The position numbers were made by a program, and so were the translations under genes. 64,000 bases of DNA from a bacterium (GTDB taxonomy: Bacteria > SAR324 > NAC60-12), in the NCBI GenBank assembly GCA_965205865.1, contig CBDBHR010000026.1, forward strand, positions 160,001-224,000, in the 5' to 3' direction. Position 1 is the stretch's first letter, and each line of letters starts with the position of its first letter. This document shows positions 1 to 64,000 of this stretch, in pieces. Below the pieces are notes generated by a model. That model worked only from the letters and a program-made list of their open reading frames with translations. It was not told where the DNA came from and ran no database searches.

Positions 1-286
1 CGTGCCCTCGCATCCCATCCACATGCTGATGAACACCCAACACAACGCGCTTTCCCCGCCTCAAGGGCATCTCGGGTTCCAGCAGCTGGTCCTCAAGGGA
101 AACCTCCGGATCCCCGGTGCCAGCAGTTATTTCCATCATCTGCATCACCGCTACTTCGAGTGCAACTACGGGGAACCCATGATGCCGCTGGATCATTGGT
201 TCGGGACCTATCACAATGGCTCTCCCGAGGCCCACGAAGCGATCCTGAAGAAGCAAGCCCAGAAAAACATGAGGTACAGTGCCTAG
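1..286 (+). CDS. Sterol desaturase / fatty-acid hydroxylase family protein, C-terminal part (5' end outside window)
   Basis: His-box FHHLHHRYFECNYG followed by LDHWFGT, typical of the family C-terminus. Confidence 0.75.
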   Translation, partial: VPSHPIHMLMNTQHNALSPPQGHLGFQQLVLKGNLRIPGASSYFHHLHHRYFECNYGEPMMPLDHWFGTYHNGSPEAHEAILKKQAQKNMRYSA

Positions 287-338
287 AATGCAATAGCTAA
301 CTGAAATGGATGTTTGACTACGGGCTCCTTTTGTCCGC

Positions 339-1310
339 TTACCAGTTGAAAGGGTTGATCAGTCGGGCCAGGAAGCCTCGTTTGCGTTTCCTCTTTGCAG
401 CGCCATAACTGCCCTGACCGCCCCGCAGCCGTGGATCGAGCAGGTCCCTCACCGCGTCGCCGAACATGTTTAGACTGTAAACGACAATCGTCAGACAAAG
501 CCCCGGCCAGAGCGCCAGCCGGGGCGCCTGCTCCATGTAGCGACGCCCTTCACTGCTGAGCATAGCACCCCAGTCAGGAATCTTGGGTGGCAGACCGAAT
601 CCCAGGAAGCTCAGAGAGGCCGCAGAGATAATCACCCCCCCGATGTTGATGCTGAAGATGATGATGACGGGCGCTACAATATTGGGCAGCACATGTCGTA
701 AGAGGATTTGGCGCGTGGGGGTGCCCACGGCCCGGGCGGCCAGAAAATAATCATTCTCCTTAATGCCGATCACGGCGCCTCGGAGTACTCTTGAGCCGGC
801 GATGCCTCCTGTTACCCCCAGAACCAGTATTATCTGTAACAGACCCTGTCCCACTATGGATATTATGGTCAACAAGAGCAGCAGTCCCGGGAAAGACATC
901 CAGGCATCGACAAATCTCTGCACAGCCAGGTCAAATTTACCACCAAAGAATCCGGCAGTGCCGCCTATCAGGACGGCGACGACAACATTAAGACTGGTCG
1001 CGGTCAGACCGACAAGTAACGAAAGACGAGCCCCGTAGATCAGGCGGCTCAAGAGGTCTCGCCCCAACTGGTCGGTACCCAGCAGATACCGGGCTGATGG
1101 GGCTTTCAGTATGTCTGCCAGGTGTACTTCATCATATGAATAAGGAGCCAGAACATCGGCGAAGATAGCCACCAGAATCAATATCAATAGGATAATCCCG
1201 CAGGCAGCACCCAGTGGCTTCTCCTTGACCAGCCTGATAAAGAAATCGGCCAGCCCGGCACGTCTTTTTGGCTCACTTACTGGTGACGGTATCCCCATGG
1301 CTTCACTCAT
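339..1310 (-). CDS. dppC: Opp/Dpp-family ABC transporter permease (DppC/OppC type)
   Basis: LLGTDQLGRDLLSRLIYGAR, EAA-like loop DYFLAARAVG...RHVLPN, NMFGDAVRDLLDPR. Confidence 0.92.
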   Translation of the reverse strand: MSEAMGIPSPVSEPKRRAGLADFFIRLVKEKPLGAACGIILLILILVAIFADVLAPYSYDEVHLADILKAPSARYLLGTDQLGRDLLSRLIYGARLSLLVGLTATSLNVVVAVLIGGTAGFFGGKFDLAVQRFVDAWMSFPGLLLLLTIISIVGQGLLQIILVLGVTGGIAGSRVLRGAVIGIKENDYFLAARAVGTPTRQILLRHVLPNIVAPVIIIFSINIGGVIISAASLSFLGFGLPPKIPDWGAMLSSEGRRYMEQAPRLALWPGLCLTIVVYSLNMFGDAVRDLLDPRLRGGQGSYGAAKRKRKRGFLARLINPFNW

Positions 1311-1326
1311 ATTCTCGATTTCCCCT

Positions 1327-2322
1327 TTATCTATAACGGACCCTGGGGTCTAAATAAGGATAAATTAGGTCGATAATTAGATTGATCCCCATAACTGCGG
1401 TGGCGAAAACCAGGTTTATTCCGGAGACCACCGGGTAGTCTCTGTCAACGAGGGCAGTCACCATGAGACGACCTAGCCCCGGCAGGTTAAATATGTTCTC
1501 TATGATAACGGCGCCGCCTATCAGGATAGGCAACTGCAGGCCGATCAGGGTAACTACCGGGATGAATGCATTCTTGATGGCGTGTCTCATAACAACGACC
1601 CTCTCCTTGAGACCCTTGGACCAGGCCGTCCGGATATAGTCTTGCCTGAGTACCTCCAGCATCATGGTGCGCATCATCCGCATGGTGGCTGCAGTAAGAG
1701 CTGTCCCCAGAATCAGGCTGGGAATGAGGAACACCCCGAGATTCCCCAGCGGGTCTTCCGTGAAAGAAATCAGCACCACCGGCGGCGCCCAGCCCCACCA
1801 GATTGCCGGGTATATCATGACCATAATTCCCAGCCAGAAGTTAGGCGTGGCCAGGCCGATGACGGCGATGGAGCGCCCCGCGTAGTCGGCGGCCGTATCC
1901 TGGCGAATCGCCGAGTAGATGCCGACCGGCAGGGCGATCACTAGCCCGATTACGATTGCCAGGAGGCCAAGCTCAATGGTTACTGGCAATCTACCTATTA
2001 TCTTATCCTCTACCGTCCAGCCGGCAAGCAGTGAGTTGCCAAGGGTGCCCTGGAGGAGACCGTTAAAGTGGGACTCACCGGTAACCCAGTCAGGGGTCCG
2101 CAACACTCCTAGCCAGCGTCCATACTGCACGTAGACAGGCACGTCTAATCCCAGCATACGCTCAAGAGCTTCACGGTCAACCTCACCAAAGAATTCGTGC
2201 TTAGCCACCATTGTGTCTATTACATCGCCGGGGATGAAGCGGACCGAGAGAAAGATCAGGATGGTCAAGATAAACAGGGTGGGGATTATCAGCAATAACC
2301 GCCTGATGATATAGGCTTTCAT
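1327..2322 (-). CDS. dppB: Opp/Dpp-family ABC transporter permease (DppB/OppB type)
   Basis: YIIRRLL start, [30 protein letters not shown] end. Confidence 0.92.
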   Translation of the reverse strand: MKAYIIRRLLLIIPTLFILTILIFLSVRFIPGDVIDTMVAKHEFFGEVDREALERMLGLDVPVYVQYGRWLGVLRTPDWVTGESHFNGLLQGTLGNSLLAGWTVEDKIIGRLPVTIELGLLAIVIGLVIALPVGIYSAIRQDTAADYAGRSIAVIGLATPNFWLGIMVMIYPAIWWGWAPPVVLISFTEDPLGNLGVFLIPSLILGTALTAATMRMMRTMMLEVLRQDYIRTAWSKGLKERVVVMRHAIKNAFIPVVTLIGLQLPILIGGAVIIENIFNLPGLGRLMVTALVDRDYPVVSGINLVFATAVMGINLIIDLIYPYLDPRVRYR

Positions 2323-2327
2323 AAACC

Positions 2328-4130
2328 CTAATGCCCCATTTCTTTCTTCAGCTCACTATCAATCCAGAGGCGGGCGAACAGGGCCTTACGGTCATCCCGT
2401 CCTAACATTAATTCACCGTTATAGCCTATGAGCCACGGCTGGATGGCGATAAACCTTGGATCTATAGGACCCCATACATACAGGTGGTTCTTTATAAGCC
2501 ACATATCTGTCTCTTTAACCGCCTTCTGCTGCTCCTCAAGGGTGGTAGCGTCTCGGGCGGCTTCATACAGGAGGTCGTATTCGGGATCGTTGAGGTTCGA
2601 GGGGTTCCTGTAGCCTCCTGAGTAATACCATTCAAGCGGGAGGAGAGGGCCATAAGGGTCGTTGCCAGCAATCGAAGTGACCATATCTCCGTAAGTATGT
2701 TCACGTTCAGCAGCCAGATGAGTACTTCGGTCCCTTACGGTAATGTCTACATCAACGCCAATGTCAGCCCAGTAGGCGGCAGCTAATTGTGTATAGTCTA
2801 AAAGGAAGAACTCGTAGTGTCCCAGGGCGACCTTAAATCTCGTGCCGTCCGGGCCACGCGGATATCCAGCCTCATCAAGCAACGCTGCTGCCCCTTCCGG
2901 GTCATACATATAGGTTTTCTTGACCTCTTCGGGCCACTCTTCAAATGGGGTGTTATACCCTTTGACGCCATCCCCTATTATGCCCTGAGGTTTCCACTTG
3001 GCAAAACCCTTAAAGAAGGTATTGTTAATCGTCTCAAGGTCCAGTGCCATCTGCATTGCCTGGCGCACCCTGACGTCGGTAAAGGGCGGCCTCTCCTCGC
3101 CTCCGCCCATGTTAAAACCAAAAGCACTTTCCGACCGATACGCCCATGGGTACCATTCGATTTCGGGGTTGGTCCGGCTGAGGCTCTCTCTGTCCTTGAT
3201 ATAGAGCGATTCAGCGGCGCCAGCGAGACCTACGTAATCAAACTTACCCGTGCGCAGTGTCGCCAGAATTGTTGCGTCTTCTGTCATAATCAGGCCCCTT
3301 AACTGGTCAATATAGGGGAGGCGGTTCTCCGGATATTTTTCGTCGAAGCCCCAGTAGTCAGGATTCTTTTCCCAGGTCATAGAGCTGCCGTCGACCCAGT
3401 CAGTCAGCATATAGGGCCCGGTGCCGACCAGGTTCCTCCAATCCTTAACGTGGCCGTGTTCCTTGATTACCTCAGGGGGCATCATAAAAACAGGCCAGTC
3501 GCCGATGGTAGTCTGAGTCACCGACCCCCCGACCTGTGGCTGCTTCAGCTTAACAACAACCGTCCATTTGTCGGTGGCTTCTACCGATTCGAATATTGTC
3601 ATTTTGGCGAGTGAGCCAGCATAGCCTGCAGGCGGTTCGGTGAAGCCGCTGCCCAGACCCAAATAGCGGTGATAGTTGTATTCGACATCATAGGCATCAA
3701 ATTCTCGACTGTTCATTGGTGCCTTATTATGCCAGTGAACGCCCTGGCGGATGTGGAAGACTATCGTTGTGGCGTCGGGCATTTCCCAGCTTTCCGCCAG
3801 GTGACCTTTATAGACAGAGAAAGGGAAGGAGAAACCTGTGAAGTCCCATTCGCCCCTATCTATTCCCCAGTTCATGATGCCTAGCTTCTCTGCAACACCA
3901 TCGGCGCCCCTTGACGACCCAGCGCCGAAGGCGGGGTCAGCACTCGGAGGCTCAATCTTCATGACGAAGGTCAGTGTCCCGCCATACTCCGGCGCGCTCA
4001 CCATCTTGCCGGTGGATGGATCTTTGACCATTTCGGCTGCCCAGACCTGGCCAGCCATGAAGACGCTTGCTCCCAGGATGAGAGCCAGCAGGGTTGTGCT
4101 CAAGGTTGAGCTGCTTTTTTGATTAAACAT
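2328..4130 (-). CDS. ABC transporter family-5 substrate-binding protein (frame stays open upstream to 4337)
   Basis: Signal peptide MFNQKSSSTLSTTLLALILGASVFMAGQVWAA, PEYGGTL, HLAESWE, GTGPYML, PFTDVRVRQA. Confidence 0.9.
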   Translation of the reverse strand: MFNQKSSSTLSTTLLALILGASVFMAGQVWAAEMVKDPSTGKMVSAPEYGGTLTFVMKIEPPSADPAFGAGSSRGADGVAEKLGIMNWGIDRGEWDFTGFSFPFSVYKGHLAESWEMPDATTIVFHIRQGVHWHNKAPMNSREFDAYDVEYNYHRYLGLGSGFTEPPAGYAGSLAKMTIFESVEATDKWTVVVKLKQPQVGGSVTQTTIGDWPVFMMPPEVIKEHGHVKDWRNLVGTGPYMLTDWVDGSSMTWEKNPDYWGFDEKYPENRLPYIDQLRGLIMTEDATILATLRTGKFDYVGLAGAAESLYIKDRESLSRTNPEIEWYPWAYRSESAFGFNMGGGEERPPFTDVRVRQAMQMALDLETINNTFFKGFAKWKPQGIIGDGVKGYNTPFEEWPEEVKKTYMYDPEGAAALLDEAGYPRGPDGTRFKVALGHYEFFLLDYTQLAAAYWADIGVDVDITVRDRSTHLAAEREHTYGDMVTSIAGNDPYGPLLPLEWYYSGGYRNPSNLNDPEYDLLYEAARDATTLEEQQKAVKETDMWLIKNHLYVWGPIDPRFIAIQPWLIGYNGELMLGRDDRKALFARLWIDSELKKEMGH

Positions 4131-5277
4131 ACGAGATTCTCGTTTTGGATGTTTAAAAATATTAAGGATTGATTTGAAACCTGCTTCCATTCCCGAAAGC
4201 ACGTTCTCGACGAGTCCTCTACTTTTTTGACGGTTCATGGTGCTCCTTTCTGCTTTTTGATTAAAAACAAGATTGCGGGTTGCTTTGAAAACTGCTTTCA
4301 TTACCGAAAGTACGTTATCGACGATTTCTCTACACATTGGGTCTCCTTCATTTTGGAGTGATCAAAAAACCGATTCATTGGCTCCAGGATTGGGCAATGA
4401 ACCATAAACCGACGCACTCAGGCGTCAATGATTTTCCAAATTCCCCATTGCCCTTTCGTTCCTGGAATTTGGAACGTGGGACTTGGAACTTGGAACAAGG
4501 ACTTAAGGATCTCTCCCTGATGTCGAGATAATATAAGGGGGTAGAACTTGGGATTGGTGACTTGTTGCTTGGAACTAATTACTGGGAACTGGGAACTGGG
4601 AACTGGGCGTTTAAGCTTACTCTCATATCCAAAGCTTACTCTCATATCCACCTCATTATCAAGATTTTTTATACTTGAAACGGGTTAATTTCAGACTTTC
4701 ATGTCATCCTGACGGTTCGCCGAGCAGCAAAGTGAAGGATCGCGTTATTGCCCTTCTATTCCTGGAATAAAATATTGTATAATCGCTCTGCAAATGTATC
4801 AAGATTTTTTTAAATATGGCGACTCATTCATTCATGAGTGTATTCTTATGATCAACGAAAATACTTTTTCATATAGAGATACAGAAGTCAACATTTTTGA
4901 CACTTTTCAATTCCCAGTTGACCGTTTTTATACTGTGAACGGATGATTTCTTCATTTTTTGTCATCCTGAGGGAACCGAAGAATCTTCTTGATTCCCATG
5001 AGATTCTTGCTTAGGCAGCCCCCTTAGCTCGGAATGACAGTTCTTTTGAAAAGTGAAATTTAAACCCGTTTAGAGTATAACAATCTTCTGGGGATGATAT
5101 GAGGTTCGACATGACTTTCGGCTAAATAAGTAGCGAAATTGAAATAAAACCTTCAGCCCAAGGCGATTTCTTGAAAACTATCACAAAAGAAACCGAAAGT
5201 CCAGCAGAATTTCTTAAAAACCTTCAACCCAGGGCATTTTTGTTGAAAATTATCACAAAAGCAAACGAAAGACCAGC
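4131..5277 (-). repeat. Conserved SBP upstream module, copy 1 (promoter motifs, CCAGTTC x3, two leader repeats)
   Basis: Reverse complement aligns along its length with 50580-51525 and ~55500-56331. Confidence 0.85.
4929..5079. mobile_element. MITE inserted in leader copy 1
   Basis: Imperfect terminal IRs TATACTGTGAACGG ... CCGTTTAGAGTATA; internal GTCATCCTGAG...GGAATGAC palindrome; absent at the equivalent site in copies 2 and 3. Confidence 0.7.
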
Positions 5278-5350
5278 TTAATAGAGTGCTAATAATTTGT
5301 CAACCATATTTTTTTCAATCGCTGGGAACCGATTATTAGCACTCTATTAA
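5278..5350. repeat. Perfect 19-bp inverted repeat, mini-MITE-like; overlaps a CIRCE-like motif at 5336-5362
   Basis: TTAATAGAGTGCTAATAAT (5278-5296) / ATTATTAGCACTCTATTAA (5332-5350). Confidence 0.7.
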
Positions 5351-5555
5351 AATGAGTGCTACCATTAAACAATAATTGATCAAGCCCGCATGAAAGCGGT
5401 CCGATGAATCCCCAGAAATGGACAGAAAAGGCCTGAGAGGCGGTAGAACGAGCCGATGCATTGGCAATCGGCAGGAATCCTACCGCAATGCTTTCGTTGC
5501 CTCTTCTCTGGGCATTAATGGAACTAAAGGGTGGCTTAATTCCCCAGATTTTCTC

Positions 5556-5810
5556 ATGAGCACAACAACTGTCATTAATCCAGAGGCATTGTCGCTTCTT
5601 CGTGAAGGGTGGAGATTATTAGTTGACCAATTAGGGATTCAGAAGGCCACCCGGTTCGTCATGTTACTTGAACGTGGACAAGGAGATTCCGTCAAGGAAA
5701 TTGCCGAATATTGGGGTAATATGAGTATTGAAGAAATTCATCAACAGGTGATGAATTGGAAGAGCCAACGCTCAGAAGAAACCTTGTCTCGTGGAGCGAA
5801 AACCTGCTAA
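5556..5810 (+). CDS. Small hypothetical protein, possibly antitoxin-like; its stop codon lies in an attC R'' box
   Basis: 84-aa ORF (LVDQLGIQKATRFVMLLERGQGD) resembling small partners of PIN toxins; ends TGC TAA. Confidence 0.55.
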   Translation: MSTTTVINPEALSLLREGWRLLVDQLGIQKATRFVMLLERGQGDSVKEIAEYWGNMSIEEIHQQVMNWKSQRSEETLSRGAKTC

Positions 5811-7759
5811 TCGGGATAGGAAGGGGGTTTTCTCCCCTCCCTCCCACAGCACCACTCATACGGGTCCGTAAGTGGCGCCTCGCCTACTATCAGGTAGAGG
5901 TATCTAAACGATACCAAGTGTCTACCGCGCCTTGGCGGGGTAATGAATCTTAATCCATAGATCACGCAAAGAAACCATTCCCTGTTTAGCAAGAAAGTCA
6001 TCTGATAAGCCCCAGTTGGTTGCTTGCGTCCGAGAGAGTCGCCAGTATCCTTTTCGGCTGAGGCCAATACTAATGGACAGCTTTACAGGAACTTCCAGCT
6101 TGATCAACTCTCGAATTTTCGTACGAGGTTTCCTCCATTGTTTGATGTAGGCCATACGAAGCCGTCTTCGAAGCCATCCTTCCATCTCCACGATAGTATT
6201 GTACAACATACCGCATCCATAGTGCCCCATCCAACCCCTGGCATATTCTGCCAGACGTTGAAAGCGGCCCTCCATGGCAATCCCCGAGCAACGACGTGAG
6301 ATTTTACGAAGTTCAGATTTGAACTTTCCTATCTTTGGGTCGATGCTTCGGAGCTTCTTTCGATGGATTTGGAATCCGAGAACGGAACCCCCTTTGACTT
6401 TGCAGATGCTACTCTTCCGAGTGTTGACCTTTACCTTGAGAGTCTCCTCCAGATATCGGCTCGTACTCATCATGACTCGCTTGGCCGCTCGTACTGATTT
6501 GACAAAAATTGCCAAATCATCTGCATAGCGGACAAACTTAAGCCCTCGCTTTTCCAGCTCCTTATCAAGATCATCCAACAAGATATTACTCAATATTGGA
6601 GAGACCGGAGATCCCTGTGGAACCCCTTTTCTTGTAGCGTTCAGTCTTCCGTCTACCATGACACCTGCCCGTAGGAAGGTTCCAATCAAACGGAGAATCC
6701 CTTTGTCCTTTATCTGAAGAGAAACACGGTTCATCAATATGTCATGATTGACCGTATCGAAAAACTTTTCCAGATCCGGATTGATCTGGTATCCGTACCC
6801 CTTCTGATAGTAACATTGGGCTTGACGTGCGGCATCCTGTACCGATCGCCCTGGCCGAAAGCCGAAGCTGGATTCAGAAAATAAAGGTTCAAACACCGAT
6901 GTCAACACCCAAGCGATTGCCTGCATAATGACTCGTTCCATTACAGCTGGAATACCAAGCTTTCGCACACCGTCTCCTGAGTCCTTTGGAATTTCAACTC
7001 GCAGAACTGGACGAGGTTTAAATTCCCCCTTCAGCAATTGCTCTTTGAAACCTTCCCATCTGTGTTTTACCCATTTTGGATACCTTTCAATCGATATATT
7101 GTCGATTCCCGGTTTTCCTTTATTGGATCTTACCTTTTTCCATGCGCGAATCATGCTCTCTCGTGAGACAACATACTCCACGGATGTTTGATTGACAGAC
7201 GGTTCTTCTGCGACGTGCCCATTTCCAACTCCTCGGTTCGAGGATAATTGAGAAACAGAACTCACAAATACCTCCCTGTCCACACTGCGCTCAGGCCTTC
7301 TAACTCATAAATGAGATTTTCACGCCCTCGGCTGACTTCTGCATCATCACCTTCGATGTTACCACCAAAGGCGCTGAATTCCATTGAAACCAAGAGGAGT
7401 GTGTCCCGTTTTCCACGGTCTTCTAGTCTCTTGGTTCCCCCGGCATTCCGCATGTAAAGCAGATCTCCCCGGGTAAGAGCATGAACTTTCCCTACACAAT
7501 CGCAGCATTTACCATCCTCCTTAATCCGAGTGGACATCGCAATGTTGTGCTTGCTCGCCCCGAAGTTCAGCCTTATATGCTGTTTCTGTCCGTCGACTCG
7601 TAGGTTTGCGCTTAGGCTTCCTCCGCACGGCTCGTCACCTCCCCGCACTTGCCCTCGGCTAGTACTTTTTAAAGTTGTAATCATAAGCTGACTAGTATAC
7701 TTTTCGGATAATGTACAGGGAACTCACACCCCATAAGTTCATGCCCATACCGGGCACAC
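5810..7759 (-). mobile_element. Group IIC intron of the attC-targeting type, apparently complete
   Basis: 5' end GTGTGCCCGG at 7759; short domain V with CGC triad (GAGGCGCCACTTACGGACCCGTATGAGTGGTGC); 3' end CCTATCCCGAT at 5810; exon junction TTGT|TAGC. Confidence 0.88.
5922..7283 (-). CDS. ltrA: Group II intron reverse transcriptase/maturase, no endonuclease domain (start uncertain)
   Basis: VRKLGIP, FGFRPGRS, DLEKFFD, GVPQGSPVSP, RYADD, maturase X domain. Confidence 0.93.
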   Translation of the reverse strand: MDREVFVSSVSQLSSNRGVGNGHVAEEPSVNQTSVEYVVSRESMIRAWKKVRSNKGKPGIDNISIERYPKWVKHRWEGFKEQLLKGEFKPRPVLRVEIPKDSGDGVRKLGIPAVMERVIMQAIAWVLTSVFEPLFSESSFGFRPGRSVQDAARQAQCYYQKGYGYQINPDLEKFFDTVNHDILMNRVSLQIKDKGILRLIGTFLRAGVMVDGRLNATRKGVPQGSPVSPILSNILLDDLDKELEKRGLKFVRYADDLAIFVKSVRAAKRVMMSTSRYLEETLKVKVNTRKSSICKVKGGSVLGFQIHRKKLRSIDPKIGKFKSELRKISRRCSGIAMEGRFQRLAEYARGWMGHYGCGMLYNTIVEMEGWLRRRLRMAYIKQWRKPRTKIRELIKLEVPVKLSISIGLSRKGYWRLSRTQATNWGLSDDFLAKQGMVSLRDLWIKIHYPAKAR

Positions 7760-7882
7760 ACAAGCCGCATGCAGCAGTCGTCCACTACTCACTTTGACTC
7801 CGTGGATTGAGTAAAGTTTTACCGTCATCGTCGCAGTGTTTTGTTTGTGGACGCTGCTGATGACTTAATTGTTGTTGTTCGC
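7760..7882 (+). other. attC-like site split by the intron (first bases TGCTA at 5805-5809)
   Basis: Reconstituted TGCTAACAAGCCGCATGCAGCAGTCGTCCAC...GTGGACGCTGCTGATG...GTT; R' box degenerate. Confidence 0.65.
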
Positions 7883-7969
7883 ATCGCCAAGAATCAAGGT
7901 CACACTTGCGAAATTTCAACATTGAGTCTATATTAGCAACAATGGTAGATATCATAAATAGGCACGAAA

Positions 7970-8191
7970 GTGACTGACCATCCGAACAAGCATATCCGCG
8001 AAGCACTTCGATACGCAAAACAGCACGGCTGGATTGTGAAGAAATCTGGTCCACGCGCCCATGCTTGGGGCGTGATTTACTGCAGATTCGGGCACCGAGA
8101 ATGCTGGATGGCCGTCTACTCCACACCTAAGAACCTGGAGAACCATGGTCGCGATATCCGCGGAACAGTCGACCGGTGCCGAGGCACGTAA
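7970..8191 (+). CDS. HicA-like small toxin
   Basis: 73 aa basic protein: HPNKHIREAL...GW...SG..AHAWG...YSTPKN. Confidence 0.6.
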   Translation: MTDHPNKHIREALRYAKQHGWIVKKSGPRAHAWGVIYCRFGHRECWMAVYSTPKNLENHGRDIRGTVDRCRGT

Positions 8192-8206
8192 TTGGAGACT
8201 TCAAAA

Positions 8207-8464
8207 ATGACTGAGTACCACTTCAGTGTAATCGTGAAAGTATCCGAGATGACCCATGAGGAAATTCTCGACGTCGCAGACAGGTTCGGTAACGCAGGTT
8301 GTACTGATGCGTCTATTCGGGGACACCGAGATGGCGTTGAATTGCTTTTCAGTCGTCTATCTGATTCTTTGCAGTCGGCTATAATTTCGGCGATTACCGA
8401 TATCGAGAGAGTCGGCTATCGCGTTTCACACATCGAGATGGTGCGTGAGGCCGTCTGCGCTTAA
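8207..8464 (+). CDS. HicB-like acidic partner / antitoxin candidate, no C-terminal HTH
   Basis: GGAG RBS; GCTDAS...LLFSR...SLQSAIISAITDIE; directly downstream of the HicA-like gene. Confidence 0.55.
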   Translation: MTEYHFSVIVKVSEMTHEEILDVADRFGNAGCTDASIRGHRDGVELLFSRLSDSLQSAIISAITDIERVGYRVSHIEMVREAVCA

Positions 8465-8507
8465 ACCGTTTGCAGCATCGGGTAGGCAGCGGTTTTTTGA
8501 CCCCTTT

Positions 8508-9443
8508 CTACCAATTGAAAGGGGAGAGGAGCCGGGCCAGGAGACCTCGTTTGCGTTTCCGCTTCGTGGCACCGTAACTGCCCTGGCCCCCTTTTAATCG
8601 GGGATCCAGCAGGTCCCTGAGGGCATCACCGAACATGTTGAGGCTGTAGAGGGTAATCGTCAGGCAAAGCCCCGGCCAGAGCGCCAGCTGTGGGGCTAAT
8701 TCCATGTACTGACGCCCTTCTCGGCTGAACATCCCGCCCCAGCTGGGCACCTTGATGGGTAGACCAAATCCGAGGAAGCTCAGCGAAGCCTCCGCCATAA
8801 TCACCGCCCCGATGTTGATGGAGAAGATGATGATGACGGGCGCCATAATATTGGGCAGGACATGGCGGACCAGGATTTGGCTTGTGGGGGTGCCCATGGC
8901 CCTGGCGGCCAGAAAATAGTCATTCTCTTTAATACCGATCACAGCGCCTCTAACGACTCGGGAGGCGCCGATGCCTCCGGTGACCCCCAAGACCACAATG
9001 ATCTGGGGCAAACCCCGCCCCACGATGGACATGATGGTCAGAAGGAGCAGCAGTCCCGGGAAGGCCATCCAGGCGTCGATAAAGCGCTGCACCACCAGGT
9101 CCACTTTTCCCCCAAGGAATCCTGAGATGCCGCCGATCAGGACAGCGACCACAAGATTCAGAGTGGTCGCGGACAGACCGACCAGCATGGAAATGCGCGC
9201 CCCGACGATCAGGCGGCTTAATAAGTCTCGCCCTATCTGGTCGGTCCCCAGCAGATACCTGGCTGACGCGCCCTGCAGCCGGTCTCTCAGGTGCATTTCC
9301 GTATAGCGATAGGGAGCCAGAACATCGGCGAAGATCGCCACCAGAATCAAGAGCACTATGATAATCCCACAGGCAATACCCAGCGGCTTCTCCTTGAGAA
9401 GCCTGATGAAGAAATCCGCAAACCTGCCCCGCGCATTATTCAT
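8508..9443 (-). CDS. dppC: ABC permease DppC/OppC type (paralog 2)
   Basis: Same motifs as 339-1310; ATG overlaps the dppB stop. Confidence 0.9.
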   Translation of the reverse strand: MNNARGRFADFFIRLLKEKPLGIACGIIIVLLILVAIFADVLAPYRYTEMHLRDRLQGASARYLLGTDQIGRDLLSRLIVGARISMLVGLSATTLNLVVAVLIGGISGFLGGKVDLVVQRFIDAWMAFPGLLLLLTIMSIVGRGLPQIIVVLGVTGGIGASRVVRGAVIGIKENDYFLAARAMGTPTSQILVRHVLPNIMAPVIIIFSINIGAVIMAEASLSFLGFGLPIKVPSWGGMFSREGRQYMELAPQLALWPGLCLTITLYSLNMFGDALRDLLDPRLKGGQGSYGATKRKRKRGLLARLLSPFNW

Positions 9444-10389
9444 ACCTAATCCTCGGGTCCAAATAAGAATAGAGCAGGTCGATGAGGAGATTGATCCCCA
9501 CCACCGCGGTGGCGAAAAACAGGTTGACTCCGGAGACCATCGGGTAGTCCCGGTCTTCGAGGGCACTCAGCAAGAGACGACCTAACCCCGGCAGGTTAAA
9601 GAGGTTCTCCATGATAACGGCGCCACCCACCAGGATCGGCAACTGCAGACCGATCAGGGACACCACCGGGATGAGGGCGTTCTTGATGGCGTGCCGTATG
9701 ACGACGACCCGCTCCCTCAGTTCCTTGGACCAAGCCGTCCGGATGTAGTCCTGACGGAGCACCTCCAGCATCATGGTGCGCGTCATCCGCATGGTGGCGG
9801 CCGCCATGGCCGTCCCCAGAATCAGGCTGGGGATGATGAACACCCCCAGATTCCCCAGCGGGTCTTCGGTGAAAGGAATCAGCTCCAGCGGTGGCGCCCA
9901 GCCCCACCAGATGGCTGGGTAGAGCAAGACCATCAGGGCCAGCCAGAAGTTCGGCGTGGCCAAGCCGATGATGGCGAGGGAGCGCCCCGCGTAGTCAGTG
10001 GCCGTATCCTGGCGTATCGCCGAGTAGATGCCAACGGGCAGGGCGATCACCAGCCCAATTACGATTGCCAGGACGCCAAGCTCGATGGTTACCGGCAACC
10101 TACCTATTATTTTCTCCTCTACCGTCCAATCGCTAAGCAGTGAGTTGCCAAGGGTGCCGTGGAGGAAAATACCTCCCATCCAGCGTCCATACTGCACGTA
10201 GACCGGCACGTCTAATCCCAGCTTCTGCTCAAGAGCTTCACGGTCTATTTCCACCCGAAAATGCATTTCAGCCACCATGGTGTCTATGATATCGCCCGGG
10301 ATGAAGCGCACCGAGAGAAAGACCAGGATGCTCAAGATAAACAGGGTGGGGATGATTAGCAATAACCGCCGGATGATATAGGCTCTCAT
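9436..10389 (-). CDS. dppB: ABC permease DppB/OppB type (paralog 2)
   Basis: Close paralog of 1327-2322. Confidence 0.92.
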   Translation of the reverse strand: MRAYIIRRLLLIIPTLFILSILVFLSVRFIPGDIIDTMVAEMHFRVEIDREALEQKLGLDVPVYVQYGRWMGGIFLHGTLGNSLLSDWTVEEKIIGRLPVTIELGVLAIVIGLVIALPVGIYSAIRQDTATDYAGRSLAIIGLATPNFWLALMVLLYPAIWWGWAPPLELIPFTEDPLGNLGVFIIPSLILGTAMAAATMRMTRTMMLEVLRQDYIRTAWSKELRERVVVIRHAIKNALIPVVSLIGLQLPILVGGAVIMENLFNLPGLGRLLLSALEDRDYPMVSGVNLFFATAVVGINLLIDLLYSYLDPRIRYE

Positions 10390-11886
10390 GGAACCCCTAA
10401 TGCCCCATTTCTTTCTTCAGCTCACTATCAATCCAGAGGCGGGCGAAAACCGTCGTCCTCGACATGTTTCCCAGCCCCTCTTCCCCGTTGAATCCTATGA
10501 CCCATGGCTGGATCGCATGAAACAACGGACCTCTCGGACCGAATATGGTATAATGTTGCTCTATTTCGCGTCTATCTACCGCCTGAACCAGCCTCTGCAG
10601 CTCCTCCACGGTGGTAGCGGCTACGGCAGCTTCATAGGTGGCGTCTAATTCCGGGTCGCTGACATTGGAGGGGTTCCATCCTGCTTTCGAGTAGTTTTGG
10701 CCAATGGGGCCGAGAGGCTTCCAGTCGGAGTTGTGATCGCAAGGTATAAAACCTTCATACTTAATTTCTCGCACAATAGCGATGTAAGAATTTCGGTCAT
10801 GTACCTTCACCTCTGCATCAATGCCAATGGCACGCAAGTATTCCATGACGATCTGGTAATAGTCTAAATCGAACCCGTGGTGGTCATGGGTGGTCTTGAA
10901 TCCATTGGGATAGCCTGCTTCAGCCAGCAGTTTTTTCGCAGCCTCCGGGTTATAGCGATAGGATCCCTTGAGCTCTTCGGGCCACTCTTCATAGGGGAAG
11001 TGATACCCCTGAAGCCCTCTCCCGTTACGCCCCGTCGGTGTCGTATTTGCCATCCCCTGGAAGAAGGTCTCATTAATTGTTTCAATGTCGATTGCCATCT
11101 GTATTGCGTGGCGCACCCTGATGTCGTTAAAGGGCGGCTTCTGCACGTTAAAAGTTATAGCCGTCTCGCCACGAGTTGAATATGTCCACAGGTTGAGTTC
11201 GGGGTTGGTCCGCTGGAGGCTCAATGCCTGGTCGACACTAATTAGTTGAGAGTCGCCCGCATAACCGGTGTAATCAGCCTTACCCGAGCGAATTAACGCC
11301 AGAATTGTCGCTTTTTCCTTCAAAATCAGGGCCCTTAACTCGTCAACATAGGGCAGGTGGTTCTCCGGGTACTTTTCGTCGTAGCCCCAGTAGTTAGGAT
11401 TCTTGGTAAAGGTGATAGAGCTGCCTTCGACATAGTCAGTCAGCTCAAAGGGCCCGGTGCCGACCACATTCCTCCAATCCCTAACGTCGCCGTATTGCTC
11501 GACTACCTCGGGGGCCAGTATATAAGTGTAATGATACGTGAGGATATTCTTCAGCGCATCGAGGATTAGCGACTTCAGCTTAAAGACAACCGAATATTTG
11601 TCGGTGGCTTCTACCGATTCAACATTGTAGGTTTGTAAGTTAAGACCTGCGCCAGGGCCAGCTTCGGTGAAGTCGCCCAGTCCCAATATACGCTCAAAGT
11701 TATATTTGATGTCATCGGCAGTTAGCTCCCGACCGTTCATCGGTGCCTTATCATGCCACTTAACGCCCGGGCGGATGTGGACGATAACAGTTAGTGGGTC
11801 GGGTTGCTCCCAGCTTTCAGCCAGATGCCCTCTTATGGCAAATTCAGGGACGTAAATTGTTCTATAGTCAAATAAGTCCCTATCTA

Positions 11887-13717
11887 GATCCTAGCCGAAA
11901 AGGTATTTTTTAGAATTATATCTTTAAACTTGAGGTTAAAAAGTGCCATAATTCATTGAAATAACTGTGAATAACTTCAATATTAAGAATTATGGCACCC
12001 AAAATGAAACCATTCATTCGAGCAGAAAAACATCTTATTTTAAGCGCTCCTGATACAGAATTTGAAAATTTCTTATCAGAACTTGATCAATTGTCTGAGC
12101 GAGAGCCGGAGATATTGGACAAAATTGAACAGGATTTGGAGAAATACGCAAGAAATAAAAAGAAAGAGCGTTTAGAGGATAAACGATGGCAGGAAGCCCG
12201 GAATCCATGGCTTCCTCATCTTCCCGTAGAAGATGAGGAATTGAAGCCGGAAGAACTGAGGCTGGAAATAGGGTGTCCTCGGATGTCGGCTTTTTTAGTC
12301 TACCTTTTTATGATGATTCGGGGATACTTAGGAAGTATCAAATCCCAAACGGCCCAAATATTTCTTTCAGAGTCAATCACACTGCATCTGCTTCTGCTCA
12401 ACCGTGGATTGAAAATGCCGGGAGCGAGTACAATCCTTGATAATGTCAATGCTGTCAGCAACGAGAGCAGACAGTTTATTTTCGATGCTCAAATTCGAAT
12501 GGTTCTCAATGAAGAGTTGGACGATTTTGATATTTTAAAACTGGATAGCACCTCTGTAAAAGGAAATACAGCTTGGCCTACTGATTCGTCGATATTGACT
12601 CGTCTCGTGGAGCGAAGCTACCATCGAGGGCGTTCCCTTGATACATTTGGAATCGCTGAGATCAGTGAAAGAAATTTTGATTTCCTCATCAAGGAGATGA
12701 ATAAGCTCTCTAAGATGATTGCTTTTGAGACAGGTAAAAAGGACAGTAAAACGAAGCGAAAAAAACATTACAAAACCCTATTGAAGAAAGCTCAAAGCGC
12801 TCATGGGAAATTTTTAAAAGAAATGGCAAAGGTGGATATCCGTGCCCAAAAAGCTCTTCTCCCCCCTTCTCGGAAAACGTTTGATTCGCCTCATTGAAAT
12901 GATGAATGAAGATATTTCTAATTTGCAACGGGTAATCATCTACTGTCATCAAAGAGTTTTTGAAGAAAAGAAGGTTCCTTCCACTGAGAAAGTATTGAGT
13001 CTTTCCGATCAGAGCTCGGCTTATATTCAAAAGGGAGATCGAGAAGCGCTTATCGGATATAAGCCTCAATTAGGAAGGAGCGGAAATGGTTTTATTTCCG
13101 TGTTAATTACTCCGGAGGGCAATGCTGCTGATTCAGGGCAACTCGACCCTGCCCTTGTTGAACATTTGCGATGCACCATCACCATTCCCTCTGAAGTGAG
13201 CCTTGATGATGGATATGTCAATCAGGCGATCAGAGAAAAGTGGATGGGCAAAGGCGTTAAGGTTTTTAGTATTAGTGGGGCAAAGGGAAAAAAGATGACC
13301 CCGATTGAAGAATGGGAAAGTGAAATCTATTTGGAATCACGAAATGGAAGATCTGCTGCAGAGTCGTTGATGTTTCATCTTAAGCATCGTTTCCATTTCG
13401 GACAAGTTATGCGCAGAGGGATTGAAAACGTTCGGGCAGAGTTGCTGGAAAAAGCATTAACCTATAATTTTTGCAAAATGATTGAGTTGAAAAAAAGACA
13501 ACTCAAACAAGCGGCCTGAATATTCAATGGGGGAGTGTGAAATATGAGCAGGGGCGAGGAAAGTATGTCCAAAAAAGATTTTTTCCCTATAAAAACTGTG
13601 CTGTGGGCGAATAAAAAACAAAAAAATCGTTTTCTCGTCATATTGAATCAAATAGAGAATCAAATAGAATCAAATTGGTTACATTTACTATTTTCGAAAC
13701 CCTTTTCGGCTAGGGTC
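11887..13717 (+). mobile_element. Insertion sequence, ISNCY (ISDol1-like) / IS5-related, 1831 bp
   Basis: 17-bp TIRs GATCCTAGCCGAAAAGG / CCTTTTCGGCTAGGGTC (1 mismatch); 6-bp TSD TATCTA at 11881-11886 and 13718-13723. Confidence 0.88.
11992..13519 (+). pseudogene. DDE transposase split by a frameshift near 12860-12880
   Basis: LDSTSVKGNTAWPTDSSIL, SLDDGY and RSAAESL motifs across two overlapping ORFs. Confidence 0.8.
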
Positions 13718-14034
13718 TATCTAGTCCCCAGTCCACTTTGCCTAGCTTCTCATGAACGCCCGAGATAGTGTGTCCCGCGGGGTAGCTGAAATAGGGGTCA
13801 ATACTCTCAGGGATGAAAGACTTGACGAAGGTGATTCGCCCGCCATATTCAGGTGCACTCACCATTTTTCCGGTGGATGGATCTTTGACCATCTTGGCGG
13901 CCCAGACCTGGCCAGCCATGAAGACGCTTGCTCCCAGGATGAGAGCCAGCAGGGTTGTGCTCAAGGTTGAGCTGCTTTTTTGATTAATTTTTTGATTAAA
14001 CATACGAGATTCTCGTTTTTGATGTTTAAAAATA

Positions 14035-15786
14035 CCCAAATTGAGCGATTCTAAAAAAGGATCAGATTTTCAAGATGATTTTTTTGCCTGAGAAAGGCAA
14101 TCATTCTGAAATCAGATTTTGATCATCAAATCCATGGATGTTTGAGTGAGAATGAGCATCAAAATGCTGTTTTCAGATGTGGAAGGTCTTCATTTCTCAT
14201 GTTTTGGACGCACTTATCCCCTTAAACTTTAATGTTTTTGTTTTTTAATTGAAGCGAAACCCGTTGATCAGATTGGCGCCAATGCGTGCTGGCAGGTGGC
14301 AAATAGTTGGTCCAATTGCAAGCGCTCAAAGGTCTTTTTTGGTATTTTCAAGATCAGTTTTCCGGCATGACGAAGCAGTTTGCCTGCCGTATCAAGAAAC
14401 TGGCGCCGGAAGGTATCAGCATACATCGTTACCGCAATCACTGGCTTGCTGACATCTTCTTTGAAGGATTCGAAGAGGTTATTGCCAAGCAGCATCAGAT
14501 AGTACCATGCGGTATTGGAAATGAAGTCCTTGAAGGGAAGTTGTTGATGACCAAAGTTTTTCAGCGCCCGGTTGGCCAGTTCATCCTTTCCCCGTCCGTG
14601 GTACGAGCCAAGGATGCTATGAGCATCGATGCGCTTTTCTTCAGCGGCTTGGCTGAGTTGGCCATCAATGGCCTCTCCCATACCAAGGTTCGTAATGATC
14701 ACGCCATCATGATCCAAACCCGGCAAAGAGAGTTGGCTATCGTGTTCAATCAAGCGGCTGTAGATCGTGCGACGAGCCTTCTTCCATGTCCCCTGCTGGC
14801 TCTTAAACTCGGTGTACTGCCAGATCTCCTTCTTGCCCGATGAAGTGAAGGTCTGCCAGTCAGTGGCTTCTTCCGCAGCATTCCTCACATTGGCATAGGA
14901 CTTTCCTCCGCTTCAGCTAACCGATGTTCAGTCGTTCACAGGTTTCAAAGATTTTTTCGTCAAAAAAACCGGTGTCCATGCGCACCATGATTGGTACATC
15001 ATCTCGGTATTGGCGGCGAATCCTTTTCACGATATGAACCAGCATATTCTGAACAGTTTTCCCGTGATTCGAATGTTTGCTACCTCCGCGAAAAACTGCG
15101 TCAACCATATAACGACCCCAATTCATCTGCAGGGGATGAAATCCTTTGACCATCTTGTAAGTCGGCTGGACACCATGGCGTTTCAGGGCATCATCATTAT
15201 CAAGTACCATCGAATCCAGACCCAACACAATCACCGTTGGACAAGTCTTCTTCAGTCTCCAGATAAACAGTATCTGCAGCAGATGACGAAACAGGTAGAC
15301 TCGTACAAAAGAGAACTTTCCAAAAAATCTTTTCACGGCATGCGAGGAGGCAAGGTCTTGCTCACTGCATGACAGCAAGGCGGCATAACCCTCGCCCCTT
15401 TTGAGGTGATCGAACCAACTGAGATGACGGCTGCTGCCGTCCATGAAAAAACAGAGGATCTGCGCAAAAAAATCAGAGACAGCAATTCCTTTTTTATTTT
15501 TACGCATCGAACCAAACAACCTTTCGATGATCGGCATCAGCCGAATGCTTTGCAGATACTGGGCAAACAAGGCCAATCCGGCACGACTTGTCAAGTGTTC
15601 ATCGGTTGGCTGAATGGCATCAATTATCTGTTTCTTTTTATCCTGAACTGTTATATTTTTTCCCATAAAGCTCTCTACCTGTTGGGTTGTGTTAGATTTT
15701 GTGAATTTTTTTATTTTAACCACTGAAATATAACACATTTTTCCCAAGGTTGGGAGCTTTTTTTATTACGAATCGCTCAACTTAGG
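14035..15786 (-). mobile_element. IS1380-family insertion sequence, 1752 bp, no target duplication visible
   Basis: TIRs CCCAAATTGAGCGATTC / GAATCGCTCAACTTAGG; CC...GG ends. Confidence 0.82.
14268..15666 (-). pseudogene. IS1380 transposase with stop and frameshift near 14905-14920
   Basis: LTSRAGL, LDSMVLD, GFHPL, RMDTGFF, YHGRGKDE motifs. Confidence 0.82.
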
Positions 15787-15794
15787 TCACCATT

Positions 15795-15938
15795 ATTCCT
15801 CAGTGGCGAGTGCTTGTGTCATCCTGGACTTAATCCTCGCTCTTCTCTGTGTCAGTCCTTGAAAATACTGTGCAATCTTGCCTTTCTCGGAACGAAAAGC
15901 ATGGGATTCAGAGCGCATCATTTTAAGGACTGATGAGC
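15795..15938 (-). repeat. ~144-bp repeat, second copy at 55106-55248 (+)
   Basis: Reverse complement closely matches 55106-55248. Confidence 0.85.
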
Positions 15939-16052
15939 ACTCGGCACGCGTGAGATATGAAAATAATCTGGATTAATTGTCAGTCAATCAATCCAATTAT
16001 TGGAACAATTTTTGTGGTAAGTCAGGAATCTTCAGGATGTTTTTAAGTGCTT

Positions 16053-16264
16053 TTGGTAAATCCCTCCACTCTTCTTGATGTTTTTCCAATTCTTGACCCA
16101 CGAGAGCCGCATCAATTTGAGCAAACCTCTCAACCAAGCTGCTTTTGCCTTTGAGCAATTGGTAAATCCCTCCACTCTTCTTGATGTTTTTCCAATTCTT
16201 GACCCACGAGAGCCGCATCAATTTGAGCAAACCTCTCAACCAAGCTGCTTTTGCCTTTGAGCAA
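16053..16264. repeat. Perfect 106-bp tandem duplication inside a degraded ORF
   Basis: 16053-16158 equals 16159-16264. Confidence 0.9.
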
Positions 16265-16770
16265 GATGTTCATATATTGATGATTGCTCAGGTTTTGGAT
16301 AAGGGGTGTATTGGCGAGGATCGCTTTAAAGCTTTTCGTCAGTAAGGAATGGTCGCCGCTTTTTTAAACAGATTTCCCGATAACGTGGCTCTCTTCAGCT
16401 CATCGAGATGCTGGCTTAAAGCGCGAAGGGCCTCAGAGCCCAAAATTTTTTAACAAACCATGGGAAAGCAATAAATTTCTGACTTCCTCTCTGGAGATGC
16501 TTATTCCACGCCGACGACAATTTGCTGCAGGATCTCGACCGCGCTCTATGTTTGCCACAACCTCGATTCGGGTTTGATTTTTAAGGTTAAATGTAATGGT
16601 TCATCTGCTATACCCTTCGGTGTCATTTTCCACATTCGTTCAGAATGACACAGCTTTGAGTGGGTAACAAGCTATCGAAGCAATCCAGTTAAAAACCAAC
16701 ACTAAGAGAATATTTCAGTAGCCAAGCGCTCATGTCGCGCGATTGAACGCCTAATAATCTTTTAAGCGAA

Positions 16771-17109
16771 TCAAGATTTCTCCGGTCCTTGCCAGCCAAA
16801 TTTTGCAAAATCGACGCTTTGGTGGCGGTCAAAACGGACTCCTTCCTCTTCCAGTAATTCCCGCTGCAGGATGCTCCCGTGGCCGCTGCTCCGCGGGCTG
16901 ATTTTACCTTCGCTGTTGATAACTCGCTGCCAAGGCACATCCGATTCCCAGGGAGTGGCGGACATGGCATACCCGACCATCCGCGCCGCGCATCCTCCCA
17001 CAATACCGGCAATCTGACCGTAAGTGGCCACTTGTCCATAAGGAACTTGACGGACCACTGCGTAGACACGTTCGTATAGATGAATGGATTTTGAAGATTT
17101 GGTGGGCAT
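16771..17109 (-). CDS. Alkyltransferase-like protein (ATL/YbaZ, MGMT family)
   Basis: VPYGQVATYGQIA, ARMVG, PWQRV (Trp in place of the catalytic Cys). Confidence 0.88.
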   Translation of the reverse strand: MPTKSSKSIHLYERVYAVVRQVPYGQVATYGQIAGIVGGCAARMVGYAMSATPWESDVPWQRVINSEGKISPRSSGHGSILQRELLEEEGVRFDRHQSVDFAKFGWQGPEKS

Positions 17110-17131
17110 TTAAAGATAGACAAAATGCCGG

Positions 17132-18298
17132 TCAATAGGATTTAGGCAGCCCCAGCGCTTTTTCGGCAATAAAACAAAGGATCAGCTGCGGACTGATAGG
17201 CGCGATACGACAGATCATGATTTCCCGCATTAGCCGCTCCACGTGAAATTCCTTGGCGTATCCCATTCCACCATGAGTCATCACCGCTTGCGCGCAGGCT
17301 TTGAAACCTGCCTCCGCTCCCAGATACTTGCCAGCATTGGCTTGCAAACCACAGGCTTGCTGACTGTCATACAAACTGGCTGCCTGCATGGCCATCAAAT
17401 AGGCGGCTTCGAGTTCCATCCAGGATTCTGCCAGAGGATGCTGAATAGCTTGATTCTTGCCAATTGGCCGTCCAAAAACAACTCGCCTTGCAGCATAGTT
17501 CGCGGCGCGGGTCAGAGCGTTTTGTCCAATGCCAACTGCTTCAATGCCGACAAGAATTCTTTCAGGGTTCAAGCTATGAAGGATGTATTGGAATCCTTGT
17601 CCCTCTTCACCAATCAAATCACCGGCAGGGACAGGCAAATCCTCAATAAAAAGTTCATTGGAATCAACCGCCTTACGTCCCATTTTTTCGATTCTCCGGA
17701 TGTCGACATAGTCGCGATCGAGGTTTGTATAAAACAAGCTGAGTCCCGCAACGCGCCGGGAACTGTTCTCTCGAGGGGTGGTGCGGGCCAGCAGCATGAT
17801 TTTATCCGCTTCCTGGGCCGTGGTTGTCCAGATTTTAGATCCTCTGACGCGATAGTGGTTTCCCGTTTTAACGGCCCGGGTTTCGATCGCAGCGGTTTCC
17901 AAGCCCACATTGGGTTCAGTTACTGCAAAACACACTTTGACATTTCCCCGGATCAAATCGGGCAACCACTTTTGCTGTTGCGCCTTAGTGCCAAAAACCA
18001 GAATGGGGTGAGGGCCAAAGAGGTTGATATGGATTGCGGAAGCGGCGCTCATAGCCCCGGAACTGCGCGCCACCTGATGCATCATCAAGGCGGCTTCCGT
18101 AACTCCCAGGTTGGCGCCGCCAAATTCCTCGGGCATCGTTATCCCCAGCCATCCCCCTTGAGCCATGGCCTGGTAGAAGTCTTCAGGGAAATCACCCTTT
18201 GTGTCTTTTTCCAGCCAATATTCGTCGTCAAAATTTGCGCATGTTTCTGCAACATGATCGCAAATGGCTTTTTGTTCGGGGGTCAGTGAAAAATCCAT
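17132..18298 (-). CDS. Acyl-CoA dehydrogenase
   Basis: FAVTEPNVG, GSKIWTT, RRVVFGRPIG, HGGMGY. Confidence 0.93.
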   Translation of the reverse strand: MDFSLTPEQKAICDHVAETCANFDDEYWLEKDTKGDFPEDFYQAMAQGGWLGITMPEEFGGANLGVTEAALMMHQVARSSGAMSAASAIHINLFGPHPILVFGTKAQQQKWLPDLIRGNVKVCFAVTEPNVGLETAAIETRAVKTGNHYRVRGSKIWTTTAQEADKIMLLARTTPRENSSRRVAGLSLFYTNLDRDYVDIRRIEKMGRKAVDSNELFIEDLPVPAGDLIGEEGQGFQYILHSLNPERILVGIEAVGIGQNALTRAANYAARRVVFGRPIGKNQAIQHPLAESWMELEAAYLMAMQAASLYDSQQACGLQANAGKYLGAEAGFKACAQAVMTHGGMGYAKEFHVERLMREIMICRIAPISPQLILCFIAEKALGLPKSY

Positions 18299-18313
18299 CG
18301 TGCTCCCTGAATT

Positions 18314-19447
18314 TCACGGATAAGCCAGTTGGACATAACGCTCCATGTGAAAGCTGTCGTCGCCGAACATTGTATTGATCATGGATACTCGCTTGAAATA
18401 ATGCCCCACATCCAATTCATCAGTCATGCCAATTCCTCCGTGGATCTGAATCGCATTTTGCCCGATAAAACGAATGGCTTTTCCCAATTGGACTTTGAAA
18501 GCAGCAATGGCTTGTGCCACTTGTTCTCCCTCATCGACCTTCATGGCTGCCATGTAGAGCATGGACTTCACCTGCGCATATTCGATGAACATTTCAGCCA
18601 TGATCATCCGCAGGGATTGGAATTTCCCAATAGGCTGGTTGAATTGCACCCTGATTTTACTGTACTCCACTGTCTTCTTATAAAGCATTTCCAAAGCGCC
18701 CACTGCTTCTGCCCCCAGTGCAACAATCGCTTCATGGACCACATTTTCCAACAGGGGGAGCCCTTTTCCTTCCTCGCCAATGAGATTGTCAGCACTCACT
18801 CTGACCTGATCAAAGCGGATATCGGCTGCTTTGAATCCGTCCACGGTACGCAGGGGAGTTTTTGAAATTCCGGGAGTATCGGCATCCAGGTGAAAGATCG
18901 AAATTCCCTCTTGCTCTCTTTGTTCTCCTCCCGTTCGGGCCACGACCAACAACCTGTCTGCCACATGTCCCCCCAGCACGAATATTTTTTCACCATCGAG
19001 CAAGTAATCAGAACCTGCTTTGCCGGCAGTCGTATTGACATCAAATAGATCATAACGACTTTGGATTTCAGAGAAGGCGACGGCATAGATCCGACTGCCT
19101 GCAATGATTGCTGGAATATGATCAGCTTTCTGCGTAGCATGTGCGCCTTTTCTGAAAAATCCACCTGCAAAAACCACGGAAGAAAAATAGGGTTCTACAA
19201 GAATGCCTTTGCCGAACTCCTCCATAATGGCCATAATATCGACAGCAGTGCCGCCATAGCCCCCTTCTTCCTCAGAAAATGGCACACTGTTCCAATCCAG
19301 ATCTGCAAACGTTTTCCAGTGCCGACGACTGAGTCCTTCCTCGGATTCCACAATTTTGCCGCGTGTGGCAAAGTCATATTCATTTTTTATAAAATTACTG
19401 ACACTTTGTTTCAGCAAGATTTGTTCTTCCGTAAATGTAAAATCCAT
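18314..19447 (-). CDS. Acyl-CoA dehydrogenase, PimD-like small subunit
   Basis: RVQFNQPIGKFQ, IQIHGGIGMTDE. Confidence 0.9.
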   Translation of the reverse strand: MDFTFTEEQILLKQSVSNFIKNEYDFATRGKIVESEEGLSRRHWKTFADLDWNSVPFSEEEGGYGGTAVDIMAIMEEFGKGILVEPYFSSVVFAGGFFRKGAHATQKADHIPAIIAGSRIYAVAFSEIQSRYDLFDVNTTAGKAGSDYLLDGEKIFVLGGHVADRLLVVARTGGEQREQEGISIFHLDADTPGISKTPLRTVDGFKAADIRFDQVRVSADNLIGEEGKGLPLLENVVHEAIVALGAEAVGALEMLYKKTVEYSKIRVQFNQPIGKFQSLRMIMAEMFIEYAQVKSMLYMAAMKVDEGEQVAQAIAAFKVQLGKAIRFIGQNAIQIHGGIGMTDELDVGHYFKRVSMINTMFGDDSFHMERYVQLAYP

Positions 19448-19515
19448 CTCATTCCCTTCAATAGTATACTGTGTCCGGGACGACAAACGAGGCGAACGAA
19501 TGGTGTTGCCCTTCG

Positions 19516-20700
19516 TTATAGTCCCAAGACGGCCTTGGCAATGATTCCTTTTTGTATTTGAGTGGAACCCGCGTAGATCGTGGTTTTTCTCATATCAAAA
19601 TACACCTGAGCCGCCGACTCGTCGCCATTGTTAAGCGCTTCCTTGTTCCCTGAAAGAGGATCATTGAAAATAAAACCGCCATAGCAGGCCGCATCCAGGC
19701 GCAACTCCGTCAATTTTTGCTGGATTTCCGTTCCTCTGATTTTCAAAATGGAAGACTCTGCTCCGGGTGCTCCACCAGTGGCAACTTGGGAAAGAATTCT
19801 CAAATAGGTATATTCCAAAGCCATCAATTCAATTTCAACCTCAGCTACCTTTTTTTTGTAAGAAGGGTCTTCCATCAGGTTCCCGTTGCCAGTCGGTGTT
19901 TTGGCTGCCGAAACCCTTATTTTCTCCAAATGGCGTTTCGAAACGGCGACTTCTCCCTGCATTGTTCTTTCATGGGTGAGCAAATACTTGGCATAGGTCC
20001 AGCCCTTGTTTTCTTCGCCAACCAGGTTTTCCACGGGAACTCTCACGTTGTCGAAATAAACTTCATTCACTTCTTGTCCCCCATCCATCAATTTGATCGG
20101 GCGGACTTCAATTCCCGACGATTGCATGTCAATCAACAAAAAAGAGATCCCCAGCTGATTTTTAACCTGGGGATCGGTCCGCACCAGGCAGAAAATCCAA
20201 TCGGCATACTGGGCATAAGTCGTCCAGGTTTTCTGGCCATTGACGACGTAATAGTCGCCATCACGGATTGCTCTGGTTTTCAAGGACGCCAGATCCGATC
20301 CCGCCCCTGGTTCGGAATAGCCCTGGCACCACCAGACGTTGCTTTCCAAAATATCAGGTAAAAACCGTTTTTTTTGCGCATCATTGCCAAAAGCGATGAT
20401 GACGGGCGCCACCAATTCCAAACCAAATGGTACCAACCTCGGCGCATCATGTTTAGCCTGTTCCTCAGCAAAAATTGCTTTTTGGGTCACCGTCCAACCG
20501 GTCCCGCCATATTCGACAGGCCAATTAATACCCGCCCATCCTTTTTTAGCCAACGTCTTTTGCCAGAGAATCTGGTCTTCTTTATAAATTGGTGATCCCT
20601 TTTCCAGTTTCTCTTTCAATTCCCCAGGCAACTCGTGCGCAAAAAAATGCTGCGCCTCTTCTCGAAAATTCATATCTTCTTTGCTGTAATTCACGTCCAT
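19516..20700 (-). CDS. Acyl-CoA dehydrogenase, PimC-like large subunit
   Basis: WWCQGYSEPGAGSDLASL, GQKTWTT, TIYAGSTQIQ. Confidence 0.92.
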   Translation of the reverse strand: MDVNYSKEDMNFREEAQHFFAHELPGELKEKLEKGSPIYKEDQILWQKTLAKKGWAGINWPVEYGGTGWTVTQKAIFAEEQAKHDAPRLVPFGLELVAPVIIAFGNDAQKKRFLPDILESNVWWCQGYSEPGAGSDLASLKTRAIRDGDYYVVNGQKTWTTYAQYADWIFCLVRTDPQVKNQLGISFLLIDMQSSGIEVRPIKLMDGGQEVNEVYFDNVRVPVENLVGEENKGWTYAKYLLTHERTMQGEVAVSKRHLEKIRVSAAKTPTGNGNLMEDPSYKKKVAEVEIELMALEYTYLRILSQVATGGAPGAESSILKIRGTEIQQKLTELRLDAACYGGFIFNDPLSGNKEALNNGDESAAQVYFDMRKTTIYAGSTQIQKGIIAKAVLGL

Positions 20701-21069
20701 TGTTTCTCCTTCTCAATGAATGGTGGAACGCGCGTCCATGATCTCGAGTTGACTGATTCGATAGGTGCTCCAACTACTCTCAGTCTTCTCAGGAGGGTAA
20801 TAACTTACGGGAATCCGCATTGCGCAGGATTCATAAGGCTATGGTCAGTTAATAGTAAAAAAGCAGGTCGAAGACAAGTCCATATTCACACCAGGCGAAT
20901 TGTTCGCCATTTCTTTTTTTGAAAAACTGAAAAAAAATTGTTTTTCTGGCAAAACTCGTTTATACATCATGTAGTCCAACGACAAAACAGATCGTTGAGC
21001 ATCTGTTGAGTCGGCTCTTCAAATCATTGTGATTTGTAAGTCAGTTAAAACTTCATTCAGGAGAAAAAC

Positions 21070-21528
21070 ATGCGATATTATATTGGTGGAATGTTGATCT
21101 TTCTTGCTTTATTATTCGCGTTTCCGCTACAAGCGGCGGATGACAACAAAGCGGTGATGACTTATCGCAACAGAGTGATGGGCGGCATCGGCTCCAACAT
21201 GGGATCCATCTCGGATATCCTCAAGGAGAAAGTTTCTTACGGCAGTATGTTGGTTCATTACGCCAGAGCCTTGCATGAACAGTCACAAACCATCGTGACG
21301 GTTTTCACGCAGGACACCCGTGGCACTGATAAAAGAACGCGCGCCAAAGATGAGATTTGGGAAAATTGGGCCGATTTCGAGATGGCCGCCAATGCGCTTG
21401 TAGAGGCCGGTGCTCAACTCGTTGCTGCAGCTGAATCCGGCGACATGGCACAAATCGGGAATGCTGTGAAAGTCCTGGGCGGTGCCTGTGGCGACTGCCA
21501 TAAACCTTTCCGAGCCCCAAGTCGCTGA
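21070..21528 (+). CDS. Class II cytochrome c (c'/c556 type)
   Basis: Signal peptide, AKDEIWENWADF, C-terminal CGDCH haem motif; GGAG RBS. Confidence 0.9.
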   Translation: MRYYIGGMLIFLALLFAFPLQAADDNKAVMTYRNRVMGGIGSNMGSISDILKEKVSYGSMLVHYARALHEQSQTIVTVFTQDTRGTDKRTRAKDEIWENWADFEMAANALVEAGAQLVAAAESGDMAQIGNAVKVLGGACGDCHKPFRAPSR

Positions 21529-21614
21529 CTCCTCGCACAGTTCAATTATAGTTTTTGGGCATCGGGTGGCAGAAAAAATTTGCTACTTTCAAGGGCTTTC
21601 TTTCTTTTCTTGTA

Positions 21615-24230
21615 ATGAGTACCGAAGCAAAAGAAAAGCGCTTTCTCGACGCGTTGGAATCACTTTTCACGGGCGCGGAGGTTGAGGGAGACTCCGGTTT
21701 TATCAACCTGATGCGCCTGAAGCGCGGTTATTTCAAATCCCTGCGCCCGAAACTGGTGACAGCCATTGACGGGCGCGCCGCGAAAGACACCGACTTCCGC
21801 GAGGAACTGTTCGACAAACTCCATACCTTCTTCTCCCGCTATTTCTGCGAAAGCGGCTCCATCTACTTCCGCCACCTGCCCGCCTTCTCGAAAACCTACG
21901 AGCATGTCTATAGCGACGGCGAGGACGTTGCGCTGTCCTGGAAAACCCGCATGCTCTATTACGTGAAGTCCGACGTGCTGCTACGCTCCATGCCGGTAAA
22001 ATTGGAGGACAAAAACAATCCCACACGCACCAGACTGTTTTATTTCGACGCCTCCGAGGTCGAGCACAAAAAGAACAACGAACGCCGCGAGTTCGTCTTC
22101 GAGATTGCCGAAGTGAAAAGGACCACCGAAGGAAACGTGGTTCATTTGAAGGTCTCCTACTCTCAAAAGGGCAAAACAACCAACGCCGGAACCATCATCA
22201 AGAAAGCAAAGAATTCGTCCGGTGCCAAAGTCCTTTTGACCGAAGACGATTTACAAAATGCCTTTCGAGTTTTCAGGAGGCAAACCGAAGTTGACTTTTT
22301 CATCAACAAGGACGCCCGTGGCTTCCTCCGTGAGCAATTCGATCTCTGGCTTTATCAATACCTCTTCCAGGAAGAAAGCATCTTTGAACAGAAGAGACTC
22401 TCTCAACTGCAGGCCATTCAGCAAACCGCCTATGACATCATCGACTTCATTGCCCAGTTCGAAGATGAACTGCGGCGGGCATGGGAAAAGCCCAAGTTTG
22501 CGCGCAAGGTTCATTACGTGGTGACACTGGACAAACTGCCCGTCACTCTCCTGGCGAAGATTTCCGCACACCAGGGAGCGCAGACCCAGATCAAGGAGTG
22601 GCAAGAACTCGGCATGGTGAACGAGCAATTTTCCATGGAGGAGTTGAACAAAGGACAGGGCAGATTGGGCATTGAAACCAACGGCCCGACCAACGACGAT
22701 TGCCGCTTTCTGCCCTTGGACACCAGACACTTCAAGGATTTGGAGTTGGACATTCTCGACGTATTCGGTGATCTGGACGAGGCACTGGATGGTGAATTGG
22801 CGCACAGCGAAAACTGGCAGGCGTTGAATAATCTGCAACGGCGATATAAGGGAAGGGTGAATTGTATTTATATTGACCCACCGTATAACACAGAAAAGGA
22901 TGAATTCCTTTATAACGACCGCTATAAGAGCAGTTCTTGGCTTTCCATGATTTTTGATAGAACAATCTGTGCTAAAAGTTTTCTTGGAGAAGCAGGAACT
23001 TTTTGGGTGAATCTCGACGATGGAGAAATGCCAAACCTACGCTTGGCTTTGGATGCTATTTTTGATCGCAATTCTTTTGTTGGCAACGTTTGTTGGAAGA
23101 AAACAAGTGGTGACAACAAACCAAATTTTGCATTTGTTCACGACAATTTAATCATATACGGCAATTGTGGAAGCAAGCCACAACGTGCGGATATTCCTCT
23201 TGATAAGCAAAGTTCTTATAGCAATCCCGACAACGATTCGAGGGGTAAATGGGCCTCAACCGATTATCGGTCGAAGTGGACCAAAGAAGAAAGACCCAAT
23301 CTTTATTACGGAATACGTCAACCTAATACTGGAGAAATTATCTATCCAGATTCGTATTCCGAATCGCCAAGGGTTTGGGGGTGTGATGAGAGTACTCACA
23401 AACAAAATGAGGAAAACAACTTGGTGTGGTGGGGTGATAATGGACTTGCAAATGAACCTCGCAAGAAGAGATTTTTGGTAGAACATGAAGGGGTCAATAT
23501 CAGGAGTATTTGGAATAACGCCGGTTCGAATGATTCTGCTTCTCAGGAATTAAGAGGGTTGTTTGGAAAGAAAATCAACGAACGTCTTAATCCCAAACCC
23601 AAAGAGTTGGTTCAGAAAATCTTATCCTACACCGTGAAAGAGAACGGTTTTATACTTGATTATTTTGCCGGTTCCGGTACGACCGCCCATGCGGTCATCA
23701 ACCTGAATCGTGAAGACGAAGGCAACAGAAAATACCTGCTTATTGAAATGGCAGGATATTTTCATACAGTCCTGCTATCGCGCCTCAAGAAAGTAGTCTA
23801 TTCCAAGGACTGGAGAGACGGACAGCCGATTTCACGAGAAGGCGTCAGTCACTTCCTCAAATACTACACCCTGGAACAATACGAAGAGACTCTAAAAAAC
23901 TCACGCTATGAAGATGGTGAGCAACTAGAGATAGACAGCATGAAATCGTCCTTCGAGCAATACGTCTTTTTCGGAGACGACAAACTCGCCCACGCCGTCA
24001 AGCCATCTAGCAATGGAAATCTTACCATCAATCTCCACGACCTCTACCCGGACGTCGACATTGCGGAATCCTTATCCAACATTCTGGGCAAACCAATCCG
24101 TCGCCGCACCGCCAATACCGTAACCTTCTCCGATGGCGTCACCGAGCCAATCGACCCTGCCACCATGACCGAGGAAGAAAAACGGCACTTCATTTCACTG
24201 GTCAAACCCTATTTGTGGTGGGGGGAGTAA
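21615..24230 (+). CDS. mod: Type III R-M Mod-like adenine DNA methyltransferase
   Basis: IYIDPPYN precedes LDYFAGSGTT (beta-class order), with the TRD between; upstream of a Res gene. Confidence 0.88.
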   Translation: MSTEAKEKRFLDALESLFTGAEVEGDSGFINLMRLKRGYFKSLRPKLVTAIDGRAAKDTDFREELFDKLHTFFSRYFCESGSIYFRHLPAFSKTYEHVYSDGEDVALSWKTRMLYYVKSDVLLRSMPVKLEDKNNPTRTRLFYFDASEVEHKKNNERREFVFEIAEVKRTTEGNVVHLKVSYSQKGKTTNAGTIIKKAKNSSGAKVLLTEDDLQNAFRVFRRQTEVDFFINKDARGFLREQFDLWLYQYLFQEESIFEQKRLSQLQAIQQTAYDIIDFIAQFEDELRRAWEKPKFARKVHYVVTLDKLPVTLLAKISAHQGAQTQIKEWQELGMVNEQFSMEELNKGQGRLGIETNGPTNDDCRFLPLDTRHFKDLELDILDVFGDLDEALDGELAHSENWQALNNLQRRYKGRVNCIYIDPPYNTEKDEFLYNDRYKSSSWLSMIFDRTICAKSFLGEAGTFWVNLDDGEMPNLRLALDAIFDRNSFVGNVCWKKTSGDNKPNFAFVHDNLIIYGNCGSKPQRADIPLDKQSSYSNPDNDSRGKWASTDYRSKWTKEERPNLYYGIRQPNTGEIIYPDSYSESPRVWGCDESTHKQNEENNLVWWGDNGLANEPRKKRFLVEHEGVNIRSIWNNAGSNDSASQELRGLFGKKINERLNPKPKELVQKILSYTVKENGFILDYFAGSGTTAHAVINLNREDEGNRKYLLIEMAGYFHTVLLSRLKKVVYSKDWRDGQPISREGVSHFLKYYTLEQYEETLKNSRYEDGEQLEIDSMKSSFEQYVFFGDDKLAHAVKPSSNGNLTINLHDLYPDVDIAESLSNILGKPIRRRTANTVTFSDGVTEPIDPATMTEEEKRHFISLVKPYLWWGE

Positions 24231-24239
24231 GAAAGACGC

Positions 24240-26117
24240 ATGTACGCAAAAAGAATCCAGATTATCAATTACGGTCCCATTGACCATCTTGACATCAACT
24301 TCCCCTTTGAGGGAGAAAATCCCCAGCCGGTCTTGCTGGTTGGTGAGAATGGTTCGGGAAAAAGTATATTCTTGTCTCATATCGTCAATGGATTGATGGC
24401 AGCTCAGGGGGTTGTCTATCAGGAAAATAGCGAAGTCGAACAAGGAAAGGTGTATAAACTCCGGTCTCCTTCTTATATAAAAACCGGAACTGAATATTAC
24501 TTCGGTCGAGTCGATTTTGAAGAGAATTTGTATCAGAAGGAATTGCAACTGCAGCGCCTGAAAAAAGATTGTAAAAAGCCCGTTGAGTTTGCCGGCAAGG
24601 ATGCTGATAAGTTCAATGATGCTAGTAAGTTATGGCAATCTATGCCTGCAAATAAAGCCAGCATTCCTGACAGTAGTTTTCATCATGAAAAAGAAAAAAG
24701 CAGTATAGAAGACTTTTTTAAAAGTCGTTGTGTACTTTATTTTCCTCCTAACAGGTTCGAGGAACCCGCATGGCTGAATGAGGGAAACTTACGGGCTAAG
24801 GCCGAGTATATGGGCTTGAAGAACCTCCAGGGATACACGAATCGTAAGATTATTAATGACTCTCCCCTCCAGGACAACCAGAACTGGTTATTTGAAGTCT
24901 TATATGACCGTTGCGCTTTTGAAGTTCAAACCACTCAGTTACCTTGGAATACTAAGGATCAAAATCAAAAACACCTTAGTATTAATCTTCCGGTCTTCAC
25001 AGGACATACTGGAACAGCAACCACCATTTATGAAAGTGCTCTCAATATTGTTCGTTCAATCTTCCGGGCAAACGGGAATTTAAGACTTGGTATTGGAAAG
25101 AGGCAGAATCGGAGAGTATCGTTAATGCAGGGAGATAAGGAACTCGTTCCCAATATTTTCCAGCTGTCCAGTGGTGAGACTTCTCTACTGAATCTATTTT
25201 TATCCATCCTGCGTGATTTTGATTTATCCGGTTCACGGTTTTCCAAAGCCGGAGATGTGAAGGGTATTGTTGTTGTGGACGAGATCGACTTGCACCTGCA
25301 CGTCATTCACCAGTATGAAATCCTTCCGCAATTGATGAAGATGTTCCCCGGCGTTCAATTTATCGTTACTACCCATTCCCCGCTTTTCGTGCTGGGGATG
25401 AAGAAGACTTTCGGAGAAGACGGTTTCGCTCTTTACAGGCTGCCTCATGGACAACTAATCAGTCCCGAAGAGTTCAGCGAATTCGGTAATGCTTACCAGT
25501 CATTTACTGAAACAGAAAGGTTTAAGGACGATATCAAAGTTGAAATTGAAAACGCCCAAAAACCTGTTGTATTCATGGACGGTAAAACGGATGTAAAATA
25601 CTTACAAAAAGCCGCTGAATTGCTTAATCAAGAAGCAGTACTTGAGAAACTTCAATTAATGGATGGTAAGGGCTATGGAAATCTGAATAAAATCTGGAAA
25701 ATATTTGAATTCCAGACTTTCCGGAATGATACCGCAGAAAGTAATTCTTCTCCATGACTGCGATAAGCCAGGTTGTCAGACAAAGGAAAGGCGTTTAGGC
25801 GGAATATTCCACGACAGGAAGGTCATCCTCTGGAGAAAGGGATCGAAAACCTGTTTGAGAAAGCGACTATAGAGAAAGCACGAAAGCATAAGTTAGCATT
25901 CATAGTCATCACGACTGAACATAAAAAGTTTAAACCAGACGAAGAGGAAACAGTCCCTGAAAAATGGGAAGTCAATGATGACGAAAAAACCAACCTTTGC
26001 AACTGGCTGTGCGAGAATGGCACGGGGGAAGACTTCAAACATTTTCATATGATATTCGATTTACTGGAAAAGATATTGATTGATGATCAAGATGCAAATG
26101 CGACGCCACTACCCTAA
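24240..26117 (+). pseudogene. ABC-type ATPase fused to a TOPRIM-like domain (OLD-like), broken by two local indels near 25700 and 25770
   Basis: GENGSGKS, LSSGE, VVVDEIDLHLH, TTHSP; VFMDGKTD; VILLHDCD in the +1 frame (25741-25764); GIENLF back in the original frame. Confidence 0.7.
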
Positions 26118-26220
26118 CTTTACTAACGGCAAAACCGAATCAACCGACATTGCCACCATGATTGAGAAAGCAAAATGGTACTTCTTTTCATTGATCAAAC
26201 CCTACTTGTGGTGGTGGGGA
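26104..26220 (+). repeat. Degenerate copy of the mod 3' end (~24110-24227)
   Basis: Encodes FTNGKTESTDIATMIEKAKWYFFSLIKPYLWW versus Mod FSDGVTEPIDPATMTEEEKRHFISLVKPYLWW. Confidence 0.9.
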
Positions 26221-26221
26221 T

Positions 26222-27619
26222 ATGTTTAAAGTCAAAATTAAAAATATTGGCAAACTCACTGATACGGAAATCAATATAGGCCAGTTTACCGTGTTTGCCG
26301 GCCCGAACAATACCGGAAAGAGTTTTGTTTCAAAACTCCTGTATTCCTTTTTCAGTTCAATGCAGGGCAACCCTGTCCAAACCCAATCCGAACAATTCCT
26401 TATTCCTGTTATGCAGCACATGGCAAGCGTGGTAGAGTGGGAGGAGCGATCTGCCGGACGGTCTCCTGAAGATAATCCCCAGTTGCTTGATTTGGAATCC
26501 AAGATCAAGGAAACAAATGAAATTATTAGGAGTGTTGACAACATTGAGGAGTTAATTCAGGTTTGGCATTGCCTTGTCAATCTAACGGAAGGAATGTGGA
26601 ACGTATCTCAAGATCTCCAGCAGACATATTCGAAAGAATCCCGAAAGACAGAAAAGCTGGAGTGGGGGGTAGATCATCTACACAATTCACTAAGGGTTAT
26701 CACACTTTCCTTGACCCAGTTGAGAGACACTTTTGCCAAAGGGGATCCGCTCTCGTTCATAATTTCCGGCACAGGACGCCATATCAAAGACAACCTGATC
26801 GAAAATTTTCAGGTGCCCAACCTGTCTGATCTCAGTGCCGACCCCGATAAACGATCAGAGGTTGAGGTTGGACACTTCGGAAAATTTGTATATTCGAACG
26901 AGGAAGTGGACCTCAGCATGGATATGTCTTGGATGTCTTCTTATTCCGGGGCAATCTACTTGGAATCTCCCATTTATTGGAAACTGAAAAACGCATTGGA
27001 GCAGATAAGACAGCAGGAGGAACACCGTAGTTTTTTGTGGGGGAAGCCCAGCAAACGACTGGATGGCGTACCGAAATATTTCCATGATCTGGCCAGCGCC
27101 CTCAGCTTTCAATACACCGGGGAGATGGCCTTCCCTACCATCCATGAAAAACTGACCGGTCCTCATATTCTTGGTGGAAAGGTCACGATTTCCGAATTGG
27201 GCAATCTGTCATTTCAGGAAAACGGTCGTAGTTTTTCTCTGCCCGTCACCGCGATGGGAATAGCCAACCTCGGCATCCTGGCGCTACTGATCGAGCGCAA
27301 GGTGCTGGATGAAGAATCTCTCATTTTCATTGACGAGCCGGAAGCGCATCTGCATCCGGCCTGGCAAGTCATCATGGCGGAGGCTCTCTTTGAGTTGTCC
27401 CTCCAGGGAGTAACCGTAGTCATTGCCACGCATAGTGTGGACATTCTCAAATGGCTGGAAGTACACGTAAAGAAAAATCCCCAGGACGAGCCGCACATTG
27501 CGTTAAATCAATTTCCTGCCAATGGTGACGGAGTCGATGAAGATTTTGAGTCCCGAATGGCGAGAATCAAACAGGAATTGACCAAGCCCTTCTCCGATCT
27601 CTACCTGAAAGGAATATGA
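26222..27619 (+). CDS. ABC-type AAA ATPase (AAA_15/AAA_21, AbiEii-like), probable defence component
   Basis: IKNIGK, GPNNTGKS, IFIDEPEAHLHP, ATHS. Confidence 0.82.
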   Translation: MFKVKIKNIGKLTDTEINIGQFTVFAGPNNTGKSFVSKLLYSFFSSMQGNPVQTQSEQFLIPVMQHMASVVEWEERSAGRSPEDNPQLLDLESKIKETNEIIRSVDNIEELIQVWHCLVNLTEGMWNVSQDLQQTYSKESRKTEKLEWGVDHLHNSLRVITLSLTQLRDTFAKGDPLSFIISGTGRHIKDNLIENFQVPNLSDLSADPDKRSEVEVGHFGKFVYSNEEVDLSMDMSWMSSYSGAIYLESPIYWKLKNALEQIRQQEEHRSFLWGKPSKRLDGVPKYFHDLASALSFQYTGEMAFPTIHEKLTGPHILGGKVTISELGNLSFQENGRSFSLPVTAMGIANLGILALLIERKVLDEESLIFIDEPEAHLHPAWQVIMAEALFELSLQGVTVVIATHSVDILKWLEVHVKKNPQDEPHIALNQFPANGDGVDEDFESRMARIKQELTKPFSDLYLKGI

Positions 27620-28182
27620 CTGCGCTTGACCAATTCCTGGAACCGATAAAGGTTGCTGGCGAGTCCCTTGGCGATAAACACCAGGCGTACCGTATGGATG
27701 GCAATTCGCCGAAACCTGATATGAGACGAGATGCCGGTTTGGGTACTTGTGATTGCTGTGATTACTTTATATTGGCCAAGGACCATTTTGTCGTCTTAAT
27801 TGAAGAAACCCAGCTTATGAGAACTATAGAAAGGTTGAAATCTAAATACTATTACCTTCAATCTGATCATCAGACAGAATTCGTCAACAAGTATATCCGA
27901 CAAGAAAACCGACTGAAAGTCTATGGATCAATGCTAGTGCTGTGCCGCTTGGCTGCCGCATGCAAAAATACGAATCGCCTTCTTCGCACGAAAAAATACA
28001 GGTTCTGGCTGGTCGCCAGCGGCATGAACGAGCCAGAGCACACACGAGTTTTCGACAACTTGAAGGATCGATTGTTCCAAGAGTTGAGAAGCGTTTTAAC
28101 CGGCAAAGTCATGGATCGTGTTGAAATAATACCGTCCGACCGGCTTTCGTCAAAACTGGCAAAACATGCAGCCACTTCTTAA
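27616..28182 (+). CDS. Hypothetical protein, possible PD-(D/E)xK-like partner of the ATPase
   Basis: ATGA overlap with the ATPase; CCDYFIL...VVLIEET motif. Confidence 0.65.
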   Translation: MTALDQFLEPIKVAGESLGDKHQAYRMDGNSPKPDMRRDAGLGTCDCCDYFILAKDHFVVLIEETQLMRTIERLKSKYYYLQSDHQTEFVNKYIRQENRLKVYGSMLVLCRLAAACKNTNRLLRTKKYRFWLVASGMNEPEHTRVFDNLKDRLFQELRSVLTGKVMDRVEIIPSDRLSSKLAKHAATS

Positions 28183-28222
28183 ATTACGACCTGCCAGAAA
28201 TGTGGTTCGTAGCGGAGATTGA
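28182..28222 (+). repeat. Degenerate copy of the res 5' region (30485-30519)
   Basis: 27/35 nt identical; NYDLPEMWFVAEID versus Res NYGDLPETWRVPEIE. Confidence 0.75.
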
Positions 28223-28257
28223 CATCAAGAAGAAAATCACGCAACTGGAGCAAAATC

Positions 28258-29448
28258 ATGTTGAGTAACCAAGAATTGGAGAAAATTCTCAAAGTGGGAG
28301 AAAGCGATTGCGTGGAATTAACCGAAGCTACGAGAGACCTGGATAAAATCCGTGAGGCAATATGCGCCTTTGCCAATGACCTGCCTGCTCACGGTAAGCC
28401 CGGCTTTGTCTTTGTCGGAATCAAGGACGATGGAAGTTGCGCCAACTTGATAATTAATGATGACCTGTTAAAAAAGCTTGGCGGATTACGAAACGAAGGA
28501 AAAATCCTTTCTTTCCCGATCATGGAGGTTGACAAACGCACGCTGAAAGGCTGCGAAGTTGCCGTGATACAGGTGGAACCTTCGGACAATCCTCCGGTAA
28601 GAGTCGATGGCCGGTGTTGGATACGGGTCGGACCGAGACGCGGTCAAGCTACCCCTGAAGAAGAACGCCGCCTGACGGAGAAAAGGCGTTGGGGGAATCT
28701 GCCCTACGACATGCAGGGAGTGAAAGGCGCATCCGTGGAAAAAGATTTAGATATGCGGAAATTCGAGGTTGAATACCTGCCGACTGCTGTTTCACGACAG
28801 GTATTGGAAGAGAATGCTCGCAATCCGCAAGAACAATTACAGGCGTTGCGCATGACGGCGCAAGACGGGACACCGACCGTTACAGCTATTCTCATGTTGG
28901 GTATAGACTCGCGTTACTGGTTCCCGGGTGCCTATATTCAATTTGTTCGCCATGCAGGAAACGAGGTCACGGATGCAATTGTTGATCAAAAAGAAATTCG
29001 TGGAACCTTGCCGGAGCAAATACTTGAAGTAGACCGCCTTCTGAAACTAAATATCACCACTGCTCTGAATACCAGTGGAGAAAGGCATATCGCAGAACCG
29101 GATTATCCCTTTGAAGCGCTACGTGAATTGGTCGGCAACGCGGTAATTCACAGGAACTACGAAAATTCCAACTCTCCCGTGCGAATTACCTGGCTCGCAG
29201 ATTGCGTAGAAATCATTATCCCCGGTTCGGTTTATGGTTCGGTAACACGCGAGAATTTTGGGGAAGCCGGCGTAACAGACTATCGTAATCCTACCATTGC
29301 CGAGGCTATGAAAAATATGGGTTTCATGCAGCGATTCGGAATCGGTATCGCTACGGCGAAAAAAGTGCTGGAAGAAAACGGTAATCCGCTACCCGAATTC
29401 AGAATAGAAGAAACTTTTGTTTTCGTTAAAGTAAAAAAACGACAATGA
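28258..29448 (+). CDS. AlbA_2/Schlafen-domain protein with HATPase_c_4-like C-terminus
   Basis: GESDCVELTE, ICAFAN, GFVFVGIKDDG, ALRELVGNAVIHRNY, RNPTIA, GIGI. Confidence 0.8.
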   Translation: MLSNQELEKILKVGESDCVELTEATRDLDKIREAICAFANDLPAHGKPGFVFVGIKDDGSCANLIINDDLLKKLGGLRNEGKILSFPIMEVDKRTLKGCEVAVIQVEPSDNPPVRVDGRCWIRVGPRRGQATPEEERRLTEKRRWGNLPYDMQGVKGASVEKDLDMRKFEVEYLPTAVSRQVLEENARNPQEQLQALRMTAQDGTPTVTAILMLGIDSRYWFPGAYIQFVRHAGNEVTDAIVDQKEIRGTLPEQILEVDRLLKLNITTALNTSGERHIAEPDYPFEALRELVGNAVIHRNYENSNSPVRITWLADCVEIIIPGSVYGSVTRENFGEAGVTDYRNPTIAEAMKNMGFMQRFGIGIATAKKVLEENGNPLPEFRIEETFVFVKVKKRQ

Positions 29449-30440
29449 AAACCATCGCCTTTTTTAACAACAAAGGCGGCGTGGGCAAGACCTCTCTGGT
29501 CTATCACCTTGCCTGGATGTTCAGCGAAATGGAATACCGCGTCATCGCAGCCGACTTGGATCCCCAGGCCAATCTGAGTGGGATGTTTCTCGATGAGAAC
29601 AAGTTGGCAGAGCTTTGGCAGAATACGGAAAAAAAGAAGAACATCAATGAAGATATTGCACCCCTGTTTGAAGGGATAGGAGACATTTCGACAGAACCTC
29701 ATATTGAGCAAATCGAAGAGCGAATCGGCTTGTTGGTGGGGGACCTTGCCCTTTCCAAGCGTGAAGACGAGTTGTCAGAACAATGGCCGAAGTGCCTGAA
29801 CCGGGAAAAAAGAGCGTTTCGTGTCATAACCGCCTTTGCACGACTAATTTCCAGCGCGAGCGAGAAATTTCAGGCAGATTTGGTGCTGGTGGACGTCGGA
29901 CCGAATTTAGGGGCGATTAACCGGGCCGCGCTGATAGCCAGCGAGCATGTGGTCATACCACTTGCGCCTGACTTATTTTCCCTACAGGGTCTGAGAAATG
30001 TGGGGCCGACGCTGAGAGACTGGAGGGGGGATTGGAAAGATCGCATCGAGCGTAAGCCGAAAGATCTGGACATTGCGTTGCCCAAAGGCAACATGAAACC
30101 ACTCGGTTATATCGTCATGCGACATTCCGTCAGATTGGATCGCCCGGTACAAGCCTTTCAAAGATGGATTGCAAAGATACCCTCGGAATACAGGGAATCC
30201 GTTTTACAACAAGACCACTCTGAATCCCCGGCAATCGAGGCCGACGAACGTCTTCTGGCGCACCTGAAAGATTATCACTCGCTCATGCCCATGGCGCAAG
30301 AGGCGAACAAGCCCATGTTCATGTTGAAACCCGCCGATGGTGCTATCGGCGCGCACTTGAACGCGGTGTCGGACTGTTACGATGATTTCCATTCCCTTGC
30401 CAAAAAGATCATTGACAAGTTGAGTGAGAAAAAAAAGTGA
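29445..30440 (+). CDS. ParA/Soj-like (AAA_31) ATPase
   Basis: FNNKGGVGKT, DLDPQANL, DVGPNLG; overlaps both neighbours by 4 nt. Confidence 0.85.
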   Translation: MKTIAFFNNKGGVGKTSLVYHLAWMFSEMEYRVIAADLDPQANLSGMFLDENKLAELWQNTEKKKNINEDIAPLFEGIGDISTEPHIEQIEERIGLLVGDLALSKREDELSEQWPKCLNREKRAFRVITAFARLISSASEKFQADLVLVDVGPNLGAINRAALIASEHVVIPLAPDLFSLQGLRNVGPTLRDWRGDWKDRIERKPKDLDIALPKGNMKPLGYIVMRHSVRLDRPVQAFQRWIAKIPSEYRESVLQQDHSESPAIEADERLLAHLKDYHSLMPMAQEANKPMFMLKPADGAIGAHLNAVSDCYDDFHSLAKKIIDKLSEKKK

Positions 30441-33415
30441 CTGCTCCCGTTCTAGAGGGCATCGCCCAAAAACCGAACTATGGGGACCTGCCCGAAACCT
30501 GGCGAGTGCCGGAGATTGAGCGCTTCTCAGCGCAGAAGACACTTTACGACTACCAACAAGACACGCTGAGAAACGCGGCGCGGGCGCTATATCTCTACTA
30601 CGGAAAAGAAGGCGACGACTACCAACCCGCCGAACCAAAGGACGCCAATGACAGGCGAAAACAGAGCTTTGCCAGGCAATACGGCTCCTCCTCAATTGAT
30701 CAGTTCTCCGTAAAGAAATACGAAAGCCGGGCAGACCGTCAAAATCAACGACAAAACCCCGTTTTCCGCATTCAGTCCGAATTCATCACCTCGCATGGCG
30801 AAGAAATTTCATATACCCGGCTCATCAACCGCATGTGTTTCTGGCTGGCGACCGGCAGCGGGAAAACGCTGGTGATGGTGAAATTGATCGAACACCTGCA
30901 CCGGTTACGGGAACGCGGAGAAATTCCGAATCACAACCTGCTTGTCCTCGCCCCAAGCGATCATCTCATAGGGCAAATTCGCCGGACTGTCGAGGAATTC
31001 AATCAATCCGGGCTTTACATAAATCTGATTCCTCTACGGGATAGCGGGAAAACAATTCAAAGGCGGCTGGGAGATTATGCAACCGTCTATTATCACCGCA
31101 GCGACAATATATCCGACGTGCAGAAAGAAGCCTTGATCGATTACCGGCGCTATGAAAATGGCGGCAAGTGGTACGTTCTGCTGGATGAGGCTCACAAAGG
31201 CGGCAAAGAAGATTCAAAACGGCAGGCGTATTACGCGGTTATGGCGCGCGAAGGTTTTTTGTTCAATTTCTCGGCGACGTTCACCGACCCCGAAGATATC
31301 GTCACCAGCGTCAAGAAATACAATCTGGAGGAATTCATCAAAAACGGACATGGCAAAAACATCTACCTTAATGAGAATGAATACGACGCTTTCAGCAACA
31401 GACAAGCAGAAATCAGCCATGAGGAAAGGCGGAAAATCGTCTTGAAATCACTGATCTCCCTGGCCTTCGTCTCCCTGCGGATTGCGGAACTGCGCCGGGA
31501 TACCAGTTTGGACAATCTGTACCACTTGCCCCTTATGCTGACCCTGGTCAACTCGGTGAATACCAACGTTGAAAATGAAAAGAACGACTTGTGGGCATTT
31601 TTTCAAACCTTGCGAGAAATCGCTACGGGAGAAATCGATGGATCGCTATTCCGGATATCAAAAGAGGAATTGGCGTATGAATGGACAAACCGGATGCTTC
31701 TTTTCGGAGGAGATAGCGGGGGAATTAACGGAATCGATGAAAAGGCCATCAAGGATATGGAAATTGCCAGTGTGCGTGAGAGGATTTTCTCGAGTCGTGG
31801 TAAAAGCGCGTTACAACTGATCCGCAGCAAGGACAACAAAGAACTCGCCTTCCAGATGAAAAATGCGGATGCCCCGTTCGCGCTTATTCGCATAGGAGAC
31901 ACTTCCAAATGGCGCAACAATCTCCTGGCGGGTTTTGACGAAACCCGGACTCTAGAGGAGAAGTCTTTCTTTGACGAACTGGAACACAGCAGTATCACGA
32001 TTCTAATGGGTTCCCGTTCGTTCTTTGAAAGCTGGGACTCCAACCGTCCCAACGTCATCAATTTCATCAACATCGGTGGAACGGACGCAAAAAAGTTTGT
32101 CGTGCAATCCGTCGGGCGTGGCGTACGCATTGAAACCCTGCCGAACCAACGTCAACGTTGCGTTTTTCTACTGGACAGCAACGCAGGAAAGACACTGCAA
32201 ATCCATCACAACAAAGTGCAACCTGCTGAAACGCTTTTCCTTTTCGCCACCAACCGCGGGGCGATCAAGTCCGTTCTCGAAGGACTGCAAGCGGAAAGAA
32301 GTGACGTTTTTGAAAATATCACGGGCTTCACTCAAACCCCGAGACCGAAAATAAACGGGCAGGAGATGTCGCTTCTCGTTCCCGAATACAGAGAGAGCAA
32401 GGATCGTGTTACAGGACAGGCAGAATTTGCTTTGAGCTGCAAAACCCTGAATCGCTTCAAAAAATGGTTGCGCCACACATCCGGCTCGGTGCTGGCCGTG
32501 CGGGACAACCTGTCGAGTCGGGAAATAAAAACACTGCAAGGGGTCATGGAAGGCCGGAACGTTCAAATAAGAGCAGAGAAAAACTATACCAGCCTTCCCT
32601 TCCTGCAAAGTCGACTTATCTCCCATTTTTCCCAAACAAATCAAATTGCCGATACGGTGCGGGAATTGGATGAGCAAGAGGACATTGTGCATTTCCGACA
32701 AATCCGGGTGCGGTTGGACCAAGCGGAAAAGAAGGACTTGCGGGAAAAGATCAGGGCCGTGGCAAAGGGTGGTATTTCCGCAACAGAAAAGAAAAAAAGG
32801 GCACGTCAATTTGCAAATGGCAAAATCGTCAGTGAAGAGTATGAAAGATACCTGAGCGGAAAGTCTGAAGAAACATTCAAAAGCTTGAAGTTAAAACACG
32901 TACCCGAGCATTACTATGTTCCTCTGGTTGTCGCGAAGCATGGAATAGTCGACTTTATTCAGCACATTATCCGGGAACAAAGTGAAGTGCAGTTTCTAAA
33001 TCATCTGGAACAATGGCTGTCAAGCAACAAACCGGAATGGGATGCCTGGATGTTCAGCAAAATCGACGAATCTCTGGACAAGATTCACATACCCTATTAC
33101 GACGCCTCCACCAATGAATACGCTCGTTTCTTTCCCGATTTCATTTTCTGGATGTGTAAGGAGAACGACTATCAGATTGTTTTTGTCGACCCCAAGGGAA
33201 CGGAACACAAATCCGCGTATCTCAAAATAGACGGCTATCAAAAACTGTTTGAAGAAAACGGCAAAAGACGCAAGTTCCAATATCAAGAATATCGGGTCAG
33301 CGTCGCACTTTGGATGTTCAACAAGGAAGATACCGTACCAGCTGCTTACAAACGTTTTTGGACAAACAGTCCAGCAGATATTTTCGCCTTTGCTCCTACC
33401 CGACGGGTCAAGTGA
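30437..33415 (+). CDS. res: Type III restriction enzyme Res subunit (SF2 helicase + PD-(D/E)xK nuclease)
   Basis: ATGSGKT, LDEAH, FSAT, QSVGRGVR, PDFIFW...FVDPK. Confidence 0.88.
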   Translation: MTAPVLEGIAQKPNYGDLPETWRVPEIERFSAQKTLYDYQQDTLRNAARALYLYYGKEGDDYQPAEPKDANDRRKQSFARQYGSSSIDQFSVKKYESRADRQNQRQNPVFRIQSEFITSHGEEISYTRLINRMCFWLATGSGKTLVMVKLIEHLHRLRERGEIPNHNLLVLAPSDHLIGQIRRTVEEFNQSGLYINLIPLRDSGKTIQRRLGDYATVYYHRSDNISDVQKEALIDYRRYENGGKWYVLLDEAHKGGKEDSKRQAYYAVMAREGFLFNFSATFTDPEDIVTSVKKYNLEEFIKNGHGKNIYLNENEYDAFSNRQAEISHEERRKIVLKSLISLAFVSLRIAELRRDTSLDNLYHLPLMLTLVNSVNTNVENEKNDLWAFFQTLREIATGEIDGSLFRISKEELAYEWTNRMLLFGGDSGGINGIDEKAIKDMEIASVRERIFSSRGKSALQLIRSKDNKELAFQMKNADAPFALIRIGDTSKWRNNLLAGFDETRTLEEKSFFDELEHSSITILMGSRSFFESWDSNRPNVINFINIGGTDAKKFVVQSVGRGVRIETLPNQRQRCVFLLDSNAGKTLQIHHNKVQPAETLFLFATNRGAIKSVLEGLQAERSDVFENITGFTQTPRPKINGQEMSLLVPEYRESKDRVTGQAEFALSCKTLNRFKKWLRHTSGSVLAVRDNLSSREIKTLQGVMEGRNVQIRAEKNYTSLPFLQSRLISHFSQTNQIADTVRELDEQEDIVHFRQIRVRLDQAEKKDLREKIRAVAKGGISATEKKKRARQFANGKIVSEEYERYLSGKSEETFKSLKLKHVPEHYYVPLVVAKHGIVDFIQHIIREQSEVQFLNHLEQWLSSNKPEWDAWMFSKIDESLDKIHIPYYDASTNEYARFFPDFIFWMCKENDYQIVFVDPKGTEHKSAYLKIDGYQKLFEENGKRRKFQYQEYRVSVALWMFNKEDTVPAAYKRFWTNSPADIFAFAPTRRVK

Positions 33416-33463
33416 TATTGGATTCCGCGGGGGTCTTTTCGGATTATCCAAATAGGGTTGGGG

Positions 33464-33665
33464 GCCGGGTAGAACCAGTGGTTGCCCAACCAGTCCCCCG
33501 CAGATCCGTACTTGAACAATTCGCTCATACGATTCCTCGGTAATTAGAGGTATTGGTACGCCTTTAACGCATAACTTTACTACCCTGCAAGCCTGTTTAG
33601 ACGTCGTGAACCCTTGGCTTGCTCTGCAATCTGTCGAAGTTTTGTTGAGATAGTTTTTTGAAATC
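33464..33665 (-). pseudogene. Group II intron remnant: domains V-VI joined to a few RT N-terminal codons
   Basis: GAGGAATCGTATGAGCGAATTGTTCAAGTACGGATCTGCGGGGG...GGGCAACC...TCTACCCGGC; upstream ISTKLRQIAEQA. Confidence 0.7.
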
Positions 33666-33701
33666 AAAGTTTGATAGTATTTTAAAACTGTTTAAATTGA
33701 T

Positions 33702-34330
33702 CTAAACAACGACTCCAAACTCATAACGATTCACAAATAATTCAATGACAATATCATGCATTTGCCGAGATTTAGAGAAACAAATGGTTTTACGGGCTAA
33801 CCTTTTAATTCGAGTCTGCAAAGTGAGGTGTTTTCTCTCAATTTTTTGCGTATTTCTTTTTCCGATCTGATGTTTATCCGGGTCGAGGTCTCGCTCGCAG
33901 GCTCCCCAATCATTGCTATAAAAACATGGAATGTCATAGGGTTTGAGGAGTTGTTTCAGCTTGAGAAAAACTTCATCTTTTCGGCTTTCTGAGGCATAGG
34001 CTGAGACTTGACCTGTTTTGTGATCAATGGCGTGCCACAGCCAGCGCTGCTGTTGTTTCTTTCCTACAAAACTCCACATCTCATCCATTTCAGCCTCTTC
34101 GACTTTGACAATCTTGATTGTCACTTCATTGGGGGCGAGTTGATGGAGTAAATTCAGATTCACCGAATCGAGATCGGATTCTTTTTTTAATTCATTAATG
34201 ACGGTGGCAGTGCTGATCCCTGGAACCCACCGGGTATTGGGCCAATCCCCACGGCTCACTGCTCAAGCAATCCCCCAAAAGTTCGTAGAGGATCAACAAC
34301 GTTTGACAGTTTATCACTTGATGATGAGAC
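33702..34330 (-). pseudogene. Degraded IS1-family transposase (InsB part readable)
   Basis: EMDEMWSFVGKK, RWLWHAID, IERKHLTLQTRIKRLARKTICFSKS; A-run at ELKK. Confidence 0.85.
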
Positions 34331-34369
34331 AAAAGATAACGAACGTGAGGGGGTGGTTCCTGGTTGGGA

Positions 34370-35335
34370 TCAGGGTGCGGTGGTCGCCCCATACCTTTTC
34401 CCCACGGTTTCTTTCCGCAGTATAGCCAATTCAGCGGCCAGTGCCTCTCTGCCGGCCTGCGCTTCCGGGTCCGAGGGGTAGCAGGCAAGCTCCGTTGCAA
34501 CGTCACCGGCGACTCGCGTTCCGATCATGACGCGAGCCTTGCTATAGTCGTAGGGGTTTGCGCGATGCAGGAGGACCCGGTTGTCCCAGAGGAGCGCGTC
34601 ACCTTTTTGCCATTTGTGGGTATAAACCCGGCTTTTATCCGAAACGGCAAAGTCGAGCAGGGACGTCAACAACTCCCGGCTTTCTGTTCGAGTAAGGCCG
34701 TGAATACCAAAGGCGTGGCGGCCGATAAACAGGTTCTTGACACCGGTCTCCGGATGGATTTTGACCAAGGGCCGCAGGTAGGCTTCGCCGTGATAGATAC
34801 CGTCCTTTTCCTGAGGCGGGAAGTCGCCCACATCGTTTGCCTGAGAGTATTGGGTGGAATGGTAGGCGCTCAGGTCGCGTATGCGCTCTTTGGCGCCCTC
34901 ATCGAGAGCGGCGTAAGCCGCGCGCATGTCGGCTAGTTCGGTTTCACCGCCTTCCTCCGTCACTGCCACTGCGGATAGGATAGCGCACTTGCTGCTCACC
35001 GGCTTCCAAGTCGAATCCGTGTGCCAGAATTCGTTGCCCACATTGGTGCGCATTCTCTGCGTATCCAGATCGAGAATCTCGCTATAGGACCCATCTTCGT
35101 GTTTTTGCTGATTAGCAAAGGAACTAGCGCCAAACTCCAGCTCGCCAAACCGTTCCCCGAAATGAATGCTCTCTTCGTCAGTTAAAAACTGGGCAGGAAA
35201 CAGCAGGAAACCGAACTTCAGGAAGGCAGCCTTTACCTTTGAGAATTCGGCGTCACTGAGGTTGTTCAGTTTGACATTTGTGACAACGGCACCGAACCCT
35301 TTGTTTTCGATGGGGGTTATTGTTATTTGGCTCAT
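34370..35335 (-). CDS. TauD/TfdA-family Fe(II)/2-oxoglutarate dioxygenase
   Basis: WHTDS, GGETELADMRAAY, WDNRVLLHRA. Confidence 0.92.
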   Translation of the reverse strand: MSQITITPIENKGFGAVVTNVKLNNLSDAEFSKVKAAFLKFGFLLFPAQFLTDEESIHFGERFGELEFGASSFANQQKHEDGSYSEILDLDTQRMRTNVGNEFWHTDSTWKPVSSKCAILSAVAVTEEGGETELADMRAAYAALDEGAKERIRDLSAYHSTQYSQANDVGDFPPQEKDGIYHGEAYLRPLVKIHPETGVKNLFIGRHAFGIHGLTRTESRELLTSLLDFAVSDKSRVYTHKWQKGDALLWDNRVLLHRANPYDYSKARVMIGTRVAGDVATELACYPSDPEAQAGREALAAELAILRKETVGKRYGATTAP

Positions 35336-35420
35336 GTGACTCTGCATCCTTTTGATGGTGATAGGAAAATCAATTTTCACAAAACGTAACTATTCAGGTC
35401 TCTTAAGAACCCGTATAGTT

Positions 35421-35675
35421 AACCTGAGTTCGACATAAATCTTCAATAATATGAGTATCCTAGTTTATATGTCATCCTCGCGAAACTTATCCCCGCCAAA
35501 CTTGTCCTCGCGAAAGCGGGGAGCGGGAATCCGGATTTCAATCTGGCTGCATACCTCCGGATTCCTGCTCCCTGCTTTCGCAGGGACAAGCTTTGCAAGA
35601 ATGACAAGGTTTCTCTAAGATATGAAGATTCTATAACATATTGAATTTATTAAATTCTTATCTCGAACTCAGGTT
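35421..35675. mobile_element. MITE carrying a nested REP-like palindrome
   Basis: TIRs AACCTGAGTTCGA / TCGAACTCAGGTT; internal GTCATCCTCGCGAAA...GGGAATCC / GGATTCC...GAATGAC. Confidence 0.7.
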
Positions 35676-35678
35676 AGT

Positions 35679-35887
35679 TAGTGCTTGGCCGAAAATTAGA
35701 TAACTACATGATATTTAATGGTATTCACCTATTTTCAAGAAACGAAGATTTTGGGGAAACTCATCAAAAATCCCATTTTTTGCTGATTTTGGCCATCTGA
35801 ACACTGTATCAAACAAATCTTCATCCTGTGAAATTGAAGAAATATCATTTAATATCAGCAATTTGACTATTTTTCTGCCAAGCACTA
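35679..35887. mobile_element. Second MITE abutting the first
   Basis: TIRs TAGTGCTTGGCCGAAAA / TTTTCTGCCAAGCACTA. Confidence 0.7.
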
Positions 35888-36787
35888 GTTAAATAAAGTT
35901 GGAAAAATTCACGGGGGGATCCATCGTTTTGACGTCCTCCCATGATATTGTTCAATCAATCGGTTGGGAAGCCTCTCCTTCCCTAAAACAACAAGACATG
36001 ATCTTGGCACTATTACTTAATTACTACGCAGGGTCAAGCCCCAAATGAAAAAAATGCGGAATTCGTAAAAAAAAATAATAAATAATAAATCCGGGAGATC
36101 CACTCCTTTATGATATGGATAAAGCAAATGGAGCTATTGGGGAACAAATACGGAAGATTAAAAAAATTCCTTAAGCAAGTCAGAATCAGGAGGATTGCGT
36201 AACAATGGAGGTCAGCTATAAAAAATCTTTAGCGGTCCATCTTCGGCATGAGCCAAAAAGCGAAGATAGGGGTCAAGCCTTTTTTTGCTTTCTATTGCAA
36301 TAATACGTAACAACCAAAAGCAACCCGATGTCTGTGGTACTATGTCATGTGTCGGTGTGGATTATCGAAATCGGACCCTTTCGAGGTCCGGTATCTTTGA
36401 GGATGGCGTTTTCCATATTGATAATGGGGGCGTTATAATTGACAAACCGGCTGATGAATGCGCCCTTTTTCTCATGAATCCCGGAATTTGGATAGATTCC
36501 CGAATGAGAGTTTTCCCATCTGCGTCAACCACTTCAATGTCGCCATTTTCAAAGAGAGCGCATTGTTGCTTTCCAATGAACAGAAACAGGAAGCCCACAG
36601 GGTCTTGGAGATTGATACAAATTGATACAAATTGTTACACGCAGGATAAACTTTTTTCTGGGGTTTTGTTATCCTGAAAAGAAACGAGACTCCTTCGGAC
36701 ATCCTGAAAAAAAAGCTGAATTCTCTTGCATTTGCTTACTATAATTTTTATTTTACCAAACCATCTTTCAAACTGATTGAAACAGGA

Positions 36788-38425
36788 ATGCGCATCATCA
36801 CAAACGGAAGCCTCCGGAGCAACAGGCCACACAAGAATCGGCTGAGGCAACTATACTCTATTTTTATTGTGGCATCGTTTCTGGTTTTTTCTGCGTCAAT
36901 TTTACAGGCACAGGAAACAAGCAGAAATGCTCTTCTGAAAAAATTATTAAACTTCCCAGGCTTGGAGTTTGTGGAAATAGAGAACCGTCAGATTGTCAAG
37001 CCCACCCTGAAAGCTACTTTGCAGTTGGTTTTGGAATTCAATTCCACCATCCAATCAGCTCTTCTGGCAGAAGAAATTGCCACCAGTGCCCTGCGGTCGG
37101 CAGAAAAGCGCAACAATCCGGTTCTGAAACATTCCTTCAGTTTAAATCGAACGGTTGATGCCTCTTTCAACTCTTCCGGTGACACGCCTCCTTCTTTGAA
37201 CGTCAATCTCAACGATTCCCATACTTTATCTTCCCGGTTGTCCCAAAAAGTGTCCAACGGGGTAAGCTATTCGGCCACATTTTCCGAAAGAACCAACCAG
37301 CGCAGAAGTTTCACGCTCCTGGAGGAGGGCAAGCTGGAAAAGAGGGGAGAGGCAAATGATCCTTTGGTTTCTTCTTCTTTGATTTTGGGCATTTCAGTGC
37401 CCATCTACCAGGATTGGGGAAGCATCAACGAAATCCCGGTCATGCGGAGCAGAGTGGGGGTGCAGATGAGCAAAGTGAGTACCAACCAGACCAAACTACG
37501 GATCCTGGAAGTATTCGCCCGCATTTATTGGGATTTGGCAGGACTGTGGAAAACCCGAGAACTCCTTACAAACGCTATCACGCTGGCCCAGCAACTCGTC
37601 CGGGAAAACCGGGTTCGTTTGGAGGCGGGAGTGATCACAACAGTGGATCTCAAGCAAAGTGAAATCCAGCTGTTCAGAACCCAACAGCAACTGCTGGAAA
37701 TCGACAACCAAATTCGTACGATAGAAGATCAAGTCAAAGTCGCATTGCATCTGGAAGACCTGCCCCATGGCATTTTACCAAGAGATACCCCACAAATGCG
37801 ACAAATACGCTTCCAATTTAAAGAAGAACTGCAGAAAGTCTGGGAGAATTCGTTGGAATTGAAGGCATTGGAGGCTCAGATCCAAAACAACGACTATGAT
37901 TTGCAAGACGCCTTGAACCAGGACGCGCCTGATCTGGATTTGAATTTAAGCTATACTTTTCAAGGTGTTGGGGGTGATTTTTCCAGGACTTTTGAAACGT
38001 ATGACCAACCTCTGGCACATGGGTATCATATCGAGTTGACCTGGTCGATGCCTTTGTTTGACCACAAAACACCGGAGTTGATCAAACGGAAAAAACTGGA
38101 GCGTACGCAATTGCAAATTCAGAAGGCCAATCTGAAAGACGATTTGTTGATCGAGTTGAAAACCATAGATCGTAATCTGCGATTTACCGAGCAAGACATC
38201 AGTAACGCCGTAGCGATTCGCGAATTGGCCCATGACGTGCTAAGGCAGGAAGTCGAAAAACAGGAACTTGGCCAAAGTACGGGTTTTCAAGTGGCCCAGG
38301 CCCAGCAGGAGTTGATTGCTGCTCAAAGCAGCGAGATTCAAAGCCTGATTAATCAAGAAAAAATTCACTTGTCCTTAATAATCCTCACAGGGGATATATT
38401 TGAACGGTTTCAAATTCCCCGTTAA
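36788..38425 (+). CDS. TolC-family outer membrane efflux protein
   Basis: Two OEP-like helical repeats (ARIYWDL, RLEAGVIT, ELGQST); first gene of an MFP-RND operon. Confidence 0.82.
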   Translation: MRIITNGSLRSNRPHKNRLRQLYSIFIVASFLVFSASILQAQETSRNALLKKLLNFPGLEFVEIENRQIVKPTLKATLQLVLEFNSTIQSALLAEEIATSALRSAEKRNNPVLKHSFSLNRTVDASFNSSGDTPPSLNVNLNDSHTLSSRLSQKVSNGVSYSATFSERTNQRRSFTLLEEGKLEKRGEANDPLVSSSLILGISVPIYQDWGSINEIPVMRSRVGVQMSKVSTNQTKLRILEVFARIYWDLAGLWKTRELLTNAITLAQQLVRENRVRLEAGVITTVDLKQSEIQLFRTQQQLLEIDNQIRTIEDQVKVALHLEDLPHGILPRDTPQMRQIRFQFKEELQKVWENSLELKALEAQIQNNDYDLQDALNQDAPDLDLNLSYTFQGVGGDFSRTFETYDQPLAHGYHIELTWSMPLFDHKTPELIKRKKLERTQLQIQKANLKDDLLIELKTIDRNLRFTEQDISNAVAIRELAHDVLRQEVEKQELGQSTGFQVAQAQQELIAAQSSEIQSLINQEKIHLSLIILTGDIFERFQIPR

Positions 38426-38472
38426 CCTTGTCCTCGCGAAAGCGGGGAATGAACCTCCATTCAGGAAGTATT

Positions 38473-39531
38473 ATGAAATCAAGAGTTGTATTAAAGAAAC
38501 TGGCGATAATTGCTGTTACGCTGAGCATGGCCTCAGGCGTTATGGCGCAAAGTAAATCGATCACCAATGTGGAAACCCTGGAATTGGCATCCCGTCAATT
38601 GACCGTGCATAGTTCTTATGTAGGACATCTCCAACCGCTGGAGCGCGTTGTGATTCGTGCCGAAGCAGAAGGGATTATCGAAAAAATATATTTCGATGAG
38701 GGACAACCCGTGAAAAAAGGGAATACTCTTGTTGATATCTCGACCGAACGCCTGGCGCTGAACGTCAAACTGGCCAAAGCCAACTATGATCTGGCGGAAT
38801 CAGATTATAAAACGGAAAAGCTCCTCTTTGATCGCAACGTAGCTACGGCCGCAAATGTCGATTCCAGGCGCACCAACCGTGACGTGAGAAAGATCAACTT
38901 GGAACTGGCCCAGTTGGATTTGGATAAATCCCATGTCAAAGCCTCTATTTCCGGAGTCGTCAAAACCAAACATCTGGATGAAGGAGAACTCGCCAATCGA
39001 GGAGGCAATCTTTTCGAAATCATGGACATCTCGAAAGTTTTGGCTGCAATCAATATTCCCGAAAGAGAAATACGATTTGTTTCTCCTCAGAAAGAAGTGA
39101 AGATTCGGATTGACGCCATTCCGGGAACGGTATTCAATGGAACGGTGCATACCCTTGGATTGGAAGCGGATTTGCAAAATCGCAGTTTCCCGGCCGAAAT
39201 CCTGCTCGACAATCCCACTCGTCAGTTGCTCCCTGGCATGATGGCCCGAGTGGAAATGGTCACCATGGCTGAACCCAGCGAGATCATTATTCCCAGCTAT
39301 GCCATCCTGGAACGGGAAGCAAATCGCATCGTCTTTATCGAGAAGAATGGAATGGCGATCGAAAGACCGGTCATTTTGGGCACTGTCGTTAAAGATGAAG
39401 TACAAGTCCTTTCCGGATTGCAAAGTGGCGACAAACTGATTGTCACCGGTCAGCATTTCCTGACCAATGAAGAAAAGGTCACTGTGGTGAAAGCATTTAA
39501 GCAAAAACCAGAAACTCCTAGTTCCAAGTAG
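38473..39531 (+). CDS. RND efflux periplasmic adaptor (MFP)
   Basis: FDEGQPVKKG, ASISGVV, LLPGMMARV, SGLQSGDKLIVTG. Confidence 0.92.
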   Translation: MKSRVVLKKLAIIAVTLSMASGVMAQSKSITNVETLELASRQLTVHSSYVGHLQPLERVVIRAEAEGIIEKIYFDEGQPVKKGNTLVDISTERLALNVKLAKANYDLAESDYKTEKLLFDRNVATAANVDSRRTNRDVRKINLELAQLDLDKSHVKASISGVVKTKHLDEGELANRGGNLFEIMDISKVLAAINIPEREIRFVSPQKEVKIRIDAIPGTVFNGTVHTLGLEADLQNRSFPAEILLDNPTRQLLPGMMARVEMVTMAEPSEIIIPSYAILEREANRIVFIEKNGMAIERPVILGTVVKDEVQVLSGLQSGDKLIVTGQHFLTNEEKVTVVKAFKQKPETPSSK

Positions 39532-39539
39532 CGGCAGTC

Positions 39540-42500
39540 ATGGAATTCATACCCAGCAAATTCGCTATTCACAAACCCGCCACCATGTTTATTTTGATGC
39601 TCCTGGTGATTTTTGCCGGAGCATCAGCCTATCGCTCCCTACCTCGGGAAGCCTCGCCTGATATCCAGATTCCTCTGATTATCGTCAATGTTCCCTTCCC
39701 GGGAGCCTCTCCCAGGGACGTGGAATCGCAAATCATCAATAAACTGGAAAAGGAACTGCAAAATATTGATCATTTGAAGGAGATGAAATCCACAGCGATG
39801 GACGGAGCTGCAGTTGTGCAACTGGAATTCACCCCTGATTTCAATATTGATGACGCGATGGATGAAGTGCGAGAAAAACTGGATCAAGTGGAGCCGGAGT
39901 TGCCGGAGGATGCGGAGGATGCGGTGTTGCGCGAAATCAATCTCTCGGAAGAGCCGATTCTGATCGTCAATCTTTCCGGAGCATTCGGGCTGGTCAACTT
40001 AAAAATGATCGCCGACGATCTCAAGGACCGTATTGAAAGCGTCCCCGGAGTTTTGGAAGTGAGGCGCATTGGCGGATTGGAAAAGGAAGTGCAGGTCAAC
40101 GTCGATCCCGACAAGTTGCGATATTACAACCTCGATTTGAACATGGTTTCCGATACGATAAGTGCGGAGAATCGCAGCATTCCCGGAGGGACCATGAATG
40201 TGGGTCGCATGCGCTATCTGATCAACGTCCCGGGAGAAGTGCGCGAGATTGCAGAAATTCGAAACATGATCATCACTGCCCCGGGCTACGGAGCAGTCTC
40301 GATCAAAGATCTTGCTGAAGTGGAATTCACCTTCAAGGAAGTGGAAAGCCGCTCCCGCTTGAATGGTTTGGAGTCGGTTTCTCTGGAAATTTCAAAACGC
40401 AGCGGGGAAAACCTGACCCGCATTTCCAAGCAAATCAAAGAAATCGTCCAAGAGGAAGAAGCCATCTATGGCGGGAAAGTCAGATACACATTCTTGAACG
40501 ACCACTCCGAATTTGTCGATCGCCTTGTCAGTGACCTGGAGAATAACATTTTCACCGGAATCATATTTGTCTGTGTGGTACTGCTATTGGTGATGGGGGG
40601 GCGAAATTCATTGTTCGTGGGATTGGCCATTCCATTTTCCATGCTGATGAGTTTCATGATCCTGCAGTGGGCGGGCATCACTCTCAATTTTGTCGTGCTC
40701 TTCAGCCTGATCCTGGCTTTGGGAATGTTGGTGGACAATGCCATTGTGGTGGTAGAGAATATTTACCGTCACGTGCAATCCGGCAAGCCGAGGAAAGAAG
40801 CGGCAGTGATTGGGGTCAGTGAAGTCGCGTTTCCTGTCATCTCCTCCACCATCACGACCCTGGTAGCCTTCTTTCCTTTGATTTTCATGCCTGGCATCAT
40901 GGGCGAATTCATGAATTACTTGCCCAAAACCCTCATCATCGCCCTGTCCTGTTCATTGGTTGTCGCTCTGATTTTCAATCCGGTGATTTGTTCCACATTG
41001 ATGAAGCGTCCCAAACATCAACAAGGTGTTCTGGACGAGCTAACCCTGGTGGAAAAATCCAAATTTTTGGTTCGTTATCGCACAATATTGAGTTGGGCTC
41101 TGCGGCACCCTTGGCTTTCTTTGCTGATACTGGCAGCTTTTTGGTGGGGGGTCGCGCTATTTTATTTTATGGTCAGCAATCCTGAGAACAAGACCGAATT
41201 CTTTCCGGTACAGGAACCTCAAAGTGCCATTGTACGCATTGATGCGCCTTATGGTACCAATCTGAATAGTGCTGATAAAATCGTCAAAAATGTTGAAAGT
41301 GACGTGCTGTCCTATGAGAAACATACCGATGCGATTATTGCCAACGTTGGGGAGAGTAACCGTCCCTGGGAAAGCCGCATCCGCCTTGCTTTTCCGGACT
41401 GGCAGGGATGGAAAGAATTGCGTCCCTCGGATGTGATCGAAGAAATCAGAGCGTTTCTGCCAAAATTCGTGGGGGCCGAAGTTCGACTGACACAGCAGGA
41501 AATGGGGCCACCGGCAGGGAGAGCCGTCAACATTGAATTGACCGGAAAAAACTTTGGCTTAATCAACACGGCTGCTGATGGCATCATGGAGCGTGTCAGA
41601 GAAGTGAAAGGACTGGTCAATCTTGAAAGCGATTTTGAAACCAACCGTTCCGAAATCAGGGTGATCATCGACCGCGATAAAATAGCGCGTCACGGTTTAA
41701 GGACGACGCAAGTAGCCAGTTTGATCCGGGCGGCTTTCAATGGCAGAGACGTTTCCACCTATCGTCTGGGACAGGACGAGTACGATATTATAGTGCGACT
41801 TGACGAGCAATTTCGGCAATACGATACCGACCTGGCATCGCTTTACATTTTGACGCCGGAAGGTGCTTCTATCCCCTTGAGCGAACTGGCTTCCGTGAGC
41901 AGAAAACCTACGACGGGTTCTCTCCGCCATATCGATCTGAAACGGGTGATCACGGTGACGGGAGATGCCTCCAAAGAGCGCTCCGGAGCTGATATTTTGC
42001 GGGAAATTCAAACTCTGCTACAAGACTTTTCCCAGCCGGAAGGGATTTCGATTTCCTACACGGGAGCCAATCAGGAACAACAGGAATCCCAGGAATTTTT
42101 GGTACAAAGTTTCATCGTTGCCCTGTTCTTGATTTTCATGGTGCTGGTCACGCAATTCAATTCCCTGACACTGCCTTTTGTCATCCTGGCATCGGTCTTT
42201 GCCTCCATCAGTGGCGTTTTCCTGGGCATGATCGTCCATGGCCTGCCCATCAGCATTTTGATGGGGGGGATTGGCACCATTTCGCTGGCTGGTATTGTCG
42301 TCAACAATGCGATTGTCTTGATTGCTTACATCAATCAACTGAGGGCCCGTGGAATGTCCCGTCAAGATGCAGTGGTACTGGCAGGGATGGTACGGCTTCG
42401 TCCGGTAGTGCTCACTGCGGTTACTACACTTTTGGGGTTGCTTCCCATCACCATGGGGATGGACATCAATTTTTACCGTTGGCCTGACGTCTTGGTTTTT

Positions 42501-42707
42501 GGTTCGGAAGGAGGCACCTTCTGGAAGCCCATGAACTTTGCTGTCATGTACGGTCTCTCGATTGCCACATTCATGACCTTGTTCATGGTGCCAATTCTTT
42601 ATTCCCTCAACGATGCGGCCAAAGAAAAACTGAAAACCCGGCTCAATCGCTTCAGTCAGTCAAAAGAGCCGCCTGCTCCCGCTCTCACGGAGGCGCCGCA
42701 ACCTTGA
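39540..42707 (+). CDS. RND efflux permease, AcrB/AcrD/AcrF family
   Basis: GMLVDNAIVVVENI, GIVVNNAIVL, RLRPVVLT. Confidence 0.95.
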   Translation: MEFIPSKFAIHKPATMFILMLLVIFAGASAYRSLPREASPDIQIPLIIVNVPFPGASPRDVESQIINKLEKELQNIDHLKEMKSTAMDGAAVVQLEFTPDFNIDDAMDEVREKLDQVEPELPEDAEDAVLREINLSEEPILIVNLSGAFGLVNLKMIADDLKDRIESVPGVLEVRRIGGLEKEVQVNVDPDKLRYYNLDLNMVSDTISAENRSIPGGTMNVGRMRYLINVPGEVREIAEIRNMIITAPGYGAVSIKDLAEVEFTFKEVESRSRLNGLESVSLEISKRSGENLTRISKQIKEIVQEEEAIYGGKVRYTFLNDHSEFVDRLVSDLENNIFTGIIFVCVVLLLVMGGRNSLFVGLAIPFSMLMSFMILQWAGITLNFVVLFSLILALGMLVDNAIVVVENIYRHVQSGKPRKEAAVIGVSEVAFPVISSTITTLVAFFPLIFMPGIMGEFMNYLPKTLIIALSCSLVVALIFNPVICSTLMKRPKHQQGVLDELTLVEKSKFLVRYRTILSWALRHPWLSLLILAAFWWGVALFYFMVSNPENKTEFFPVQEPQSAIVRIDAPYGTNLNSADKIVKNVESDVLSYEKHTDAIIANVGESNRPWESRIRLAFPDWQGWKELRPSDVIEEIRAFLPKFVGAEVRLTQQEMGPPAGRAVNIELTGKNFGLINTAADGIMERVREVKGLVNLESDFETNRSEIRVIIDRDKIARHGLRTTQVASLIRAAFNGRDVSTYRLGQDEYDIIVRLDEQFRQYDTDLASLYILTPEGASIPLSELASVSRKPTTGSLRHIDLKRVITVTGDASKERSGADILREIQTLLQDFSQPEGISISYTGANQEQQESQEFLVQSFIVALFLIFMVLVTQFNSLTLPFVILASVFASISGVFLGMIVHGLPISILMGGIGTISLAGIVVNNAIVLIAYINQLRARGMSRQDAVVLAGMVRLRPVVLTAVTTLLGLLPITMGMDINFYRWPDVLVFGSEGGTFWKPMNFAVMYGLSIATFMTLFMVPILYSLNDAAKEKLKTRLNRFSQSKEPPAPALTEAPQP

Positions 42708-42917
42708 ATCCGGCAATTCGTTCTATTGTGGATGATGACGTTTTATTTACTCTGCCGGAAGTGCTTTTTCCCGAATTAGTAGTGCAAGTTATACTCGAAT
42801 CTGGTAGAAATACTCTCTTGGACTCAGAAAGTTCCAAGCGGCTCAAAAATAGTTTTTAAGCCGCCCCTCGATTTTTTGAACGACACTCATGATGAGTCGA
42901 TTCACACCACAGTTCCG

Positions 42918-43442
42918 ATGATAAAACAAAATTCTTATACCCATGAAGAACTCATAAAATGTGGGTATGGTGAAATTTTCGGAGAAGGCAACGCCCGTTT
43001 GCCAATTCCTCCCATGCTGATGATGGATCGTATTGTTAAAATAAGGGAGGATACGGGGTTTTATGCAAATGGAGAAATGATTGCGGAATTGGATATCAAA
43101 CCGGAGTTGTGGTTCTTTGACTGTCATTTCCAGTCCGATCCCGTGATGCCGGGATGTCTCGGACTCGATGCCATGTGGCAGATGGTAGGCTTCTTTCTGG
43201 GATGGAAAGGACTTCCCGGAAAAGGTCGAGCCATGGGAGTGAAAGAAGTTAAATTCAAAGGACAAGTCCTGCGTACTGCAAAAAAAGTCGTCTACCAAAT
43301 CGACATTCGAAGGACATTTGTACGAAAAAAATTCGCCATGGGATTGGGAGACGGTACCATGATGGTAGACGACCGCCTGATCTATACCGCCAAAGACTTG
43401 CAAGTCGGCCTTTATATTTCAATCGACGATTACGATAAATGA
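42918..43442 (+). CDS. fabA: 3-hydroxydecanoyl-ACP dehydratase/isomerase
   Basis: [36 protein letters not shown]. Confidence 0.93.
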
Positions 43443-43667
43443 TTGGCAAATCTATAATGCCAAAGACTTACAAGTCGGCCTTTATCTCGAATGCCGCCGG
43501 TTCTTTTCATAGACAATCAGAGCTCATTAATTGACAATTAATGACTTGTCAAGCAGTAGGGTATCCCCTACATTAGAGCAAATTCATAGCCATTGGGTTT
43601 CCTCCTTCCCGATCACTCTCACTTGATGTTGTCAATCAATTCTTTCCATTTTTTTCAAAAAGGCACC

Positions 43668-45008
43668 ATGAAACGGATTTTATTTACTATGTTAACCACA
43701 GTTCTTCTTGCCGTTCCTGTCAGCGCAGTCGATCAAAAGGAACCGACCGAAGGACTGTATATTGAAATGAAAACCAACAAAGGCACGATCCTGCTCAAAC
43801 TCTATTACAAAAGAACCCCCAACACCGTCGCCAACTTTGTTGGACTGGCCGAAGGAAGCAAAGCTTGGAAAGACCCGATCACGGGAGCATCCAGGAAATC
43901 AAAATTTTATGATGGACTGTCTTTCCATCGTGTCATCGCAGACTTTATGATTCAAGGGGGCGATCCCTTGGGCACCGGAAGGGGAGGTCCCGGATTTCGC
44001 TTTGCAGACGAATTCCATGCGGAACTCCGCCATGATAAAGCGGGGGTCCTTTCCATGGCCAATTCAGGCCCGAATACAAACGGCAGTCAGTTTTTCATCA
44101 CTCACAAAGCCACACCTTGGTTGGATGACAAACATTCGGTATTCGGTCAGGTGGTAGCAGGGTTGGATGTGGTCAATAACATTCAACAGGAAGACACGAT
44201 CGAGCAAATCCTCGTTGTCCGCAAAGGCAAGGAAGCCGAGGAATTCGATGTGGCGCTGATGGTAGAACAAGCCCTGGAAGTCGAAAGAAAGAAATCAGAA
44301 AAAAAACGCAAAATCGTGCCACGGGCAACGGGCAAAATAGACCCTTCCCGGGTACCAGGCGAGCAACAGGCAGCTGCTGAAGAAGTGAGTGTGGAATTCA
44401 TGGTGATTGCTTATAAAGGAGTACGCAGTGCGAATCCGGATATCTATTATGAGAAAAAAGGCGCACTCACAGTGGCAGAGCAAATCACGGATTTGGCACG
44501 CAGGGGAGGCGTCGATTTTTCAACGCTGATCGAGCAATTCTCTGACCTTCCCCAGCAAACCAGGATCCCCAACGTTCGAGACGATCCCGGGGTTCCTGCT
44601 TTTCTTAAGACAGCCCTCACTTTGAAAGTCGGTCAAATCAGTGATCCCATCGATTCTCCCTTCGGATACCTCATCTTGAAACGGGTTGAACTACAATTCG
44701 TAGAGGCACGTCACATTTTGATTTCCTTCCAGGGGGCGGAGCGTTCTCAACAAACACGCGGCAAAGATGAAGCGCGAGAAATCGCCAAGACGATGCTCCA
44801 CCAGTTGCAGCAGGGAGAAGACTTCGCAGAACTGGCCAAGGCGCATTCAGATGGCCCTTCCGGTCCCAAAGGAGGAGACCTGGGACGTTTTTCTCGAGGG
44901 GCGATGGTACCTGCATTCGACAAGGTGGTTTTCGCCTTGAATCCTGGAGAAATCAGCGAGATTGTGGAAACCCCTTTTGGATTTCATCTCATCAAGCGCG
45001 AAAAATAG
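43668..45008 (+). CDS. Exported peptidyl-prolyl isomerase: cyclophilin domain plus two parvulin-like domains
   Basis: Signal peptide; [73 protein letters not shown]. Confidence 0.9.
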
Positions 45009-45014
45009 GGATCG

Positions 45015-46655
45015 ATGAGCTCAGCGCAATTGGCAGAAAAATTTCGAGGCAGGAGACCCCTCATTCATATTGTGCTCGATGGCTGGGGCCTGGGACCTAC
45101 TGGTGACTACAATGCAATTGCCCAGGCCAATACTCCGGTGATGGATTATTTACTGCAAAACTTTCCCCACACCAAACTCATGGCGCACGGGATTCATGTC
45201 GGCCTGCCAGGAGAAAAGGATCTGGGTGGTTCCGAAGTGGGACACATGACGATGGGAGCCGGCATGATCCTGGAGCAGGGGCCTACTTACATCAAACAGT
45301 TGATTGATAGCGGGGAGTTTCAAAAAAGTCCGGTTTTGCAGAAACTATTCCGGCATTGTCTGCAACACCAGAGCCCTCTGCATTTGATCGGGCTGCTCTC
45401 TGATGGAAACATCCACAGTCATATTGATCATTTCATTGCAGTCATTCACCATGCATTTGCGGTCGGCATCGAACGACTCTATGCGCATGTTCTTCTGGAT
45501 GGCAGAGATACTCCCATCCAATCTGCTCTGCAATACATAAAGAAATTGGAAGAGATCTTTCATACTTTAAAACAACAACGGCCGGGAATCGATTATACTT
45601 TCGCCAGTGGGGGAGGGCGTGAAACGATCACGATGGACCGGGATGCCAATTGGAAGAAAATTGAAGCGGGATGGCACGTGCATGTGCGAGGAGAAAGTGC
45701 GAATCGTTTTGAATCGATTGAACAGGCCATCCAACATTTTCGCAACAAACAGCCCGACATTATGGATCAGGATCTTCCCGCTTTTGTTCTGGTTCGTAAC
45801 AACCGATCGATAGGCGTGATCAAGGATCACCATTCCGTTATTTTTATGAATTTTCGGGCAGATCGAGCCCTGCAATTCACCCACGCGATGCTTGATGAGG
45901 AGTTTTCCCATTTTGACCGCAACCCCTGTCCTCAGGTCCTTTATGCGGGGATGACAGTCTATGATCAGGAAATCCAATTCCCGGAAAACTTTATTGTGGG
46001 GCCGACTCTGGTGGAAAACCCCTTTGGCAAGCGAATTTTGGAATCGGGGCTCAAACAGTTCCGACTGACGGAAACACAGAAATTCCCCCATGTTACTTTT
46101 TTTTACAATGGAGGCTATCGCAATCCTTTGGATCCTCAGGCAGAAATATATCAGTTGATTGCTTCTGACAAGATTGCTTCGTTTTCTCTTGCGCCTGCCA
46201 TGAAGGCGGCAGAAATCCAACAACAAGCAGTGGCTTTCATCAATGCGCGGCGATTCGACTACGGATTGGTCAATTTTGCCAATGCGGATATGGTCGGACA
46301 CACAGCGAACCGGGAAGCTACTATTGCTGCAATCGAGACCATTGACTGGGCTTTGGGAGAAATTGTGAAAGCCATCAAACAAACTGCTGGCTTGCTGGTC
46401 ATCACCGCGGACCATGGGAACGCGGATCAGATGCGTTCCTTCAACAGTGAAAAAAAGATTTGGGAACCCGATGCCAAACATTCACTCAATCCTGTCCCTT
46501 TTATCATTTACGACCCTTTTTACAATCATGATTATCGTCTTAAATCCTTGACGGAATCAGAGGAACTCAATCTCAGTCAGATTGCGGCAACCAATTTCAT
46601 TCTATTGGGAAGAGCGGCGCCATCTGATATCAATGATTCCCTCTTTCAATTTTGA
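45015..46655 (+). CDS. gpmI: 2,3-bisphosphoglycerate-independent phosphoglycerate mutase
   Basis: LDGWG, GSEVGH, LDGRD, NFRADR, ADMVGHT, TADHGN. Confidence 0.93.
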   Translation: MSSAQLAEKFRGRRPLIHIVLDGWGLGPTGDYNAIAQANTPVMDYLLQNFPHTKLMAHGIHVGLPGEKDLGGSEVGHMTMGAGMILEQGPTYIKQLIDSGEFQKSPVLQKLFRHCLQHQSPLHLIGLLSDGNIHSHIDHFIAVIHHAFAVGIERLYAHVLLDGRDTPIQSALQYIKKLEEIFHTLKQQRPGIDYTFASGGGRETITMDRDANWKKIEAGWHVHVRGESANRFESIEQAIQHFRNKQPDIMDQDLPAFVLVRNNRSIGVIKDHHSVIFMNFRADRALQFTHAMLDEEFSHFDRNPCPQVLYAGMTVYDQEIQFPENFIVGPTLVENPFGKRILESGLKQFRLTETQKFPHVTFFYNGGYRNPLDPQAEIYQLIASDKIASFSLAPAMKAAEIQQQAVAFINARRFDYGLVNFANADMVGHTANREATIAAIETIDWALGEIVKAIKQTAGLLVITADHGNADQMRSFNSEKKIWEPDAKHSLNPVPFIIYDPFYNHDYRLKSLTESEELNLSQIAATNFILLGRAAPSDINDSLFQF

Positions 46656-46756
46656 ACGGAGACCCATCTGTCTCGCGGAATATCGAACCCCTCTCGAGCG
46701 GTCCCGCAGCGAAGGGATGGCGCTAAGCGAACATCTTGAAAAGGAGCCTGAAATCG

Positions 46757-48130
46757 ATGACAACTATTTTGTGTATTGGAGCGGGTTATGTGGGTGGACC
46801 CACCATGGCCATGTTTGCCAAGCATTGCCCCGAGCATCGCATCACAGTTGTCGACATCAACACAAAACGCATCAAGCAGTGGAATTCGGATAAACTTCCA
46901 ATTTATGAACCCGGATTGTGGGAAGTGGTCCGGCAAGTGCGGGGACGCAATTTGTTTTTCAGTACAGACATTCCCAATGGAATTGCGGAGGCCGACATCA
47001 TATTTGTAGCCATCAACACGCCAATTAAAACATATGGGGAAGGAGCGGGGCGCAGCACCGATCTGCAATATTGGGAAAAGACGGCGCGGGTCATTCTATC
47101 AAACGCGACCAAACCCCGCCTCATTGTCGTGGAAAAAAGCACACTGCCGGTGCGAGCTGCCGCTGCTATGGCTCGTATTTTACATTCTGTTAGTAATTCT
47201 ACGCATTTCGAAGTGATCTCCAATCCGGAATTTCTGGCAGAGGGCACTGCAATCAAGGATTTGAAAAATCCGGACCGCGTGCTGATTGGAGGGCGTAACG
47301 ACGAATCCGGCAGAAAGGCCTGTGAGGTATTGGCAGATCTCTATGCCCACTGGGTACCACGGGAAAAAATTCTGCTGACCAATGTCTGGAGTAGTGAATT
47401 GTCCAAATTGTTCGCCAATGCCATGCTGGCTCAAAGAATATCATCCATCAATAGCATGACGGCCTTGTGTGAAAAAACAGGAGCCGACATCTCAGAAGTG
47501 AGTCATGCAATTGGCATGGATAAGCGCATCGGTCCCCATTTCCTGCAAGCCAGTGTTGGTTTCGGTGGTTCCTGCTTTCGAAAAGACATCTTGCAATTGG
47601 CCTACTTATGCGAACGATTCGGACTTCCGGAAGTCGCCCAATACTGGGAAAGTGTGGTTCGCATGAATGACTACCAAATCAACCGCTTCTTTAAAATGAT
47701 TTTAAGTAATCAGTTCAACACGCTGGTAAATAAAAAAGTGGCAATCTTCGGATTTGCCTTCAAACCGGACACAGGGGACACGCGGGACACCCCGGCTCTG
47801 CCGATTTGCCTCAAATTACTGGCGGAACAGGCATCAATCAGCATAACTGATCCCAGAGCACTGGAAAACGCGCGAAGCGATTTGCAAGGGGTTGAGGGGA
47901 ATCTCGAGTTTGAGGAAGATCCTTACAAAGCTGTGACAGGAGCCCATTCGCTCGTTTTGATCACCCATTGGCAGGAATATCAGCAATTGGATTATCAACG
48001 CATTTTTCAGTCCATGATCTCCCCCGCATTTGTATTTGATGGCCGTAACCAGCTGGATCACTCGGCATTGTTCGAGATCGGATTCAACGTCTACCCTCTG
48101 GGAAAACCGGCACTGAGTCATTTTGATTGA
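46757..48130 (+). CDS. ugd: UDP-glucose 6-dehydrogenase
   Basis: IGAGYVGGPT, EKSTLP, NPEFLAEG, GFGGSCF, FAFKPDTGDTR. Confidence 0.93.
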   Translation: MTTILCIGAGYVGGPTMAMFAKHCPEHRITVVDINTKRIKQWNSDKLPIYEPGLWEVVRQVRGRNLFFSTDIPNGIAEADIIFVAINTPIKTYGEGAGRSTDLQYWEKTARVILSNATKPRLIVVEKSTLPVRAAAAMARILHSVSNSTHFEVISNPEFLAEGTAIKDLKNPDRVLIGGRNDESGRKACEVLADLYAHWVPREKILLTNVWSSELSKLFANAMLAQRISSINSMTALCEKTGADISEVSHAIGMDKRIGPHFLQASVGFGGSCFRKDILQLAYLCERFGLPEVAQYWESVVRMNDYQINRFFKMILSNQFNTLVNKKVAIFGFAFKPDTGDTRDTPALPICLKLLAEQASISITDPRALENARSDLQGVEGNLEFEEDPYKAVTGAHSLVLITHWQEYQQLDYQRIFQSMISPAFVFDGRNQLDHSALFEIGFNVYPLGKPALSHFD

Positions 48131-48476
48131 TAATTTTTTGTTCCGTATGTCTTTAGGAACAAACCTTAAATAACTTGTAATTCTTCCAATGGTGTGAGCA
48201 AAATTGGGGGACATGTACACCGCTGCGCATCCCAACTCTACTGTTTTATGCCTGCTGTTACGTGTCCCCTAATTTTGCGTATCCATACTTCTAACTTATT
48301 TAAATTTCATTCCTTAGATGCTGCTAAAGAAGATAAGTGAAGGGCCGTCCCGCCCTCTGCTCCTTGCGTGAGACATCCACACAACAGGTAAAATAAAATT
48401 CTGAAAGTCTTTAGATACTGATAAAGATGCGCGATTTTGTTGCGCATTGTAAATTCTTTGAATTTAGGCAAACATC

Positions 48477-49622
48477 ATGAGTGTCTTTCAAGAAAATTTA
48501 AAAAAACTAAGTCCCAGCGATTGCCTCGTTTTGATACGGATTTTTGATCAGGGAGGTAAGTTGCTTTCTGTGATTCCCAACTTGCCGGGAAAACAAGGGG
48601 CGCTGCGAGTGTTTCACCACATCACGTCAAAGAGCGGTCGCCTTGACTTTGAACAGGCAAAAGAAGGGATTGGACTGTTTGGAGAACATGTGGAGAATGC
48701 CCGGATTCATCCCGAAAATCACCCCAACCTGGCTCTGTTGTTGCAGATGAAATCTTCCCGGTATTTGCAAATACAACGGGTGACGAGTCCCGTTTCCGGG
48801 TTATTGGAAACGATCTCAAAGCGCTGCGCTTCCACTTCAGATTGCGACGTCTTCACCGAATTGCTCAACCAGGGGACCGTACGCGCGGCAGAAAAAATCA
48901 ATGGGATCTGGCGAGCGCAAACTTATGTCATTGACGGCATTCTGAATTATTTTGCCACACACGGCAATGTGCGCCTGGAAGGGGCATATTGGGACAAAAT
49001 TCCTTTAAAAACCGCCAATCATTCTGACGAAGTTTTTGAGCAAGAAGGAGTCCGCTATGCGCCCGGTTCCATTGTTCGCACGGGGGCTTACATTGGTCCA
49101 CAAACTGTGATTATGAACCAGGCATTTGTCAATATTGGCGCCTACGTTGCCGGTGAGGGGGTGATGATCGATGGGGGTGCCCGGGTGGCGTCCTGCGCAC
49201 AAATAGGCAAAGGAGTCAAGTTTGGCGCAGGTTCCGGAATCGAAGGGGTATTGGAGCCGGCAGGCCGTCTTCCTTCCATTGTCGAAGATGGCGCAAAAAT
49301 TGGCGCCATGTGCGAAGTGTCAGGAATTATTGAAGAAGGGGCGGTCGTTGCCAGCGGTGTGGTAATGGCTTCTGGCAAGAAAATCTTCGATGAAGCAACA
49401 GGAGAGCTGGTTCCACCGCTGGAATGCGTAATTGGAGAACAAACTTTCCTGTTACCGGTTGTTCCCGCTTACCGTTTGGCAGTGGGTGGGTCTCTCCTCA
49501 GCGACGATGGGGGTCTGCAGAAACGGCGCTTTTCAACTGATGCTATCATTTTGAAGCCTGGTGACCTACGAGACTCCAGCACTTTGAAGCATTTTGAAAA
49601 ACAGGGAATCCTTTATGACTAG
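48477..49622 (+). CDS. dapD: DapD-like tetrahydrodipicolinate N-succinyltransferase with an N-terminal DUF2322-like domain
   Basis: C-terminal LNQGTVRAAEK, DKIPLK, FVNIGAYV, SCAQIG, GVLEP; N-terminal PGKQGAL...LFGEH...HPN. Confidence 0.8.
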   Translation: MSVFQENLKKLSPSDCLVLIRIFDQGGKLLSVIPNLPGKQGALRVFHHITSKSGRLDFEQAKEGIGLFGEHVENARIHPENHPNLALLLQMKSSRYLQIQRVTSPVSGLLETISKRCASTSDCDVFTELLNQGTVRAAEKINGIWRAQTYVIDGILNYFATHGNVRLEGAYWDKIPLKTANHSDEVFEQEGVRYAPGSIVRTGAYIGPQTVIMNQAFVNIGAYVAGEGVMIDGGARVASCAQIGKGVKFGAGSGIEGVLEPAGRLPSIVEDGAKIGAMCEVSGIIEEGAVVASGVVMASGKKIFDEATGELVPPLECVIGEQTFLLPVVPAYRLAVGGSLLSDDGGLQKRRFSTDAIILKPGDLRDSSTLKHFEKQGILYD

Positions 49623-49668
49623 CGCTTGAGTGGATACTTCATCATCCTCTGAAAAATAAAGAAATCAG

Positions 49669-49964
49669 GATCCGCTCACTTACGTGTTCAAGATCCGTGA
49701 CGGCGTGTTCTGGCACGACAAGGCGCTGCCTTGTTTGACGAGTACTACGAGAACATTCAGACCGCTACCACGGTAGAGGAGCAGCAGGAGTGGTTGCGGA
49801 AGGCCGACCTGCGCATCGCCGAGCAGTTATGGACGATCAGGGGGCCAGTTGTTCCCCTGTTCGGTGTCACCCAGCCCTGGCTCAAGGGCTACAACGGGGA
49901 AGGCGATCTTGGCTCCATGCAGAGGCCTACTATCTTCGCCCGCCTCTGGGTCGACAAGGAGTGA
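49669..49964 (+). pseudogene. Internally deleted family-5 SBP remnant, followed by a dppB start stub at ~50092
   Basis: DPLTYVFKIRDGVFWHDKA joined directly to the C-terminal QPWLKGYNGE...FARLWVD. Confidence 0.8.
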
Positions 49965-50120
49965 AGCAAGGATTGGGTTCTGAACTGGATTCTGTCAGTT
50001 CGATGGATGCGGTTGGAGTCCATTTAGTTATCATCGCAATAACGGAGCTGCACTCCGGCGCAGCTCCGTCAGAAACCATGCGGTAGAGGCAATGAGAACA
50101 TACATCATCCATGAAGTAAC

Positions 50121-50477
50121 TTAGAATCCATAAAATATTGAAAGAGCTGATACTGAAAATATCATATGGAGGAGGTTAACACAAAGCATAACCTGACACT
50201 GAGATTTCCTGAAAGATAACGCAGGAATGAGAGGGGGCTGGAACGGAGCGAAGCGCATTTGAATTTTGCTTGTGCGATACACACTAATGACCACAGGTGG
50301 TTTCTCGGTAAAATTTACAAAGACTCGGAGCAAATATTTTTTCTTATCAAAATTTACCTTCGATTGACAGACCGTTTCATCTATTTCTTGATTGTACTTC
50401 TGTGCAGGATTTTCGACAACTTTTAAAACCATCTCAATCGAGATCTCCCGCGGTCGAGACGACATCAAGGAGTACAA
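50121..50477 (-). pseudogene. DUF4258-like toxin remnant
   Basis: ISIEMVLKVVENP...YLLRVFVN...VVISVYRTSKI; both ends look foreign. Confidence 0.55.
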
Positions 50478-50579
50478 CTTAACGGCCCATTACAGATAGT
50501 CTTTAAACGCTTCAATCAATCGCCTCCAATACGTGATCGCAAAAGGAGGGGGAATAGTTGTTTTTCTTTTCTGAGGGTT

Positions 50580-51602
50580 AAAGAATTTCTGCTGGTCTTT
50601 CGTTTTCCTTTGTGATAGTTTTCAAGAAATCGCCTTTTGCTGAAGGTTTTATTTCAATGTCGCTCCTATTTATTTAGCCGAAAGTCAGGTAAAACCTCAT
50701 ATCCTCACCAGAGGATTTTTAGAAACGGTCAACGGGGAATTGAACAGTGCCAAAAATGTTGACTTCTGTATCTCAATATGAAAAGTAATTTCGTTGATCT
50801 TTAGAAGACACTCATGAATGAATGAGTCGCCCTATTTAAAAAAAGTTTGACAACCATTTGCAGAGCGATTAAATATTATTCCAGGGACGGAAGGGCAATA
50901 ATGCGATCTTTCGATTTAACACATCGGCGGACCGTCAGGATGACAAGAAGGCCTAAAATTAACCTGTTTCAAGTATAAAAGAATCTTGACAGTAAGGTAG
51001 CTATGAGAGTAAACTCAAAATACCAGTTCCCAGTTCCCAGTTCCCAGTTCCCAGTTCCCAGTTCCCAGTTCCCAGTTCCCAGTTCCCAGTAATAAGTTCC
51101 AAGCAACAAGTCACAAGTCCCCAATCCCAAGTTCTACCTCCTTATATTATCTCGACATCAGGGAGAGATCCTTAAGAACCCTCGTTCCCCGTTCCGGGAA
51201 CGGAACGGCAATGGGGAATTTGGAAAATCAACGGCGCCTGAGTGCGTCGGTTTATGGTTCATTGCCCAATCCTGGAGGCAATGAATCGGTTTTTTGATCA
51301 CTTGAAAATGAAGGAGACCCAATGTGTAGAGCAATCGTCGAGAACCTGCTTTCGGGAACGAAAGCAGGTTTTAAAGCAACCCGCAATCTTGTTTTTAATC
51401 AAAAAGCAGAAAGGAGCACCATGAACCGTCAAAAAAGTAGAGGAATCGTCGAGAACGTGCTTTCAGGAACGAAAGCAGGTTTTAAAGCAATCCTTAATTT
51501 TGAACATGCAATCGAAAGGAAAAAGATGTTTAATCAAAAAGGCAGCTCAAAATTGAGCGCAACCCTGCTTGCTCTCATCCTGGGAGCAAGCGTCTTCATG
51601 GC
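50580..51602 (+). repeat. SBP upstream module copy 2 plus truncated signal peptide (ATG 51526)
   Basis: Homologous to 4131-5277 and ~55500-56331; CCAGTTC x9 at 51023-51085. Confidence 0.88.
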
Positions 51603-51769
51603 AAGCAGGTTATGGTGGTTTTGGTGTCAATATTTCTCTCATACCAGAGACCATTCAGTACATTAAAAAACAAGAAGAGCACCATCGAAAAATATCGTTT
51701 GAGGAAGAATTAGTCCAATTTCTCCGCAAGCATAATATTGAATATGATGAGCATTATATTTGGGAGTAA
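51599..51769 (+). pseudogene. C-terminal fragment of an IS200/IS605-like (Y1/RAYT-type) transposase
   Basis: WQAGYGGF...YIKKQEEHH...FEEE...YDEHYIW. Confidence 0.8.
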
Positions 51770-51790
51770 CTCGCTAGATCGAAGAAGTGT

Positions 51791-52019
51791 CGTCCCTCCT
51801 GGACTAGCTGAGGAGGAGAGGGGGTTCCTTTCCCAGCGATGAATCGCTGGGCTATTCCCTTTCGTCCCTCCTGGACTAGCTGAGGAGGAGAGGGTTCCAT
51901 TCCCAGCGATGAATCGCTGGGCTATTCCCTTTCGTCCCTCTGGGACTAGCTGAGGAGGAGAGGGGGTTCCATTCCCAGCGATGAATCGCTGGGCTATTCC
52001 CTTTCGTCCCTCCAGGACT
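51791..52019. repeat. REP-like tandem array: three 70-72 bp units plus a partial unit
   Basis: Units start at 51791, 51863, 51933 and 52005; each full unit has GTCCCTCCTGGAC (or a close variant) and CCCAGCGATGAATCGCTGGG hairpins. Confidence 0.88.
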
Positions 52020-52041
52020 GAATTATAGAAAAATCAAGAAT

Positions 52042-52820
52042 ATGAACAACACCCAAGAGACACCCTCCTCCATCCATGAGCCCAAACGTCGGGGCCGGTT
52101 TGCGGATTTCTTCATCAGGCTGTGGAGGGAGAAACCGCTGGGGACCTTCGGCGGGATGATCGTATTGATCTTGATTTTTGTCGCGATCTTTGCCGATGCG
52201 CTGATGCCTTATCCCTATGACGAAATACACCTGATAGACCGGCTTCAGGGTCCATCTTCCGGTATCTCCTGGGGACCGACCAGTTGGGGCGAGACCTCCT
52301 GAGCCGCCTGATCGTCGGGGCTCAAATTTCCTTAACCGTCGGTCTGGCGGCAACCGCGCTCAATGTGTTCATGGCGATCCTGATCGGCAGCCTTTCCGGA
52401 TTTCTGGGAGGGAAAGTGGACCTGGCTGCGCAACGCTTCGTTGATGCCTGGATGGCCTTCCCGGGACTGCTCCTGTTGTTAACCATCATGTCCATCGCCG
52501 GGCGGGGTCTCCCCCAGATCATCGTGGTGCTGGGGGTCACCGGAGGCATCGGCGGCTCCCGAGTCATCCGAGGCGCCGTGGTGGCCATTAAAGAGAATGA
52601 CTATTTTCTGGCAGCCAGGGCCGTGCACTCCCACGCGCCATATCCTGATCCGGCTTGTCCTGCCCAATATCATGGCGCCCCTCATCATCATCTTCTCGAT
52701 CAACATTGGCGGCGTTATCATTGCCGAGGCATCGCTGAGCTTCCTCGGATTCGGGCTGCCCGTCGAGATACCCAGCTGGGGAGGCATGCTCAGCCGGGAA
52801 GGACGCCTGTACATGGAGAG
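52042..52820 (+). pseudogene. dppC: Frameshifted, 3'-truncated dppC paralog
   Basis: DppC motifs spread over three frames. Confidence 0.88.
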
Positions 52821-52849
52821 TGCGCCTGCAAGATTGCAGAACGGATCAC

Positions 52850-53007
52850 TGGGCCGTCCCTTCGACCCTCCGGAAGTGTGGAGTGCTGGCGCGACCTATA
52901 ACAAAGACCTGAGCCAGGCGTCAGAAAATTACGTTAGGATCTATCAGGCAGAGCGCCCGATGCTTTTCTTCAAGGCAACGCCACAACGATGTATCGGCCC
53001 CTTCGAA
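52850..53007 (+). pseudogene. Fragment of a fumarylacetoacetate-hydrolase-family gene
   Basis: PEVWSAGATY...YVRIYQAERPMLFFKATP. Confidence 0.65.
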
Positions 53008-53109
53008 CAAACCTGTGATTGGTGCAATGAATTATAAATTTAGCAAAATTCTTGAATCGAAGCGGCTGTGGTGGGAATCTGTTGCATCGACTTGTTCGAG
53101 GCTTTTTCT

Positions 53110-53409
53110 TTAACTTGCCTTTGCTTCAAAATCTTCTGAATAAATTGAAGGAATATCTGAAATAACCAAATCCTCTCTTCCTACGCTCCTCAAGAGTCCT
53201 GAAATGGATAAATCTTCGTCTAATATAGGCCAATGCACTCCAATTCCATCGCTATCTATTTCAAAAATTTTCAAATGCTCTTCTTTCGCTTTTTGCAATA
53301 ATATTGATCCGGAATTTTCAAGAGGGACCCTAATATTTTCTCCTTTTATCATAAAAGAAATTTCTTCTGGAGTTACCATGAAATCCTGAATGTCATATAT
53401 TTTATTCAT
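53110..53409 (-). CDS. DUF2442-family protein (TA-like pair with DUF4160)
   Basis: GIGVHWPILDEDLSISGLL. Confidence 0.82.
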   Translation of the reverse strand: MNKIYDIQDFMVTPEEISFMIKGENIRVPLENSGSILLQKAKEEHLKIFEIDSDGIGVHWPILDEDLSISGLLRSVGREDLVISDIPSIYSEDFEAKAS

Positions 53410-53670
53410 TTATCCTCTTTCCGTTTTTCTTTCAAATTCATTCCATGCCTCAATGATCATATCAAAGTGATCAAAGATAATTTTTCGTACTTCACGAATC
53501 TCGGATGGAGTCATACGTCGAGTATAAGCGGGTTTGATGTCATATTCATCAATTAATATCCAAAATTTACAGTTTGCGCTACCTTTTTTCCCATGAATAT
53601 GAATAGGTTCGTTTCCTTCATTGGCAAAGAAGAAAATTCGCCATCCCTTAATGCTGAATATTGTTGGCAT
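53410..53670 (-). CDS. DUF4160-family protein
   Basis: MPTIFSIKGWRIFFFANEGNEPIHIH...KFW. Confidence 0.85.
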   Translation of the reverse strand: MPTIFSIKGWRIFFFANEGNEPIHIHGKKGSANCKFWILIDEYDIKPAYTRRMTPSEIREVRKIIFDHFDMIIEAWNEFERKTERG

Positions 53671-53722
53671 ATGCTTTGTCTTAATTCATAAATTATCTAA
53701 CTGTATGATGTCGGTTTTTCAC

Positions 53723-53847
53723 CTCGAACGTTTAGCTCACCCGCGCCCACCCGATAATGACCATTGGAATAGAGATGAACTGACAGTCTGCCACAAAACT
53801 TGGTGAAAAGCTCAAGGGTGGGCGTCCAGTGAACAGCCTGGTTAGCA
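53723..53847 (+). other. Integron attC-like recombination site, 125 bp
   Basis: CTCGAAC...GCTCACCCGCGCCCACCC...GGGTGGGCGTCCAGTGAACAGCCTG-GTTAGCA; its R'' is complementary to the upstream GTTCGAG at 53094-53100. Confidence 0.75.
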
Positions 53848-53904
53848 CTTTTTTTCTTGAATTATTACATGCGTGGCTGTCATGAGAAATGGAGGGAAAA
53901 GAGC

Positions 53905-54153
53905 TTATACATCCGGATCAATTCCTGCTTTTTTGAGTAACTCTCGTAAACAATTCCGGTCATTTTGTACTTCTTCTTTGAGCTTCCGTTCCTCTTCCTC
54001 CCTCCGCAGAGCCTCTTCTTTGTCTTGTAGGGCATCTTCTAAAAGTTGTTGCCTTGTTTGTTCTTCACGGATGGCATTTTGACGGGCTTGGTATAAATGA
54101 TAATTCGCTTCTTTTTCTGAAAATCTCTCCAGGACTGCCATGGCTTGCCTCAT
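53905..54153 (-). pseudogene. C-terminal fragment of an Rpn / PD-(D/E)xK putative transposase
   Basis: MRQAMAVLERFSEKEANYHLYQARQNAIRE, charged tail ending LKKAGIDP. Confidence 0.6.
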
Positions 54154-54386
54154 GTGTAGACACAATCGACTGTTGGAGAAATGCGATGTTTCACAATGAT
54201 ACTCCTCAAAGAAGGGAACAAGAGAGCACTTGTTTTCAATCAGTATATCAAAGCGTTTGGGCAACACCTCATCAACCTATTGAAAAACTTACAAAAAAGC
54301 GCAGAACCAGGCTCACCTCAAGCGTTTTGTTGGGCTGAGACCTACCAACCATCATTAAGTTGGTCAGTGAACTCAACACCAGGCAG

Positions 54387-54695
54387 TTAGCTAGTTCCCT
54401 TTAGTTTTTTTCTGATCCAAGCAGGATCTCGGCGCATTGGTAGAATAGAAACAACTTGAACAACAGCATCCTTTGTTTCGTAGTAGATTGCGTAGGGAAA
54501 TCTTTTGGACAACATTCGATGAAAGCCAAATATTTTTATGTGGATACCTGCGAACAGGACAAGAGATTCGATATCCGCAATTAGGCTATCCCAGAAATAA
54601 TCTCCAACACCTTGTTCTTTGTGAGCATAAAAATCCTTCCTCTCTTTCAAATCATCATAAGCCTCCTTTAGTACTCTAATTTCTTTTATCTTCAT
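54387..54695 (-). CDS. RelE/ParE-family toxin
   Basis: EAYDDL...FY...GVGDYF, KRFPYAIYY, MRRDPAW. Confidence 0.85.
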   Translation of the reverse strand: MKIKEIRVLKEAYDDLKERKDFYAHKEQGVGDYFWDSLIADIESLVLFAGIHIKIFGFHRMLSKRFPYAIYYETKDAVVQVVSILPMRRDPAWIRKKLKGTS

Positions 54696-54898
54696 GATTG
54701 ATGGCTCGATTTCAACGCTTCTAAAGTCATGAATTCCGTTCTATCGCTTTCCATTTGTTTTTTTCGTTCTTCCAGCACCTCTCCATGCCACTTTGGAGAT
54801 TCAATCTCTGATTCATCTTCCAGGAGTGAATCCCAGAGGGCTTCCATGGATTGAAGGCGTTCAATCGTGCTCATTTTTTTGATCTCAGTGATATTCAT
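54692..54898 (-). CDS. Addiction-module antitoxin
   Basis: ERLQSMEALWDSL...SPKWHGEVLEER; ATGA overlap with the toxin. Confidence 0.85.
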   Translation of the reverse strand: MNITEIKKMSTIERLQSMEALWDSLLEDESEIESPKWHGEVLEERKKQMESDRTEFMTLEALKSSHQS

Positions 54899-55105
54899 TT
54901 TTTATCCTTTCATGTTGTTCTCGATGATCCCCTTCTGACTCGAAATGAAGAGTTTTTCCATTTGAAATACCCTTGTAAAATTTTATCATAAATAATGGAA
55001 AAGTGAATCATCGGTATTTTGCGAGAATTTTTTGCAGAGCCCCTCACCATTCTTCTGCCTCGGTCAATGCTTTTTCAGCTTCGTTTTCAGGAACATGAAG
55101 GGTGA

Positions 55106-55248
55106 GCCCATCGTCCTTAAAATGATGCGCTCTGAATCCCATGCTTTTCGTTCCGGGAAGGGCAGGATTGCCCCGTATTTTCAAGGACTGACACAGAGAA
55201 GAGCGAGGATCAAGTCCGGGATGACACCAGCACTCGCCCCTGAGGAAT
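55106..55248 (+). repeat. ~143-bp repeat, copy of 15795-15938
   Basis: Direct sequence comparison. Confidence 0.85.
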
Positions 55249-55778
55249 TAAGAGGAGCAAAAAAATTCGATTGACCTCCTCTAAATATTGTTATATAGAG
55301 AGGATACTGAAGGGGATCATGAAATCTACCAGGATATTGCCATCATCGTTCTTTTGTGATAGTTCTCGAGAAATCGCCTTGGGCTGACGGTTTTTAAGAA
55401 TTTCGGCTTTTTTTTCGTTTTTTTTTTTGATAATTTTCAACGAAAACGCCTTGGGCTGACGGAAGGGCACTTTTGATAGTTCTCACGAAAACGCCTTTGG
55501 TTGAAAGTTTTTAAGAATTTCTGCTGGTCTTTATTTTTCCATTGTGATAGTTTTCAAGAAATCGCCTTTTGTTGAAGGTTTTATTTCAATTTCGCTCCTA
55601 TTTATTTAGCCGAAAGTCAGGTAAAACCTCATATCCTCACCAGAGGATTTTTAGAAACGGTCAACGGGGAATTGAAAAGTGCCAAAATTGTTGACTTCTG
55701 TATCTCAATATGAAAAGTAATTTCGTTGATCTTTAGAAGACACTCATGAATGAATGAGTCGCCCTATTTAAAAAAAGA

Positions 55779-55807
55779 TTGACAACCATTTGCAGAGCGA
55801 TTATAAA
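55779..55807 (+). promoter_or_regulatory. Sigma70-like promoter
   Basis: TTGACA-17-TATAAA; copy 1 has TTGATA-17-TACAAT at the equivalent place. Confidence 0.5.
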
Positions 55808-55904
55808 TATTATTCCAGGGACGGAAGGGCAATAATGCGATCTTTCGCTTTGCCCAGGATGACATGAAAGTCTGAAATTAACCTGTTTCAAGTATAAGAG
55901 AATC

Positions 55905-55934
55905 TTGACAATAAGGTAGCTATGAGAGTAAACT
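55905..55934 (+). promoter_or_regulatory. Second sigma70-like promoter just upstream of the heptamer tract
   Basis: TTGACA-18-TAAACT, also present in copy 2. Confidence 0.5.
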
Positions 55935-56331
55935 CAAAAACCAGTTCCCAGTTCCCAGTTCCCAGTTCCCAGTTCCCAGTTCCCAGTTCCCAGTTCCCAG
56001 TTCCCGTAATAAGTTCCAAGCAACAAGTCACAAGTCCCCAATCCCAAGTTCTACCCCCTTATATTATCTCGACATCAGGGAGAGATCCCTAAGATTCCTC
56101 GTTCCCCGTTCCGGAAACGGAACGGCAATGGGGAATTTGGAAAATCATTGGCGCCAGAGTGCGTCGGTTTATGGTTCATTGCCCAATCCTGGAGCCAATG
56201 AATCGGTTTTTTGATCACTTGAAAATGAAGGAGACCCAATGTGTAGAGAAATCGTCGAGAACGTGCTTTCGGGAACGAAAGCAGGTTTTAAAGCAATCCT
56301 TAATTTTGAACATGCAATCGAAAGGAAAAAG

Positions 56332-58104
56332 ATGTTTAATCAAAAAAGCAAATCAACCTTCAGTGCAACACTGCTGGCTCTCATCCTGGGAGCAAGCGTT
56401 TTCATGGCTGGTCAGGTCTGGGCAGCCAAGTATGTGACGGACCCGACCACCGGCAAGGTGGTAACCGCGCCAGAGTATGGCGGGACAATAACCTTCGCCA
56501 ATAAAGGTGAGGCGGCGGGTCCTGACGTCTTGGTCTCTGGTATGTGGGGGTCGCAGTACGTATCTGGCGTTTTAGAGAAGCTGGTCATTGGGGACTGGGC
56601 AACGCCCAGAGACAAATGGGACTTCCAGTTTCACAACGTTCCAACTAACACGATAGGGCAGCTGGCTGAAAGCTGGTCGCAGCCCGACCCACTGACTTAT
56701 ATCGTCAAAATCCGCCAGGGCGTTCACTGGCATGATAAGGCACCGATGAACGGTCGGGAGCTGACTGCCGATGACATCGTCTATAACTATCACCGTTATA
56801 CGGGTACGGGCAGCGGCTTCACCGAACTTAGCGAATTTGCTACTCAGTTCAAAGGTGTGCAAGTGGAATCGATAACGGCCACCGACAAATGGACGGTTGT
56901 TATGAAGCTGAAGGAGCTAAACCTCAGTGCGCTGGCTGTTATCCTCGACGGCCAGCTTGGCTGGATATATTCCCCCGAGGTAATCAAGGAACACGGGGAC
57001 AGTGCGGATTGGAAGAACCTGGTCGGCACCGGACCCTTTATGCTGACTGACTGGACCGAGGGCAGCTCTATCACCTGGGACAAGAATCCTGACTACTGGG
57101 GCTTCGACGAAAAATACCCGGAGTACCGCCTGCCCTATATTGACCGGTTAAGGGCTCTGATTATGCCCGAAGTGGCAACAATTATGGCAGCACTGCGCAC
57201 GGGTAAGCTTGATTACATAGGTCAGATCGGCGAGACTCAAATCAGGACTCTCGACCAGGTAGAGAGCCTCCAGAAGACCAACCCCGAAATCGTGATATGG
57301 ACATTCCATTTTCGGTCGGAAAATAGTTTTGGTATGAACGTTCAGTTGCCGCCCTTTGACGACATCAGGGTGCGCAAGGCCATGCAGATGGCAATTGACC
57401 TCGAGACAATCAACAACGCCTACTTCAAGGGTTATGCAGATATAGTACCTCAGGGGCAGGTGCAGCGCATATTGACAGAGTTTGCCACCCCATTTGAAGA
57501 GTGGCCCGAAGATGTCAAGAAAGTCTTTGACTACGACCCGGAAGGTGCCGAAGCGTTGCTTGATGAGGCCGGATATCCTCGTGGTGCCGACGGCATTAGA
57601 TTCAAGACCGAGTTGATGCAGCTCGAGCGGTACGATTTGAACTATGCAGAATTAGTCGCTTCATACTGGGCTAAGATTGGCGTTGATGTAGAGATTCAAG
57701 TAGCGTCAGGAGCTGAGTTTGGCCCTAGAAGAAGTGAGGGGGATTTCGAAATGGTCAATGCGGAAGCGGCCATGAGGTATTTCCCATTGATACTACAAGC
57801 TCGCTATGCGACGGGCGTTGGATGGAACAGCTCCAATAGCAGCGACCCGGTTTATGACGCCATGTATGAAGCCGGCGGAAAGGCTACCACCATCGAGGAG
57901 CTGTACAGGATGAGTAAAGAGATGAATCAGTATGCGATAGAGAAGTTCTGGACCATATGGGGTCCTATGGCCCCAAATTACGTGGCGAACCAGCCGTGGG
58001 TCAAAGGTTTTAACGGTGAATATAAGATAGGAAACGGTGATTATAAGGCTGTCTTCGCCCGCCTCTGGATTGATAGTGAGCTGAAGGAAGCAATGGGTCA
58101 TTAG
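56332..58104 (+). CDS. ABC transporter family-5 substrate-binding protein (paralog 3)
   Basis: Signal peptide, PEYGGTI, QLAESWS, GTGPFML, FARLWIDSELKEAMGH. Confidence 0.92.
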   Translation: MFNQKSKSTFSATLLALILGASVFMAGQVWAAKYVTDPTTGKVVTAPEYGGTITFANKGEAAGPDVLVSGMWGSQYVSGVLEKLVIGDWATPRDKWDFQFHNVPTNTIGQLAESWSQPDPLTYIVKIRQGVHWHDKAPMNGRELTADDIVYNYHRYTGTGSGFTELSEFATQFKGVQVESITATDKWTVVMKLKELNLSALAVILDGQLGWIYSPEVIKEHGDSADWKNLVGTGPFMLTDWTEGSSITWDKNPDYWGFDEKYPEYRLPYIDRLRALIMPEVATIMAALRTGKLDYIGQIGETQIRTLDQVESLQKTNPEIVIWTFHFRSENSFGMNVQLPPFDDIRVRKAMQMAIDLETINNAYFKGYADIVPQGQVQRILTEFATPFEEWPEDVKKVFDYDPEGAEALLDEAGYPRGADGIRFKTELMQLERYDLNYAELVASYWAKIGVDVEIQVASGAEFGPRRSEGDFEMVNAEAAMRYFPLILQARYATGVGWNSSNSSDPVYDAMYEAGGKATTIEELYRMSKEMNQYAIEKFWTIWGPMAPNYVANQPWVKGFNGEYKIGNGDYKAVFARLWIDSELKEAMGH

Positions 58105-58139
58105 GGGTTTCGCCCCTTGTGGCTGACCTCAGGGAAAGA

Positions 58140-58540
58140 GGGAGCTGGGAAGCGCAAGCTTCCCAGCTCCCATACTCATTGAATAATGAGATTCTTACTC
58201 TCATTGCGAGGCTTGTCCTGAACCGAAGCTCTGAGTGCAGCGAAGAGGCAGTGAAGGAACTTGAGGAAGCCCCGATAGTCTACTGTCTCAGAAGTGCGCT
58301 TAACAAACAGAAAGCCTTCGGCGGCCCTTCGACGGGCTCAGGGCGAACGGAGTGTTGGCTTTTCCCGTTCACGGGGTGTTGGCTTTTCCCGTTCGTGGTG
58401 AGCCTGTCGAACCATAGGCCCCCTCCGGAACACGATGCGATTTATGCAACGAACTTCCGAGTCGGGACAATAGAATCAGGGCTGGCAATGACAAAAGAGG
58501 GGTGGCAATGACGAAAGAAATGACGGGGGAGATCGCAATG
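58140..58540. repeat. Cluster of nested REP/MITE-like palindromes
   Basis: GGGAGCTGGGAAGC..GCTTCCCAGCTCCC; CCCTTCGACGGGCTCAGGGCGAACGG / CCGTTCGTGGTGAGCCTGTCGAACC; TCATTGCGAG..GCAATGAC. Confidence 0.7.
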
Positions 58541-58551
58541 AGATGTATCAC

Positions 58552-59505
58552 ATGAGAGCCTATATCATCAGGCGGTTACTGCTGATAATCCCCACCCTGT
58601 TTATATTGACCATCCTGGTCTTTCTCTCCGTCCGCTTCATCCCCGGCGATGTAATAGACGCAATGGTGATGAAGATGGAATGGTACGGGGAGGTTGACCG
58701 TGAAGCTCTTGAGCGTCGGCTGGGATTAGACGTGCCTGTCTACGTGCAGTATGGACGCTGGATAGGAGATATTTTCCGGCACGGTAGCCTTGGCGAAACA
58801 CTGATGGGCCGTGGGGCGGTGGAGGAGAAGATAATAGATAGACTGCCGGTAACCATTGAGCTTGGCCTCATGGCAATCGTGATCGGGCTGGTGATCGCGC
58901 TGCCCGTTGGCATCTACTCGGCGATTCGCCAGGATACGGCCGCCGACTACCTGGGGCGTTCCGCCGCCATCATCGGCCTGGCTACGCCGAACTTCTGGCT
59001 GGGCATTATGGTGATGATATTCCCAGCAATCTGGTGGGGCTGGTCGCCACCGATGGAGTGGGTTCCTTTCACCGAAGACCCACTGGGGAATCTGGCGGTG
59101 TTCATCATTCCCAGCCTGATTCTGGGGACGGCCTCCTCGGCTGCCACCATGCGGATGACGCGCACCATGATGCTGGAGGTGCTCCGGCAGGACTATATCC
59201 GCACTGCCTGGTCCAAGGGGCTCCGGGAACGGGTCGTGATTATCCGGCACAGCATCAAAAATGCCCTCATCCCGGTGGTGACTCTGATCGGCTTGCAGTT
59301 GCCTATCCTGGTAGGAGGCGCCGTTATCATGGAGAACATCTTCAACCTGCCGGGGCTCGGTCGTCTCTTGGTGAATGCCCTCCAAAACCGGGACTATCCG
59401 ATGGTCTCCGGAATCAACCTGTTTTTCGCCACCGGGGTGGTGCTGATCAATCTCCTCATCGACCTGATTTATCCTTATTTGGATCCGAGAGTAAGGTATG
59501 AATAA
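58552..59505 (+). CDS. dppB: ABC permease DppB/OppB type (paralog 3)
   Basis: Full-length paralog of 9436-10389. Confidence 0.92.
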   Translation: MRAYIIRRLLLIIPTLFILTILVFLSVRFIPGDVIDAMVMKMEWYGEVDREALERRLGLDVPVYVQYGRWIGDIFRHGSLGETLMGRGAVEEKIIDRLPVTIELGLMAIVIGLVIALPVGIYSAIRQDTAADYLGRSAAIIGLATPNFWLGIMVMIFPAIWWGWSPPMEWVPFTEDPLGNLAVFIIPSLILGTASSAATMRMTRTMMLEVLRQDYIRTAWSKGLRERVVIIRHSIKNALIPVVTLIGLQLPILVGGAVIMENIFNLPGLGRLLVNALQNRDYPMVSGINLFFATGVVLINLLIDLIYPYLDPRVRYE

Positions 59506-59626
59506 TCGCTGGCGCTCTGGCCAGGGGTTTGCCTGACGATTGTCGTCTACAGTCTCAACATGTTCGGCGATGCCATGCGGGATCTGCTTGATCACAGGCT
59601 ACGGGGCGGTCAGGGCAGTTATGGCA
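59498..59626 (+). pseudogene. dppC: dppC with almost the whole gene deleted
   Basis: Start ATGAATAAT joined to the terminal LALWPG...NMFGDAMRDLLD. Confidence 0.8.
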
Positions 59627-59732
59627 AACACTCCGTCTTGTCGATTTCTATCCTGATCTTTTGTTCCTTCAAGAGTGCCCAACGAGATTGCTTCGCAAGG
59701 GGGCCGCCCAGGCCTCGCATTGACGGGTCAAT

Positions 59733-60107
59733 CTGGAGGTGCTCCGGCAGGACTATATCCGAACGGCCTGGTCCAAGGGGCTCAAGGAGCGGTCCGTGGT
59801 GATCCGACACGCCGTCAAGAATGCCCTCATCCCGATGGTGACGCGTTCAGCTAGGCTTTTTGGCCGCGCTGCGGCCGCCTAACTTCTCTGCGGCCTGCAG
59901 TTGCCAATCCTGGTCGGGGGCGCCGTGATCATGGAGAACATCTTCAACCTGCCGGGGATCGGTCGTCTCCTGGTGAATGCCCTCAATGACCGGGACTACC
60001 CGATGGTCTCCGGAGTCAACCTGTTTTTCGCCACCGGGGTGGTGCTGCTCAATCTCCTCATCGATCTGATTTATCCCTACCCGGACCCGAAAGTGCGGTA
60101 TGAATAA
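59733..60107 (+). pseudogene. dppB: dppB 3' fragment with a short insertion
   Basis: [17 protein letters not shown] ... LPILVGGAVIMENIF...DPKVRYE. Confidence 0.82.
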
Positions 60108-60226
60108 GGCCAGCAGGCGGTGCCTTCATAACACCCGCGATTTTTTGTAGCACACTTACCTCCGGGATAGGGGACTGCTTTAGGGGTCCATTTGATCTCA
60201 TCTGAAAGAAAGCGTGTTTGGAGCGG

Positions 60227-60589
60227 TTAATCAATCAGCTTCTGTTTAATTTGTTCGACTTCTTTAGCAAGCTCTCGGCTAATCTTGTTCAGAATGCCTT
60301 CTATGTCCCGTCGTCCATGTAGGATAGTCACCACAATAATACCGTTTTCAATCGATTCGTACACCGCAAAATATTTGGCAACCGGGGCCATTAAATAGGA
60401 AGTTGCACGTTTTTGACGTTTTTTCCCAATGTCAGGGTTGCTCGCTATCCGTTGAAGTGAAAAAAAGAGGGAATCCATGTAGGTATCCGCAACCACTTCT
60501 CCCCAAGTATCAACCGAGTACTGGTAAATTTCACGCAAATCAGAGGCAGCCCGTCGGGTTAAATAATAATCAGCCAATTTTATTGCCAA
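60227..60589 (-). CDS. ParE/RelE-family toxin
   Basis: LTRRAASDLREIYQYS..WG...ILHGRRDI. Confidence 0.85.
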   Translation of the reverse strand: MAIKLADYYLTRRAASDLREIYQYSVDTWGEVVADTYMDSLFFSLQRIASNPDIGKKRQKRATSYLMAPVAKYFAVYESIENGIIVVTILHGRRDIEGILNKISRELAKEVEQIKQKLID

Positions 60590-60846
60590 CCTTCCGCTTC
60601 TTTTTTATCTAAAATTTTCATATCTTTTTTGAAATTACCCGTGGACTTGAAGTATCTTCCTGCTGCGATATCCTGGTATCCTTCAATAATGGCGTTATGA
60701 GTCTGATAAGCCTCACTATTTTCCATGTCCCGCCTTATTAGATCACGGATATATTCACTGGATGTTTCAAAACGAGGACCGACCACGGAAGCAACGTGGT
60801 TTGCCAGTTCTTCCGGCAAACGGGTATTAATGCGATCTAAAGCCAT
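60580..60846 (-). CDS. ParD-like ribbon-helix-helix antitoxin
   Basis: RINTRLP...SSEYIRDLIRRD; overlaps the toxin start. Confidence 0.85.
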   Translation of the reverse strand: MALDRINTRLPEELANHVASVVGPRFETSSEYIRDLIRRDMENSEAYQTHNAIIEGYQDIAAGRYFKSTGNFKKDMKILDKKEAEGWQ

Positions 60847-60885
60847 GTTTTTCCTTTCTATTTTCGTCAGGGTTTTCGGTCTTTC

Positions 60886-60914
60886 AACCTAGCAACTGTC
60901 ATAACAAATGTCAA
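60886..60914 (-). promoter_or_regulatory. Putative promoter of the parDE-like pair
   Basis: TTGACA-17-TAGGTT, containing a repeated TGACA (possible operator). Confidence 0.5.
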
Positions 60915-60933
60915 TTCTGTCGCCATTATTGCA

Positions 60934-61205
60934 ATGATTAGTGTCAAAGAGAATGATTACTTTCTGGCGGCGAAAGCCCTGGGCAGTCCTCTGCCCACCA
61001 CCCTGAGGCGGCATGTCCTGCCAAATATTATGCCGCCCCTCCTCATCATCTTCTCAATCAACATTGGTGGCGTCATCATTGCCGAGGCCTCGCTGAGTTT
61101 GCTCGTATTCGGACTGCCCATCAAGGTTCCCAGCTGGGGCGGGATGCTCAGCCGGGAAGGGCTTCAGTAGATGGAGATGGCCCCACGGCTGGCTCTCTGG
61201 CCGGG
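60934..61205 (+). pseudogene. dppC: Internal dppC fragment
   Basis: KENDYFLAAKALG...RHVLPN...WGGMLSREG, in-frame stop, ends RLALWPG. Confidence 0.82.
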
Positions 61206-62128
61206 TCGGAACCCGTAACTAAACCCAAGGAAATCCTCCTCATAGATCGATTCCAACGTCCAAACAAGGGCTTGTTGTACGATCTCGTCTTCAAGTGCGG
61301 CTATTCCGATTGGCCTTTGACGGCCATCCGGTTTAGGAACCCACACTCGCAGAGAAGGGTGAGGACGATAGCGTTCTTGGTGGATCCTCCCGTGCAGATC
61401 GTTAATCCGCTCCAGGAGATTTATGCCATACTCATTCCAGGTCTCCTCGTCCACTCCCGCCGCTGAGTTGCGATTGAGATCAAAGTAAGCTCTCCGCAGT
61501 AAGTCAGGGTTGATGTGATGAAAGAGATTGTTGAATTGAAGATGGGGGTTCCTCTTCGCCCTTTGGCGCAGCCTGCTTAAACCGCTCTCTGATTTTAACG
61601 GCCTCTGAGTTACGAACACAGGAGGGCAAGCAGAATTCCTCTCAGCCAAGTCCCTTTGCTCCACAGGCTCCGTTGATTTCCTTTGCATTGTTACTCTCAA
61701 CAAATGATCTCATTGTTCGCCGCTTCATCGCTACTACGAACTTGTCCGACTTCCTGAAAACGTCGATGTCGGGGTTATTTATTAATTTTCCCGACCCGAC
61801 TACCAATGGAACGTTGATAGTCGTCTTCAGGATCTCCCGGGTTCCGATCAAGAAACTTCCACACATGCGCCGGGTCTTCGACTCCGCCAGGCTCAGCCGA
61901 GACTCACGCTAACGCCTTCGGTTGATATTGCCTTCCCCACCAGACTACAAGGTCAGCGCCTGAGACTATGATTTCGGAGCTCAATACCGAGCCTATGTTC
62001 TCCCCTGTCAACGCTTAGCGCCTATCCTTGCGAATATCCACTCATGACTCAGGGACTCGGCGGGTCGTTACTGCCTTACCGAGTAAGAGACTTTCACTCT
62101 CTATTTCTTGCCAGCTTTCCTGGCGCAC
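61197..62128 (-). mobile_element. 5' half of a group II intron (class E-like) with truncated RT
   Basis: 5' end GTGCGCCAGGAAAGCTGGC at 62128; RT segment FNNLFHHI, AAGVD, PKPDGRQRPIGI, FSYGFRPG then cut; no YADD, no domain V. Confidence 0.85.
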
Positions 62129-62189
62129 AGCCCCTCCCTTTTTCCTTCCTGAGAATCGCTGTTTTTACTTCTGCGTCAAGTTTGGGCTC

Positions 62190-62681
62190 TTATTCACGAA
62201 AAATAAACGGGTATTTCTCATATCCCTGCAGCCATTCCATCAAATAGTCTTCAACCAGAGATTGGCAGACTCTTTCTCTCACGACAATGCCGGCTTCACG
62301 CAACAGACGGATGCCAGCCCCCTGGACGTTGGGGTGAGGGTCCCGAATTCCTATGACCACACGATCGATCTTTTTGCAAATGATGGCAGAGGTACACGGA
62401 GGCGTTCGACCATAGAATGTACAAGGCTCCACAGTCGAGTAAAGGGTTGCTCCGCTGACTGAGTGGAGCTTTTTTTCTGCGTCGAGAAAGGCGCTTATTT
62501 CTGCATGGGGTCCTCCTGGTGGCTGTGTTTTTCCTTCACCCAGGACGATGCCCTCCCTCACGATCACAGAACCCACATAGGGATTGTTTCCAGTCGCACC
62601 CTTGGCTTGCTTTCCCAGTTCAATCGCCTGTTTCATGAAAACTTCATCTTTTGCTTCCAGGAAGTGATTGGATGTATTCAC
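62190..62681 (-). CDS. RibD-type pyrimidine deaminase, deaminase domain only (start uncertain)
   Basis: NPYVG, HAE, TVEPCTFYGRTPPC, DPHP. Confidence 0.82.
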   Translation of the reverse strand: MNTSNHFLEAKDEVFMKQAIELGKQAKGATGNNPYVGSVIVREGIVLGEGKTQPPGGPHAEISAFLDAEKKLHSVSGATLYSTVEPCTFYGRTPPCTSAIICKKIDRVVIGIRDPHPNVQGAGIRLLREAGIVVRERVCQSLVEDYLMEWLQGYEKYPFIFRE

Positions 62682-62788
62682 CGAGAAACTCTTTTTTTGC
62701 AAAGAATGGGATTGAGCGGCTTTTCTGGCTGTCCCGGGGAATTGGTGGTTATACCAGATCAAAGCAGCCTGGAGGTCTGATTGTCAAT

Positions 62789-63799
62789 TTATGAGAAAAA
62801 GGCGTTTTGTCTCAGAGAGCGGCTGGAAAGTATTGGTTCAATCATCCAGCATAAGATCCCTGCCAGGACAAACCATTGGAATTGCTCATTCCACAAGCGT
62901 CGGCGAGTTGTTTGCAGTTGGTTGATTTGCAAGTTTTCCCGCATGTCTTGAAGATAGATTTTTTCCAAGTCCAGGTCGCCGGTCACCGATTGCGCATAAC
63001 TACCACCGGTGGCGAGAGCCAACTCCTGCAGAGCCACTTCATTCAACTTACTCAGCACCAGTTCTCCTTGCCGGTTTTTCAAGAGCCCTCCTTCCGGGTT
63101 CGGAATGGGAACGCCTTCGGGTTTTCCGATGCCAATCACGAAAATTTTCACTCCATTTTTGCGTGCTTGTTCGACCACAGTTTGCAAGTCCCCGGAATGG
63201 TCTTCCCCATCTGTGATCAAAATAACCGCTCTGGCAGTACGAGGGGTGTCGGAAAATGCTTGCATTGATGTCTGCAAAGCATGCGTGATGGCAGTTCCTG
63301 GCACAGGGATAAATTCCGTATCCAAAGCATCCAAAAAAATTTCAATGGCCTTGTAATCCAAAGTCAAAGGACTTTGTAGAAAACTAGTGCCTGCAAATGC
63401 GACCAATCCCACCCGGTCTCCTCGTACCATGCTCAGCAAATCAATCACTTCTCGCTTAGCGCGAGTGAGCCGATTTGGACTGATATCTTCGGCCAGCATA
63501 CTCAGGGAGACATCAATGGCAAGGATGATATCAATGCCACGATGTTGCACTTTCTCCCATTGAAACCCCCAGCGAGGTTGAGCCAAAGCAATGATCCCCA
63601 ATGCCATTCCACCTAAAAGCAGCAATAATTTGACACGATGGTTGAGCAGACTGGGAGATGATACCAGACGAGGCCACAATATTTCATCCGCAAATTGACG
63701 CAGCAGACGTTTCTTTTGCTGTTGAGAAAAAATATGCAATCCCAACATCAATGGAATCAGTAACAACCCTAGTAGCAAATTGACATGGAGAAAATTCAT
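62789..63799 (-). CDS. VWA-domain protein, BatB type
   Basis: ALAQPRWG, DVSLSM MIDAS motif, DRVGLVAFAG, LITDGED. Confidence 0.88.
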   Translation of the reverse strand: MNFLHVNLLLGLLLIPLMLGLHIFSQQQKKRLLRQFADEILWPRLVSSPSLLNHRVKLLLLLGGMALGIIALAQPRWGFQWEKVQHRGIDIILAIDVSLSMLAEDISPNRLTRAKREVIDLLSMVRGDRVGLVAFAGTSFLQSPLTLDYKAIEIFLDALDTEFIPVPGTAITHALQTSMQAFSDTPRTARAVILITDGEDHSGDLQTVVEQARKNGVKIFVIGIGKPEGVPIPNPEGGLLKNRQGELVLSKLNEVALQELALATGGSYAQSVTGDLDLEKIYLQDMRENLQINQLQTTRRRLWNEQFQWFVLAGILCWMIEPILSSRSLRQNAFFS

Positions 63800-63888
63800 A
63801 AAGCAAATAGAGCTGGCAAACACGACAAGAGTCTGTTAAGTTGACAGATTATACCAAAATCATTTTTCATTCAATCCGTGAAATCAAG

Positions 63889-64000
63889 ATGTCTCCGAAA
63901 AAGAAAACCAAATTGCATCGTAAAAACAAGAGTCATGCCAACAAAGCCAACACCAAAAAGCGATTCAAAACCGCTCGGGAGGTAGCGTTGTTACTCAACA
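63889..64000 (+). CDS. Start of a gene running off the window (possibly RsmB/NusB-like)
   Basis: Open frame MSPKKK...TAREVALLL; too short to be sure. Confidence 0.3.
   Translation, partial: MSPKKKTKLHRKNKSHANKANTKKRFKTAREVALLLN

Follow-up and report, generated by a model that had tools for sequence, protein, structure and literature searches.

How a type III restriction-modification pair came to be parted by three sets of co-oriented genes is the question raised by a locus in the 64,000-nucleotide stretch of DNA analyzed here, referred to as the window. The mod gene (21615..24230, + strand) lies upstream of the res gene (30437..33415, + strand), the order typical of type III systems; the adjacency is absent, 6.2 kb (6209 bp) of sequence intervening. 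Three cargo modules, all genes on the + strand, fill this interval in the order mod, an ABC ATPase whose tail is TOPRIM-like, a second ABC ATPase with a 188-aa protein, an AlbA_2 protein with a ParA-like ATPase, res. Gene order, strand and tight spacing are as an earlier note on this DNA had described them: the mod stop codon (24230) is followed 9 nt downstream by the next ATG (24240), and 4-nt gene overlaps are found at three junctions (27616-27619, 29445-29448 and 30437-30440). The observation at the heart of that note, namely a cargo array with relic mod and res ends as spacers, is confirmed by the analysis presented below. Our explanation, to which we assign a probability of about 0.8, is that the locus is one type III operon carrying three nested defence modules and derived from joined mod-X-res units whose inner res-mod portions were lost.

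The assignment of the outer genes relies on matches of Mod to PF01555 (3e-26) and to the PADLOC model MTase_III PDLC03638 (1e-202, residues 25-857), and of Res to PF04851 (1.8e-15). Mod, a DNA methyltransferase, carries a DPPY motif, read as IYIDPPYNT, that is a feature of N6/N4 methyltransferases; its ORF extends upstream to TTG 21555, alignments with homologues begin at residues 17-26, and ATG 21615 is the likely start. A search of 40 relatives for Mod at a threshold of E 1e-60 found none. Res, the restriction subunit, combines an SF2 helicase with a putative C-terminal nuclease region and aligns with its homologues over residues 1-983 at 54-78% identity, the PADLOC REase_III model matching it at 1.7e-21 with a best stretch covering residues 450-574 only. 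The residues 'FFPDF ... VFVDPKG', picked out by eye, are a candidate PD-(D/E)xK nuclease motif. A fragment of an IS1 transposase is found 290 nt beyond the downstream end of res.

The first module (24240..26117, + strand; cluster C7) is related to the ATPases of known defence systems, with Pfam matches to AAA_21 (3.6e-15), AAA_15 and SMC_N and best PADLOC matches to PtuA (1.4e-32 for the PtuA-like match) and the retron I-A ATPase. The gene is split in the assembly into two pieces in the same frame (24240-25757 and 25773-26117), with stops at 25755 and 25764. Base 25708 is missing from contigs of 4/4 other runs and an extra A follows 25781 in three of the four; applying both changes yields a single frame of 625 aa. 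The 114-aa downstream piece shares 61% identity with the C-terminus of a 645-aa protein from the homologous locus L006. Of the label "ATPase-TOPRIM" proposed in the earlier note, an architecture of the OLD, PARIS and Gabija type, the ABC ATPase part is borne out by AAA_21 and AAA_15; the TOPRIM part was confirmed by neither profile nor fold. No Pfam match at E up to 5 was obtained with the last 200 aa of the homologue in L006, a sequence search of the PDB gave no match, and the structure model (pLDDT 50) was too poor for a fold search. An hhalign comparison with the TOPRIM region of the OLD protein in L042 aligned VEGxxD and GGxG at a probability of just 1.6%.

The second module pairs an AAA_15-type ABC ATPase (26222..27619, + strand; cluster C1; AAA_15 3.6e-20) with a 188-aa protein (27616..28182, + strand; cluster C2) devoid of Pfam or PADLOC matches. 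The ATPase, of which eight homologues are present in related loci, has partial PADLOC matches to HEC-02A (the best, 1.3e-29, residues 286-430), NsnB, AriA and PD-T4-4_A; the module differs from the HEC-02, PD-T4-4 and PARIS-like two-gene systems in that these matches are partial and the partner matches no PADLOC model. With the structure model of the 188-aa protein (pLDDT 80), Foldseek gave no match reaching E 0.001, and the Z scores from VIA-align did not exceed 6.8, ERCC4 or restriction-endonuclease folds being among the targets several times. Such scores reflect no more than a common arrangement and a fold identity was rejected on this account; the predicted structure is possibly nuclease-like. 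A search with the family found it in two of 401 genomes of one class, the sole new match being flanked by a mod 3' fragment on one side and a res 5' stub on the other, and no relatives were found in 87 other genomes of the phylum.

The third module consists of an AlbA_2 (Schlafen-like) protein with a HATPase_c_4 domain (28259..29448, + strand; cluster C0; PF04326 2.1e-12, PF13749 9.9e-14) and a ParA-like P-loop ATPase (29445..30440, + strand; cluster C3; AAA_31 9.6e-28, CbiA 3.4e-13) whose gene overlaps both the AlbA_2 gene and res by 4 nt. The AlbA_2 ORF is open from TTG 28219, a codon which would overlap the stop of the 18-codon frame opened by the relic res ATG. We rejected it as the start, since the N-termini of nine homologues begin at MLSDQEL and favour ATG 28259, which is probably the start codon. 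The earlier note describes these cargo families as common in anti-phage systems, and the modules may act as extra or back-up anti-phage systems.

What marks the locus as composite is the sequence between its modules. DNA profiles were built from the mod 3' and res 5' ends of other loci, the window being left out. The mod profile matched 26095..26221 (+ strand; approximately the last 42 codons of mod) at E 9e-17, outranked only by the real mod end, and the longest direct repeat within 21000-34000 pairs 24141-24225 with 26134-26218 (85 nt, 81% identity). The same relic was retrieved by tblastn as a match to Mod residues 848-889 (E 3e-6; 8.7e-6 in a search of the whole genome). Its frame stops 4-6 nt past the ATG of the module 2 ATPase gene, and third codon positions hold no concentration of its differences from the real mod end. 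The relic is 77% identical over 115 nt to the window's mod end and 72% at most to the ends of other loci; being nearest to the window's own mod end, it gives no sign of a distant donor. The counterpart after module 2 is a res 5' relic (28166..28222, + strand), delineated by an alignment with eight homologous junctions and matched by the res profile at 28172-28222 (E 1e-4 in the 64-kb window), again outranked only by the real gene start. The 3' end of the 188-aa gene contains the former res ATG (28166), which is followed by a deletion of about 20 nt and then by some 12 codons, of which 28188-28222 repeats 30485-30519 (35 nt at 77% identity). A protein profile did not reach the E 0.01 cut-off with this relic, a short stub. 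The middle module is bracketed by mod 3' and res 5' fragments, an arrangement likewise encountered in unit 0 of L007 and around an orphan module in genome G428. A further 24-nt match (92%) between the ParA-like gene (29510-29533) and res (33043-33066) was considered as an additional relic and rejected as coincidence, the peptide AWMF(S/G) being conserved in, and native to, both families.

If the interval were an exchangeable compartment, homologous mod/res pairs should differ in what they carry, as the earlier note had predicted, and they do. Among 106 homologous loci with both genes, mod and res are adjacent in 59 and enclose 0.25-8.2 kb of cargo in 47. In the genome set (n=57), 25 gaps are shorter than 150 bp (adjacent genes) and 32 measure 277-8183 bp; in the metagenome set (n=49), made up of more distant loci, the corresponding figures are 34 (58 bp or less) and 15 (245-3946 bp). 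Gap ORFs of at least 100 aa lie on the mod strand in 100/102 and 19/20 cases, respectively. Modules recur across loci in varied orders and combinations, several standing alone between mod and res, which had also been anticipated: the ATPase plus 188-aa pair is the sole cargo of L012 and the AlbA_2 plus ParA pair that of L028. The window (C7-C1C2-C0C3), L006 (C7-C0-C1C2) and L002 (C0C3-C1C2) differ in module order with closely related Mod and Res proteins. Other gap cargo includes PD-T7-4, a ThsB TIR protein, MNT/HepT, an RmrA-like peptidase with DUF4411, PDC-M04 and PDC-S06, and two genes lie between mod and res on a plasmid of a cultured isolate; a megablast of the window's locus against a plasmid collection gave no match. 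Cargo identity between loci (39-76%) is similar to that of Mod and Res (46-79%), which means that exchange is old or rare; no recent swap was caught. We note that members of the family are common among metagenome-assembled genomes of several phyla, several of these genomes having names that point to sponge symbionts.

The expected scars recur as well. In-gap profile matches number nine for res 5' and eight for mod 3' ends, in ten loci and all on the + strand; matches away from the loci's own genes are confined to L007 (two), L045 (one) and L023, in res-mod order. Wherever both pieces form a double scar, the res 5' piece precedes the mod 3' piece (5/5), pointing to growth by the joining of mod-X-res units with loss of the inner res-mod. 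L007 and L159, in which a full mod stands behind a res stub, have the appearance of intermediates. Spacers range from about 50 to 1050 nt and their breakpoints differ from locus to locus; the two spacers of L031 share an identical breakpoint, so that a spacer was copied rather than made twice. No scars were detected by the profile search at the module boundaries of the multi-module loci L005, L006, L024, L029 and L030. Chimeric frames joining the N-terminus of Res to the C-terminus of Mod (75-351 aa) are open in L011, L031 and L042. In-frame fusion of the two stubs was considered as a sign of selection and set aside: it is seen in 4/5 scars, reduced to 3/4 when two copies of one event are counted once, and a binomial test at a chance of 1/3 gives p ~0.11, which is not significant. 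Decay is documented too. At the same site after the cytochrome c' gene, the congener G001 has a decayed array lacking both mod and res; its parts, in order, are fragments of mod and of C11, a stub of the mod 3' end, an intact C5 ATPase gene, the 3' part of C3 and a stub of the res 5' end. This array can be aligned with the window across the C3/res junction at a mean column identity of 87%, and shows that the array has turned over within the genus. The orphan of G428, with mod and res gone, is an ATPase plus 188-aa module between mod 3' and res 5' fragments.

Taken in sequence, the events that we propose would begin with the head-to-tail joining of at least three ancestral mod-X-res units. Deletion would then have reduced the inner res and mod genes to short stubs, mod 3' before module 2 and res 5' after it. 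The joining was most likely anchored, on one side, on sequence common to mod or res alleles, and the other side would represent an illegitimate join or a later deletion. Homology-facilitated illegitimate recombination during natural transformation, which combines one homologous anchor with one illegitimate join, would yield exactly the stubs observed and is a candidate mechanism alongside tandem integration followed by deletion. The stubs, as direct repeats, could then support further unequal recombination and with it the gain, loss and shuffling of modules; we infer such recombination to be the working mechanism. The idea of the earlier note that the locus is a defence hotspot fed by recombination thus stands as regards variable cargo and recurring scars and has to be amended as regards the insertion of naked cassettes, as whole mod-X-res units appear to have been joined. 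One apparent deletion of module 1, a joint from 24192 to 26188 in run X4, was not accepted as a live event, one side measuring 28 nt at 90% likeness and a repeat alignment effect being possible. As to expression, the modules would share a transcript with mod and res, and their translation would be coupled through the overlapping stops and starts. A promoter and terminator scan of the locus gave counts equal to those of shuffled controls. Two metatranscriptome runs of one study contributed short pieces only, at a depth of 2-7 and possibly through DNA carry-over, and none of their contigs bridged a module boundary by 31 nt.

Several other accounts of the same facts were weighed. Complete type III systems might have come to lie in tandem through unrelated events, their inner genes then decaying, in which case the termini would have played no role and there would be no hotspot. 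The constant res 5'-mod 3' order of the double scars and the full second mods of L007 and L159 are expected from tandem arrangement plus deletion, the substitutions in the window's mod stub look neutral and breakpoints vary between loci; the copied spacer of L031, in contrast, and the same modules in different orders beside closely related Mod and Res (window, L006, L002) are at odds with such a passive origin, and tandem arrival at one site needs a cause, of which allele homology is the obvious one. We therefore regard it as possible, on the unlikely side. Rather doubtful is the opposite extreme, that the mod-res junction is an integrase-free cassette array in which the stubs serve as working linkers and exchange repeats. 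The stubs would then pass the ribosome from module to module by way of small open frames whose stops and starts overlap, and the ATPase plus 188-aa pair, so far seen only beside res 5' sequence, would have the dedicated role of guarding the restriction enzyme. Integron cassette arrays offer the obvious parallel, with promoter-proximal, co-oriented, exchangeable modules and short recurring separators; unlike them, the locus shows no integrase among its nine ORFs and the 13 flanking ones, and its separators are decayed mod and res coding ends of about 50 to 1050 nt. The constancy of the res junction would equally suit a reading of the intervening genes as accessory restriction-modification subunits rather than independent modules, perhaps as sensors of enzyme inhibition, the part that PrrC plays for EcoprrI. 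In homologues of the 188-aa gene the res start codon sits within its 3' end, the 188-aa stop overlapping the res start codon or its relic in 9/9 junctions; res 5' sequence, real or relic, follows the pair in 10/10 cases with downstream sequence (L002 stops at a contig edge), and the one new member of this family again lies between a fragment of the mod 3' end and a stub of the res 5' end. This reading is nonetheless improbable given the 59/106 loci without any cargo, the wide variation in content, including families known to stand alone (PD-T7-4, ThsB, MNT/HepT), and the retention of an intact cargo gene or module in G001 and G428 after mod and res were lost.

Insertion of the cargo by mobile elements (an IS, a transposon or an integron-like recombinase), with the spacers resembling mod and res only incidentally, is very unlikely. 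A DDE transposase does lie within one gap, that of L037, and the IS1 fragment beyond the window's res might be read in the same way; nevertheless, no integrase or recombinase domain was found among 39 gap proteins (the nine ORFs of the window's locus and 30 cluster representatives) or the 13 flanking ORFs of the window, where only transposase fragments were seen, and the homology of the two spacers to mod and res reaches E 9e-17 and 1e-4, respectively. Merging of different mod-X-res alleles through their common ends by a metagenome assembler has a negligible probability, even though many related records are metagenome-assembled genomes and the window's first cargo gene has two indels unseen in other runs. 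A misjoin would need identical repeats, whereas the stubs are cut short and match the real ends at no more than 77-81% identity. Contigs of an independent study bridge both stub junctions, the first from the mod end through module 1 and the stub into module 2 (24199-26314) and the second from module 2 through the stub into module 3 (28019-28686), and stub-bearing arrays are present in the chromosome-level assemblies L011, L014, L031 and L040-L042. Joined mod-X-res units that lost their inner res-mod thus remain our preferred explanation.

The embedding of defence genes within other defence systems is already known, and type III systems as hosts are the addition made here. Payne et al. 2024 (bioRxiv 10.1101/2024.01.29.577857) described defence genes that sit within Hma, BREX, DISARM and type I restriction-modification systems, in the same orientation in 96.7% of cases and with at most three embedded genes between host genes. 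The loci studied here have in common with these the nesting of defence genes on the same strand (100/102 here) and the many ABC-ATPase modules, and as in those hosts the genes nested in one system differ from those in its homologues; known defence families are among them. Type III is absent from the hosts named in the methods headings of that paper and from a term search of it, and the sections covered here put forward, as to mechanism, the idea of a 'genomic sink' only, with relic host-gene ends going unmentioned. The PrrC anticodon nuclease within the EcoprrI type IC hsd locus (PMC12707154; also discussed by Payne et al.) is likewise an ABC-ATPase-type effector nested in a restriction-modification operon and, as far as these sources describe it, a precedent for a guard module; it differs in that the type I locus carries just this one, fixed gene, an array and relic termini being absent, and the parallel between its guard role and the window's cargo is one of gene nesting alone. 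In our search of the literature, neither embedding in type III systems nor relic spacers were found to have been described.

Embedding guides the discovery of new systems, and how nesting arises is an open question that these loci address. The leftover mod and res ends mark each join and give the order of events, and the loci capture both growth, in the form of tandem units and full second mods, and decay, in the form of the orphan cargo of G001 and G428. Their cargo families, including the two-gene ATPase module without a named match, are offered for testing. The related loci suggest that this is a recurring way for type III operons to collect and lose defence genes.

The mod and res genes of the window enclose three co-oriented modules on the + strand, and the order, tight spacing and 4-nt overlaps described in the earlier note are borne out by the ORF map and by Pfam and PADLOC matches. 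mod (likely start ATG 21615 in a frame open from 21555, end 24230; PF01555 at 3e-26 and a near full-length match to PADLOC MTase_III at 1e-202) is separated by 9 nt, from its stop to the next ATG, from module 1, an AAA_21/AAA_15 ATPase whose closest models are PtuA and the retron I-A ATPase. Module 2 consists of a 465-aa AAA_15 ATPase (26222-27619; partial matches to HEC-02A, NsnB, AriA and PD-T4-4_A) and a 188-aa protein (27616-28182) without Pfam or PADLOC match, whose structure model (pLDDT 80) gave only weak fold matches, several of them to ERCC4 or restriction-endonuclease folds, with Z at most 6.8. Module 3 pairs a 409-aa AlbA_2 and HATPase_c_4 protein (ORF 28219-29448), the start of which is most likely ATG 28259 and not 28219 where the ORF opens, with a 331-aa ParA-like ATPase (AAA_31/CbiA; 29445-30440), and res closes the array (30437-33415; PF04851, PADLOC REase_III). 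Overlaps of 4 nt lie at 27616, 29445 and 30437. The N-terminal ~400 aa of Mod (residues 1-400, 21615-22850), ahead of the methyltransferase domain, have no Pfam match and are strongly conserved across homologues, with many invariant columns.

As assembled, module 1 is split into ORFs of 505 aa (24240-25757) and 114 aa (25773-26117) in the same frame, with stops at 25755 and 25764. Base 25708 is absent from the contigs of all four other runs and an extra A follows 25781 in three of the four; together, the window's differences at these two positions put 73 nt out of frame and give the two stops. Applying both changes yields a single frame of 625 aa, alignable over its full length with its counterparts in the related loci L006 (645 aa, 64% identity) and L041 (625 aa, 61%). 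The broken gene is thus either a strain-specific pseudogene or the product of two assembly indel errors. A TOPRIM label for the tail is plausible from motifs in its sequence that we take to be those of TOPRIM; the tail has no Pfam match and no PDB sequence match, its structure model is unusable (pLDDT 50), and hhalign against an OLD-type TOPRIM region returned a probability of 1.6%.

The degenerate mod 3' and res 5' ends that the earlier note saw between the modules are real, as judged from DNA profiles of the two ends built from other loci only and run over the 64-kb window. Second to the true mod end, the mod-end profile scores best at 26095-26221 (E 9e-17) and, second to the true res start, the res-start profile scores best at 28172-28222 (E 1e-4), all further matches being at E 0.1 or worse. 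The mod relic is also the longest direct repeat of the region (85 nt, 81% identity) and was recovered by tblastn (E 3e-6) and by a whole-genome search (E 8.7e-6). Compared with the real mod end, it differs at each of the three codon positions (9, 4 and 3 differences), indicating that it is decaying as non-coding DNA, and since its nearest relative is the window's own mod end, there is no hint of a distant donor. The short res relic fell below the cut-off with a protein profile at E 0.01; its identity is supported by its position at the end of the 188-aa gene. At eight homologous junctions the res start codon sits within the last codons of this gene, which therefore overlaps res by ~17 nt, and the relic keeps the ATG at 28166, misses ~20 nt and then keeps ~12 res codons. 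An assembly effect was considered and rejected: the stubs have been truncated and have diverged, another study's contigs bridge 24199-26314 and 28019-28686, and the presence of arrays with stubs in chromosome-level assemblies also counts against it.

Mod had no close relative among 40 related genomes, and the protein collection contained over 4000 homologues at E 1e-50. We fetched 79 loci from species-representative genomes and 80 from metagenomes, with at most 10 kb on either side. In the first set, a res start follows a mod end in 57 sequences, the window included (54 assigned automatically; L006, L028 and L042 by hand, their res match being split); the gap between the two genes was below 150 bp in 25 of them and 277-8183 bp in 32. 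Cargo follows mod in L002, L019, L021 and L045, where res was not reached. Among the more distant metagenome loci of the second set (35-50% identity; 49 with both genes), gaps measured 58 bp or less in 34 and 245-3946 bp in 15. Nearly all gap ORFs of at least 100 aa lie on the mod strand (100/102 and 19/20 in the first and second sets). In plasmid pRHOM17201 of Rhodothermus marinus, a cultured isolate, mod and a helicase-type res are separated by a nucleotidyltransferase gene and a hypothetical gene; the four form one string (NC_015970.1 15684-22819), with a WYL-domain gene and ADP-ribosylglycohydrolase genes upstream of it and a gene for a GIY-YIG nuclease downstream.

We clustered the 116 ORFs that lie in gaps of the first set and compared 30 representatives with Pfam and PADLOC models. 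The ATPase with the TOPRIM-like tail (module 1, C7) recurs in L005, L006 and L041; the module 2 pair (C1+C2) in L006, L011, L012, L024, L029, L030, L031 and L042; and the module 3 pair (C0+C3) in L007, L009, L014, L020, L028 and L040. Other gaps hold an HTH-peptidase M78 (RmrA-like) with a DUF4411 PIN protein (C4+C8), an AriAB-like ATPase (C5, alone in L034), PD-T7-4 (C6), a trio of methyltransferase, HATPase and unknown protein (C9-C11, alone in L008), a ThsB TIR / PDC-M50 set (alone in L038), PDC-S06, MNT/HepT, PDC-M04 and one IS (L037). Cargo thus varies between homologous loci, and single-module loci exist (C1+C2 alone in L012, C0+C3 alone in L028), in agreement with the reading of the junction as a cassette array. 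Module order varies even beside the nearest Mod/Res relatives: C7, C1C2, C0C3 in the window, C7, C0, C1C2 in L006 and C0C3, C1C2 in L002. Because cargo proteins have diverged between loci (39-76% identity) about as much as Mod (46-79%) and Res (54-74%), these associations appear to be old. The modules keep native neighbours, C7, C5, C4C8 and C9-11 adjoining mod or a mod stub and C1C2 and C0C3 adjoining res or a res stub. Family resemblance and the precedent of embedded defence systems are suggestive of an anti-phage role.

Scars likewise recur between mod and res. DNA profiles (E below 0.01; 80 sequences, 1.38 Mb including 116 kb of gap) gave nine res 5' and eight mod 3' in-gap matches, all on the + strand, in ten loci (the window, L007, L009, L011, L014, L020, L031, L040, L041 and L042); one of the eight mod matches is a full second mod (L007). 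Outside gaps, 11 of 12 mod matches are partial alignments inside the own mod of distant loci and one is a relic upstream in L007; two further matches that do not belong to a locus's own genes are res stubs, one directly before the L007 mod and one downstream of the L045 mod. A third case is L023 (6988-12664), where the usual order is reversed: res precedes mod across a 62-nt gap, and the 10 kb downstream of mod contain no res.

The five double scars (two in L031, one each in L011, L014 and L042) all have the res 5' piece (47-66 codons) ahead of the mod 3' piece (22-296 codons). Joining of a mod-X-res unit to a mod-Y-res unit, followed by a deletion that starts within the first res and ends within the second mod, would leave exactly this order. 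L007 and L159 appear to be existing intermediates of such a route: L159 has a 58-codon res stub directly ahead of a full mod, and in L007 a mod stub, C1 and a res stub are followed by a full mod with C6 and then by a full second mod with C0, C3 and res. Three consecutive units make up this stretch of L007 (7687-18457), which has a single res and two mod genes of full length; its second mod aligns with the window's Mod over residues 23-518 and 682-891, the unaligned middle being presumably the target-recognition region. Joining could have proceeded by tandem integration then deletion or, alternatively, by one homologous anchor and an illegitimate join. Both spacers of L031 share one breakpoint and are near-identical over the aligned stretch, which argues for the copying of a spacer; unequal recombination of stubs with real ends would have this effect.

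Under the unit-joining reading, the window's array would comprise three units: mod and C7, which have lost their res; C1 and C2 between a mod stub and a res stub; and C0, C3 and res, which have lost their mod. That the middle module is bracketed by its own mod end and res start, as proposed from the window alone, finds a match in L007 and in genome G428, which was reached by a search from the 188-aa family and not from mod. The G428 orphan unit (G428:C1:648000-667500, 7088-9736) begins with a fragment of the Mod C-terminus (aa 696-890), continues with the genes for the ATPase and the 188-aa protein and closes with a ~31-codon res stub; no full or intact mod or res occurs within 7-10 kb.

G001, a congener of the window's host, has a decayed sister array at the same chromosomal site (G001:C1:1201000-1214300, reverse strand), directly after cytochrome c'; this upstream flank (acyl-CoA dehydrogenase, cytochrome c') is 80-85% identical to the window's. 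The array opens with a mod fragment of 13 codons and the C-terminal third of a gene of the C11 type. A mod 3' stub (E 1e-8) then precedes an ATPase of the C5 type, intact at 577 aa and 74% identical to the one in L031. Next come the final 46 codons of a C3 gene (83% identity to the window's) and a res 5' stub of 68 codons (79% identity to the window's), beyond which lie unrelated transporter genes. The C3/res junctions align over ~330 nt (the full alignment has a mean column identity of 87%, much as in the flanks) and, given the shared site, the locus was already there in the common ancestor. Array content has changed almost completely since; in G001 the R-M system itself is lost and one cargo gene is retained between stubs. 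No synteny with G001 was found in the window's downstream flank. Transposase fragments lie 290 nt downstream of res (IS1 family, 33702-34259, - strand) and 6 kb upstream of mod (DDE_Tnp_1_4, 14917-15747, - strand), and an intergenic stretch downstream of a TauD-like gene (35385-36115) holds short repeat units with dozens of G001 matches at 70-95% identity (2.4-kb query, 68 matches, most at query positions 1084-1815).

As to a possible co-transcription of the modules with mod and res, a promoter and terminator motif scan of the locus was uninformative, with no excess over shuffles. RNA-library contigs at the locus are short, with a depth of 2-7 as compared with about 59-60 over cytochrome c', may be DNA, and bridge no module boundary.

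With regard to embedded defence systems (Payne et al., bioRxiv 10.1101/2024.01.29.577857), embedding itself is expected and already known. Neither its methods headings nor a term search show type III R-M as one of the hosts in that study; the words recombination, remnant, truncated and hotspot are absent from its main text, and the discussion leaves open how embedding arises. The accessible part of an R-M biology review (PMC12707154) mentions PrrC in EcoprrI and BrxU in BREX and places nothing between mod and res, and neither a full-text literature search nor the available text of PMC12988326 yielded any account of embedding in type III systems or of spacers made of relic termini. What is new here is the type III host, the multi-module arrays of up to 8 kb, and the readable record that they hold of how such arrays are built and dismantled.
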